Assembly: GCA_976226885.1 (NCBI GenBank)
Contig: OZ320316.1
Coordinates: forward strand, 80,104,001 to 80,168,000
Length of the DNA: 64,000 nt
Source of the DNA: Iphione sp. A-MEVVRFRX5
Lineage: Eukaryota
Reading direction: 5' to 3'
The notes under the pieces are model-generated. The model saw nothing but the letters and a program-made list of their open reading frames with translations, was not told the origin of the DNA and searched no databases. The position numbers and the translations under genes are program-made. Shown piece after piece: positions 1 through 64,000 of this stretch. Within the stretch, counting starts at the first letter, position 1, and each line of letters begins with the position of its first letter.

Positions 1-728
1 GCCTTACGCAAGGCCACTCCAAGTTGTATGGCCTTCTCTCTGTCATCCCATGCGTTGGCCGCCGCAACCAGTTGATAATGATGGAGAAAGTCAGACAAGG
101 ACGTCGATCCATCGTAGGTGTCCGGCTTAATAGAAGTGCGGCGGGGTCTCTCTGAGGGTCGGGCCACCCGCCTGAGCTCGTCAACCAGGTCCTGAATGAG
201 GGGGTCCTCTTCTTGCCTCGGCCGGGCTTCCTCCTCATCACTGGACTCTTCTTCGGAAGATGCTGCCGCAGCGTCTTCTTCCTCCTCTTCGAGTTCACGG
301 GCTCTAACTGCTCGGGGTCGAGGTGCGGGAACGGGGGTAGCTGTTATCGCTCGCCTTTCCCCCTCCCCAGCACCTGTAAATGGGGATAGGGTCCTTCTCC
401 TCCTAGCGGTCTCCTTCTCCTCAGATCCCAGGGTACAAGCTGTGTCGGCACCGACCCTCGAAGGAGCTTTCTTCCCCCCTCCGGGGAAGTTCTCCGCTCG
501 GCCCGACGACCCATGCTCCGCCCCTGGGTCCTCCGCCCCAACTGCGGGGAAAGGTGTCTCCGCAATTTCTGAGGGGTAAAGATGCTCCGCATCTTTTGAG
601 GAGTAAGAGTGCTCCGCACGATCTGAGGAGTAATAGTGCTCCGCACGATCTGAGGAGTCGGTATTCTCCGCACCAGAAGGAGAGTCAATCCCACCGCTGC
701 CACCAATGTTGCGACCCGATCTAAGCAT
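1..728 (-). CDS. gag: Gypsy gag, N-terminal part (3'-truncated by window edge; absent from the ORF track)
   Basis: Manual translation from ATG 728-726 is open to the window edge: MLRSGRNIGGSGGIDS...LIQDLVDELRR...SIKPDTYDGSTSLSDFLHHYQLVAAANAWDDREKAIQLGVALRK, matching the Gypsy capsid pattern KPxxYDG...F..HF..VA..N.W...EKA..L...L. Confidence 0.85.
   Translation of the reverse strand, partial: MLRSGRNIGGSGGIDSPSGAENTDSSDRAEHYYSSDRAEHSYSSKDAEHLYPSEIAETPFPAVGAEDPGAEHGSSGRAENFPGGGKKAPSRVGADTACTLGSEEKETARRRRTLSPFTGAGEGERRAITATPVPAPRPRAVRARELEEEEEDAAAASSEEESSDEEEARPRQEEDPLIQDLVDELRRVARPSERPRRTSIKPDTYDGSTSLSDFLHHYQLVAAANAWDDREKAIQLGVALRK
555..662. repeat. 27-bp in-frame tandem repeat (4 copies) inside gag
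   Basis: Units 555-581, 582-608, 609-635, 636-662, e.g. GTGCTCCGCACGATCTGAGGAGTAATA; encodes SSDRAEHY-like 9-aa repeats. Confidence 0.85.
687..705 (-). other. Primer binding site complementary to the tRNA-Leu (AAG/UAG type) 3' end
   Basis: + strand AATCCCACCGCTGCCACCA equals the 3' end plus CCA of eukaryotic tRNA-Leu(AAG/UAG) as recalled; lies 1 nt from the LTR end. Confidence 0.88.
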
Positions 729-939
729 TGCGAATAAACCGATGTCCACACAGAAGTAAAATAGACGTGTTGTTTATTCAAGAGCAAACCGTGAACTGAA
801 CTGTGTCCCCGCACGCACTCCTATTTATACACCAGCCATAACGTGCGGGGTAACTAACTGCGGAGACATTTACTCCTCAAAGATTGCGGAGACAAGTTTA
901 CTCAGCATAAATTGCGGGGAAGTACATCCCCGCACAACA
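707..939 (-). repeat. 5' LTR (233 bp) of the Gypsy element
   Basis: TGTTG(707)...CAACA(939) termini; on - strand TATAAATA at 829-822 and AATAAA at 778-773 in U3-R-U5 order; second LTR not in window. Confidence 0.8.
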
Positions 940-3900
940 ATATGTAATGAATACAACACAAAAACTATATTGTAACTATCTGTTTAACTGCATGTTTTAT
1001 CAAAATTATTGAAAATACTTGCCAACCGATCCAACTGCTTAAGACGCAATTTTGAAACGTAGAATGATTAAATCTTGAATAAACTCTGTTTCATGCACGG
1101 AAACAAATATTCAGTCTTTAAACTCCATAACCACGTAAGCTTGACTAGGGTGGGGACAGGTAGGTTTGCCCTTAAGGTACTAAATATAGCACCGATACGC
1201 TTGCTTACACTTGAGCGAACGGTACACCTCTAGATCTAGGTTGGCCCCGCCTGTGGTGTCGGCGTCGTGTCGAATCACCCTTTCTGGGTCTGCGACGGGG
1301 ATCGGACGGAATTACCTGACAGGCTGTACTCGGGGACTTGGAATCAGGTAGGAGACAGTTAAGGCGCACCTGGTTCTTGAATGAATAGAGACCTTTGGTC
1401 CCCCCCTTATTCTACGCAATCTTCAACACCCTCACAGGGGACAGTGAACTCAGAGAGGCCTGGCTTCAAACGAAGGAACACTAAAAAATATAAAGCTTAC
1501 TGCAGTTCGTGGTGGACTCTACTAAGCGCTCATATAGCCAGCTTAATGCGAGGTTAAGCTAGTCAACGACCTAGATGCATGGGTAACGCAGTTGGACATA
1601 GGCTTCAAGTGAAATCGACAGAAGTATTGATCTATAAATGCACGTATCGTTAAAAAATAGAGACTATCGATTTAGTTATGTCCATGGTTCAAGCTGCAAC
1701 ATTCTAAACAGTGAAGCTGCCTAACATTTCATTTCAATTAACATTTGTCGTGTTGGCTCGGTCTCATTCATCAAATTATGAACATGTATGCATGCTAGTT
1801 GTCATTCAAAAACTGAAGGGATGGCCTCACTCGAGACCATCTGTTCATGAAGTGGCATACTTACTGTATCATGAACAGCCAGTGTGCACTTATCTACGGG
1901 ATATTTTGTCAATCCTCCCCCGCCCGAAGCCGGGGTGCGTGACTCACGCTGTTTGCGAGGAGACTTGAGGGGGCTGTCACTTCTGAAATTCTGTTTGACG
2001 TTCTAGGGTGGAGCCGGACCTACACTGATGTCGTTTCCCCTCCGACAGAAACTATGGGTCGGAATACTCCATAGACTAGGCAGTAAGTGACATTTACAAA
2101 CGAAATATGACTTCTAACATTTCGTCATATCCCACTAACTTTTATTCCTTTTTGGACAGAATGCATGCCTTCGTTGGAAATGCCCCCCTATAGATAAGAA
2201 CTTTCAACGATCACCCACACAAGCGGACCTGTGTAGAGCTGTATTGTTCTTATTTTGACGTGAATATAGAGAATGGAGCTGAGACAGGTTTGAAGGAAGG
2301 GTAACATTGACAAAATAGACATCTAAAACTAGCTTGAAAAACACAAACATAGCCTCGGTGTGTTTCCACTATATCCTCACAGGTTTAAGGTCTTCTATGT
2401 TGTGTTGACAAGCTTCCTGGTTTAAGTTCGTTCGCATATATGCCAGTGTAACCTATAATACCTAGTCTGCCTCCTGAATCTCAGGACAGCAGAATTGCTG
2501 GTAGGTTATACCAGCCATGGTTGTTCTCGTGCCAATCGAGTTTTATTAGACATCACATCATACTGACTGCGCCAAAGCAGCACTCCAGCTACCACAGAGA
2601 GGGGCCGGTTTTACTGGTAAACAGTAAAAGCTTGCCACGTTTACTCATGTATGCAAACACACTGGGCTCTCGGTAACGCTCCTAATTTATAACTGAGTTA
2701 ACGTATATTTTTGTATTCCTTATGGTTTTCATTTCTCTTCTACAGCTTGGTTACATTTATTTCTGAAACTATTGTCGAAAACTATACTTTGGGGTCTTTC
2801 CCTGTCACCTGATCTCCTTTAATTAAAAAAATACCAGTGTCGTGTCAGGGTATGTCCGTGGTAAATGAAAGAAATATATGGAGCAGAATAATGTGATGTT
2901 ATGACCATATGCCAAGCCCCTGAATTCCATGTGTATAGTTTTGCAGTCACATGTTCGAGATCAGGCATTTTGATAATGATCTGCCCTCAGAGCTGAATTC
3001 GTTAACCCTTTGAAACCGACATAATGGTAATTTAAACTTGTTTTCAAGTTTGTTTGTCCTATGAGGAAGGAACTGCAGCAGTAAAGTTTTTTAAAAAAAT
3101 TAGTATTTTTTCTTATATAATTGTACTTTAGAGTAAGCTCGTTTAGCGTTGTCGATGAAATAAATATACTACATAGCAGTTTGTCATTTCCGATAACAAA
3201 GTACATGTAAAGGAATATGAACCCCACATACGGTGTAAGTCCAAGGACGTTTTTTTTTCTCTCCACATTTGTATTGTTTTGCCATGCGGGTTTCCTAGAG
3301 CCTCGGTCATTTTCGCCGAAGTGAGAACAGTATAAACATGTAGATTATACATTCATTATGGTAGGTGCATGGAAAGAAGACGAGCTAGTCCAAGTTTGAC
3401 CTTTCGCACGCCAATCTATAAGCGTCAATCTAAGTCGAATTTATCTGAACTTCCGCATGGGAATAGATATCAACATTTCGGTGTGTTTTAGTGCATGTGT
3501 AAGGATTTAAAGGGAAAAAAGCGAAAATACCGTGAAACATTAAAACTTGTGTATGTTTATCTACATGTTACCGATATGTTCTTGATGATGAAGGGAATAG
3601 GGAAGACAATGGATACTCGTTTTGATACTGAGGCCCTTTATGAATTATATATATTTTTTGTACTGTCACGTTTATATTTATACGAGAAGATACCACGGCG
3701 AACTCTTGCTGGATGTAAACTCATCCAAAGTGTACGGTATTTTCGGCCCTCAGTCCATTACGAAGATAAACTAAATGAATGTTTAACAGACTAAAAATGT
3801 GATAGTTTTGTACAGCAGCAGACAGAAAATACAGAATAAATAGTGCTTCAACGCCAAGGAATGATGGCAGGGGAGAATGGTACCAGTAAGTAGCCCACCT

Positions 3901-4151
3901 TCTGTGCAGGTTCGCACAAAAAAAACCTAAACGTTTGCGTATATGAAATCATCTTCAGGTTCACTTTCATTTGGTGCCTTTAGGCCTTTTCATACAAAGA
4001 GATAATGGGGTCGCATTAAAACATCGACTTCGTTCGGGTTAATCATATACTTACAAGAAATGGTCAGTGTAAGCAATTTGTAAATTGCCGTGTTTGACCA
4101 GCAATTTTACATATTTAGGTATGTTTCTCAACTTTACCCGAATAAGTGATG

Positions 4152-4768
4152 TATATGTGACCAGCCAAGGAAAAAGGGTATTTCAGTGCAAACCTATGGA
4201 AACTAAAGAACACTTTTGGCTATCATTTGGTGTAAAGATTGTGTGAATACTCCTTCTAGATCCCGAGATATCTCAATTCAAAGTTGATATAACCAACCTT
4301 TCAAAAAGATGAAATTTAATGCTTAATGCATTCCTTGACATTCTGTAGTGTAACTATCTAGATGCTGTAAAATATATAAATTATTCTTAAATTTTCATTC
4401 TTTCACAGAATCTGTTCTAGAAAAGATATTCTTAATAAGGTTTCAGTTCTTGATAGGGTATTTCTTATATTTCTGTATTATTAACACATTTAAAATAATC
4501 CTCAAATTTTGTCACTATGGTAACTTAATGTATTCATTTATGTAAATTAGCTCATTTACATATCTGATCACATGACTTATAATAACTTAATGAATAGTAA
4601 GAATTCACAAAAACTGACTTTTGCAACAGATTCTACAGGAAAAAATAGCAAAAAGAGTTTTTCATGACTAGATTTCCATTTACTTCATTTTTGGCCTTAA
4701 ATAATGCTTATTTTACACCTTGACATTTTTGCGCCGGATACCCCTTTTCCCATGGCTGGTCACATATA
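4152..4768. mobile_element. MITE-like non-autonomous DNA transposon (~617 bp)
   Basis: 16-bp perfect inverted termini TATATGTGACCAGCCA/TGGCTGGTCACATATA extending to ~40 bp imperfectly; AT-rich non-coding interior; TA or TATA target likely. Confidence 0.7.
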
Positions 4769-6700
4769 TTGTATGTACTGTGTGTGCTGCTTATGAGTGT
4801 ATAACCTATATGGACGCATAACGTGGACTTTCTTCTTTTGACAATTAAATCTAGTAACATGATGGAGAGGGGACCAATGGCGAAACCCTGCCATGAGCAT
4901 TGTTCTTCTAAATGTTACACTGGAGTGTTTTTACCAAAGATTCAACCCCAAAGGGTGATAGTTTGTAATACACAGCTCCTGTACAGCTGGTACATGGCAC
5001 TGTCCGACCTGAATATAGGGAGATATTGACTAACTGAAACAGCAATCGATTAATAGTAGTGCTTGGCCTAATGCCTGTGAACCATGATGTTTACTGTAGC
5101 TTCGCTGTTTGGCAATGAGATTTAAAACTGTCCTTTCAGCGTCTGCCCTGTGGAAAACAAGAAAGAAATTGAACAAAGTTGACACAGGTTGGTACCTACA
5201 CAAGTGCGACATAGAATATTTCCTTATACGTATTTTGAAAGAGCATTCAACTAGGAATAGCAAGGTTACCATGGTAATACTGTGCCGTAAAAAAGAACTC
5301 CGTCATATCAGCAAAAGTGCAAACATGTTCCATGAATGCATGAGATGACTGGCAGATAGCGCTAGATGGGATGCCTTAATAGTTCGCTCTTCTGTTTTTG
5401 CTTTACGTATGGCTGAGTATGTCGGCCATTGTACGTGTACCTGAGTTTTCATCTCTGTTAAACTTATAACGTATGTCATGTGTCTGTATATGGCTCTATC
5501 ACACGCTTGGCTATAGGAAAAGAACGGTTCGTAATATATGTAGATGAAATGAAAACACCTCAATGAATCGTCTCGGACGTATGGTACATGTATTGTATTG
5601 TAGCTGTTTGGGAAATGGTTTCATAAGGGAGTGAACGTGTCTGTTGACGTGATATACACATTTCAATGAGAGATGGGACTTTGATTCGGTCTGCCCACAG
5701 GCAAACGTCACTGTGTGCCATCACTTATTGAAAACAGTTTGACAAAATACAATGAAAACATTAAAAAACTTAAGCATGACAAAGCTTCGGGCATTACTCC
5801 CCAGGGTCTTAGAACGAATTTGCCCCACGGCATTCGTAGCCGACGGTTGATCCCTGCACATCAAAGTCTATTTTGCATTACCAAATGTAACCTAGTTTGC
5901 TTCCTACAGAATATGACCTCTGTATGTTGACGCCATATACGTCCTCCCGTGTAGTCCCTCTTCTTAAAGCGCCCACCCGTTGCCAGTCTCAATACACCAA
6001 CTTCCTGTAGGTCATACATGGTGTGTGTCGAATGACCAGACACATAGCATTAAACAGGAACCAGTAGGGCAGTAGCAAAGGTGCCTAAAGGAACAGGGTA
6101 AGTGATCGTGTTGCCAGGCGTCGTTACTGTTGTTTTAAGGGGAGGAGCGACAAGGTGCTAAGTCGATGCAGGTAATTCACTAAAGGTCTTAGAGTAGTAC
6201 TATTCAGGTCACTAGATCATGCGAAATGAGAAATACTGTCTTTTTGTTGATTAAACCATTTGTTTCAGAGACCTGGAAATATTTTCTATGGGAACTTTGC
6301 TCGCAAATCGTCTTTAAGACAATTATAGTCTCAGTTTATGAACGCCACTAATACTGTTGAGCCACCCCTAAAACCTCTTTCTTTCTATGTTCTTATCATC
6401 ACCCCGAGTCCATTATATTGCATATTTGTGCAATTCTTCATTCTGTTATGATCGCTGATTTTCATGTGGAAGTTCCTGAAGGGACTTGGACCCACACCAA
6501 TCCACATGCCTTATTCTCTCTGTTCATTGCCTATGAGACAGCCAGAGCTCTTATCCACTGTGCCAAAGAGGCTGGACAATAGTTAGACTATGATTCTTTC
6601 ACATACTTTAATGTTTAAGTCGAACTTTTGTCAGATGTTTCACTTTTTATTGAAAAATACTTTCATGAATTTGTTAATGTCAGGGGAGACCCTTTTCCGC

Positions 6701-6906
6701 AATACTTTCCTGAATTAAATGCATCTTTAGCATGACCTCTGGAAATATTTGCCATTTTTAAAAAAATTCAGTGCATCTTTAGTCAAACCTCTTGTAATAT
6801 TTGCTACTTTTCCTGAAATTAAACACACCTTTAGCACTACCTCTGGGAATATTTGCCACTTTTTCATAAATCAAATAAATCTTTAGCATGACCTGCCAAA
6901 ATATTC
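6701..6906. repeat. Degenerate 52-bp tandem repeat, ~4 copies
   Basis: CATCTTTAG-like anchors at 6722, 6774, 6826, 6878 (period 52), each followed by ACCTCT..AATATTTGC. Confidence 0.8.
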
Positions 6907-7568
6907 CCGTTATGCTTTCATTAATGTGGGGGTAGACCTCCCACACACCCCTTTCTTTTCTTTTTCAAATTTCATTCTTTTTTCACGATTAGGATATTAT
7001 GCAATATCCTAACTTAACAAAGTATCACAAATCAGTTTGCCACTGGTTACGTAACACATCAATACTTTATTTGCATAGCAATATACATTTACATATAAAG
7101 TGCATGGTTTCCTTTTCCAGACAAAGGCGTTCATAGAGGGCATACCTGTTTTTGCTGGTATTCAAATTGTCAAAAGACAGACTATCACTGCAAAACCTTA
7201 TATGGTCAACGCGTAAAACGATCCTCGCAGTGATGCACAACCATAAAAATATGACCCACCACGATGTTATTTCAATTATTCTACGTATAGGAATCGATTC
7301 GTAGCTTAATTTTATAGAATTTTCGCGCTCTTGATGGGTATTTAGCCAAGGTAAACGTCGTAAGTTAAGTTCAGTGACAGGACGGTTTTTTGTGCTGACA
7401 AAGCGACGTATACAAATGTAAACGCACTGGTGACAATGTACTCCTGTGTGAGTACCCGAGACCATTTGTGTAGCAATTCTTTTTGTTTGTCTTCCAGGGT
7501 TTCTGCTACGCACATGGTTTTCTCCACTGTGAGTCACTCGGCAAACAGGGAATAGCAGAACAGGCGTA

Positions 7569-9497
7569 ATGGCCAAGTCGCACGAGAGGAAGATTGTCGA
7601 CGTGCGCGACCTGTTTGGCCAGACTAAAGAGAAGATCGATCTCTCGGAACTGGACACAAGCCCACGTTTGTCGCCTCAGCCCAGTGGCTTCGCCGGTGGC
7701 TTGAAGCACAGTGCTCTGGGTGCCTACACGCCGAAGGCCTGTCAGAGCACTAACGACAATGTGTTTTTCGGCGATAGCTCAGTAGAAAATGGATCGCGGC
7801 ACGACAACGAAAGGCGCAAGGGCGACGCACCGCGACCGCCGGTGCTGGTCGACGTCGATGTCGGGATAGGCGAACAGGAGCTTGACTTGGATTCAGACGT
7901 CATGACCCCGGAGCCTGTAGAGTCACGTAGTCCGTGGAGCTTTGGCAGCGGCGCCAGCAGTGGGCACCCGGGGCCACCGGTCCAGACATCACGTACACGG
8001 CCCGCCCCCACGGCCGGCGCAGGCGGGCATACTAAACCTGGTCAGTTTATCATGAATGGCCGAGCGGCCAGTCGAGGCTACAATAAGTATGAAGGCCGGC
8101 CCTTGCCAGCGCCGCCGTCGGAGTCGCCTCCATCGTCACCGCCACCTGCACCAAGACAGACACACGCCGACCATGGACGTTCATCACCAAGGGACGTGGG
8201 TGGAGTAATGAGTAACTTTAGCTTCGGGGTCAAGCCGCCTTCTAACCGACCACCTCCCGTCTATGGAGGAGGGCATTCGGCTCAGGCGGATGGAGGAGCA
8301 AGAGTCGGAGGGACAGGGGCCAGTGGTAGTGCCAAGAGCCAGGTCAGTCTAGACCAGAGCTCATCGGGTGTAGAAACGGACGATAACGGCTCGCCAGAGG
8401 GCACTGTGCAGGTATTTAAAGCAGGCCCAACATTAGGTAGTCGACCGGCTGCCCCTCCCCCTCCGCCACAGGTCTCTTCACTTTCTTCTAGACCCCCTCC
8501 ACCTATCGCCGAGCATTCACCGGCGACGGACAGCAGTTATCACTCTGCGGAGGGAAGTGACGCCGAGGACGAGGGCAGCGACTACTATGAAGAGGGAGAA
8601 GCTACTATCGACCTGGAGGATGAGGACGAGACGACCATTGAAGGAGGCACGCGTCACGTCTACCACGAGTATCAGGGTGATGACTTTGGCCAGTTCCTCA
8701 ATGAGGAACACAGCCAGGATTCAGCTGCTGGAATGCGTGGCAAGAAGAAACGACATCGACGAAAGAAGAGAAAGGAAGCACTCGTTACCCCCGGCAACTC
8801 AGCGAGTATCTCCTCCGGAGAAGCCACTACCAAGGATAAGAAACGCACTTTGCGAGGCCGGCTGGCTGCCGTTTTCATGGGCAACAAGGCCGGCGATGTC
8901 GAGCAGAGGGCGGCGGCGGCGGCAGCGCCGAACGACAAGATGGCTGACTTGCGAAAGCGCATCGAAGCCGGCGGCACGATCCACACCTTCTCCTTCGCCG
9001 ACTCCAAGATAGGCAACACGTTAACGCGGCAGGGCCACATGCAAGGCCAGGTTAGTCAGTCGGGGGACGATGGTGCCGGGGGCGTGCAAGGCCTGGCGCC
9101 ATGTGACGCTGCCTATGGCGGTGACCGCAAATGGTGGAACACGGATATGCTCTCGGCTCGACAGCTTCAGAGCAATTCGGACGTCATGCTCATGTCAAGG
9201 CGAGCGCCGGCAGCTCCGCACACCCTCGCACCTCTATCCCAGGGCGAACTTAGTCTCAAAGAAACAGCACCGTCACCAGCACCGCCTTCGGGGATTGACT
9301 CTGGATCTCCCTCGATGGACTTTGAATCGCAGCGCAAGAGCGTGATGTATGGATCACACCCCGACAAAAAGTTCCAGAAGCAAAGTATTTTTAGAAGGTT
9401 CAAGAAGGACACTGGAAATATAGATAGCATTCCCGACAATACAGTTACAAATCCCTTGGCAGGGCTAGAGAGTGACTTAAAGGATATACAGTTTTAA
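7569..9497 (+). CDS. 642-aa low-complexity (Pro/Ser/Gly-rich, acidic tract, basic NLS-like KKKRHRRKKRK) protein of unknown function; single exon or large terminal exon
   Basis: 1929-nt open frame, clearly more GC-rich than its flanks; GTAATGG start context; polypyrimidine+CAG acceptor-like site at 7478-7497; no recognisable domain. Confidence 0.75.
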   Translation: MAKSHERKIVDVRDLFGQTKEKIDLSELDTSPRLSPQPSGFAGGLKHSALGAYTPKACQSTNDNVFFGDSSVENGSRHDNERRKGDAPRPPVLVDVDVGIGEQELDLDSDVMTPEPVESRSPWSFGSGASSGHPGPPVQTSRTRPAPTAGAGGHTKPGQFIMNGRAASRGYNKYEGRPLPAPPSESPPSSPPPAPRQTHADHGRSSPRDVGGVMSNFSFGVKPPSNRPPPVYGGGHSAQADGGARVGGTGASGSAKSQVSLDQSSSGVETDDNGSPEGTVQVFKAGPTLGSRPAAPPPPPQVSSLSSRPPPPIAEHSPATDSSYHSAEGSDAEDEGSDYYEEGEATIDLEDEDETTIEGGTRHVYHEYQGDDFGQFLNEEHSQDSAAGMRGKKKRHRRKKRKEALVTPGNSASISSGEATTKDKKRTLRGRLAAVFMGNKAGDVEQRAAAAAAPNDKMADLRKRIEAGGTIHTFSFADSKIGNTLTRQGHMQGQVSQSGDDGAGGVQGLAPCDAAYGGDRKWWNTDMLSARQLQSNSDVMLMSRRAPAAPHTLAPLSQGELSLKETAPSPAPPSGIDSGSPSMDFESQRKSVMYGSHPDKKFQKQSIFRRFKKDTGNIDSIPDNTVTNPLAGLESDLKDIQF

Positions 9498-11162
9498 ATT
9501 TCAAACGATCTGCGTCACCGCAACACTGGAATAAGAGATCTATGTGATAAAAAACGGCGCTAGATATTCCCTCTAGGTGGTTTGTAGTTTAAAACATGTG
9601 CCTTGGATGTGTAATATTGCAATTTGCCAAAGTTTGGCCATGTACCTGATGAGGGTCACACTTATAACGGCCTATATAAGAAATGTGTCAAGACCACATG
9701 TATTAGGACTTCTATTCCATTACAAACGTATACAGCACAATTTCTCTATACTCGCCATTTGCTGGTGTAATGGGTAACCTCAGATTGGAGCGTTTGGGTT
9801 ATGCAGAGCTTCCATGTAATTTAAGAAATATTTGGTGATGGCAGGAATACAGAGGTGGCCTGAATGTGCAAGGGACATCGAGGAGATATTTCACTGGACA
9901 CAGATATACGTTAACACACTTTAATGGGCTTATGTTTCACTAACATACACTCAGCCCCGTCAAACCGAACATGGTCTAATCCCTGAAAATCTTATGTTTA
10001 AATGGGGAGTACGGTAAAATATATGAAATAGGGGAAAACGGACAATTTTTCCTTTTAAAATACATTTGTGTCCAGTTAAGCGGAGACTTAGCTGGTGATT
10101 TGGGGACCGGATAGGCGGGGCTGACTGTACATATATTATATATGTGCGCCTTTCTGTGTTCAACGTTGAAAAACCAGCAAGTCTATATTCTTGGAGCTGC
10201 TAACCTGACTGACACTTCTAATTATCAAATGAACACAAAGTAAATATGACTGCATTTAAACTTCCAAAATTGCTAGCAAAAATGCACAAAATCATACCTA
10301 CACACTATACCTAGTGTGGGTATCATCAAGCATTTTTCTCCACGTTAAGGGCAACGGTGCTGTGTTTGGCAACGTGAATACATATATATATATATATAAT
10401 ATTACTTGTCCTCATATACTGCGCAATTTATCTATTAAGGATCATACACATAACCATATATATAGTATCTATGTATACATGCATGAAAGGCTGTGCGCTC
10501 TAGATGATTCAATCTTGAGGTTATTGAATATTTGACTAGATGGTTAGCACATACATGTGATTACTGCTATTCAACAACACCAGCATTTCAAAGTGATCGC
10601 CGATGAAAACGAAAATTCTAGATTTAAAAAGGAATTCTGTGTGATCGCTCATACACAGCGCTGTATAAAACACTAAAACATTTGATGTGCATATTTTGCT
10701 CTGGGCTCTTATTGGCAAACAGGAAGGTAGCGTTAGATTGCCTCAAAATCTAAGAATTGATATGTCACATTTTAGTTCTAACTATGAAATGGATGGTGAA
10801 TATCCCCGAAGACACGTAGAGATGTCCATCAACATTTTAAGACTTCGGGATAAAAAAACTGTCAAATATTCACTCAAAGGCCTAACACAATTTCCCTCTT
10901 GCAAAGGTAGAATGACGATGAGTACATCTACATGTATTGATCAACAGATGGGTGAATCATTGAACGGGGCCAATATCGATAAAAAAAAGCATAGTCGTCA
11001 AGAACATGGGGCTTCCATGGTGAAAACATAGGGAAATTGACAGGGTGTTGTCTTAAAGCTCAGACATGATATACAACTAAGAAGGATTTCCAAACGAATT
11101 ATGTACGGCAACGTTTGCCACAGTAAGTCAACTCCACAGATGACCATCTACACGAGAAATTA

Positions 11163-11200
11163 AAGGCATGAAAAACAAGTTAAGGCATGAAAAACAAGTT
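11163..11200. repeat. 19-bp tandem duplication
   Basis: AAGGCATGAAAAACAAGTT x2, exact. Confidence 0.85.
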
Positions 11201-13190
11201 CAAGATGTAAAGTGCATTTCGCTAGCATTGTGATCTATCCTTAGGGCCTTTGTAAATTTATTTCCCTGCATATTCGACCTCTTCTAAAAAACGTTATCCT
11301 TGGGGCACATGAAGAGGGAGGGGGGAGAGTTTCAAAATCAAAAAGGTTCCTCTACCTTTTACATGCGTTTAGTGTAAATAATATAAATAAAACGTCTTAT
11401 TTATGAATCTATGTTCTTTTCCCCATTCGGAAATATCGCTTTGATTATTTCATTCTTCAAGTTCAAATTAATAAAATCTGGAATACGCATCCATCCTCTA
11501 GTCCTGTTCCATGCTCTTAACAACACGAAAATCCATTCAGCAGAGGACCAAGCTTTTCAATTGAGAGTCCGTTCAACTTGCCCTTAGCAACTTCACGGAA
11601 AGGTGATCGTTAAAATCTTCTAATAGGTGGCAGCACGTAGAAATAAAACTCGATATTTGTCTGTAGGTGACGCCATAGATTGCCCGAACAGATGCCAGTT
11701 AGTTACAAAGTTACTGTCAGGGACTCTATTCATATCTTGAATGAATTACTTGCGAAGCAGAGGCACTTAAATTACTTTGAAAAATAGCCTGGAAGGGCAC
11801 GAGCTCCTCAAATCGGTAACATAGGCTTAGTGATGCAGCATGTAACGTCCCTCTCGTCTCATTGGTCTACGTAGTTATGCAGTGAGCAGTGCACACGACC
11901 ATCACGTGTTTTAAGGCACGTGATCATAGAAGATCGACATTTATAGTGAATTCGTCCGGCGGGACACCAATTCTTCTCTATTTCGGGAACTGTGCATATA
12001 GCGCTTTGGGGATAATGATTTAGGAGAAAGAAAGAAAGCCGAGGTTCGTGCCAACTAAGCGGAACAAAGTAGAACCTTTGAGGCCAGCTTAGTGGGGGAA
12101 TTTTGTATCTAGCGTAGAATAGAAACTAAAGTTTACTTGTCCAGGTGGTTGCAAGGGTACCTTGTTCATTGTTAGAGCAAGTATATTCACTCCTTCTTCT
12201 AACACGAGATTGACTATACTCTCAGCACAAAATATGGAAATTATCCCATACATCATTTATCTAAATGCATGTTGCAATATGTGAACCTATGTAGGATGCT
12301 ATTGACTGATTGTTAGTACATAAGTATGCTTAAAGTTATTCTCAGGACTAACTTATCCGTGGCTTAAACCAAGTTAAATTAGTCCTGCTGACAGGAGTAA
12401 TAATGGACTGATAATCTCAGGTCTTGAAATCTTAATCAAGAGTGACCAACTTTGTTAGGTAAAGATGATGGTGCCAAAAATGACATAAGGCAAATTGGTT
12501 ACCTTAGTCATATATTACTAAGAACATTAGTCATCTATTTTTCCAAGAATATGTGCTTTGTGATAGTCAAACTGACTAAGCTTATATGTGAAAATGAATA
12601 ATCTTCCATGTTCAAATTAACTCATATGTTAAAATTTTTATCTTTAGGAAATTATTGACTAATCTATTGACTAAACAAGCATCATTTATACAGACTAATG
12701 CCTTAAGTAGATTTAAATTCATGTTATATAAAAAAAACAATTGATATTATGTCAATAGAGTAGCTATAATCTCTCATGTAATCACAAGTAATTGTCAAAT
12801 TCTAATACAAGAAGCATTTAGAGAAAGCTGCAGCCCTCCCTGATAAGACTACCCTAGTTGCTTCTCAGGTCAATGAAGGTATATAGATGAAATATTGCAA
12901 AATGTCCTAATCATCACGTGTCTAAGAATCTAAGAATGGTGGAGCAGGAAAATGTTTTATTGATCTCCTTATTAGAGATTTCCACAAGCGGATTGGTCAT
13001 AAGCAACTAACAGAATTGGTCATTATGACTATCTTTGTGAAGTCCAACACAAGATTGTCACTAGTAACTAAGTTTCACAGGGCTTAGTTGATAAAAAATG
13101 GAATATTCTGCTTTTTGTTTGAAGGATAAACAAAATGGCACACACTGCATCAAATCAAAATTCACACCAGCTGTTTTTTACCATGAGTAT

Positions 13191-13204
13191 GGGGGGGGGG
13201 GGGG
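13191..13204. repeat. G14 homopolymer
   Basis: 14 consecutive G. Confidence 0.9.
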
Positions 13205-16200
13205 TGATAGTTCAAACAGCAATATTTCCTTGATACTTGCTTGACACTGGCAAGACATGCCTTGACTCATTTTTATTCCTACACCATCAGCTTTCATAGG
13301 AACGTTGTCCATCAAAATTTGATCATTATCAAGGAAGTTATGGCTGTATGAATCCTTACCCTTTATCATGGTAAAAATAGAATGATTTCTGATGTGATGT
13401 TAATTTTACCATGATTCGCAACAAGTTTTCAAACAGCCAAAGCTTCCTTAATAATGCTATAGCTCATTTTCTTCCTAAGGTCCTTACCATTTCATCAAAA
13501 TCTGATCATTGGAAGTAATCGGATCACCTTAGACAACACTGACATGTCATTGTGCTGTTGCGATTAAAAGTCAATTTTACTAGGAGAGTAGGATAAGTTT
13601 ATCCCATTAGCCTGACATAAAACTGTCATTCCTGCCACAGGATTACCTAAGTTAGTCCCACAGTACGCAGTTTTCCTTGGACTATGTATTCAAGTGTGCT
13701 AACAACTGGAGCTATAGGTTTCCACTTGATAATTCTATGCACATAGACACTTGGCAATATGGGTAGACTTCTTCATATAAATGTGGTGCAAGTTCACACT
13801 CGATTGTCTGTTCAATAGGGTCACGACACGGAAAGCAATGTATGTATATAGAGATATATGGTGCAAGTTCCCACTCGTCGTCATTTCTCTAGGACGAAAG
13901 CTGATGTAGTTCAATATAATGACGAAACAAAATATCAAGGGTCGTAGCCGCTCATCACGTTAGCGACGGTTTACTATTAGGCATGATATATGAGATGTTG
14001 TTTCGTTTGTCGGAAACCTTCGGTTGGCCACCCGAAGATTGCCGAGCGGCCGCCAGAGACTGCCGCAGTAGTCGATGTAACATTCAGTGATGGTCGCCCG
14101 TTGCTCCTCACGCTCCTCAATCTCCACAACCAACACTGCCTCAACCACCAGCACTACAAGCACCACCATCGCCACCATCTCCTCCTCCTCCACCTTCACT
14201 GGCTATTCCTCCAACTGGCCGGCTGAGTCCTACTACCTAGCTCATCTCAGCAGCAGCTCAGTGCAATAATCACCGGTGGAGTATGGATCATCGGCGGCGC
14301 GGCGAGTGATTTCTAATACGGTAGGTGTCATCAGGGAGCTTGTTGTTGTTGTCAGGTCCGCCTGACAGGGCCTGTTTGTAAACACTTGGGGTGACTAGTA
14401 GTCAGGCCAGGCATTGCGTAGTACACGCTGACCGGCGACTGTCAGGTGCCGTGCGCAGCCATAAAACGGCCGGCGGGCCCTATACTTAACAGGGACCAAA
14501 CGACAGCAGCATCACCAGAAGGGATGTACAGATTTTGCTTTATCTTAATCATCTAATCGATGAAGGGTGATGAAGACCGTCTTGTCTAGCCATACAGGCT
14601 GTTCCCTTATTTTAAGAGTGAAAATATTTCTTGCACAACGTGTACATTTCCACGTTAATCATTGCGCTGACGTACGCATGTATATCATATCGGCGAAAAT
14701 GTCTCTAAAACACTTTCGTTCGAAGCGGTATGTTAATAATGTCATATACCTTGAGGATATGAATCAAGAAATTGAACAGAATAACGCATTCCCCTGTCTG
14801 CTCTTTGTCCAGTGACTGGACTTCTGATGACATTTGTCAACGGTGTCGACTGTAATTCGCTCGGTTAATGACTGCAATTTATCTAGACAAACCAGACAAA
14901 ATGGAATACCAGGTGTAGGCCCCCTTTTATTCGCCTGTCCTAATTTCTGTCTGGTACTGCGGTAGGCCTTTATTCTGTGGACCTGTCATTCCTTATTGTT
15001 CTTCCTTCGTCAATCTTCTGCCCCTTTTCGCTTGACGCCTTTATCTTATTCGCTGCATTTCTTATATCCTTTAACAAAGAAATATCAAGATTTGTTCCCC
15101 ATTATGATCTCACAAACACTCCGTATTCAAGACAATGAAGAATTTGTAGCATTAATTCCGATAAAATAACTTAAAATATCCAGCGTTTGTCTCACCCTCC
15201 CCTCTCTGTACCTCTTGATGTTGTTCGTATTAAGATATTATCCTGATATACTGAAATTTGTGCTTTACTTCATTCCTTGTTACGAGCTGACGTCTTCTAA
15301 GAGCAGCTCAAATACTAATTCTGCTGGGGTGACCCTCGAACCATGAGCAATGCGTTGTGCCTGACTATCAGTGGGAATGTAGATACACTGCCCCGGTCGT
15401 CCATGCAAATCAAACAACGATTCTATAGAGTGTAGAACAAATTAACTTAGAGATGATAGGATGTCTGCGAGTCCATAATGTTCATCGGACTTTAAACCTG
15501 CACTTACAGTTAAGAGACCTTGTGTTTAAGTAAGTATGAGTTCATATTTTAGAGGAGAAACAAGTTAGCGTTCATATTCTATACACGCCAGAGATCATGT
15601 GATATCTTTATTAGAGTTTCCAGCAAATGGAAGTGGTGGAAAAACTCGGGCAGAAAAAAATGCGGGTATTAATATCAGTATCAGTTTGTCTTAGTGATAT
15701 GACGATTAGGCACACACTGATGGGATTGTTATTGTAATTCTATGAAAATGCTTTGCCTCAAATGATGACAAGGATGGTTTTCGGGCGACCTAATGGTGAC
15801 TGATGTGAGAAACATTCTTAGCAAGATCCTTCCATTAATATGAAATGATTACGAACGACCGCCACGAGCGCAGGTGCACCTGCAGGAGGCGGGAGGAGAG
15901 GGGCAGTGTCGGGAGCACCTCAGTCGGGGGTGCACCAAACCCCTATGGAACCATTGGCCCACACGCATGTTGACTTTAGTGTCAGTTCATCTCCGCTGAC
16001 GTTCTCTTGGGGTGGCTCTTGCTGCACCGCCAGAACCCGACAGGGATAGCGGTGAGATTATTTATCTTAGCACTTTATGCGAGGGTTGATTGTTCAGTAC
16101 AAGGGTGGTTTTTATTCCACGTGGTGAAGCGGACAAGTAAGGCACTGTGAGGTAAAATAAATCTCTGAATGGTCTATTACAAGCTCCCAAGGAACACATA

Positions 16201-18286
16201 ATGTCTCTTATTTTAGCCTTGCCTTATCCGTTTTAATTCAACGCGAATACTATTGAGACCAAATGAGAAATATGCGCAGCAAATAGGAAATTTTCTTCTT
16301 CAAGTTAATCGAGAAACAGCTAAAATGCATGCAACACGATACTTAATAGTCCCACACGTAACAAGACGAATGACCTTTTGAGGCTATATGGATACATGTG
16401 GACTGAATTATGTAACGTTCGCAATGATATGTACGAATACAATGAGAACCGGAAAGGCCTTTGTACGTTAACCATTGGTGCTGCTTGGCAACCGCTAGCA
16501 CCATTGGCTGCACTCCACACGGGAATGTTAGGATCAGGGCCTCTACGTCTAGCTTTGGCAGCAACATCGCAAGTATGTATACTATAGACTGTATAAAATA
16601 CGCTGTTCTCAATTTTCTTGATCTCTTATTATACACTTAATACCATACTTTTCCCTGTGTAACAGCAGGACACGTTCCCGTTGACAATCTTGCCCTTGCC
16701 ACTGCATGGCTACATGTGTACCTGGACTATTGTCTACACGTTATCGGACGTATCTGTCTGACTTATACTGCGTGGGCAACTTTCCTGTTTCCTGGCTGCT
16801 TGCCCAGCAGAGTACGACTCAGATGTCTGTTCCTGATCACGTTCATAACAAATCATCTGCTAAGAGGGCTTATTACCTGCACAGCATAGAAAATACGTTC
16901 ATTAGCGTCGCATCAAAACGTAAATATTATGTATATGCCAATGAATTCTCGTCTCTGGAAGGATTGGTTGTGTTCAGAGCAATAAAACGGATCCAGAAAA
17001 GCTTCTTGCAGCCAGATTTAATAAAAGTAAACCTTTTTAATCAAAAATAGGAACCTCTGGTTTAGAATTTTTACACACCTTGCAAATATTTCATGAATCA
17101 TTCCTCCTCATCACTGGAAGCCAAATATTGAATTATGAGCTGTAGATAGCCAGCGTCGGATGCAATGACAATACCCAGCTACAATCCACGCACTTTACTA
17201 AGGGTGAAGCTGGCCTGCATGATAAGTAGTATATCGGAATGCATTCCTGATGCAGGTGTCATTGACGCAGTGCGCAGGGTGACTGTCGCCGTTTAATTGG
17301 AGGACGTAGATTATCATCATCAAATTTAAAAGCAAAACTTAAAAAAGTACCAATTTTATGTGCGATATATGAGAAAGGATCATTCGAATTGTATTTGAAA
17401 AGAATGGCTTGCATGTTATCGTTGAATAGTTGATCCCAATCAACGACAGGTAGAGAAATAATTGCCTTTCGGCCTATGCCAGATGTATCTGTCAGAAATA
17501 GTCTTTTTCTGTGCTTCCTTTTGTGCTACTGCAAGTTCTTGCTGAGCGACAACCTTATTCTGGCTACACACTCTTTATAGTGAATCGTTGCCAACAATGC
17601 TAAAAGGCTTCGCTTCGTTTTGAGAATGATTCACGTCAGCATTCTTTTTTCTTTGAACAGGTTCGTGCGTAACGCACACTCCTTCCCTTCTTCCTCACCG
17701 GTGCCTTCTTTGTAACTAAATGCAAGATATGGAAACATCGAAAGGGTCACTGTTATCGCCCAGTTTGTGGTAAATAGATGGTCTAGATACAGCTATACTG
17801 TCTTCCCTTTATGTAGAAAACATAATATCTGTTTGACATTTGTCTCTTTGCTGACCTAATAGTACGATTACACACACTTGTATCCGTATGTGAGTTCTGT
17901 AATCTTCAAAATTGGTAAATATATGAAATAAACTGTAACAGTTGAAAACAGAAAATCCATAATGGAAACAATAACCAGTTCTCATAGGTAAGACACTGTT
18001 GACACAAAGCAAGAACTAACATCCATCGCCAATGCAAATTACTTTGAATTTATTACTTGGATCCTTGCATCTTCTGGCATATATTCCCAACATGGTTCAT
18101 CTGCGACAGGCCTACAGGTATTTTTGACTGAATTCGGTTATGTTATATGGTGCACTCTTTCCTTGCGGACATGTATATATTAGGACACATCCCTAATGTG
18201 GAGGATTTAGAAAAGATCCGACTTATTTCCTTTTGTAAAGCAACATAGCAGGATATCTGCAATCAGGACTGTTATTTTTGTAGAGC

Positions 18287-18516
18287 ATCCCCCTGTGGAC
18301 ATGTGTTATCCTGATTTGGAGCAGCAGGGCATCTTCAGAAGTAATTTTCACAGGTCGACACAAATCCCCCCCCCTGTAGACAAGATGTTGTCACACTAAT
18401 TTAGAGCAGCAGGGCGTCTTCAGAAGTAATTTTCACAGGTTAACACGAATCCCCCCCTGTAGACAAGGTGTTGTCACACTGATTTGGAGGAGCAGGGAGT
18501 CTTCAAAAGTAATTTT
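18287..18516. repeat. ~84-bp minisatellite, ~2.7 copies
   Basis: GAGCAGCAGGGC.TCTTCAGAAGTAATTTT anchors at 18319, 18404, 18487; variable poly-C run. Confidence 0.85.
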
Positions 18517-19736
18517 TACTTCAATTTTACTGGCACTTGTAGGACTCTCACTCGTCCAATTCAGCACTTTTAGGACTCTAACCTGTCACTTCCCATATCC
18601 TACTAACAGATCTATAATGTGGACACGTCTGAAATCAGGACAGTTTGGGCCAGAACGGCAGGCATTTGGGAGAGTCGACTGTATATTGCAACCAGTATCA
18701 AGTGGCCAACCACTCGTTACTTCTGTGGTGACTTGGCACAGCAGAAAGTTGGCACAGCAGATTGCATCGCCAAAAACCCATACACAATCATTTCACCATG
18801 ACCAGTTACCGTTACTTCTTAACAACTACGTCAGGCATACATTTTAATCTGAGAACAACTCTTTTTTATACCTATGCTGTCCAAACATGAATTTACTTAC
18901 CTCTGACGGCAAGTTTGTACAACATCTTCTACTGCATTCTCAGTGTGCCATCGTGTTCAAGAGGCATTCAGGAGAACATTCAGGGGAATTTATTTGTTCA
19001 CTTAACTTTGCTGAAAAATTCTCAAATGTAAGTCTATATTTCAATAACTATTTCTTTCGAAAAGTTGAGGTCAACTCTTAATTTGTCCAAGTGAAGGCAA
19101 AAATTTATGACATCATTTTATCAATCATTCTTGCACATTATATTCTGCGGAACCACAGTCTATCATCTTTGGGTAGACAGATTATCTGTAAGGTACAAGT
19201 ATCAAGACATACAGAAAACATTTTTATAAACTTTTAAAAAATAATTCAGTGTTTTTGAAGCTTTGGCTTGGACTTTGTTTAAAAGAGTGCTAAATGTCGA
19301 TAAATACGTTTGGAACCATGTCAAAATGCACTTTAAGTAAGGTAACTCAGTGCATTGTTAGCTCACCCAAATTCACATTCTTTACTTGGCAGACTCAACC
19401 CTAAACTTTGGTAAGTCCACCAAACATACCAGATAATACTCAAAGGGGGAACTAACACACAGTACCACCTTCTTCATTTCGTATGCAAGATGTAACGCTA
19501 TGAATATGTTATTCGGCAATGTAATATCAAATTTTACTTGTTTATGGAAATCATGTGAAAGAGCTATTTGAATTCAATGCTCCTCTAGAAACGCAAACAG
19601 TTCTGTTGTTGGTAAAAAAGTTACTTGTGAAACCCACCTAAAGCATGGCATAGAGAGTGTGATATTGCTATGTCACTATGTGTGAATATGTCAAGCACAC
19701 GTCTTATCATATGTGTATCCAACTCAAAGCATGGCA

Positions 19737-19740
<4 letters not shown>

Positions 19741-19772
<32 letters not shown>
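19741..19772. repeat. (GA)16 microsatellite
   Basis: Direct reading. Confidence 0.95.
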
Positions 19773-19777
<5 letters not shown>

Positions 19778-20619
19778 ATATCAGGCACTAAAACCTCTCA
19801 GAACAATATACGTGTATAATGCACTGAAGCACAAAAGGCTTCCAAAGATAGGTAAATGGTTACAAACTGTATTACGGTCTTGCATTTGAGGATAGGAAAA
19901 TTCGAGATGTATATTTATAAAGATGTATAAGGGTTATGGATAGGTATTGGAGCTGTTTTCAGTTCATTGGTAACGTTGCAAGATCAGATCACACAAATCG
20001 GCTATTATTGTCTTCTACGCAGTATCAGATAAGACTCATATAACACAACAGAAATAATGTCATATCTTTCACCCAAGATGTCACACATTATGCCCCTTGG
20101 GGGATATAGGAAGATCTGTTCCGTGCTCATTAAGTCATAGTGCAAATGATACAAGGCTGAGGGAACTTCCTGTTCAAATCCATAGAGGGCAGGGCGGTAC
20201 AGACGATGGCTGTACCGAAACGAGTGGATTTGATAATGCACTGGATCTATAAAATACATTAGTTTTTTTCCCATTTCACCTCTCTCCCACTATGATATTT
20301 TCTGTTTAATATACAAGTACAAGTCAATCCATAATCAGACTAACATAACAAAATTGGCAATGACCCATTGACAATCTATCATACACCTTTTAGAATGCCA
20401 TGTTTTCATTAATCTATTGGTCAGCTGTATAAATCGTAATTATGTTCAATCGGCAGGATGAAGAAAGGTATAGAAAATATAACTGATACAGGGAATCTTT
20501 TTATTTAATGATTTGGATGTATATTTATGATGGCTCATGGCATCATTCGCGCCCTGTACTCTGTAGTGCTTCTTCGGTCCATTTCAAGGGAGCGCTTTTA
20601 GGCATTACCTGTCCTTATA

Positions 20620-21430
20620 AATAGGTTGAGATGAGTTCCATAATATTTACAATTTTCTGCTGAGTAACTTTCCTTTCTAAATTAATGAATCAGCTTCATA
20701 ATTTAGCTGTGAGAAGAATATATTTTCCAGTTCTCTCCCACTATTCTGTTCTGACATTGTGATGGTCCTTATTACTGTCAATTCCTCGGCTAAATATTTA
20801 GTCATGTCAGGCCTAGCAGATTACCGTCATTTCTAATGATATAAGGGCCTTTCCCTAACATTATTAAATGGTTTAGCCGCATTGGGGCCTTATTATTGTC
20901 ATGAAGATTCTTGTCATCCTATAAGAGGTGTTTCCGGTCATCAACATTATTGTGTTTTACCCGCGAACTGATCATGGATTTGGAAAATAAGTCCTCTGTT
21001 TCGACCTAATTATGAAATCACTCTAAAAATAATGTCATTTTTTCAGTACTGTGCTTCTAATGTCGGAGACCATAAAGTCAATGTAAGAGTTTTCATCCAA
21101 CGTGATGCATACGTATCTGAAAGTGCCTATCCTTTCAATATCCTGATTACTGATCAATACCCTACGACAGTGGTAATTGGAGGAAGAGTGTGGTAATTGC
21201 ACCACGTCACGTTTGTTTGTGTATTATTGATCACCATTTGTATTCGTATCCAACCAAATCCTCATGGCAGCTAGATCCCTCGCAAGTTTTCGATTTAGCT
21301 CAGGAGGAGAGAAGGATTTTCCCGAGCATCTGATCGCTATGCCGTCTGTATATAGAGCAATTATATTCATGAGATCATCAAGATGAAAAAGAGAAGTGGT
21401 CATAGAATGGAGCCATGGAACACAGCAGAG
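20620..21430 (-). pseudogene. Decayed non-LTR retrotransposon (CR1/L2-like) reverse-transcriptase 3' fragment
   Basis: Frameshifted - strand pieces: VP..GSIL*PLLFF / LDDLMNIIALYTDG / ELNRKLARDLAAMRIWLDTN / IERIGTFRYVCITLDEN / LWNS, collinear with GVPQGSILGPLLF-DDL-LYADD-WL..N-FKYLGV.LD-LWNSL; boundaries approximate. Confidence 0.6.
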
Positions 21431-24400
21431 GTTTTCAGCAGTTCATGAGATTTGTTATTAACTATAATATATATTATATAGACATGTTCAGAAGCGTTAC
21501 TAGTTATGACGACTAGATTCCAGGGTCAATCAAGACTTACATGAAAATTTTGTTTCAATCGATTAGGTAGGCAACTGTCTTTAATTGATCAATTAATTAC
21601 CCATTATACATTTTGTTATGTATCAAGGACTATCTTGGTTACCATATTTTTTCTCAATCCAAATGGCACTGTTTCTGGTGAAAAAGTATAAACCTAGATA
21701 CATACTGCCTTTTATCGCTTTGAAACGTTTATTTTCAACTCGCCACAAATCATAGTCCTCTACTCAAGTGTGTTTTAATTGCTTCCTTCTATCCCCTACT
21801 GTAGGATTAAATCCCGAAAGTTGCATTTCATGGGTGAATTAAGAAAAGGATCAAGGAAAGGAATCTTTGATGCAGTCAGTACGAGTGACAATAACAGCAA
21901 GAAGTATTCTTGATATAGTCATGTGGAACATAACCTGTTTCTGCACCAGTAGGTCGATTTTTATTATACCAGTGTGCTTCGCACGATTTTCGTAATTTAA
22001 CGAAGCATTTAACATTTAACATTTCGCCCTAACACTCAACTACTGCCACCGCTCCCGCCACCGCTCGCTGCCGCTGCCACCACCGCCACTGCCCCAAAAA
22101 TTACCCCTCGCCGCCACCGCCGCCGCGAACAGGCGGCCGGGCAAATCCACCTGCATTCTGTCATACACAGACTCGCGGTATTTTTACCGCGATTACATGA
22201 TTTGCGACGTGACGTTTTTAGTTCTCCTGCTTAGGGAAATCAAGCTAGCATCACCGAATTTGCACAGGATATAGGGAACATCTGTAGCTATAAGTTGAGG
22301 ACAATCCATTGAGGGATTCAGGAGATATTGATGTTCAAACTTTTGAGTCGAGGGAAATGTCAGCCATTTTGATGTTTACTAAGTGAGGGCATGGGTACCA
22401 GTCCAACTCTCCCAGAATTCAAACCGGATTTCCGAGACGATGCCTTTTTATATAAGTAGGTAATTAAGATCCCTTCCGAAAATAGGCCCCATAGATATAT
22501 ATATACTTTTTACAAGTTTTACTACTACATCTACAATTACCAATACAATTGAACTTTCACTAGTGTTTTTGTTATTGTTACCTATCTTGGTCCTAATAGC
22601 CATGTCCATGTTCACGTTTCACAGCTATTTTGCCCACTGTATTGCCATATTTCAAAGTTTTCAATCTCTTTCCTCCTTTTATGTTACAAACACGGAGATA
22701 AACACAGACAGACTAGGACATACACTCATCTGTCAGTGTCTGTCTAATATGCACAGACAAGGAAGCACTCCCTCCTTGTACTCTCCAATTGCGAAAAAAT
22801 GGAGCCACGGCCCTCAAATATGGTCGTGAAAACTATGGTATATCGATATTAGGTTATCTATGTGTATTATTTAATTGAAAAATTGAAGAAAATTTTATGA
22901 CGCTATTGTGAAGAAACTTAGTTAAGGAGTAAAATGAAATAAGGAACAATAATAACAATTAAGTTTTATTTAAACATAAGTCTTATTTCCAAAATTTTAT
23001 ACAAATCTGGTTTCCTCTTAAGAGTGTAGTAGAGGCGTGCTTCGCTCTGTCTTTTCTGGTATTGATATGTTTGTAAGGACGCAGTTTCATGTACCAGAGT
23101 TGGTCACATGACCGCTCTGTTAGGCACTACATTACTCCACTATTATTACTGGAGTGACCATTCAGAAATATCGGAGGAGCTATTTTTGGCAACATCTTCT
23201 GTAACTTTCTAAGAATAACCATGTCACATGATCTACTCAGGAGTATATAAGCCTATACCTCTTCTTGAATAAACAGATGTTCACTCATGTGCACTACAAG
23301 AGAGTTACACCTCAGTAGTTATTTTTCTCCATTTGGAGTGAACCAGATATTTTATGATTATTGTTGTTATTTTATGGTGCATTATGTGCATTTGAGACCA
23401 GGCTCACATTGCATAATATTCACTTACCTAATCAAAATGGCATTACAGATTATCATTTGAATAAACAAACTAACACCCATTTTGAAAAAAAAACAGTATC
23501 TCAGTTCTTTTATGAAACACTGTATTTGATATTGGTTCACTTTTACCATATCCTATTGATTTCCTCCATTTTCATAATGGACAGGTGATGGCTAATACTA
23601 GAAATAAGCAGTTTAACTAAGTCTTCAAACACCCCACTGTAAATGTAATTTTTTAAAACTCCAGTTGTAATGGAGATATATATTCCAGTAGTGTGAGATT
23701 CAAGATGGCCACCCTAACCAGTTGTGTGGTTACACAGTCAATAGGATAGAGCTGTGACGATTCAAAGTTTACATCTACTAGAATGAGCTGCTACTTTTTC
23801 CTCTCATTCATTCTCTAAACAGTTCAGATGTGTAGATTGCTACCTTTTGACACGGACATTTAATTTCTTCTTTTTCCTGGAAAGGGTTTATCTGATGGTT
23901 CTCTGTTTGCATGTTTGTCATTTTATTTTGACACCGTTCTTGGCTGTTAACGGTTGCAACATGTGCAGCACACCATATTGATATTCAAGTGAATACTTTG
24001 GCCTGTACAGTGTCTTGCCCTCACAAATGTTCAGCACTGCTATCAAACTCAGAAAGCGGTATCAGTCATAACGCTGAATTTTCACATACAATGAAACCCT
24101 CTAAAAGGGACGCCCTTGGTTCTTTCCCGAACTGTCCCTAATTCAGGCGTATCATTATTTATAGACTTGCTGTGATATACAGATCAATACAAAATCTTTC
24201 AAAATGTGTTTCTGTTCAAGGCATTTATTTCTCATTAGGAGACATATCCGTAAGGTTGCTTTCTACTGTACATCTCCTTGAAATCCGTTTTGAAGAAAAA
24301 ATGAAACGCTTTGTAATTCATGTGCACAACGAAAAGTCAGAATGTCTTAATGATGAGTATTATTACAAAATTGGCATTTCCTTACTGGACAAATAATAAA

Positions 24401-27340
24401 AACGTATTGGACACTATCACTTGTTTCTACTTTGTGTCAAAACACTGTTTGAATTTCAAGCCAGTGTCTTTATCACTGCAAGGCCTGGTAGAATTTTGGG
24501 GGAACCATTTAAACTTTTTGTGGTCAGTAATGAATTGTCAGTAGGTAGGTTTTTCCATTGTTAACTAATGTTGACTGATGTCATATGAAAGAATCAAAAT
24601 GGTGTATTGTCAAGTTTGTGTTCATTCAGGAAATATTCACATAAAAACAAAATAATACAAGGCTACAACTAGCAAAATATAGGGTTGGTTGGATTACTGG
24701 AAACACATATATTTTTACTAGTCCTAAACAAAATGAATCTTTGCTTTTGAACCTTATTTTGTTGGTACTTGTCAATATGCACTTCAGAGATCAAATGTAC
24801 AGAAACAGTGACTATTCTTTGATGTATCTGATATCATCCATGTGACGCAAGGGACGGTGCAATTTAGTTGAAATTTTATTAATTTGCTTGTGCATGTAAT
24901 TCAATGTGACAATGATCGCTGCTTCTATTTCTGGTACAATGTGGACGCAGATGGTAGATTGAAAAAGATGCATACCAACTTGCATTTCATTTGCACAAAG
25001 GATCTCTCTTCCAGGGCATCTAAACCAAAGCTGAGGGTGTGTCCTGATGGTGCCCTTTTCGGTTGATAAACTTTTCCTGACAGATGTAAGCATGAGAGAA
25101 AAACAGCCCTTGATCCTTACACAGTTATTTTATGAATGAAACAAATCAAAGTAAGAGAATAAGAAAATGGATAGAAACTCACTGGCGCAATTTGAAATGA
25201 ATGTGATGTATGCAGCAGCATTATATATCTTACGCTATGCCTCAAATCATACAATGCTGTACAGTGTAGGCCCCTACTTACAGGGGTACTTTATCCAGTT
25301 TTGACATCTTCATAAAAAGGGATTCATGGAGCAACATCACTTATGAGTTTGTAGAGGGAAATAAACAATGCTAGCATTAATTCTGGGATGTTTTGTCATT
25401 AAAGAAGTCTTGCCAGTCAGTATACCAATCTATCTGCACCTAAAGCAGGGCATAGTATGACTATTGATCAGCTGAAAATATAAGACGATAGACCTAGTCG
25501 TGGCAACTAGGAACGTCAATGCGCAGACCGGTGCATTAGTAACAACGACTATATTAAAGCAGCTAGAGAACCTCAAGGCACTGGTGCTAACCACTGGGTA
25601 CCGACATTGCAGCTTACTGACAGTTGTGCCAGTACAGCCACGGGCGCCCGACGACGAAGGGTAGCACTAATGATTTAGGGCAGCCTATTTGAGGGGTACG
25701 ATCGGTCCAGGCGGCCCCTAGTGCTCATCTCGCCACGCTCTAAGGCCTCAGACGCTATTGTGAAAGCAGAAGCGGAAGATCGGAACAAGCCCATGCCCTC
25801 TGGAGCAGAACACCCCTAACATAAGAAAACTCATAACAATATTGCAGAGGAAAGGGACCTGTGTAAGGCGTCTGCATGTGCCAAGAAAATATTTTTCCAA
25901 GTGAAGTCGGAAACAGGAATGGCGAAATGTTCGTTCATGGGCAATCTTCAGACGAAAATATTAAAACGCATTACATTTTTGTCCGGATTCTCAGCAAAAC
26001 GATTCGACACAAAGGGAGAGATCAAATTCCTGTTCTCCACGTTACATTATCCTGTCTGGAAAGGGGATTTTTGAATTGATTTTACTTGGTAAATAGAATT
26101 CGTGTTCAATAGAATAGATAATTATTCCCCCTTGCTCTCTAAAAAGTAGCATACTACCGACTCTTGTTTCATCGGGGAATTTCAGTACAAATGACTTATG
26201 GATCAGCAATTACGAGAGATTTCTCTATGGAGATAATATTTCAGACCATATTAAGGCACAGTAACCCGTTTTTTGCTTTCTTGATGTCAGCCACGATATT
26301 TCATTTAAAGATTTTCTCATATGTTTTTTTAATTAATTTTGGAGTGGAGACATCTATTCCGATGAACATGTGAGACTTCAGGCAGAGAGGTATTTGATAG
26401 TTATATATCATGTGGCAGAATATCTTGTTACATATATATTCTAACTTGTTTAAGAGGAAACCCTTGACTGTCGTGAAAAGTAAAACCACGTGTGTAGTTG
26501 TCCCCTGTACTTAGTAAACTTATTAGTTCTGATGAACATCAACTTTCCAAATTTATTATAAGGGACCTTCGATAAGAGAGGTATGCCTGTATGCCATATA
26601 TTCTATCCATTCGTTTTGCTATACTGTATAGTGGTGTTGAGTAGATTCAAGAGGAACTTGAACGATTCCATTGACAAGAAAACTCTCATCAAAGTCCAAA
26701 TGAATGATACCTGTAGTGTGCATTGCCAACAATAAGTTCAGAAATAGAGACTGATCAAAGCAGTCGAGTAATCCATTATCTATATATCTCTACTTTGTGA
26801 ATGTTCATTCCAGACATTTGGAATTCGAAGAAAATATCCCATCTTACTTTATCCCCATATTTGAGTGGCCGCGGAGTTCTGACGCCCAGTTAGGTGCGAT
26901 TTATACATCTGTATGTATACCTATGTGTTTTTAGTATACGCTTTTCACCAAATACATCGAAAAGGCTCCCAAGAAGGCAGTTTTAGGCTCGGTTCCCACT
27001 ATAAACAGTGAAATGTATTCTCCCTTAAGAAATCGTGACCTTCTGATCTAATTCATATTCAATCAAATCCCAGTACTGCATCGATTAAATGTGGTAACCG
27101 TGAATCTCTCATGGAAGAATTTGAGAGGCATTGGCCGCAGTCTCCACGGAGATCACCGGATCTCATAAACTGCCAATAACCCTCACGAGTATACTAACAC
27201 TCGTTTTAAAAGGCAACATAACAGACGTCGGTTTACCTTTTCTGTGCGGATCTAAAATTAATGAATACATACCGCCCACAAGGGTCTCTAGAGGACTTTT
27301 CCTCACGAGTCAATGAACTTTATTCGATGTGAGTTCTGCT

Positions 27341-27395
27341 ATATATATTAATAACAACCAACACACGAGGATTGGGCTGACAATACGAGTAACTC
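27341..27395 (-). repeat. Ngaro repeat B2
   Basis: Identical to 27550-27604. Confidence 0.95.
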
Positions 27396-27407
27396 TTTAA
27401 TAACAAA

Positions 27408-27555
27408 AGTTAAAAGACAGAGACTGTATGACGGTTACAACAATGGAATGATGATGTCATAACTGCATGGTCACCTAGTTACTCACTAAGAAACATATTG
27501 TTGATGGTTACATGAATATATATTATCATAAATATGCTATTTATAAGGCATATAT
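27408..27555 (-). repeat. Ngaro repeat A2
   Basis: Identical to 31406-31553. Confidence 0.95.
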
Positions 27556-27604
27556 ATTAATAACAACCAACACACGAGGATTGGGCTGACAATACGAGTA
27601 ACTC
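27550..27604 (-). repeat. Ngaro repeat B1 (55 bp)
   Basis: Identical to 27341-27395; overlaps A2 by ATATAT. Confidence 0.95.
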
Positions 27605-27613
27605 CAAACCCAA

Positions 27614-28570
27614 TCAAGAAAATAACATACGATCAGACTCTAACAAGCTCTCATGGTCAATTTGTAAGTATCTAAAAACACAGTTAGAGCTCCAGTCGCC
27701 CCTAAACTTAATCTCCTGAAGCGAGGCACCTTTGGCAGCTAGGAAAGTGGCACCTCCACGTCTAAAAAAGTGAGAAGTAACTCCTGTATAACCTGCTACA
27801 TTACATAAATTAATTAATTTATCACGGAACATGTTATAATCAAGCGGAACACACTCAACACCATTACGAAAGCTGAAAACCAGATCATCTGGCCTGCCAT
27901 TACTCAATAATTTCCATGTCTTAAGGACGCTCACAACACAAAACTTTGCAATATGACAAAATCCTATAGGAACCACAATACTCCTAGAGTTGTCTCTAAA
28001 ACTTTTACCTCTACAAATCCTCAGCAACAGACCGGTATCAGAGAATTTAATATCCTCCCATCGTATGCCCTTTGAAGAAGTATACATCTCCTTCCTCAGC
28101 AAGCCACGAAAAGATAACAGCATAGCGGACCAAATCATGAAGTCAACTTTCAACCCCAGATTCAACAAATCCCTGAAAACAGACAATTCCCTTAACCCTA
28201 TAGCCACTGCCCTTTTTGCTGGAAAGTTCCTACTCCTCTTAATACCTTTCATCACCTCCTCAAACAAAAAATTACCTTCCAATGATAAAGGACACCCAAA
28301 CTTCTTTGAATAAAACACCACAGTAGAGAGGTACATACGAATAGATGAAAAACACTTGTCCCTAGCTAAAAAGGACAAATATAAACAAATCTGAAGGACA
28401 CTACACGGCAAGGTAGAAAAGCCGGCTTGACCACAGAAGTCTTCGTAGCACCTCCACTGACTACTCCTTGCTTTTTTCGTATTCTCTGCTGCTGCATTTC
28501 TCATCCAGCCTTTCATCTCCTCCTTCAGTTCCTCCCGAATCCCTGCAAACAATAGACAGGGTATCACCAC
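27614..28570 (-). CDS. Tyrosine recombinase of the Ngaro element
   Basis: Catalytic set R (FRGLLRK), HxxR (SHFFRRGGAT), W...Y (GDWSSNCVFRY); overlaps pol 3' end by 110 nt in another frame; annotated start is GTG. Confidence 0.92.
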   Translation of the reverse strand: MVIPCLLFAGIREELKEEMKGWMRNAAAENTKKARSSQWRCYEDFCGQAGFSTLPCSVLQICLYLSFLARDKCFSSIRMYLSTVVFYSKKFGCPLSLEGNFLFEEVMKGIKRSRNFPAKRAVAIGLRELSVFRDLLNLGLKVDFMIWSAMLLSFRGLLRKEMYTSSKGIRWEDIKFSDTGLLLRICRGKSFRDNSRSIVVPIGFCHIAKFCVVSVLKTWKLLSNGRPDDLVFSFRNGVECVPLDYNMFRDKLINLCNVAGYTGVTSHFFRRGGATFLAAKGASLQEIKFRGDWSSNCVFRYLQIDHESLLESDRMLFS

Positions 28571-30530
28571 AACAGCAACTATCAGTCCAGTCTAATTCCA
28601 GTAGTCTAACTAACTCCCTTGACTCAAATCCCCTAGACAAAACATCAGCAATCACGTTCTCTTCACTCGGGACATAATTCACCACAAAATAAATGTTGAA
28701 CACACAACAAGTCCAAAAAATCTCTTTCAACCATTCCATACACACTGAATTGCTGCTTCTTCCAGTCTTCAACATAAACAGAACACACATATTATCCGTT
28801 TTGATGCGAATCATTCTATCTTTTAGACTCTTACCCCATCTTTTCAAAGCAACAACTACGGCCCATAATTCATAAATATTAATATGGGCCTCAAATAAGA
28901 CCCCCCCTGGTTTGAACTCCACATGATGTTCGAAGACATCCAGACACCAAGGTTGAGTGTCCCATTTCCCAAAAAACCAATCATCTGCACACCAACCCCC
29001 GAACCCCTTTAATGAGGAATCCGTGGTTATACATGCAGTTGGACACCTACAGTCAATGATCTTCTTTTTACCATTGAACCATTCAATGAATACTGACCAC
29101 CAACCTAAATCCGAAATCACCTCTGCTGGGATACTTCTTCTCTCCCTTCCATTTTCATACTCATTCAACCATTTGTATACACTTCTCGAGTAAGTGCGGC
29201 CTCCCTTGACCACAGTGGCGCAGTGAGCAAGTAGGCCAGACAATTTCTCCACCTCTTTCTTACTTACAAGCCTCATATTCTTCACTCTAGAGACTGCTAT
29301 TTTACACCGCTCCACTTTGTCCTCAGGCAGCCTCAACTCCATAAGGGCTGAATCCACATCAATACCTAAAAATCTGCAAGTGGTGCTTGGTGTGGTAATC
29401 TTATTCCTCGCAACTTTGAATCCAAAATTCTCAATCACATTGATCATGCAATCACCAAACCTCTCACAATCCTCGTAGCTATCACCAATGATCATAAAAT
29501 CATCCAGATAATTCACCACTCTGGCTCCACTCCTTCTCACACATTCACACTTCACCAATTCAGAAATTCTAGAAAAAATGTACGGAGCACAACGAAGACC
29601 AAAACATAGTGTGTTGTTCACAAAAAATCTCTTCACACCTCCAAACTCCCATGCGAATCCTTGATAGGTTCTGTGGCTAGGACGAACATGTACACTTCTG
29701 TATGCACTTTTGATGTCCACAACCATCATATACTCATGACCAGTTAACATACAGCCAACATCATCCACACTATTGTAATGAAAATTCTTTTGAGTATTAG
29801 ACATAAAATTATTTATCCCCCTCCGACGTGGCATAGAACAATCTGTGATGGGTCTTAAAGAACCATCACCTTTCCTTACACCACCTAAGGCATTCACACA
29901 CTTTGGTCTCACATCCACCTCCGAAATGATACCACTTCTTAATTCATCCTCAATATTGCCAGTCATAGCTTCAAAAAACTCGCCTTCAGTTATAGATCTA
30001 TAATTTTCACACATATAGGATGTCTCACAATCATCATCAATGATATTAAAGCCTTCAGTTAATCCGCACCATAGCAGTTCTTTTTCATCTAAAGGCATGT
30101 CACTCCTGCAGATAGCATAAACACAACGACATGGGCGTAATTTTACTGGCATATCGCCAACAAAGTAGCTACATTCACAGTTACCATTAATACACTCACA
30201 GTAAATCGGAATTAGCTTCTCAGAAACAGGTGTCACCACTGATAACACATAACCATCACCATCATCTTTCTCTTTGCGAATATGACTGCTCAAGAAAGAT
30301 CCTTCGAATACTTGCAAATACTCAGCGCACTCGTCGGTATCAGTTGTCATGACGTAACTATCAACACAAGGAAGAAAGTCATTTACAACGTCCACAGATG
30401 GGCAGACTTCACTGGATGAATCATCTAAACTGACATTGCCCACCAAATCTGAAGATAAAACAAATTTGTCATCCAATTCAATTACAAATACCTCATCTCC
30501 TGTCAGTTTATCCTCATCCGAATGGCACCG
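28461..30530 (-). CDS. pol: Ngaro reverse transcriptase / RNase H ORF (frame open directly from the gag UGA; first true ATG ~60 codons in)
   Basis: VVDIKSAY, LCFGLRCAPYIF, VNYLDDF (RT); ITTDSSLKGFGG, HINIYELWAV, IKTDN, NVIADVLSR (RNase H); the ORF-track start at 30476 is TTG. Confidence 0.92.
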   Translation of the reverse strand, partial: RCHSDEDKLTGDEVFVIELDDKFVLSSDLVGNVSLDDSSSEVCPSVDVVNDFLPCVDSYVMTTDTDECAEYLQVFEGSFLSSHIRKEKDDGDGYVLSVVTPVSEKLIPIYCECINGNCECSYFVGDMPVKLRPCRCVYAICRSDMPLDEKELLWCGLTEGFNIIDDDCETSYMCENYRSITEGEFFEAMTGNIEDELRSGIISEVDVRPKCVNALGGVRKGDGSLRPITDCSMPRRRGINNFMSNTQKNFHYNSVDDVGCMLTGHEYMMVVDIKSAYRSVHVRPSHRTYQGFAWEFGGVKRFFVNNTLCFGLRCAPYIFSRISELVKCECVRRSGARVVNYLDDFMIIGDSYEDCERFGDCMINVIENFGFKVARNKITTPSTTCRFLGIDVDSALMELRLPEDKVERCKIAVSRVKNMRLVSKKEVEKLSGLLAHCATVVKGGRTYSRSVYKWLNEYENGRERRSIPAEVISDLGWWSVFIEWFNGKKKIIDCRCPTACITTDSSLKGFGGWCADDWFFGKWDTQPWCLDVFEHHVEFKPGGVLFEAHINIYELWAVVVALKRWGKSLKDRMIRIKTDNMCVLFMLKTGRSSNSVCMEWLKEIFWTCCVFNIYFVVNYVPSEENVIADVLSRGFESRELVRLLELDWTDSCCCGDTLSIVCRDSGGTEGGDERLDEKCSSREYEKSKE

Positions 30531-31355
30531 TCACTGTTGCTTCGATGACATCTTTCCCTTAGCAACCTTGTCGCCATCTGACGTCTTGTTACTGAAACAG
30601 TCATTCGCCTTATGACCGCCAGTGCCACAATTTAAACACGAGTGCTTATAAATGCAATTCACATCATTACACTCCCCTGCATTGTATCTGTAGCAAATAC
30701 GATCCATCTTCTTGGATTTCCTCATCGACTTGCCTCTGCTGACACTCGTAGTGGCATCCACGCCCATGTACTTATGTACTAGCTCAGTGTCACCGAAGCA
30801 AAAAGTCTTGATACCATCCTTTGCAGCCTTGTACCGCATCTCTTTATCGTATTTCACCAACGATTTCTGGTTGTACACCTTTGTAGCTGCTTTAGTAGAC
30901 AGGAATGACAAATGATCGACATATGGCTGGGCATCAAGTCCCTTGGATAACAGTCTCTTTAGCAGACCGAGCGACCCCACCATCAATTGTTCAAACGAAT
31001 CGATCTCCTCAACATCAGAGTAGCGTGAGATGTCAAACCTCTTGTTGCGCTTACCCTGTTTCTTCTTCCTACGTCTAATCCTCCTCTTATCGGCTTCCTC
31101 CTCATCATCATCAGAGTCTGAGAACTCAGACTTGCACGAACTCGATGAGCTGCTCACATCCTTCTCCACACCAGGCTTCGTCTCTGTGTTCACCGCTTCG
31201 GCTGCCACCAACGTCTCGATCAAGTTCTCCAGCCTCATAATACGATCACTCAAATTGCTGTCTTCTCTGGACAAATTCACCTTCTCGTCATCATCAGCAG
31301 ATTGCACTGGCTCTTGACAATTTTTGCCAACAGGGGGGGGTGATTTACCCCACAT
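30531..31355 (-). CDS. gag: Ngaro gag-like ORF1 with C-terminal CCCH + CCHC zinc fingers
   Basis: CYRYNAGECNDVNCIYKH-SCLNCGTGGHKANDC; YD..MR..AA motif typical of DIRS-order ORF1; true start probably ATG 31375 with a frameshift in the C8 run. Confidence 0.85.
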   Translation of the reverse strand: MWGKSPPPVGKNCQEPVQSADDDEKVNLSREDSNLSDRIMRLENLIETLVAAEAVNTETKPGVEKDVSSSSSSCKSEFSDSDDDEEEADKRRIRRRKKKQGKRNKRFDISRYSDVEEIDSFEQLMVGSLGLLKRLLSKGLDAQPYVDHLSFLSTKAATKVYNQKSLVKYDKEMRYKAAKDGIKTFCFGDTELVHKYMGVDATTSVSRGKSMRKSKKMDRICYRYNAGECNDVNCIYKHSCLNCGTGGHKANDCFSNKTSDGDKVAKGKMSSKQQ

Positions 31356-31405
31356 TTACGACAATATTTGCCCATAATGCTGATCCAACGGTAAACGTCC
31401 ACAAC

Positions 31406-31553
31406 AGTTAAAAGACAGAGACTGTATGACGGTTACAACAATGGAATGATGATGTCATAACTGCATGGTCACCTAGTTACTCACTAAGAAACATATTGTT
31501 GATGGTTACATGAATATATATTATCATAAATATGCTATTTATAAGGCATATAT
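31406..31553 (-). repeat. Ngaro repeat A1 (148 bp), with TATAAATA near its 5' end
   Basis: Identical to 27408-27555 (offset 3998). Confidence 0.95.
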
Positions 31554-34500
31554 GTGAACAAAGGCCCACCATGGTATAAAAATATTGCAAAATTAATACT
31601 ATCTGAACCAAATTCTGAAGAATACATCTACAGATATTGATGACGTTCTTGGTAACAATATAAAAGCTGGTTGGTGACATATTTTTTTCATACTAGAACG
31701 AATGAAATAAATCGATGATACAGAAGCACGCGCGTGTCCTATCCCCGGCGACAGTTCGGAACCATCGAGGGCTCCCATCGGCACAAGTCCTGCTCCGTGA
31801 AGGACCCAGGTCTTTCCTCTAGTGGTTCTTCCTGACATTGATTAATGACTACAATCAATCCTCTCTGGTCCTGGTGTCCCCTCCAGGCGCCATCCAATCA
31901 AAGCACCTGGCAAGCCCGGCCCCATAGTGTGCATCTGCGCACGGTAGATCACATCGATCAGTTGCGCGTTGGTCCACATTTCATGGGACACGTCTTGTAT
32001 CTATTTAACTATTTTTTGGAAATGATATGTTAAAATATAAGGTTCGCAGGGGAAACTGTACGGCTACCACCAGCTGTAATGTCTTCAAGTTAATTTAGAT
32101 TGAACTATCGGTATAAGGTACACTGACTTGACGGAGTCCAGTTTCTTTCTGTTAGCATCAGATGGCGCCACGTGTACCGTGTAGAACTGTGTATGCACCG
32201 CTGTCCGTTACAAAAACACTTTACATGTCACAAACTAAACGTGGCCATTAGATACTCCAGGGAGAATGGCTAGCATTCTAGTGAAATTAAACATTCAATT
32301 CGTCAACAAACTGACAACCGACTGACCGTAAGTGACAATGACAAGGTAAATGCAAAAGGTAAAGCCGAGGGACATTTCAGTGCTTCTTAGGTTCCTTGTA
32401 TTAAGGGACGTCACAACCACGCATGTTCTTTCAGTAAGGACATGATAAGATATACACACATCTGCCTTTAAATGTATATACATGTACAGACCCCATCCTA
32501 AGAGTTATCGTGAGTGACAATCAAACATCCACGGTGTGAGTGCTCGTAACTGTGTTTCTGTGGCACAAACAAGCGTGCATGTGGTTTTGGTGTTATGTAT
32601 ATGTTCTGGGTCTTATATAAAACCACTTGAGTAACGCATCTCTTGGAACAAAGAAAGCGTAAGTATTTGTAGAGATGGACGCTATGGATCCACGTTAAAT
32701 GTACAGTTAAATATACATACATGACTGGGAAACGAAAAGGCCACTTAGACAAACTTTCTGCCATCTTACCCCATAAATAACTCACCATGAGTTTTTTCCC
32801 TCTTGGTTCCACTTTGACAAAACCTGATACTTCAACAAAAGCTGAAAAATGTGTCCCACTATTATCCTCAGAACACATATTTGGCATACTTTGACAAGTG
32901 AGCGGAAAGTTAAGTGTGTAGTCACGGCGAATAAACGGACTATAGCCAGTCTCGTCCGAACTAATTCAACCGAATGTCACTTGGCCCCTCGGCCTAAACA
33001 CTCGCTTGGATTCATCTGTTGCGGTGATATTAGACAGCTATACTGATATACAAGTCCCAGCGCCCTAACAAAAAGGAATTCACTATTTCATCTGAAGCGT
33101 GCGGATCCAAGAAATGCTCGGCCTTGACCTGGTTACCCGACCCGATGTCTCCCGGTCGTCGACACCCCATTGCCGATCCTCACCCCTTACACCTCCCTTA
33201 CTCGTCGGTGTCTGTGTGTGCAGCGCGGTGTGTGTGCACTGTGACAGTTGCACAGCGGAGCGCCCAGTTTTCGCCAAGCGGTATACAGCCTGCTCTAGGA
33301 GAGGGAGGCGGCGCTTGTCTTGGCCTCAGGTCTTAAGCAGCATACTCTCCAGCGTGGCTGACGGCACGTGGATCGCGGCACAGATTCCTGTTCAGCCTGG
33401 ATCATTCGCGTGGTGGTAAGCGGTTGGTGGTGGCGCCCTTTGATCCCTGCTGTAGACGTCAACGGCCACGCCTCCCTCGCAACGCCAGCCTCCCTGGAAT
33501 TACACGGGGCTCTGACGGCGGACTGCGTCATGCCCGCTGTTTCGGCGGCACTTTCGCGGCAGCTCACGCCAACACTTCGCTAAAGAGTCACTTTGCATGG
33601 AGATTTCCATCAAGTGAAGGCAGCGTGCGCTTTTCTACCTTCGTATTTCTAGGGGAATCCTAGTGTCGGCCTGGACCGTCCCCTGTGTCCAACAGGTGAG
33701 AAACAGACCCGACCACTGTACATTTCTTACAACTTACATCAGTTGCTAATTAATTGCTTTCATTTTGAAACGTTCTGCTGATGTGATCCCTGTGAATTGC
33801 TCTGCGTGAAACCTAGGGTGGGTGCCGCTGAGGGCATATGCCCATGCAGGTAATGAGAATTCCAGAGATGGTAGGCTCAGCAAGTGCTATGAAATGGAAT
33901 CTCTATTGCCTTACAACGTGCCAAATGACTTTACCCAGACCAGTGTACATGTAATTCATTTTTTCGCATGCCCTTTGGATCTGATCATTTATGGGTGACC
34001 GTATGGGATATAGCTGGGCGGGATAGAATGTCTTTACTCCCGCTTTTTGTCGGTGGAAAGCATCCAAATCACGCGATGGTACACAATTACCCAGAAGCAC
34101 AGCTCTGTCGTGAGCAGGTCGGGGTTGGCGTACACAAGTCATTTTTCTTAGAAGGGATGGCATTTATTCATGTCTTCCCTAGGACAGAAACTTGCATTAG
34201 GACTCGTATTTTAAAGGTAGCGCTTGTAGGAAAATGTATGCAGCAACCAATGTCTGGTGTGATCTACTTGGAATACGAGTCAGCTGTGTTCGACTCGATT
34301 GGATCAATATACACAGTGTAACAATCATCGTTTGATTCTTCCAGGAACTAGGCCAGTCTACAGGTTCCTGAATAAAAAAATTAAAAAGAGACCCACATAT
34401 GGTACGATTCATGATGAATTTATTTGCGCTTTGTCCAGCGCTATGACAGTACTTTGTGGTATAAATGAAATGTATACGCATTGGCACAGCAGGAGACTGA

Positions 34501-36552
34501 ATTTGCATTTCATCGCAGAACCAACCTTATATTCCTGATCACATTCATGTACTTGTAGCTTAGATAAACGTGCACGAAACTACATCGGTAATAGAAAGTT
34601 TACGTTGGATATAGATACATAGATTTCAAGTAAATATTCATACCGCGTATCAATTACATCCTTAACATCGGTCCACTGAAAATTTACTTATCAGATCATA
34701 TACATGTATACAGAAAGGCCGGAACAAATGTGGCGCATCTCCTGACTTGAGCGTTATGCGCGCGTCTATGTAAAATATGCAATTCCTTTTCCAAGCACTG
34801 GTAACATCGTATTGAAGCCGATTTGTGCATGGAGATGGCTTTCCTTATTAGGTTGCCCAGACAACTACGCCCTAGGGAACAATGAAATGTCGGGATCTTA
34901 TACTGATATTCATTGCAGAGCAATATTTAGTTAAAGGCTTGCTGGGTCAGATGAGGTCCAAGTGATATTTTGTGTCCAGTACGAAATGAGTCGCCCCGTT
35001 CTTATTAAACGTGATGTATTTTTCTACAAATTTAATATATTTTTATATTAGTTCATTGGTGTTGAGAAGAAAATGTAAACAACAAACCTATTAAATTGAT
35101 CTAACCGTTTACACGCACCGTCGTATCTGCCGAGTATAATAGAAATGCATGTACGATTTCAAGAATGAAATCAAGAATGAAATTTACTATATTGTAGTTA
35201 GGATTTTTAACTGATTTCTTCTTCACGGGACAAACAATTAGGAGATAGTGCACTGAGTCAGAGACTATCTGTAATTAGTTTCCAATTAATGCACCTGTGG
35301 AAGCTCTGACGTGGCCCAGAATATGACCTATCCAAGCCCAAGTACATCAGAATGAACCCTGCAAATGACACCCAGGTCGAAAGGCCATGACCGCCAAGCT
35401 CTCCTTAGTCATGAATATCAATGGATAAAAAGCAGTGTGTTCGTGAAGTCAAGGTCAGGCACAGGTCACATTTGCTATCCATATCACATGCTCACAATCT
35501 ATAGCAACCATAGAAATTAAGAAGGTAAGAGTGTGATAATGCTAACTAGCGGAGCTGGCACAACTGTAAACATGTGACTGGACATATCTGAAGCCTTAAT
35601 AAGACCATTTTCGTCAATTTTTTTGTGTCGTTTATTATGATGTTTCAAATGTACCATATTCAGCGTAAAAGCATCCCATCTAAAAGAATGTGTTGAGTAT
35701 GTATGTGCATCGCGTGAATTGATTTCACCGTCTGACATTATCTTTGTCGAATGAAGATGTCAGTCTATTCATAGCTTTGCCACTTATGTTGTCATGCAGC
35801 CAGTCTTGTGGATGCAGACCCTGCACGAGCACACCATGAGTTGACTGCATTTTGCCATTGTCTAGCGGGTCATCTCCTCCTCGCTGCTGGCTTCAGGGGT
35901 GTTCCAGCCGAGTACGTGTGCTGCTTACTCATGTGACCGATAGGGCAGGAGCTCACAGAGGGCAGATAGACTCACGCCTCTCATTCACGCTGGCCCCGAC
36001 TACATTGACCACCATCTCAGTAGCCCTCCCTACGGTCTACTTTTAACTCTACTAACCTCAGTTACTTTGCTTCCTTTTTTATGCTCGCCAGGGGACGGAG
36101 ATATGAAAAAAGTCTCCCCATGTACTCAACTAAGATGAATACCCCGAAAAGGTAAGGTTTGTGCATGTGGAAAACCGTCCAGCTTGTCACTGTGTAGCAT
36201 CGTCACCATATCTTATTAGCATTGTCTATCCAGATGTAGCATGTTGTTTGTACCGTATCACTAACTTCGTCACTTGCTTGCAACATGTAGTCAACATCAG
36301 TATCAAACGCTAACAAAGCCATGCAATACAGGGCAGAACATTTATCCTGCTTCTGTGAAGAAGCTGAAGCGTATTAAACAAGACGCGGATTTACGTTGTT
36401 ATCAGGCAATGCGTTCTGGTGTAACTAGAGTATAGGTTAGTAACTGATGCCCTGCAGCATGTTCTACTGAGTGTGTATGCACGTGAGTTATCAAATCATG
36501 ACCGGTAGGCAGTGGGGAGGTACACAATTATTGACGAATCACTGAACGTTAA

Positions 36553-36649
36553 AGTAACGGGTACCGCGGACGCCACCTTTACATATTATGACGTTATAAT
36601 GAGACAATGTCACAATTTAGTGAAAGTGACGTCGGCAGTACCCGTTACT
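36553..36649. mobile_element. 97-bp fold-back mini-element, Kolobok-like termini
   Basis: ~30-bp imperfect inverted arms AGTAACGGGTAC.GC.GACG.CAC; flanks TTAA left and TTAG right; RR...YY ends. Confidence 0.55.
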
Positions 36650-37913
36650 TTAGCCTCTGGCGAAGGGTCGATTACCTGCAAGGCAGAGAGTAAGGTGTTG
36701 CCAGGAAAAAAATGTCTGATAATAAATATGGTAGGTCAATTGCCTATTTGAAGCGGGAAGGCGTCCACGTAGTCCCAACATGGACAAATAGACCCCTTAC
36801 AGTCAAGATGCACGCAATGCCGTTTCAGCTGTCCAAGACACGCATTTGTCCTCGATTGTCAAATCGTATTTATCCTGACAATATGTTTTTCATTTGGTAA
36901 ACTATTTTAAAAGGTGACTAGTATAAGTTACAAACTCTGGATTTTGAAAAGATGAGAATCAACCATTTCTGCCCAGTATCGAATATATACAGTCGGCGCT
37001 CGGTGAAGATGTGGATTGGACTTTACTAAAAGATTAAAAGCTTTAGGTTACAATTTGGCTACCCCGCTGAAAAAGAGGTCATGCAAGCAGTTTACTCTCT
37101 CATGCACGGATATCTGCAAAGGCCACCCTGAGGTTCTCTTGAGAGGAGGGACGCGAGCCTGCCTCTAGACATAAAGGCAGGACCTCCTGAGCAGTGGACA
37201 GGGTGCTGCGATGGAGACAGGATGGAGAGGCTGGATCAGCCGCAGCATCACAGAGCGGAGATGTGCGCAAGCTAGACAGTACATTGCCATAGAGACCGTG
37301 GAAATGGGCGAGTCCCAGTGTGCATGCCATGTCCAGAGAGTCGGCTGTGTCATTTACATCTGCTCGCCTGCTGCTCTTGACACCTCATCGTCCATGCTGT
37401 CAGTGAATCAATAGTGGCCACATCGAGAAGACTCGGCCGATATTAAAACGCCGAGACATTCTGCTCCCCTTTCTCTTGCGCCGGCAGACCAGCTCCCATC
37501 GCCAGCGAGGCCGTCTTGCGGATGTAGCAAGGTGTTGGTCTCCTACATTTTGGGGAGGAGACGGGTGCTGCCTTCGGCCACAAAGCACACAGATGCTTGT
37601 CCCGTGTCTACAGCCAACCACTAGCCGCCTGACGCTTGCTCTCCACGCCGGCGGCCGGGCACACTGCCTGCCTCCAACCGTGTGCGCCTGTGCCACCCGA
37701 GCCCAGATGTCAATAATCATCACTGCCTCTGCAAGTGTTTAATAATTTTTGCGGGGTGCGTGCATAATAAATAGCCGGCACCCGGGTCCCAGAGTTGGAA
37801 CTGGGTAGGGCTAATCCAATGGAAGAGGCAAACAACAACTGAAAAGCTGGGCGTGGTGCGCTTTAAACGGTTCGTCAGTCGACAGGTTGGCGAGTTGGTT
37901 CGTCGGTTTGCAG

Positions 37914-38131
37914 CTGATCGCCGTCCGCAGCAGAACGTGGGACACCGGACCCATTCACCCGCTACCGGAGGACGCGGGAGTAGGCCACGCTTTCTCCGCC
38001 AGAACCGCACAGCCTGCCTACCCGTCCACAGAGCAATTGCCTAGACCGTCCATCTGTGTAGACAACAAGGAAGCCCTCCAAATGGCTCGAGTCTTTCCAG
38101 AAGCGCCCGGAAAGCTGGGTCCTAAGAAAAG
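37914..38131 (+). CDS. Candidate coding exon of an unidentified host gene (5' boundary uncertain)
   Basis: TTTGCAG acceptor at 37913, open frame ...NKEALQMARVFPEAPGKLGPKK, AAG|GTAAAA donor in phase 2. Confidence 0.5.
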
Positions 38132-38813
38132 GTAAAATTTGAAGACAGTCTTGCGTTAGGCTTTGAATACCGAGATAGTCGCATTTCTCACCTGATCTTG
38201 GAGCAGAGCATCTCGTGCGCGCCCGCGTTGTTTACACATCTATTATTAGCCAGCATGGTTACGAATCTCTCATGGAAGCGGATAACATTCTCAATGAAAT
38301 TTTAGTTGCTACAGCATACCCCTATAATGACATATACTTATACAAACACATTATCAAATGCATGGTGCGACTTAAAGTGTTTGGCCGCTTATTAGAATGG
38401 AACATGGAAGCACAATTTTTTGTCGGCATGTTTCCCAACTGTTTTCATGGCTGTCCACTGCATTGTTAATTGGATCGTTGCACCTGGCTTTTGTGATGGT
38501 TGTCGACCTGTCCTTTTTTCAGTTAATTGATTCTGAACATGTCGGGAAAGCTGCTGCATTGTAGTCACTTGCAGTCTCTAGTCATAGAGGCCTATGTAGG
38601 TACATTGAAAGATAAATTCATCTATAACTCGGACCGATGAACAATTGTGTACTAGTTAATATCTAAAGCATACTGAATTATCCCCCTTGCCTTACCGAAA
38701 TTGTCTATAAACAAAAGGTAGAATGGTGCGACGATAACCATTCTGATATCAACTCTATGAGGCCACGTCTGGTGATGCCTATGCCATTGTTCTAATGTAC
38801 GTCTTCGTTTCAG

Positions 38814-38948
38814 AGTATCGTTTGGTAGCACACACGGGTCAATGGTGGAGACCCTTATTATTGACGACATGCCGAACGATGAGAAGACTTTCTATCAGGA
38901 TACCCTTTTACAGCAGCAGAACAACAAACACGCCCGTCTGGAAAAGCG
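38814..38948 (+). CDS. Candidate 135-nt coding exon joining the previous exon in frame
   Basis: TCTTCGTTTCAG acceptor, GCG|GTAAGG donor, phase 2-2; spliced peptide KKRVSFGSTHGSMVETLIIDDMPNDEKTFYQDTLLQQQNNKHARLEKR. Confidence 0.55.
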
Positions 38949-41900
38949 GTAAGGGTTGCCCATTCTCAAAAAAATCTTTTTTTCAGAGAGGAGAGATATA
39001 CACTGTTTTTAACACTGACAAGTTTTGCACACCTGATAAACAAAGTCTGTCAACCAGCAAAATAAATGTCTACCCTTGTGTAACTCATTTGAAGTTTTAC
39101 TCTCATCCGGGAGAGGCGAGAATGCATATAAAATGTTTGTGAAAATGTCATGGTGCTAAAAGAAGACAGAATAATTCTCCTTTGATAGGTTTACTGTTCA
39201 TCACATGTGCTTTTTATGTAACGTGATATGTCCATGAATGTAGGCTATTTTCTCAGGCGACCACTTCTGCTTTGAAGACACTACTTTGAAGCCACTAGTT
39301 TGAAGATGTGAATGTAATTTATGGCCGATAAACACTGCCTTTTTAAAATAGGAAGGTAGATTGAAAGCCGGTAAGCAACATTCGAGTTCGAGATCCTGCG
39401 AAACTGATACTTTCACATGTACAACATATTTGATCAAACGAACACTTTGGAGATGGATATCTGGGAATGTAATTGCTGTACTATTGATAATATATATATG
39501 AAAATTTTTCCATTTCGTGTTTACTTTTCGTGTTACTTGAAAACGGGTTAGTTAGTTTTGTACCGTGCAAATAGAGAGGCAGTAAGGCTCGAAGATTTCC
39601 AGAGTAGCCAAACAATGCCGACTCTCTTTGCTAAATGTGCTCTTATGAGCTAGCATGAGGTGCTCCGTGTGATTGTAGGTCAGGAGAGCTGCTCTGATGC
39701 CCCTAACACGGAAGGACCTTCAGACGCTTGAAGGGGCAACTCATGTTTCTAATCAGCTTGCCTCCGGCTTCAGCAGCACACCTGCCTTGTTACTCTCCGT
39801 GGGAAAAAGTTACTTGGGAGGATGGGCATAGAAGACTAGTCGACAAGGTTATGTTGACTGTACATATACTCTTGTACCGATCACACATCATATTTCACGG
39901 CAAGAAATTCCTGGTAAGGAGCCTATTTGTGCGGAATTTAAATATACTGGGAATTTTAGGAGGGTGAATTCGTGACAGGGGCATGATTTGACTCCCCAGG
40001 AGCTTTCAAATCGTTAAACATCCAGAACTTGTGTCTTTGATAAAAGCCCTCTCGCCCAAAACGACCTTAGTTCCCGTCAAGCCTGCTTCGAATTTTCTCT
40101 TCACAGAAAGAACTCATCCAAACGCAAAACACACATACATATATTTGTGTATCCTAACGTTAATAGGCTTCGGCCGCAACATATAATTTGTTGCCTAATT
40201 AAACAGGCGAAATCCCTACACTAACTTTGGCCTGATCATTTTCTTTCAGGAGATCTAAATTTCCCCAATGTAGTGTTATTCAAATACATATGTAATCGCC
40301 AGGGCCTCTCATACTCAAGGTGTCACTACAGAACAGAGTACCTATGAATAAACCAAGGGCGCTAGTGTAGACTAAAACAGTTGCTGTTTTGGATGGCATG
40401 TTAAGGAGAGCGGAGCGGCAGTTATTACCTTTTCATAGGATCCTTTCATAATTGCTGAGTGCAGTGATTGCCAGCTGCTGTTTGGGCTATTGCGACCAAA
40501 TCTACGGGTAAAACAAACCGTCTGTCATTATTTATTGCTACATTATTTGGGTTAACCACAGATGGCAGGTTGAACTGTATTTCTAAGAAAACTTAATCAT
40601 CTCAGTCGGTATATGGTATAATTTCATGTCAGTTTTACCAGTCTATTTCACTCAAGACATTGTACTTTTATTTAGACCTCCTGCTCAATTTCGTTTGGTA
40701 ACAACCGGTTGTTTAAGCAGTCTCTAGAGTTCAGAAGAGTACATAGATCTACGTTTATTTCGATACCAGCTCGGAAGTAGTTTCCGAAGACACTTCTTGA
40801 TCCTTGGGGGAGGGGGCTTTACTTCCCGCCGAGTTTATTGATATGCTTAACAGCCGCATCTGGCTGACATTGAAACTGAGCTCTCATGTGACTTGCGAGT
40901 CTTAGCAGATATCCGCCAAATTATTATTCCATTTCGTCAGTGCGGGTGACCAGGCCACAGGCTATTTGATTAAGGTGCTTTCGACAGATGCCGTTTAGTT
41001 GCAGGTACACCGGGATCGATTTTATATGCCTACCTCGTGACCAGGCCTTATCGCCCAGTGATTCGGCATGCTACGGGTGTTAGAGCGGCGAATAGGCCCT
41101 GACCGTTAGGTGCTCGTTAAACCTGATATATGCAGGCAGTGCTGGGATTATTACCAGTCCGGCGCTCGGGTGATTTACCGCCAGCAGTCGCTCAAAGCGC
41201 CCTAGCTGCCCGCTGTGGCTTCGTCGGATTGGCTGGTGGACAAGTGACGGCTACATCTAGGCAGTGGTCGGGGTGACATGCCAGGAATTAGTTAGATTTC
41301 CTGGAGCTCTAGCACAGCAACCATCTAAGAGGACCCCCACCCCAAGATGTATGGACTCCAGAAGAAGGTTCTGAGGATGCATGATAGTCGCTCAGCAGTG
41401 TGTGTTCACCCTCAAACTCTGGATGAGCGTTGACGTAACCTCTACGGTAATACTGTAGACCGGAGATGATATAAAAATACTGCCCAAGATTGCTGATTTA
41501 TTTCCCCGCGGCATTTGTTGCGTAAGAGACTTGAGCCTAACATCACAACCGGTTATAATATGGGGTATTTCCAGATTGAATAACAGATGTCCATATAATG
41601 ACACAGTTCCCGTGTTCTGTTTGTGAACAGGATTTTCTGCCAAGTAAAAAAAATAATTTAATAATTACGAGCATGAAAAAAATCACGCGTTTAAGGCGCA
41701 ATCGGACTACGCTGTGAGCGGTTTTAGTTGTTTCCATGTGGCGCTTACCGCCACCTTCCTTATTCCTTGTTTACCCACCATTTCCATAAAAGCACATGAC
41801 CCGTGTCAACAGGAACGATATGAGTCAGAGTTCACGTGATAAACAAGTTCCCGGCTCCAGTAAAAATGTAATTGACAGCGCGGGGAAAAAATTAAATTGG

Positions 41901-44900
41901 GTCGACTTTTTATTGCTTTGATATATTTGCTTTCATTTTGGCATTTCACACTTCAAACAGAGGGAGAAATCTTTATCAAATGTTTTATGAGAGTTTGGCA
42001 TTGTTTCCTGACAATATCGTTAGAGGTTTCTGTGAGAGCAAGGTAGCAACTGCAAGATATGTGAGAATGATCCACACACGGTCTTCCTGGCTAGACTTTC
42101 AACTAGTTAACGTATAGTATCGATATTCCAAGCATATGGCTATATGAACGTTTTGTCCCCGACTGGGAATGACGATGAAGGAAATAAATCTGCATTTCTC
42201 ACCCGGACTGGCTCATTCGTGCCCCCCAAAAGGCAAACCACTTAAATCAGCACTCGCAGTAGAAACTACCGCAATCTCAGCTGTTATTTATAATGAAAGC
42301 ATCGAAATGGAAACAGCAATTATTTGCCAAGCATTGCTCAGTTCTCGGCGAAGGAGGTTCCCCGAGGTCATTCAGCAAAGGGTACACATTACGAGCGCGA
42401 TAGTAAAGCTGTATCGACCCCGCCATTACTCCAAACCCAGACGTGTGTTTTGATTTTTGATGGCATACAAGTAAAATGATTGTTCCATCATGAGGCATGT
42501 TGTTACAGTGCTCACACGCCCCTGCTGAAACGATGAACCAGTAGCGTGACTGCTACATCTGTTGATAGAGAGAAACGAGTGAACAGGCGCTCCATCCTAG
42601 TGGCACCCAATGTTGATTCCCATCGGAGATTTCTTGTTAATGAAAGATAACATCGCCGCAATGGTAATCGGACGTCCCGTATTCACACATGCTTCCTTCG
42701 GTGACATTTAATCTGATCGTACCGATAAAAGTATGCGGATTTACAGATGAAAAAGCTGAAAAAATTGTGACATGCTGAAATAAATATGTTTTATTCTCGG
42801 ATATAATTTTCATTGGATAGGCAGCATACATACTGGTAATGCATTTTTTGTGTCATTTTGAATCCGTTAAGGGTCCCGGACGTCGGCTGCCAGTGATCCG
42901 ACCCGGCCCGCCCTATTGTTGTCACATGGGACGGATTATAGTAAACGCGTCCAACATTTGGCTAATCACGTAGACGCCTGGACGGTCTCCAGCCCCTCAA
43001 GTGCGGCTGCCAACCTCAACAGGACCCTTTCTCCTCACACTCACTTCATCACTGGTTAATTGCAGACTCGCAACACACAACACAACATTGGTTCTGACTC
43101 AAGGGCAGAAGCCGATAGGAAAAGAACTCTGTGGACATGCTGAGGTGCTCTGTATGTTTGGCTCCTGGCTGCCTTGAGCGGCCTGTAGTTTGGCAGCCTT
43201 TTGAAAACTTACATGGGTGTTTGATAAGGAAGCTCTCACCAAATCGTAGCAAGATGTTGCTCTTTCATTATAATCAAGCCTTTTCATTAACCTGAAGTCA
43301 ACCTCATGACGATTTCAGAATGTTTTCGGTCAAATTTACTATTCAACAAAATTTTTATGCTAATTTTAGGCGGACTTATCAGATCTGGTGTTCTTTAGAG
43401 CAGTTGAAGGCAAATGGCGTTGATGAAGAACTTTAATTCCGCCAATAGCATCGCTGCCAAGACCGCTTATGTAATCATGATCACCATGGCACCAAGCCAC
43501 AGTAGCTGCAGATGGTTTCCATGGTTACTTAAACCTTTCTGTCTAGCTGATTTTATATCATCTATAGTTGTTGAGCCTACCAGAAATAATATGAACACAA
43601 GAACCAAAATTCGAGATGAGAAAAACATTTGTGTAACATTCTCCGCTCCTGCCATTCATCCACAGTACTTTAAAATGGTAACAAAAGTAGTGTATTAAGA
43701 GTAACATCGATAGTTTTATGAGTTCTCTCGTTGCCATTAGATTGAAACAATCCGTTGCTCAAAAACTATTTTGTATAGAGAGAAATGTTTGAACACATAT
43801 TAGTCCTAGGGACCTGGAATGTCGTTTGTTTAATACGGACAGCATTGCCTACCCTGATTGCTTTGCGATTTTTACAATGATAACGGTACTCAGCGTTAAG
43901 TGAGGTTTCTGGTAGCCATCGTGTTTTTCATTTGGCTTTTTATTCCCCGATTCCTATCGTGATATATTCATTCCAGCTTAATTACCTGATCCCTTTCACG
44001 GTAACGAGGGGGAGAAAAGTCAAAATCGGCTCAAGGAACATAATACAAAATATCGACAAAGGTCTATCTAGAGGAAACATGTAGTAAGAAAGCCGGCCAA
44101 CTTAGTTGTCCATGAAATTCCCCTTGCAAGCACTCCGATGTGATTTACGAGGTATTCAGCATGGAGGAGGCTTGGATCCCTAGACTAGACCAACCTCTTT
44201 TCTAGAGCAGTGCTGTGCTGCTCGGCAGTTTGCTGCCGACCTCCTCTCGCGGGCTGGTTCCACCTCTTCGGCCACAGGTATCAAATGTGGAAGTGATCAC
44301 AGCGAGCAGCGCTGTGTATGTGCATTTTACCTGTCCCAGCTGCCCAGTCAGTGGCTTTAATTCATGTTAGCGAGCGATCCAAAACTGGGTTCATTGAATA
44401 TTTACATTTCAGAATAATAAGAACCATGATATACATTTGCAGTCCCAAGGCCGTGCGGTTTTATGTAGATCGATTAATTTTTCAAGGACGTGAAATATAT
44501 GCCATTATTGGCTTTGGTCGATATATTGTTATTCCCAATACAATGTAACATATTAATTCATCCTAACATTCTTTTAAAATAGTTATGCGGTGTGTAGTTG
44601 CGAAAATTAAGCTTATCTGTGCTTGCAACCTTCCCTGCTAGTGGTCCAATGCCTGAACATCCCATCAACTCTTGCAAAGCTCTTTGTCCGCAGTGTCATT
44701 GAATAGTTATTATGACATCGGTCCTCGGGGAAGGGCAGTGGATCTTTATGGTATGATGGCAGGGGTCTGTGACTGTAGATATGGCTCAGCATGTCTGCAT
44801 GTGGATTTTCTCTGTGTGTATGTGCGTGTGCAGGACAGCAGGATAGTTGCATCTCTATCACAAAAAAGGGTAAATGGAACAATGAGATGAGGAGAAAACC

Positions 44901-47900
44901 TATTAGCATAAACTTGGATAGAAACATTGACGGTTACAATATGGAGACCTTAGGATATAAAAAACTAGAGATTTACAGACGACACCCTTTCACAATCTCT
45001 ATGACACCAACCGAACGCCTATAAATTGGCAGATCCTTTCGTATTATTTATTGCATTGTTAGTCATGATTACTGTGGTCTTTTTCATCATCTCGCTAAAA
45101 TGACTCGACTCAGCCTGGCAGATAGGGCCATTCCCACTTCAATACCGTAGCCCATTATGCGGAACTCTGCACAGATTCATTCTCAAGATCAATTTCCCTT
45201 TTTACGCTCTGTCAATGGCGGATCTTCATTATCATGGTCTCTCATGGAAACCTCAAACGGAAAGCGATAGCCCGACGTCAAACACATGCACTGTAGTCTA
45301 CCCGTCGTGGCCGCCATGTAAGACGGGTATAATCCATCTACGTACCGCAAGAAAAACCAATTATTATTGTAATGTCCGCCACTATTCCAACAGCCGCATG
45401 CCTTCATTGCCCAGCAACAACCCTGCCTCCAAGTGCGGCTTGTGGTATGGGGCAATGTTTGAGTTTCCTCTCAGTGCAGCAAGCAGCATCTGTAGACAGG
45501 AGGCAAGCACCCACCTATCATGGCCGGCGTAGGGCTCACCAAATGGCGTGCCAGTGGGTGGGCGGTTCTGTTGGGTTCCGGCACGGAACACGGGGCTGTG
45601 ATTTCATCGCTTGTGGATCCTAACAATGGCTAGATGCTGCTTCCGGAAATTTCTCCAGGGAGCTGTCACTGCTCACTGCTGTATGAAGATGTTTTGTTGG
45701 CCTCTCGCTAGAGACATTCCCTTGAAATACACGGGGCGCTGATGACGGCCCATTACTCCTCCCCCCAAATATTACATTTATGGAAGTGGAAAACGTCGCA
45801 GCAGCACAGTATTTCACCCTTCTTGACAGACATGAGATTGCGAATAACATTCCTTACATACACCTCGGATATCAAAATACCCTGGCTCTTCAAATTAAGC
45901 CCCATACGCATATTCGATAAGAAGCCTCCGCTGACTCACACTTCACAGCTGTTAGCTATTACATTGTAATGTTAGGACGAGGACAAGCGGGTATTAACAA
46001 TGAAGGGGGATAAATGTGGATTGTTTACACACACATCATCTCGCTGGCAATGATCCTGACAGGAATGGGTGCAAGTTGAGCAAATCTCCTCTAATCTTGC
46101 AATTGTAGCCTCCACTTAACACAAAGAGACATGTCCTTACTACGTCAACTGAACTGAGATGTATCTTATTTACTAATCATAATCATATATATAAAATGTT
46201 TACCATCGTTATTGGGCAAACATGATTCTTAGTTTTCGATATATTAAGGTATTGGTTTAGTTAGCAATTGGAACTACGAGATAGGCCTCGGCATTAGATA
46301 TAATCTACCTTATCTTAATGGCTGATAATGCGAGTGTAACGTATCTCAATGTTCATAGCTCCAGTCCGAGGAAGACAACTTTCATGGTGTTAAAAAGGAA
46401 TAATCTAAGAGATTTTTTATCATCAGCCTAGAACTTCCTGTCGCAGTCTGCTGTGGGCCGATTCAGCCGACTTTTTATAAACTTTTAACCCTGGCAAAAT
46501 AAGGCCGTTCAGTGATCGAATTAACAAAATGGTGAATGAATCTTTAGCAAAACAAATTATTAAGAACAATGATTGAAAGTTACAAGTGGCCAAGATGTAG
46601 GGCTGGAAACAGATATTTTTTACTTGGTCTTGGTAACAAAGTTTTATATATCACTATAAAGACCAGCAATCTTAATTTATTTGAGTATAATTGCCTCTGT
46701 TATTCCTTCAATCTCATGGTAACACAACACGGTTGATACTGTAGCATATTTTATTAGAGACAGCCCGACTGTTCCAATATGTATGCATATATAATGTAAA
46801 CTTGTATCACCATGTATACATATACACAAGTATATAAATGCAAGTGAAGATAACCTGTCATGTGGGTTTGAACAGTGACATAATGCTGTTCTTTTGACAA
46901 AACTGGAGCAAACGAATAATCTTTAAAATGCAGCAAATCTATCTGTCTGATGCTTCAAGCTGAAACCTCCCCTTGGGGTACCCGGTGTGACATTTGAGTG
47001 CGAGACTCAATTAATTCTTATGAGCTATCGGGTAACGAGAAATCAGCGATCACGTTCTGGGCCTTGCTCTGCTTACACTTGATATAAATATCATCTCCCA
47101 CAGAGCTAGTCATGATGAATAATGAATTCATTCGTGTGGGAGTCAACCACAATTGATTAATCTAAAAGAAAAACTAATGATTTTGTGCTTTATATTCATG
47201 AACTGTAAAATTTTATTAATGGTCTAATCGGAATCCCAGCAAACTGGCCAAAAGGCACAGGCCTACAGTCTTTTTGAAATATTTATACAAAGGCTAAATA
47301 TATCTAGATCTGTAAAAAATCTTTGCAGGTAAAGTAAAAGGTTGTGCATATAGCCCGGCATATAGCCAGTAAGGAGAGAGTTAAATCTGTAGCCAGTTAC
47401 ATTATCTATATTTTTCCATTAACGATATCACCTGATGCATTAGTATTTACAAGATAACTTAATCAAGACAGGAGCTAAAATATGAAGTATATCTGACAAA
47501 CTGATTGTGGCGTTTCATGTTTGATGAGCTACTGGGTACAGACAAATATCTTACTTCACAGTTCCTGACAGCGACGAAATGAGGGAAACGGATGAAACAA
47601 GACTATGATTGATTGCTCCTGTTATCTGTGACGAGTCGCTAAATTTACATTGGTTCCTTAAAACATTTTTACCACAAGGGTCAGATCCATAAAGGAGGGG
47701 AATCTAAGGAGATACCAGATATTTCCACCGGAAATATCGATATCTATCTCGCCAAATGGATGATGAAATTCCTTAGAGAAGAAAAATTATCCAGAAATGT
47801 ATATGTGTATCCCACATTTGTTGTGTACGTCTAACAAAGGGAGCATCTTACGTGTGACTTTGCAGACTGGGCTCGTCTCCAATTGTTCACCAGCTGTCCA

Positions 47901-49952
47901 GCAACGTCTTTGTAGAGGGCCATTTACATTCCTAACCAAATCAGCACCTGTCTTTCTCACAGGCAACGACCATCACGAGATTTCTGTCTGGCAGTCTATG
48001 CTGACCGCGAACGTTTTCGAGGTCAAGTCTTTAACCCATCCAATTTTGCCTTGGGCTATTGCATCGCTTAAGACGTGACGTCACTGTGCCGTGTCGTCAA
48101 ATCCGATCCGTGCAATTAGGTCAAGATGCCTGGCGAACCTTGTCGTGAGAACTAAAATACAGCCAAGTGGAGACGGACTGTCGCGCAGGTCTCGCGTTGT
48201 ATAGTTACTTTACCAGCATGTAGACTAGATAGGTGAACCTAAAGCTTAGGCAGTGACGTTGTTTACTGTGATAAATGAGACACTCCCTGCCAAACGTCGC
48301 CTTAGTGTACAATGGTCACCGCAACCTTGACACATCTGTCCCATACTGCCATACTGAAGAAGAGAAGTTGGCATTAGAAAGAGCAGCTGCATGACAAATC
48401 ACCCACACACGTCACGTCTCGCGTCAAACACAACTTATATTCCCATTATATACTATATATCATATACATGTAGTGTGACAGGCAGGGGAATCACAATTCA
48501 AGAGGTGGGCAGCATGACCGGGTAATTCTAGGTGGAGGCTCGATTTTCATACCTAGGCTTGAGAGTACCTTCCTGTTAGGCGTAGGTTCGTCGGTGTGGC
48601 GGGTCAGATGGTGATTCCCTTTCTGAGATCGTGGGACCGCTCCCCGTGTTCCTATTTATGGATCCATTGAGCCATCACCTAATCACGCTGCGCCCATATC
48701 ACATGAATGCCAACATGTTTACCCTGACATCGAACACGTTCCCACGGTGTGTAACCTTAGGTTGCCTTTATTGTTGATGTAAACCGTTAGGATAGAAAAT
48801 AATCCCCCTACGTCTAGGTTGATAGTTCAGAAACCCGTGAGGTTTCCTGATGTTACAACGATACAGCAACAGAAATAAGGTCTAGCAAAGGCTAGCTCTT
48901 AAATATGTATGTATTATATGCAAACAGAGTACAACGAAGTCACTTGAGATAGGTCACCGCGCGGACGTATGAAAAAAAACACTCAAGCATCGTTTGTGAA
49001 GTAATACTTCATTCAGCAGACATTGATTTAATTAGAGTTGTTTCCGCTACCAGCATACAGCAATGTATTACATGTACTTTGTACTTTGTAGACAAAAAGG
49101 GAATGGTAGAATTTGACGCACATTTCCTTACAATCCAGGAAAGGGATATTCAACTGAAATACATACAGATGTACATACAGATGCAATAATATATACACAG
49201 TAGACACTCAGTTAGTGACCAACCACCAGGGGCGACAAGACTCGCCCAGTTCAAATACTTTCGTGCAGAACTGACCTTGTTTCTACACTTTTCCTATATG
49301 ACACTCACTCACAGAGGCAACCCCTACCGGGAGTGACAAACTCTCTGTAGAGACCATCACTTTAAGAAAGAAAATGGCGTGTTTCACTGCCAGGAGCAAT
49401 CAAATCACTGCCACCAAATGGAGAAGGTGCGAACTTCAACTTCTTTGAAGGGATTTACCAGCTGGGAGAGGCGGCACCTCACTCCCGACACCTGATGGAG
49501 GTGCGATTCTCACCCCTTTCAAGGTATTCAAGATCTGGGAGAGGTGCGACCTTGCTCCCGACACCTAGAAATTTTGGCACTTTTAGGACTCTTTTTGGTC
49601 GGTTTCCTTACGTGCGTTGGTGTCCGTGTGCATTCCCATGCATTTCCATGCGTTTTTATCGGATAGTAGGCAATCAGTGTAGGGTGTGTTTTGAATGCGT
49701 GAGCTGTCCGTGTGCATTACTTATGCCCGGTTTCCCGTTTGCGCTACTGCTACCTAAGCCCACAGATAAGACAGGCCTTGGCGAATAAGGGTTTCCCGTT
49801 CTCCCACCTTATCGGCTGGAGATTAAATATAATCTCTGCCATAAGACTGAGGGTTTCTCGTTCCATGCGGGCTATAGATAAGGCCGTACAGCACAAGATA
49901 CATCCAGAGGTGTCTTAACGTTGGTATAGTCACCGTCATTTGTGCGAAAACC

Positions 49953-51167
49953 ATGGATATGTATGGACTTTTCGAGGAGTTTGAGGAACATGGAAGAGGC
50001 AGAATTGGAGAACGGAGACGATTAATGCTTGGGCGTGTACCGCGGAGATTACCAGATCCAAACAACCCCATGGAATTATATTCTGCTAACGAAATACGAC
50101 AGAGATTCCGTTTTTGGCCAGAGACAATCTTGGAAATAACAGCGGTGATTTCTGCTGTCCTACCGACCACCAATGCAAATGGGTATCATATGCCTCCACT
50201 ACTACAGACATTTGTTTTCCTCAGATTTATGGCAACAGGATCATTTCAGAGGGTCATTGGTGATACTATGAATGTGACGAATTCGTGTGTATGCAAAATT
50301 GTACACAAATTCTCTTCTCTTCTACAAGGAATGGCTGGACGCTTCATTACCATGCCATCCACACCACAAGAAATCAGAGAAACGAAACGCAGATTCAGAG
50401 CTATCGCTGGGATACCAGATGTCATTGGAGTCATAGACTGTACACATGTGAGGATATTGGCTCCTACGAGGAATTCAGAAGCATACCTAAATCGAAAGAA
50501 TTACTGTTCTCTGAATGTACAGGTAAGCCCAACACATCTGCCTTCACCCAATAACTAGCGTAATTCACTGTCAACTAGATGAATCGATTATGTTAGATGT
50601 GAATGATTCATGTATTTCTCACTAATAAACTTACCTCTGTATCCATTGCAGATGGTATGTGATGCACGGAATCGGATTGGAGATGTCAACGCGAGGTGGC
50701 CTGGTAGCACACATGATGCTAGGATATTTCGCATGAGTCCACTTGCCACTCAATACTTGCCTAACTTGCCTTCTCCTATTGGATATTTGTTGGGTGATGG
50801 TGGATATCCATGTACACATCGTCTGCTGACTCCATACAGAAACCCTCAACCCCGACACACAGGGTATCAGAATGCACTGACCAAGACAAGAGTTGTTATA
50901 GAGAACACTTTTGGAATTTTGAAGAGACGGTTTGCAGCTCTCGGTGGTAAGCTGCAGATAGCTCCACATAAAGTAACCACAATTATCGTTGCAGCTGCAG
51001 TCTTACATAATATTGCAGTTGACAACAGGGACTATCAAGTCGATGATCTCGAGCCACTACATGATGAATCTGATGAAGAAGATGATGGAGAATTCGACTA
51101 CATCTACGAGGATGTCGATGAAAGAGCTGGTGGTATGAGAGATGCAGTGGCCGAACTGTTTATGTAA
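49953..51167 (+). CDS. Harbinger DDE transposase (HARBI1-like), exons 49953-50522 and 50652-51167, 361 aa
   Basis: ACCATGG start; CAG|GTAAGC...TTGCAG|ATG phase-0 intron of 129 nt; GVIDCTHV, NRKNYCSLNVQ|MVCD, WPGSTHDARIF, LLGDGGYP, RVVIENTFGILKRRF. Confidence 0.93.
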
Positions 51168-51358
51168 AGAACGAGGAAAATGATTTTTTGGAAAAAAGAC
51201 ATTTATTCATGTAATGTCAACAACTACAGCTAATGTGCAAGTTAAACATGATATTACTTAACTATGACAACGCAACATGTGTCCATTGTATTGTAACCTG
51301 CAGGTAGAGTACATACTCCATAGTACAGAGCATAGCCTCTTAAAGACCTATGTTGTCC

Positions 51359-52865
51359 TTATTGGTATGGATGAGGGGGTACACCTGGCGCCTGATACCC
51401 TGGATTCAGTGTCAAGCGCATTTTGGCCAGTGATATGTGGGCAATTTGCTGCTTCATCTCAATCATGTCCATCTGGGATTTGTAATAAGAGTGCTGCATC
51501 CGATGCATTTCGATCTCCCTCTGTTCTCTCCTCTGCTCCATCTCTATCTCTCTCTGTTCTCTCCTCTGCTCCATCTGATGTCTTTCCTTCTCACGTTTTG
51601 CAGCATCCTCTGTGAGTTGCAGTTGGCGTTGGCGAAACGCATCCTCTTTCTCCTGTTGAGCCTCCATGAGGTCGAGCTTGGCCTGCCTGTACATTGCTCG
51701 TGCCTCTCGCTCTGTCTGTAACGCTGAATATTCAGTTAATTTATGGTCGAGAACACTGTTGCGTTTGGTATGCATTAGGAGGTCAGCTTGTTTCCTCTTG
51801 ACATCAAGGGCAGCATTCTCTGCCTCGATAGTAAGAAGCCTGATCCGTTCTTGTGTCTCCTGAGACCTGGTAACAATTGTGGGTCGACGAGGTGTCCGGT
51901 TCTGGTGACTTGACGAAGATGAAGATGAAATGGTTGCAGACGTACCCTGGAGTAACGACTGACTCTGGGACTGACTCTGTGATTGACTCTGAGAACTGCT
52001 GGGGTCCTGAGTATCGTCTGTGCTGACAACGTCAATGTGGTCAACACTCTCACTGGGCACCATATGCACGTCACTCTGTGTTGGCTGGAGCGGTGGAGGT
52101 GGTTGTGATGGTGGAATGATATTAGGACTGTCCTCAGGTGAAACCATAGACACAGGGTCACTGGGAACCATGTGGTCTGAAAAAAATGCAGAATTGTTAG
52201 GAATTTCAAGGCAAATGCATATGTAGGTAAGAGAGCAATAAAGTCATTTATGTACAATGAGATTTATTCTGTTATCAATAATTTTTCAGTAACAACAATC
52301 ATAACAGCTGGGTTCACATATATCACACACGTACCATATGTGGAGACAAATCCCTCTACGCCAACGACATCGGGTCGCTCCAATCCACCCGTTTCCAGGA
52401 AATGTTCCACATCTCGCCCAGGAGGTGCAGCAGGAGGTCCCCCACCAGTCAGGCTTTGGTCGTCCACATAGCGTTTGGCTGTAAACGAAGTACATGGTAA
52501 TATTATTCAAGGCACCTCAATAACGCAATGCATATGTAATGTGAAGGGAATCCACTTGCCTAATCTATCACACAGGGGCCTATTAGTTTCACATATGATA
52601 TACAGATACATTGAAATGTGTACTACATACCTTTCTGCTTGACGTTGGTGTACCTCTTCCTAAGGGCACCCTCCTCGCGGTGTGTGGAGACCATAGCATT
52701 AAACTCAGTCGTTATTTTCTTCCAGGCCCAATTACGCTTCTCTTTGCCACCAAATGTGTCCACAGAGATTTGGCTTATCCCATACTTATTAATCAGTCCC
52801 TGGAGCTTATAACTGTCCTCCTGGGACCAGTTGGCATTGCGCTGTCGTTTCCCTGGTTCAGTCAT
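51359..52865 (-). CDS. Harbinger Myb/SANT-like DNA-binding protein, exons 52865-52631, 52478-52335, 52176-51359, 398 aa
   Basis: RNANWSQED...AWKKITTEFNA...LRKRYTNVKQK|AKR...LTGGGP; two phase-1 GT-AG introns keep the frame; C-terminal coiled-coil-like E/Q/R tract. Confidence 0.88.
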
Positions 52866-55146
52866 GATGAAATTCGTACTGAGGATACGATGGGTAGGGG
52901 TCCCTTTATATGCAACAGCACACCCATGGGTCACGCAGGTTCGCTGACTGGCGCAAACCACTAACCCCCTAAGAAGCACCATAACAAGAGGATGAGTAAC
53001 TCATAGTAAGTCGTGAAAAATTCGCGAAAAACCACCTCCAATGAATCAAAGAAAGGCCTGCGACACGAGGATTTCAGTGCGAAATACAACAAAGAACGTG
53101 TGATTACATGCTACTATGCCCATCTTTGATGTTTCGCCCAGAGCCTTTCGCGCAGAGGCTCCAGGGGTGACAATGCACCCCCAGAAATCTTTTATTGCAT
53201 GAATAACACCATATTTCAGTGTATTTTATTTCATTTATTTCGATTTAATATCACCATTTCATATACTACTCCATCTCACCTTTACCTCACCTTATCTGGC
53301 CTCCCCAAAGATAAGACAGTGAACGAGAAATCTCTTATCAGCAGCGCCCTAAGCCAAGGTTGGCCTCAGGAAGATAAGCTCGCACGAACGGGAAACCGGG
53401 CATTACTCGTCACATGTGGTACTTTTAGATCGTCCATTGCTAGGCGCGCACCTCGAGGACTGTCAAATGTATATATTCCAACTGCACAAGGCCAATAGAT
53501 GTTATGTTGGAGCTAAGGGATCTATTAGCGCTTGGTTATCATTAAGTACCGTACCCCTTTAATATCAACAGGGGATTTTCGCACTGAAATGAAAAAGAAA
53601 TACTGATTGTTAGACTTTGAAAAATGTTACTTTTTGACGTGATAATCCAAGAGAAAATGTGCAAATGGCACCAACATTGTAGTCTCCCGAAAGAACGAAC
53701 ACCGGTAGCTTGTATTTTTGTATATATTAAAAATAACAAACATGTAGCCCGTAATAGAACAGCTATCAATGACATAAATATTATATACTAGTACATGTAT
53801 ACGTAAAGGACACACGGGTTATGATATTGACGCACACCTTTGTCATTTTCCACTCCGAGTTGACCTGGTTGGAACCACCAGTATGTATACAGAGCACGCT
53901 CCACACCACTAATTATAAAAAACGGCCCATTCTACTCGCTTATTCCTGCATGAATCGTTTTAGACGAGAACCACTATGGTAGGCATTGTCAACAAACAGC
54001 CGCGCAACCATTATTTAGAATTTTATATGTAACCTATCTTTGATATATGACCTCATGCACGTTTCCAGATGAAACCTTTATTATATCGTTTTATCATTTT
54101 CGAGGATAAAATCGGTGGGAAATGTCACTTATTATAGCTAGGATGGAAGTGCGATAGCAACACAGGCGGGATTGTCGACAAACTGTCCAAACTGCTACGA
54201 GTGGTATTCTCCGTTATTGCACCAAGAGAGGTCCTCGACGACTACTGGAGGTCGGAGAGGTTAGGCCAGTACACACTACGTTTATTACACCCTTCAGTAA
54301 GCACCATCCAGGGGCTACCGAACATCGCATGTCATTGTCAGCAATGCCCATTTAAACTGTTAGCGTGGACGATCCCTTCTAGATGCCTGCATACTCCTCT
54401 CTGTGAACCTGGGGATCCGGATAAACTGCACTAGAAGAAAGTAAAACAATGAAAGGTTTATTTTTGTTCATCTATATGAACTGTGTTGCTTTTCTGTATT
54501 GCATGATTAGTCCGGCTTGCACTGTGAAAAAGACAAAGTAATTAAAAATTGAAGTTGATGTGAACTGTAACTGTATACAGATGCTTCCCCGAATGACAGC
54601 TTACTTCCTTCTTTATCTTCATGCCTGACTAGCCGGAACACTATGGGAGTTTGCTGAACACACGATATACTCTTACTAAGGTTAAAAGAACAAGCACACG
54701 ATTGACCCATCGCTTTCGCCATCGCAAGCTGTTTAAAGTGACGATTTTCCGTTCTTCTGGCTGTCAGTCCAGCCTAATTTTAGGGGATCTTGATCAACAC
54801 GGATCATTGCCACTATTGAGTATTGGCTGTGCTTACCTTTCACGGAAAATCAAAATGTCAACCCTATTTTGTCCGAGAGCCTCATGGCTTACACTTTCAG
54901 TTAAGCCCATGTGTGTAATCAAGGTACCATTGATTTATTGATTGGCAGTGCGTATGCGTTACACATTTATCAATGACTTATATGAGGGCACACCCAGATC
55001 GATATATTCTCGTACAAGAAGCTTCCCATGGCGAGTGTTACGCCACATTTGGCTACTACTCAGTCCCAATTGTATTAAGCATGTCGACATTCGCATACTA
55101 AGTATATCAATAATAGTTCATGCTAGAAATATTGACAAATCGTACG

Positions 55147-55332
55147 CAGGGCTGGGCAATTGTCGCTATGTCGCAAAAAAATATGCGACAAAGACATTGA
55201 AAAATGCGACAACTTTCCTTTGTTTTTCACTGATGTTCCAGGATAAGATCGTCAAACTTGAGAAAAATTAAAGTGTTTTTGCCACAAAGATGTGGAAATA
55301 TGCGACAACTTTTCTTTGGGTGCCCAGCCCTG
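55147..55332. mobile_element. 186-bp MITE with CAGGG termini (hAT-like) and apparent 5-bp TSD GTACG
   Basis: 12-bp perfect TIR CAGGGCTGGGCA; GTACG at 55142-55146 and 55333-55337; repeated internal TGCGACA motifs. Confidence 0.8.
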
Positions 55333-57197
55333 GTACGTGGTGCGACTACAAGTCTACTACGAGCAAAAACTAGATAATACATTATAAACGAAGCAAGAAT
55401 TAAATAATACAATAGGCATGTAGCGAGAGTGTATATTTGTTTCTGCACATGTGCATGCACATAGTGTAGACAACTAGGTCTAAAAAGGGAAGCAATTGCA
55501 GAAGTAAAGTGTGTTGGCGCCAGTACATTGCGTGTTGGTTTACGTGTAAAAATTCATAGTAATGTCTTACTGGATATGATGTTTACCTTTCTACGTGTAT
55601 AGTGCTCAAGAGATGACGGTTTGCCGTTCAGCGTTCACATCAAGCGAATTTCGAGGCGCATTTCTTGATGGTTATTTGTTTGTTGGTGATGACAGTAGAG
55701 ACAATACGCCTAATTTTGACTCTGCTTCGCGCTAGCTAGTTACCTTATTGATATGCAGAAAGTGTCCGAATTATATTTTTTAACAGATATCTTTGTTGAC
55801 CTTTGTCACCATCAAGCATGCCAGCTGCATGTGTCTGGATTCATGAGAAACAGTGACGAGGTATTTGTTATACAAGGGTAGGAATCCAATGAGACATTTC
55901 ACCGCCTTATGGATATGTAATTAGGTGTAGACCGCCTAGTCGCTTTCTAATGAACGATTGGCTGTCGGGGTTGTCTTGTTGATGCAACTGTTCTGACCAA
56001 ATATAGCGCTCAATGCCATAAGGCAGAAGCATCACTACGAAGAGCTCTCCTGAAAGAGGAAAGCGTCTCGAGAATCCTAGGTAAGAGATAATGACTTGCA
56101 ATTAGGTAGTCTAGCCGGACCTTTGCAACCGACATTGTTATACTTCGACCTCCTAGACTGCAATCAATAGCCATATTGAGTATCGTTTTTGACATTTTTT
56201 GGGGGGCATTCCCATATGTGCCGATCTAATACATTTATCGCATATACAATTAGACAGTAACCCCAATGGTATTCATTCAGGGAAAGAAATGTGTTGCTAG
56301 ATATTTGGCAGCAGTGCCCACTTGGATGATTTTTTTGGCAAAACGGTACAGGTCATACCCCGTGTGGCCGTAATCGGTATTAGCGGAAAAGAGAATAAGA
56401 AAGTCCGTGGATGTCCCATTGTCAGATCTATTGGTCTCAAACTACTCCCAGATCAAATGGCAATTAATCACATATAAAGAGTACAAGAGAAGGTGACTTA
56501 TAATATAGCGAGCGGGTGAGGCACCTTAAAACTGAACTCAGCCCAATAGACACATTCTCACATGTACATTTGTCTGTGCAGCTGTAATGTTTTTCACACG
56601 TCCACTGATATCCTGAGAAGTGTGTTGAAATTTGTTTGTGTCTGAGTAGGAAAAGTTTAATGCCCGGTTTCCCGTTCGTGCGAGCTTATCTTCCTGAGGC
56701 CAACCTTGGCTTAGGGCGCTGCTGATAAGAGATTTCTCGTTCACTGTCTTATCTTTGGGGAGGCCAGATAAGGTGAGGTAAAGGTGAGATGGAGTAGTAT
56801 ATGAAATGGTGATATTAAATCGAAATAAATGAAATAAAATACACCGAAATATGGTGTTATTCATGCAATAAAAGATTTCTGGGGGTGCATTGTCACCCCT
56901 GGAGCCTCTGCGCGAAAGGCTCTGGGCGAAACATCAAAGATGGGCATAGTAGCATGTAATCACACGTTCTTTGTTGTATTTCGCACTGAAATCCTCGTGT
57001 CGCAGGCCTTTCTTTGATTCATTGGAGGTGGTTTTTCGCGAATTTTTCACGACTTACTATGAGTTACTCATCCTCTTGTTATGGTGCTTCTTAGGGGGTT
57101 AGTGGTTTGCGCCAGTCAGCGAACCTGCGTGACCCATGGGTGTGCTGTTGCATATAAAGGGACCCCTACCCATCGTATCCTCAGTACGAATTTCATC

Positions 57198-58704
57198 ATG
57201 ACTGAACCAGGGAAACGACAGCGCAATGCCAACTGGTCCCAGGAGGACAGTTATAAGCTCCAGGGACTGATTAATAAGTATGGGATAAGCCAAATCTCTG
57301 TGGACACATTTGGTGGCAAAGAGAAGCGTAATTGGGCCTGGAAGAAAATAACGACTGAGTTTAATGCTATGGTCTCCACACACCGCGAGGAGGGTGCCCT
57401 TAGGAAGAGGTACACCAACGTCAAGCAGAAAGGTATGTAGTACACATTTCAATGTATCTGTATATCATATGTGAAACTAATAGGCCCCTGTGTGATAGAT
57501 TAGGCAAGTGGATTCCCTTCACATTACATATGCATTGCGTTATTGAGGTGCCTTGAATAATATTACCATGTACTTCGTTTACAGCCAAACGCTATGTGGA
57601 CGACCAAAGCCTGACTGGTGGGGGACCTCCTGCTGCACCTCCTGGGCGAGATGTGGAACATTTCCTGGAAACGGGTGGATTGGAGCGACCCGATGTCGTT
57701 GGCGTAGAGGGATTTGTCTCCACATATGGTACGTGTGTGATATATGTGAACCCAGCTGTTATGATTGTTGTTACTGAAAAATTATTGATAACAGAATAAA
57801 TCTCATTGTACATAAATGACTTTATTGCTCTCTTACCTACATATGCATTTGCCTTGAAATTCCTAACAATTCTGCATTTTTTTCAGACCACATGGTTCCC
57901 AGTGACCCTGTGTCTATGGTTTCACCTGAGGACAGTCCTAATATCATTCCACCATCACAACCACCTCCACCGCTCCAGCCAACACAGAGTGACGTGCATA
58001 TGGTGCCCAGTGAGAGTGTTGACCACATTGACGTTGTCAGCACAGACGATACTCAGGACCCCAGCAGTTCTCAGAGTCAATCACAGAGTCAGTCCCAGAG
58101 TCAGTCGTTACTCCAGGGTACGTCTGCAACCATTTCATCTTCATCTTCGTCAAGTCACCAGAACCGGACACCTCGTCGACCCACAATTGTTACCAGGTCT
58201 CAGGAGACACAAGAACGGATCAGGCTTCTTACTATCGAGGCAGAGAATGCTGCCCTTGATGTCAAGAGGAAACAAGCTGACCTCCTAATGCATACCAAAC
58301 GCAACAGTGTTCTCGACCATAAATTAACTGAATATTCAGCGTTACAGACAGAGCGAGAGGCACGAGCAATGTACAGGCAGGCCAAGCTCGACCTCATGGA
58401 GGCTCAACAGGAGAAAGAGGATGCGTTTCGCCAACGCCAACTGCAACTCACAGAGGATGCTGCAAAACGTGAGAAGGAAAGACATCAGATGGAGCAGAGG
58501 AGAGAACAGAGAGAGATAGAGATGGAGCAGAGGAGAGAACAGAGGGAGATCGAAATGCATCGGATGCAGCACTCTTATTACAAATCCCAGATGGACATGA
58601 TTGAGATGAAGCAGCAAATTGCCCACATATCACTGGCCAAAATGTGCTTGACACTGAATCCAGGGTATCAGGCGCCAGGTGTACCCCCTCATCCATACCA
58701 ATAA
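57198..58704 (+). CDS. Harbinger Myb/SANT-like protein copy 2, exons 57198-57432, 57585-57728, 57887-58704
   Basis: TATAAA ~45 nt upstream of the ATG; same splice structure as copy 1; one R>C difference near the C-terminus. Confidence 0.88.
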
Positions 58705-58895
58705 GGACAACATAGGTCTTTAAGAGGCTATGCTCTGTACTATGGAGTATGTACTCTACCTGCAGGTTACAATACAATGGACACATGTTGCGTTGTCATA
58801 GTTAAGTAATATCATGTTTAACTTGCACATTAGCTGTAGTTGTTGACATTACATGAATAAATGTCTTTTTTCCAAAAAATCATTTTCCTCGTTCT

Positions 58896-60110
58896 TTACA
58901 TAAACAGTTCGGCCACTGCATCTCTCATACCACCAGCTCTTTCATCGACATCCTCGTAGATGTAGTCGAATTCTCCATCATCTTCTTCATCAGATTCATC
59001 ATGTAGTGGCTCGAGATCATCGACTTGATAGTCCCTGTTGTCAACTGCAATATTATGTAAGACTGCAGCTGCAACGATAATTGTGGTTACTTTATGTGGA
59101 GCTATCTGCAGCTTACCACCGAGAGCTGCAAACCGTCTCTTCAAAATTCCAAAAGTGTTCTCTATAACAACTCTTGTCTTGGTCAGTGCATTCTGATACC
59201 CTGTGTGTCGGGGTTGAGGGTTTCTGTATGGAGTCAGCAGACGATGTGTACATGGATATCCACCATCACCCAACAAATATCCAATAGGAGAAGGCAAGTT
59301 AGGCAAGTATTGAGTGGCAAGTGGACTCATGCGAAATATCCTAGCATCATGTGTGCTACCAGGCCACCTCGCGTTGACATCTCCAATCCGATTCCGTGCA
59401 TCACATACCATCTGCAATGGATACAGAGGTAAGTTTATTAGTGAGAAATACATGAATCATTCACATCTAACATAATCGATTCATCTAGTTGACAGTGAAT
59501 TACGCTAGTTATTGGGTGAAGGCAGATGTGTTGGGCTTACCTGTACATTCAGAGAACAGTAATTCTTTCGATTTAGGTATGCTTCTGAATTCCTCGTAGG
59601 AGCCAATATCCTCACATGTGTACAGTCTATGACTCCAATGACATCTGGTATCCCAGCGATAGCTCTGAATCTGCGTTTCGTTTCTCTGATTTCTTGTGGT
59701 GTGGATGGCATGGTAATGAAGCGTCCAGCCATTCCTTGTAGAAGAGAAGAGAATTTGTGTACAATTTTGCATACACACGAATTCGTCACATTCATAGTAT
59801 CACCAATGACCCTCTGAAATGATCCTGTTGCCATAAATCTGAGGAAAACAAATGTCTGTAGTAGTGGAGGCATATGATACCCATTTGCATTGGTGGTCGG
59901 TAGGACAGCAGAAATCACCGCTGTTATTTCCAAGATTGTCTCTGGCCAAAAACGGAATCTCTGTCGTATTTCGTTAGCAGAATATAATTCCATGGGGTTG
60001 TTTGGATCTGGTAATCTCCGCGGTACACGCCCAAGCATTAATCGTCTCCGTTCTCCAATTCTGCCTCTTCCATGTTCCTCAAACTCCTCGAAAAGTCCAT
60101 ACATATCCAT
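58896..60110 (-). CDS. Harbinger DDE transposase copy 2, exons 60110-59541 and 59411-58896
   Basis: ORF-track translations identical to copy 1. Confidence 0.93.
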
Positions 60111-63100
60111 GGTTTTCGCACAAATGACGGTGACTATACCAACGTTAAGACACCTCTGGATGTATCTTGTGCTGTACGGCCTTATCTATAGCCCGCATGG
60201 AACGAGAAACCCTCAGTCTTATGGCAGAGATTATATTTAATCTCCAGCCGATAAGGTGGGAGAACGGGAAACCCTTATTCGCCAAGGCCTGTCTTATCTG
60301 TGGGCTTAGGTAGCAGTAGCGCAAACGGGAAACCGGGCATTAGTCTTTTGGACGTACATATCAAGTATGTTCCTATGTAATGAAAATTTAAACATTTCAA
60401 CCCGAAATTTATGTTACTTCCCAACATATCCGCTTCTCACCCAAGGGTAGAATCTTTATAGGACTTATGTCCACCTTGGCTCAGAGCCGTCCACTGTTGC
60501 CAAAATATTCCCCCTTCCCCCACAACATGCGGTCCATTGGCTCGGTCACGTATGGCCTCTGGTACAATTTCAATGAAAAAAGTGTTAGCAGCCAAACTGG
60601 AACCAAAGTATCTATCGCTTACTCCCGTTGCTTTTCACCGTTTGTGCATTTTGTCCCTTTAAAAACGAGGCCATCGTCTCCTTGTCACGGTCACATCGCT
60701 CAAATAAATCTGACTCAAAGAAGATAATACACGATCAATTCCACAAGAAATGATGACATGCTATTGAGTTAACTTCTCGTGTTTTTACGCAGTGGAAAAT
60801 TACTCGAAGTACGGCTGTATAATGTGGTTAAATATCTAGAACCACAATTCTAAGAAAGGACTGACTTGATGTTTGGTTGAAGCACTTTATGTTTCGGGAC
60901 ACTAACCACTGTGAGCTTTATGTTTGCTGCCATGATTACTGTACTATTTCGGTGAGACCCGGCAACGTACTGTTACGGTGTATAGCTACGGAGACGATGA
61001 CTCACACCAGGGCGGAGCTACTGTGGAGGTTCGGCCAAAAGACGTTATCTACTGGGTTGCATGGACAAAAAATAAGCAAGAACTTAAATAATCTGAGATT
61101 CTTTCTGAATATTCTCAATGGTTTTGGTGACCAATAAACAGATGGTTAGGACGGGTTATCTCCAATTCGATCTCTCATTGATCATTATGTATGATCGTTC
61201 ATTACTGAGGGGAACAATATGTGAAACATATACTTTACATGTAGGGAGGTTCCAGGTAAGGGAAAAGCGGTGGTAGTATATGTGGTATTTTAATCTTTAT
61301 CTGTATGAAATTAATATAAATGGAGGTGTAAAAAGCACGTTACTCTCGTGCTCCACAATCCGCTCCATAATAATGAAGCAGTCATGGGCCAAGACAAGGC
61401 TTTCTGGTTTAATCCCTTTCAGTAATGAAATCCCACCTCCAGTGATGGCTCTCCTTGCTTCGCTCAGGCCTTAATTGAACTAGAAAATGTCAATTTACTC
61501 CATACGGAAACCTAATTCCTTTCTACCCTATCAACGCCGAGGAGCTTAGCTTGGCCCACTTCAGAAGGACGGTGGCGGGGGATGGGCGGTAGGCATTCTC
61601 TTGAAAGGCGCAATTATACATCCATTTTGTCAACATCTCGGACGAACACAGCGTAACTTAACTTGATGAATATTACATACTCTTCTTTCTCATCGGACGC
61701 TGTGGTTAACATTCGGACGACGGAATAATTCATTTTGTGTTCGATGAGGTGCAAAAAAACCAGCGGTCTATATGTATATACCAGAACATTTAAAATCATG
61801 AGCAGTGACGGGCTTTCGGTCCTCCTACTCGCTGCAGTAATGCCCAACAACACGAATCCAGGAAACAGTATGAATCTGGCCAACAACGTTATTGCATATA
61901 ATGTCAGCCACCCCTGATGATATAGGCTATAGAAAGTTGACCCACGTCCTTTCACGTTCTGTCTATTCATCCGTCAGGTGCAAGGGTGAAGTGATTGCTA
62001 CGAGTAGGTTCCGGTTGGGGGACTACCCACCCACAACGAACACGTTGCTTGAGCTCCTTGCTCCTTGTGAGGTCCTCCTTTGACATATTGCTGGGAGGAG
62101 ATGTCTCAGCATGTACTCTTGCCGAACTCAAGAAACTGCTTGATGGTAGAATATTCATCTGTAATCTTACTGCCTACTCGACGAGGTAACTAGGCCAGAC
62201 CAAAAATTGTTAAATGGCTTCATTAGTGAATATGGCCAGTCCACATAGTTTTTAGCTAAGATTGTTGCAACTGGTGATGCTAGAATTGGGTTATCAGGCA
62301 AATGTTTCTAAAAAAGCCTCCTCAGGGTTTAAGCAGTTTCTATGTATCACACCACAATAAGAACAGCATGACGTTCTTTATTCCGCGCATTGAATATCAT
62401 ACACATGGCAGGCTAACGAGGTCCAGACCCCACGTCCATATACACACCTCATGTATGTCCTTCTTGCGGCTGGCCTCGGGACATTTCTGGCCTCCTTCAG
62501 TCTCCCACTGAGATACGGGTCACTCAAGCACAGGTGGGCTTGCCGCAGGACGTGTATGTTGACATGTACCTGCATTATAGGCTACTGGTCTGCACCTAGT
62601 GCCATAAACAGAATCGTATACTGTTATCATAATGATGAAATATTGCCCCTATGACCAACGCATTAACTATGACATCTACCTTCTTCCTGTACATGTACTA
62701 CCATCTGCTATTGTAAAAATTTTATCCCCCACGAGGCATTGATATCAAAAGTTGATTTGAAAGCAAACAGACCAGCAATTACCTGATAAGTTATGTGCCA
62801 GAGGAGAAGGACCTTCTCAAAGTAAATACCGGTGGTACCCTCACATAAAGATCCTGTACAAGTGGACTCTCCTCGGTGCTCCCGTTGAGTCCTGCTCAGA
62901 AACTAGGTTCATCGCCTTCTGCCTTAAAAACACATCCCGCCATACAAGTATTTTAGATATGTGTGTTAGCATCTTGCTAACAGGCAAAATTAATATTGAT
63001 GGGTGTGAAGAAAATCTCATGAAAAAAATCTGAAAGAAGATTTACAGTTTTACTGATTTTCTGCGGTGTGATTCAATCATCCCTGAAGAAATGTTTTTTT

Positions 63101-64000
63101 CTATTAACCAGCCGATCCCTTTGCCAATCCAGTAACCGGCACCACTTTTTAGAAACGACCAATACGCTTCTATTAGGACAGCGCCTTACCTAATCATTCC
63201 TAAAAACAAAGTGGACTATAACAGCATAATTGTTATTTTAGTCTTGGTTGGCTAGGATGAAGGAATAATTCTATGATAATTATGCTTCAAACGATAGTTC
63301 TTGTGTAACCAGATAGAAGGAATCTACTGTGGGTAACCTGAGACGCAAGCCAGAAATCAGGAACAATAATTAAATCGATGAAGTACAAGAACAATCAGTA
63401 ACTGTTCCTCCAATTTCTCTACGGCTTCTTTTCCTTACACGACCCTTATCGAAGATTTCAGCGTGGGAATCAGAATGTGAAGATATGTGCTTCTTGCTAC
63501 AAATTCTTGCACTATATTGTTACCGGAGAACGGAGAACAGGAATCATCGGCAAAACTGGTGCAATACCGACCACAATCATTTGTCTATTGTTGGTGGAAA
63601 AGGTTTAAGTGATGAGTGCCGATCCCAACAGTGTTGCCCCGAGGCCCAGGGCGGGATGTTCTTGCCGGGAGGCCTCAAGGGGGCTTCGTAGTAGGAGCCC
63701 TATGAGGTATACTGCGCTATTGATGATGAAGTGCATTGTGTCTGGCAAGCGGGATCTGTGAGGTCTCATCAACGACTACCCGTCCTCCCGGTCAACCTCT
63801 AGTTCTCTCTTTATAGCCGACCATCAGCGGAACACGCGCTTCAGCCACCGCCATCACAAGCTCCACTTGCTTGCAGCTTCTCTTCCTGACAAGGTGAGGC
63901 TTTACTCTTGAAAACAGGCAGATAATCACTGTATTTCCTTTGGTCTGCTCCTTTCTCACGAAGTCTCTTACTGCAGAGCCTTAAGGCCACATAGTTGTCA

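Follow-up and report, generated by a model that had tools for sequence, protein, structure and literature searches.

The question raised by this locus is how a retroelement produces its reverse transcriptase (RT) when the corresponding coding region follows gag in the same reading frame, directly behind a UGA stop codon. The element concerned is located on the minus strand (31561-27341, 4.2 kb) of the 64,000-nucleotide stretch of Iphione sp. A-MEVVRFRX5 DNA that was analysed (the window; contig OZ320316.1, positions 80,104,001 to 80,168,000), and it contains three coding regions, which encode Gag with a CCHC knuckle, RT/RNase H and a tyrosine recombinase (YR). As had been described in an earlier note on this DNA, gag and pol are indeed in one frame across ...CAA CAG TGA CGG TGC..., with the gag TGA at 30533-30531 and a 689-codon RT/RNase H frame after it. 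Comparison of many copies makes it very probable that this Ngaro-type element synthesizes its RT as a Gag-Pol fusion by programmed UGA readthrough.

Copies of the element were searched for in the 1.18-Gb genome assembly. A DNA search gave 40 matches, from which 29 copies besides the window copy were retrieved, and UGA-C was found at the junction in 28/29 of them, the remaining one (L027) breaking off just short of the junction. In order not to select on the junction, a second sample was taken by RT protein similarity, consisting of the best 150 of 12,322 candidates, and hence leaning towards the window's lineage. From these 150, 120 were used, leaving out the window copy, 24 copies already collected and five tandem neighbours. 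The RT-selected copies have a median RT nucleotide identity of 0.62 and form 106 clusters at 85% RT identity. The junction could be located in 113/120, the region being missing in L037, L046, L065, L067, L072, L121 and L141, and counts over 107 copies refer to the 106 cluster representatives plus the window copy.

The element is bounded by split direct repeats, with A1 at the 5' end (31401-31561) showing 98% identity to A2 over 161 nt, and B1 (27604-27550), A2 (27563-27403) and B2 (27395-27341) at the 3' end (27341-27604), where B1 and B2 are 100% identical over 55 nt. Both repeat pairs, the inner repeats being downstream of YR, are present in 89/107 copies. The near-identical repeats of the window element point to a young insertion, and among the copies from the DNA search the nearest one shares no more than 76% identity with it in the junction region. 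All coding regions are on the minus strand in the order gag, RT/RNase H, YR. The gag-like ORF1 (30531-31375) begins with an ATG at 31375, where the peptide MGKYCRKC... agrees with that of other copies, and contains a CCHC zinc knuckle (30597-30638), which ends 21 codons before the stop, was recognized from the sequence with a weak Pfam zf-CCHC match below cut-off, and could be located in 109/120 copies. Although 51/107 copies are open from an MGKYCRKC-type start through to the junction, the ATG of the window copy is out of frame with its main gag frame (31355-30531) due to a break in a C-run near 31341-31334, a feature overlooked by the earlier note, and hence the window copy, as assembled, is probably defective. 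The pol frame (28461-30530, ending at TAG 28463-28461) comprises a Cys-rich N-terminal region, RT (residues 218-391; Pfam RVT_1, E 1e-18) and RNase H (RT_RNaseH, E 0.005). The recombinase region (27614-28542) matches Pfam Phage_integrase with E 1.6e-5 and 25.2 bits, just below the 27.1 cut-off, and its translation shows HxxR and the terminal Tyr; no Pfam match to a DDE integrase was obtained in the element, which has the tyrosine recombinase in its place. The pol frame stops less than 90 residues past the RNase H match, and no methyltransferase was matched by Pfam at E 0.1 in the window element, a domain that Pfam may model poorly. Lack of a methyltransferase after RNase H is the trait that separates Ngaro from PAT and DIRS1-like elements. 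Together with this missing match and the replacement of integrase by YR, the layout resembles that of Ngaro within the DIRS order, A1-[gag, RT/RNase H, YR]-B1A2B2, as given in the pertinent parts of PMC8547959 and PMC4157794; the element is thus of Ngaro type, a class assigned by structure and not from a tree with named references, and the portion of PMC4157794 consulted warns that structure alone may mislead in classifying these elements.

Conservation of the UGA across aligned copies, which the earlier note had suggested examining, was confirmed, since 113 junctions contain 112 UGA, one UAA and no sense codon, and UGA is retained in 105/106 after clustering at 85% RT identity. This UGA with its CGG context (30528-30533) constitutes the predicted readthrough site. 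Conservation of the context extends to the +4 position, with C in 97/113 and another base in 16, but not to CGG as such, the next codon being CGG in 31, CGU in 27, CUA in 23, CAU in 8 and others in 24 of 113. The codon before UGA is CAG, CAU, CAA or CAC in 103 of 113. Elsewhere in the same elements, pol frames are terminated by UGA in 24, UAA in 18 and UAG in 17 cases (n=59), with +4 C in 6, and YR frames by UGA in 54, UAA in 23 and UAG in 20 cases (n=97). Such mixed terminators that include UGA indicate that it is an ordinary stop codon in this host and that its fixation is specific to the junction. As a separate observation, the sequence CGTCA is found 14 nt upstream of the stop in 63/107 copies; it is absent at -14 in the window copy. 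At this site ACG is used in 65/71 Thr codons (background 14%), and it does not covary with the +4 base. The TGACG at the stop is mirrored by this CGTCA, and hence a different motif may account for some of the local conservation.

The segment following the stop bears the marks of translation. The pol frame had been described as lacking an AUG for about 60 codons, which is accurate, the first Met of the window copy being residue 61. A conserved peptide, VFVIELDDKFVLSSD, occupies residues 14-28 after the stop (30447-30491, minus strand) within the loop of the stem discussed below, and is constrained at the amino acid level while its synonymous positions vary freely, both Leu columns using all six Leu codons; its 11-column core also served to anchor the copies, and hence conservation in the E and L columns is in part a result of this selection. 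The distance from the stop to this motif is 16, 17, 18 or 19 codons in 113/113 junctions. From the junction to the end of the motif, stops are present in frame in 1/107 copies and in the other frames in 96 and 106 of 107. An in-frame AUG precedes the motif in 18/113 and is lacking in 95/113, and no Met is conserved ahead of residue 189, which follows Cys motifs (residues 113-134) conserved at 97-100% (79 copies). Column counts of starts and acceptors were made in the 79 copies with an open frame of 260 codons or more, and no column exceeded 37/79 for a near-cognate start or, between stop and RT, 23/79 for a pyrimidine-rich splice acceptor, as compared to 89/101 for the YR acceptor. For a phase-1 AG between stop and motif the best column reached 34/107, and AG and GT occur at the stop in 50 and 51 of 113, respectively. 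Thus, a conserved peptide in an open frame, with neither a conserved start nor a conserved acceptor, argues that ribosomes must enter from gag via the UGA.

Beyond the stop, the stem that had been proposed was recovered with the same geometry, with a 5' arm (30519-30501) beginning after an 11-nt spacer, a 3' arm (30435-30414), helices of 7 bp and 10 bp and a 65-nt loop, both arms on the minus strand and each identified by fold and covariation. In the window copy both helices are present in the minimum-energy and centroid folds, but its stability is marginal (z -1.93, 8/200 shuffles as stable). RNAalifold applied to 18 DNA-selected sequences recovers the stem (covariation contribution -3.0 kcal/mol), and with the previously proposed pairs given, two-sided changes are found at 15/17 pairs in these sequences. 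The predicted covariation was found at 17/17 pairs in 40 sequences (the window and 39 RT-selected copies), in which 87% of 680 cells are paired, with 0/500 shuffles as high and 31-46% when the partner is slid by 1-3 columns, although these figures overstate the whole family, since the 39 copies were picked from 68 representatives with 17-codon spacing and belong to clades near the window. When all 107 copies were analysed, own arms pair with -20.3 kcal/mol versus -12.1 kcal/mol when an arm is taken from another copy, and own arms are the best of 21 in 63/107 copies as compared to 0-9/107 at 11 shifted positions. In disjoint nearest-neighbour pairs (n=53), pairing is better with own arms in 42 and with swapped arms in 9 (p 3e-6), and none of the shifted-position controls of this sister-pair swap test fell below p 0.17. 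A short hairpin over the stop, predicted on the 18-sequence alignment, was rejected for want of covariation support.

The stem is hence conserved in the family, with the exception of one clade of 19 copies (FastTree support 0.95) in which pairing is at background, median arm pairing being -10.8 versus -22.2 kcal/mol, which means that the stem is not needed everywhere. This clade contains 17 UGA-CUA and 2 UGA-CAA junctions, and a strong stem is present in 4/5 CUA copies outside it; a wider scan of CUA copies revealed no common alternative pairing partner. As the stem was lost in a single event, a trade-off of CUA for the stem is not provable from it alone. Covariation is proof of structure and not of role, and a function in packaging or in splicing control is possible.

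The recombinase is probably produced by a different route, from a spliced RNA. A predicted phase-1 splice donor, AGG|GTAAGC, is located in gag on the minus strand (31049-31057, intron start 31054), about 520 nt ahead of the gag stop, and phase-1 GTAAG is present at this place in 88/107 copies versus 4-41/107 in 12 other 120-nt windows; when donor sites were located by peptide pattern, GGT AAG was found in 76/79. The predicted phase-1 acceptor before the recombinase, TTTGCAG|G (28543-28556, minus strand), retains AG in 101/103 copies, and donor and acceptor are both present in 84 copies. Such a pair is also observed in the distant relatives L152, L155, L156 and L161, with L154 having the acceptor and no GTRAG donor. 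In the spliced RNA, YR would be fused in frame to the beginning of gag (~105 codons), and the whole readthrough cassette would be lost. In 90/103 copies YR also offers a Met within 20 codons, so that a Gag-YR fusion is likely but not forced.

Explanations other than readthrough have to be weighed against these observations. The UGA might have arisen by mutational decay of what was one uninterrupted gag-pol ORF, an outcome that the earlier note had allowed for by CpG decay in a family mostly carrying a sense codon, or it might be a sense codon in the host. An open frame across the junction was seen only in L165 and L167, two decayed relatives with compensating indels, and this explanation is refuted and practically without remaining probability, given 0/113 sense codons at a median identity of 62%, the use of UGA at pol and YR ends (24/59 and 54/97), and the lack of any fused gag-pol frame in the best 150 RT matches, whose longest open frame is 709 aa when a fusion needs about 970; longer, fused Gag relatives were likewise not found in 3,895 candidates, which is weak evidence. 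It is also highly improbable that the UGA is a true terminator and that Pol is translated from an RNA in which the gag donor is spliced to an acceptor located after this stop. The strong gag donor of the family and the inferred splicing of YR would be in keeping with this, as would the phase-compatible TTTGTTTTATCTTCAG|AT that the window copy has at residue 28; however, the residue-28 AG is present in only 29/107 copies, the peptide preceding this AG shows conservation at the protein level, and the acceptor columns behind the stop remain at the low counts given above. The YR sites exemplify genuine splice sites of this family, nothing of the kind exists for pol, and splicing would moreover leave UGA-only conservation and the open spacer unaccounted for.

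Pol could instead have its own start by reinitiation, by non-AUG initiation, through the stem acting as an IRES or from a shorter RNA transcribed from an internal promoter, CGTCA/TGACG then being DNA sites. The frequency of CGTCA at -14 and the bias towards ACG at this site are in line with such a start, as are the overlapping AUGA in CAA-UGA copies (17/113) and the junction promoter of Tca2 described in the relevant part of PMC2194720. On the other hand, the AUGA start lies in a different frame, an AUG before the motif and a near-cognate start column are as infrequent as stated above, and the window copy lacks CGTCA at -14. An own start does not predict in-frame indels and a stop-free frame directly from the UGA, and is considered very unlikely. 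Finally, reading of the UGA as selenocysteine or its editing to UGG in the RNA would result in the same fusion, and either would require that UGA alone is kept, as is the case in 112/113; a short palindrome over the stop in many copies also speaks for this explanation. No SECIS or other Rfam family was matched in the window element (E up to 5) or in 20 copies (gathering score), a search in which a diverged SECIS is missable. Editing is opposed by the lack of a copy-specific duplex over the stop (own -14.1 versus swapped -13.8 and -14.3), and the stop context is the one known to be leaky, making both very unlikely.

In the preferred reading of programmed readthrough, most ribosomes would terminate at the UGA and release Gag, and in a minority a near-cognate tRNA would insert an amino acid, the identity of which we infer as well, yielding a Gag-Pol of ~970 residues at a set low ratio to Gag. 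Leakiness would arise from the UGA, a next codon starting with C (CGG, CGU, CUA) and an A-containing preceding codon, and would be increased by the two-helix stem 11 nt downstream with its 65-nt loop, as in alphaviruses; in the stem-less clade, mostly UGA-CUA(G), the strong primary context alone may suffice. In alphaviruses, UGA-CUA/CGG is followed after 8-12 nt by a stem that increases readthrough up to tenfold, according to the section of PMC3159437 on these viruses. The junction described here resembles the nsP3-nsP4 cassette of Sindbis virus and VEEV in its UGA-CGG/CUA, spacer, long-range stem of ~10-12 bp and compensatory changes, as far as these are detailed there (PMC3159437). It differs in belonging to a nuclear retroelement, in the division of its stem into helices of 7 and 10 bp and in its 65-nt loop encoding a conserved peptide, its function being predicted, and the likeness implies no sequence relation. 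In murine leukaemia virus (MuLV), an in-frame gag/pol stop sets the Gag:Gag-Pol ratio, using UAG and a compact pseudoknot (PMC3159437, in part), and an in-frame gag stop is described in the excerpted account of the fission-yeast Ty3-type elements Tj1/Tosmo1-3/Tcry1, with GAA-UGA-CU in the Tj1 group (PMC10085805). In Candida Tca2, where a predicted 3' structure likewise accompanies a gag-UGA-pol junction, the consulted portion of PMC2194720 reports that the junction did not direct readthrough in a yeast reporter and contained a minor promoter, a result that calls for caution in reading an in-frame gag-UGA-pol as readthrough. Unlike the present element, MuLV, the Tj1 group and Tca2 are LTR elements with integrase and protease.

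That elements of the DIRS order are usually described with separate or overlapping ORFs, as the earlier note had stated, is borne out by the published descriptions to the extent consulted; those accounts of Ngaro/DIRS give three such ORFs, as opposed to the single frame across a UGA found here, and the passages searched mention neither an in-frame stop nor a YR splice. A full-text literature search, with the founding Ngaro paper and Repbase outside it, revealed no report of readthrough in DIRS-order elements, and by term searches it is absent from the text covered of PMC6681497, PMC8547959, PMC3783388, PMC3266345, PMC4157794, PMC7192593 and preprint 10.1101/2021.08.05.455354; in the lines retrieved from a zebrafish preprint, 'readthrough' refers to transcription and not translation. 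The mechanism is known and apparently new to the DIRS order, and the present analysis contributes a densely covarying stem and an examination of the junction across the whole family. How DIRS-order elements express downstream genes without a start is not addressed in the portions of the literature searched, and the answer proposed for Ngaro is synthesis of RT via readthrough and of the recombinase via splicing. If true, stem-stimulated UGA readthrough, a mechanism of RNA viruses, would gain a new retroelement order, and ORF annotation would change, with Pol beginning from the gag stop and YR from the splice site.

More distant relatives were obtained by a metagenome scan, which gave 22 loci with an RT ~40% identical to that of the window, 19 of them with a gag knuckle. 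Gag-UGA-pol is in frame in 11/19 (L151, L152, L154, L155, L157, L159, L161, L162, L169, L170 and L172), with contexts CCU, CUU, CUA, ACG, ACA and AUG and about three RT lineages; pol is in another frame in L156, L158, L160 and L163, and the decayed L164-167, which keep the TGA with indels beside it, were left out of the eleven. On balance we lean slightly towards the view that readthrough is the ancestral and widespread way of RT expression in a large Ngaro branch, paired with a gag-to-recombinase splice, a plan like that of gammaretroviruses that would have been reached independently. Should this be true, one genome would offer more than 100 natural variants of an alphavirus-like cassette, including a lineage trading the stem for UGA-CUAG, and such diverged cassettes would allow study of the trade-off between context and structure in eukaryotic termination. 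The viral contigs searched contained no relatives of the element, matches for Gag in the protein atlas comprise eukaryotic clusters only, and 578 database relatives of Pol were found.

A splice donor is predicted within gag at window position 31054 on the minus strand, conserved in 88 of the 107 copies compared (106 cluster representatives and the window copy), and a splice acceptor is predicted before the tyrosine recombinase (YR) at window position 28543 on the same strand, conserved in 101/103 copies. Since this donor and acceptor are both conserved and phase-matched, a 2.5-kb intron is predicted between them from the sequences. Removal of this intron would drop the proposed readthrough cassette, with its in-frame gag-pol UGA and long-range RNA stem, together with the RT from the RNA, and the same splice would join the N-terminus of Gag to the recombinase. 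In the window copy, the start of gag is out of frame with the remaining gag (window 31375-31334), and this frame break, located in a C run, may reflect either mutation or misassembly.

Upstream of the junction UGA, the motif CGTCA is found 14-10 nt 5' of the stop in 63/107 copies (L031-L150, the copies chosen by RT similarity), with the window copy lacking it at the -14 to -10 offset. At this site, Thr codons are ACG in 65/71 cases and Ser codons TCA in 78/95, far over the backgrounds of 14% and 20%, respectively. The motif, which presumably resembles a CRE half-site, mirrors TGACG at the stop, no covariation between the two was seen across copies, and additional CGTCA occurrences are located at -114, -50 and +8. 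The long-range stem is lost in one clade of 19 copies, mostly with UGA-CUA(G), namely L066, L074, L079, L081, L088, L090-L092, L094, L100, L106, L108, L111, L113, L119, L128, L134, L143 and L147.

In this genome assembly (G000), the retrotransposon family is unusually diverse and low-copy, as 113 copies, drawn from the best 150 of 12,322 RT candidates, fall into 106 clusters. This high diversity and low copy number, together with split repeats intact in 89/107 copies and a pol frame open for 660 codons or more in 59/113, suggests from sequence comparison that many lineages are independently active. Also among the best 150 of 12,322, five RT matches with equal scores lie in tandem at G000:C22:24579853-24600549, spaced about 4.0-5.4 kb, and the copy sample includes the first of these only (L035). 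The distant relatives L156 (1157-4024), L158 and L160 from the metagenome scan have pol in the +1 frame, overlapping gag; the pol frame of L156 spans 956 codons, its Gag contains a SAP domain, and all three gag frames end in UGA.

Elsewhere in the window, two nearly identical, mutually inverted elements (49878-52263 and 57800-60185), in which a second ORF accompanies a split DDE_Tnp_4 transposase, are Harbinger-like. A low-complexity open frame of 654 codons on the plus strand (7533-9497), for which a Pfam search returned no match, is probably a long host exon. An inverted repeat at 36550-36652 has 33-nt arms, 85% complementary, with 37 nt between them.
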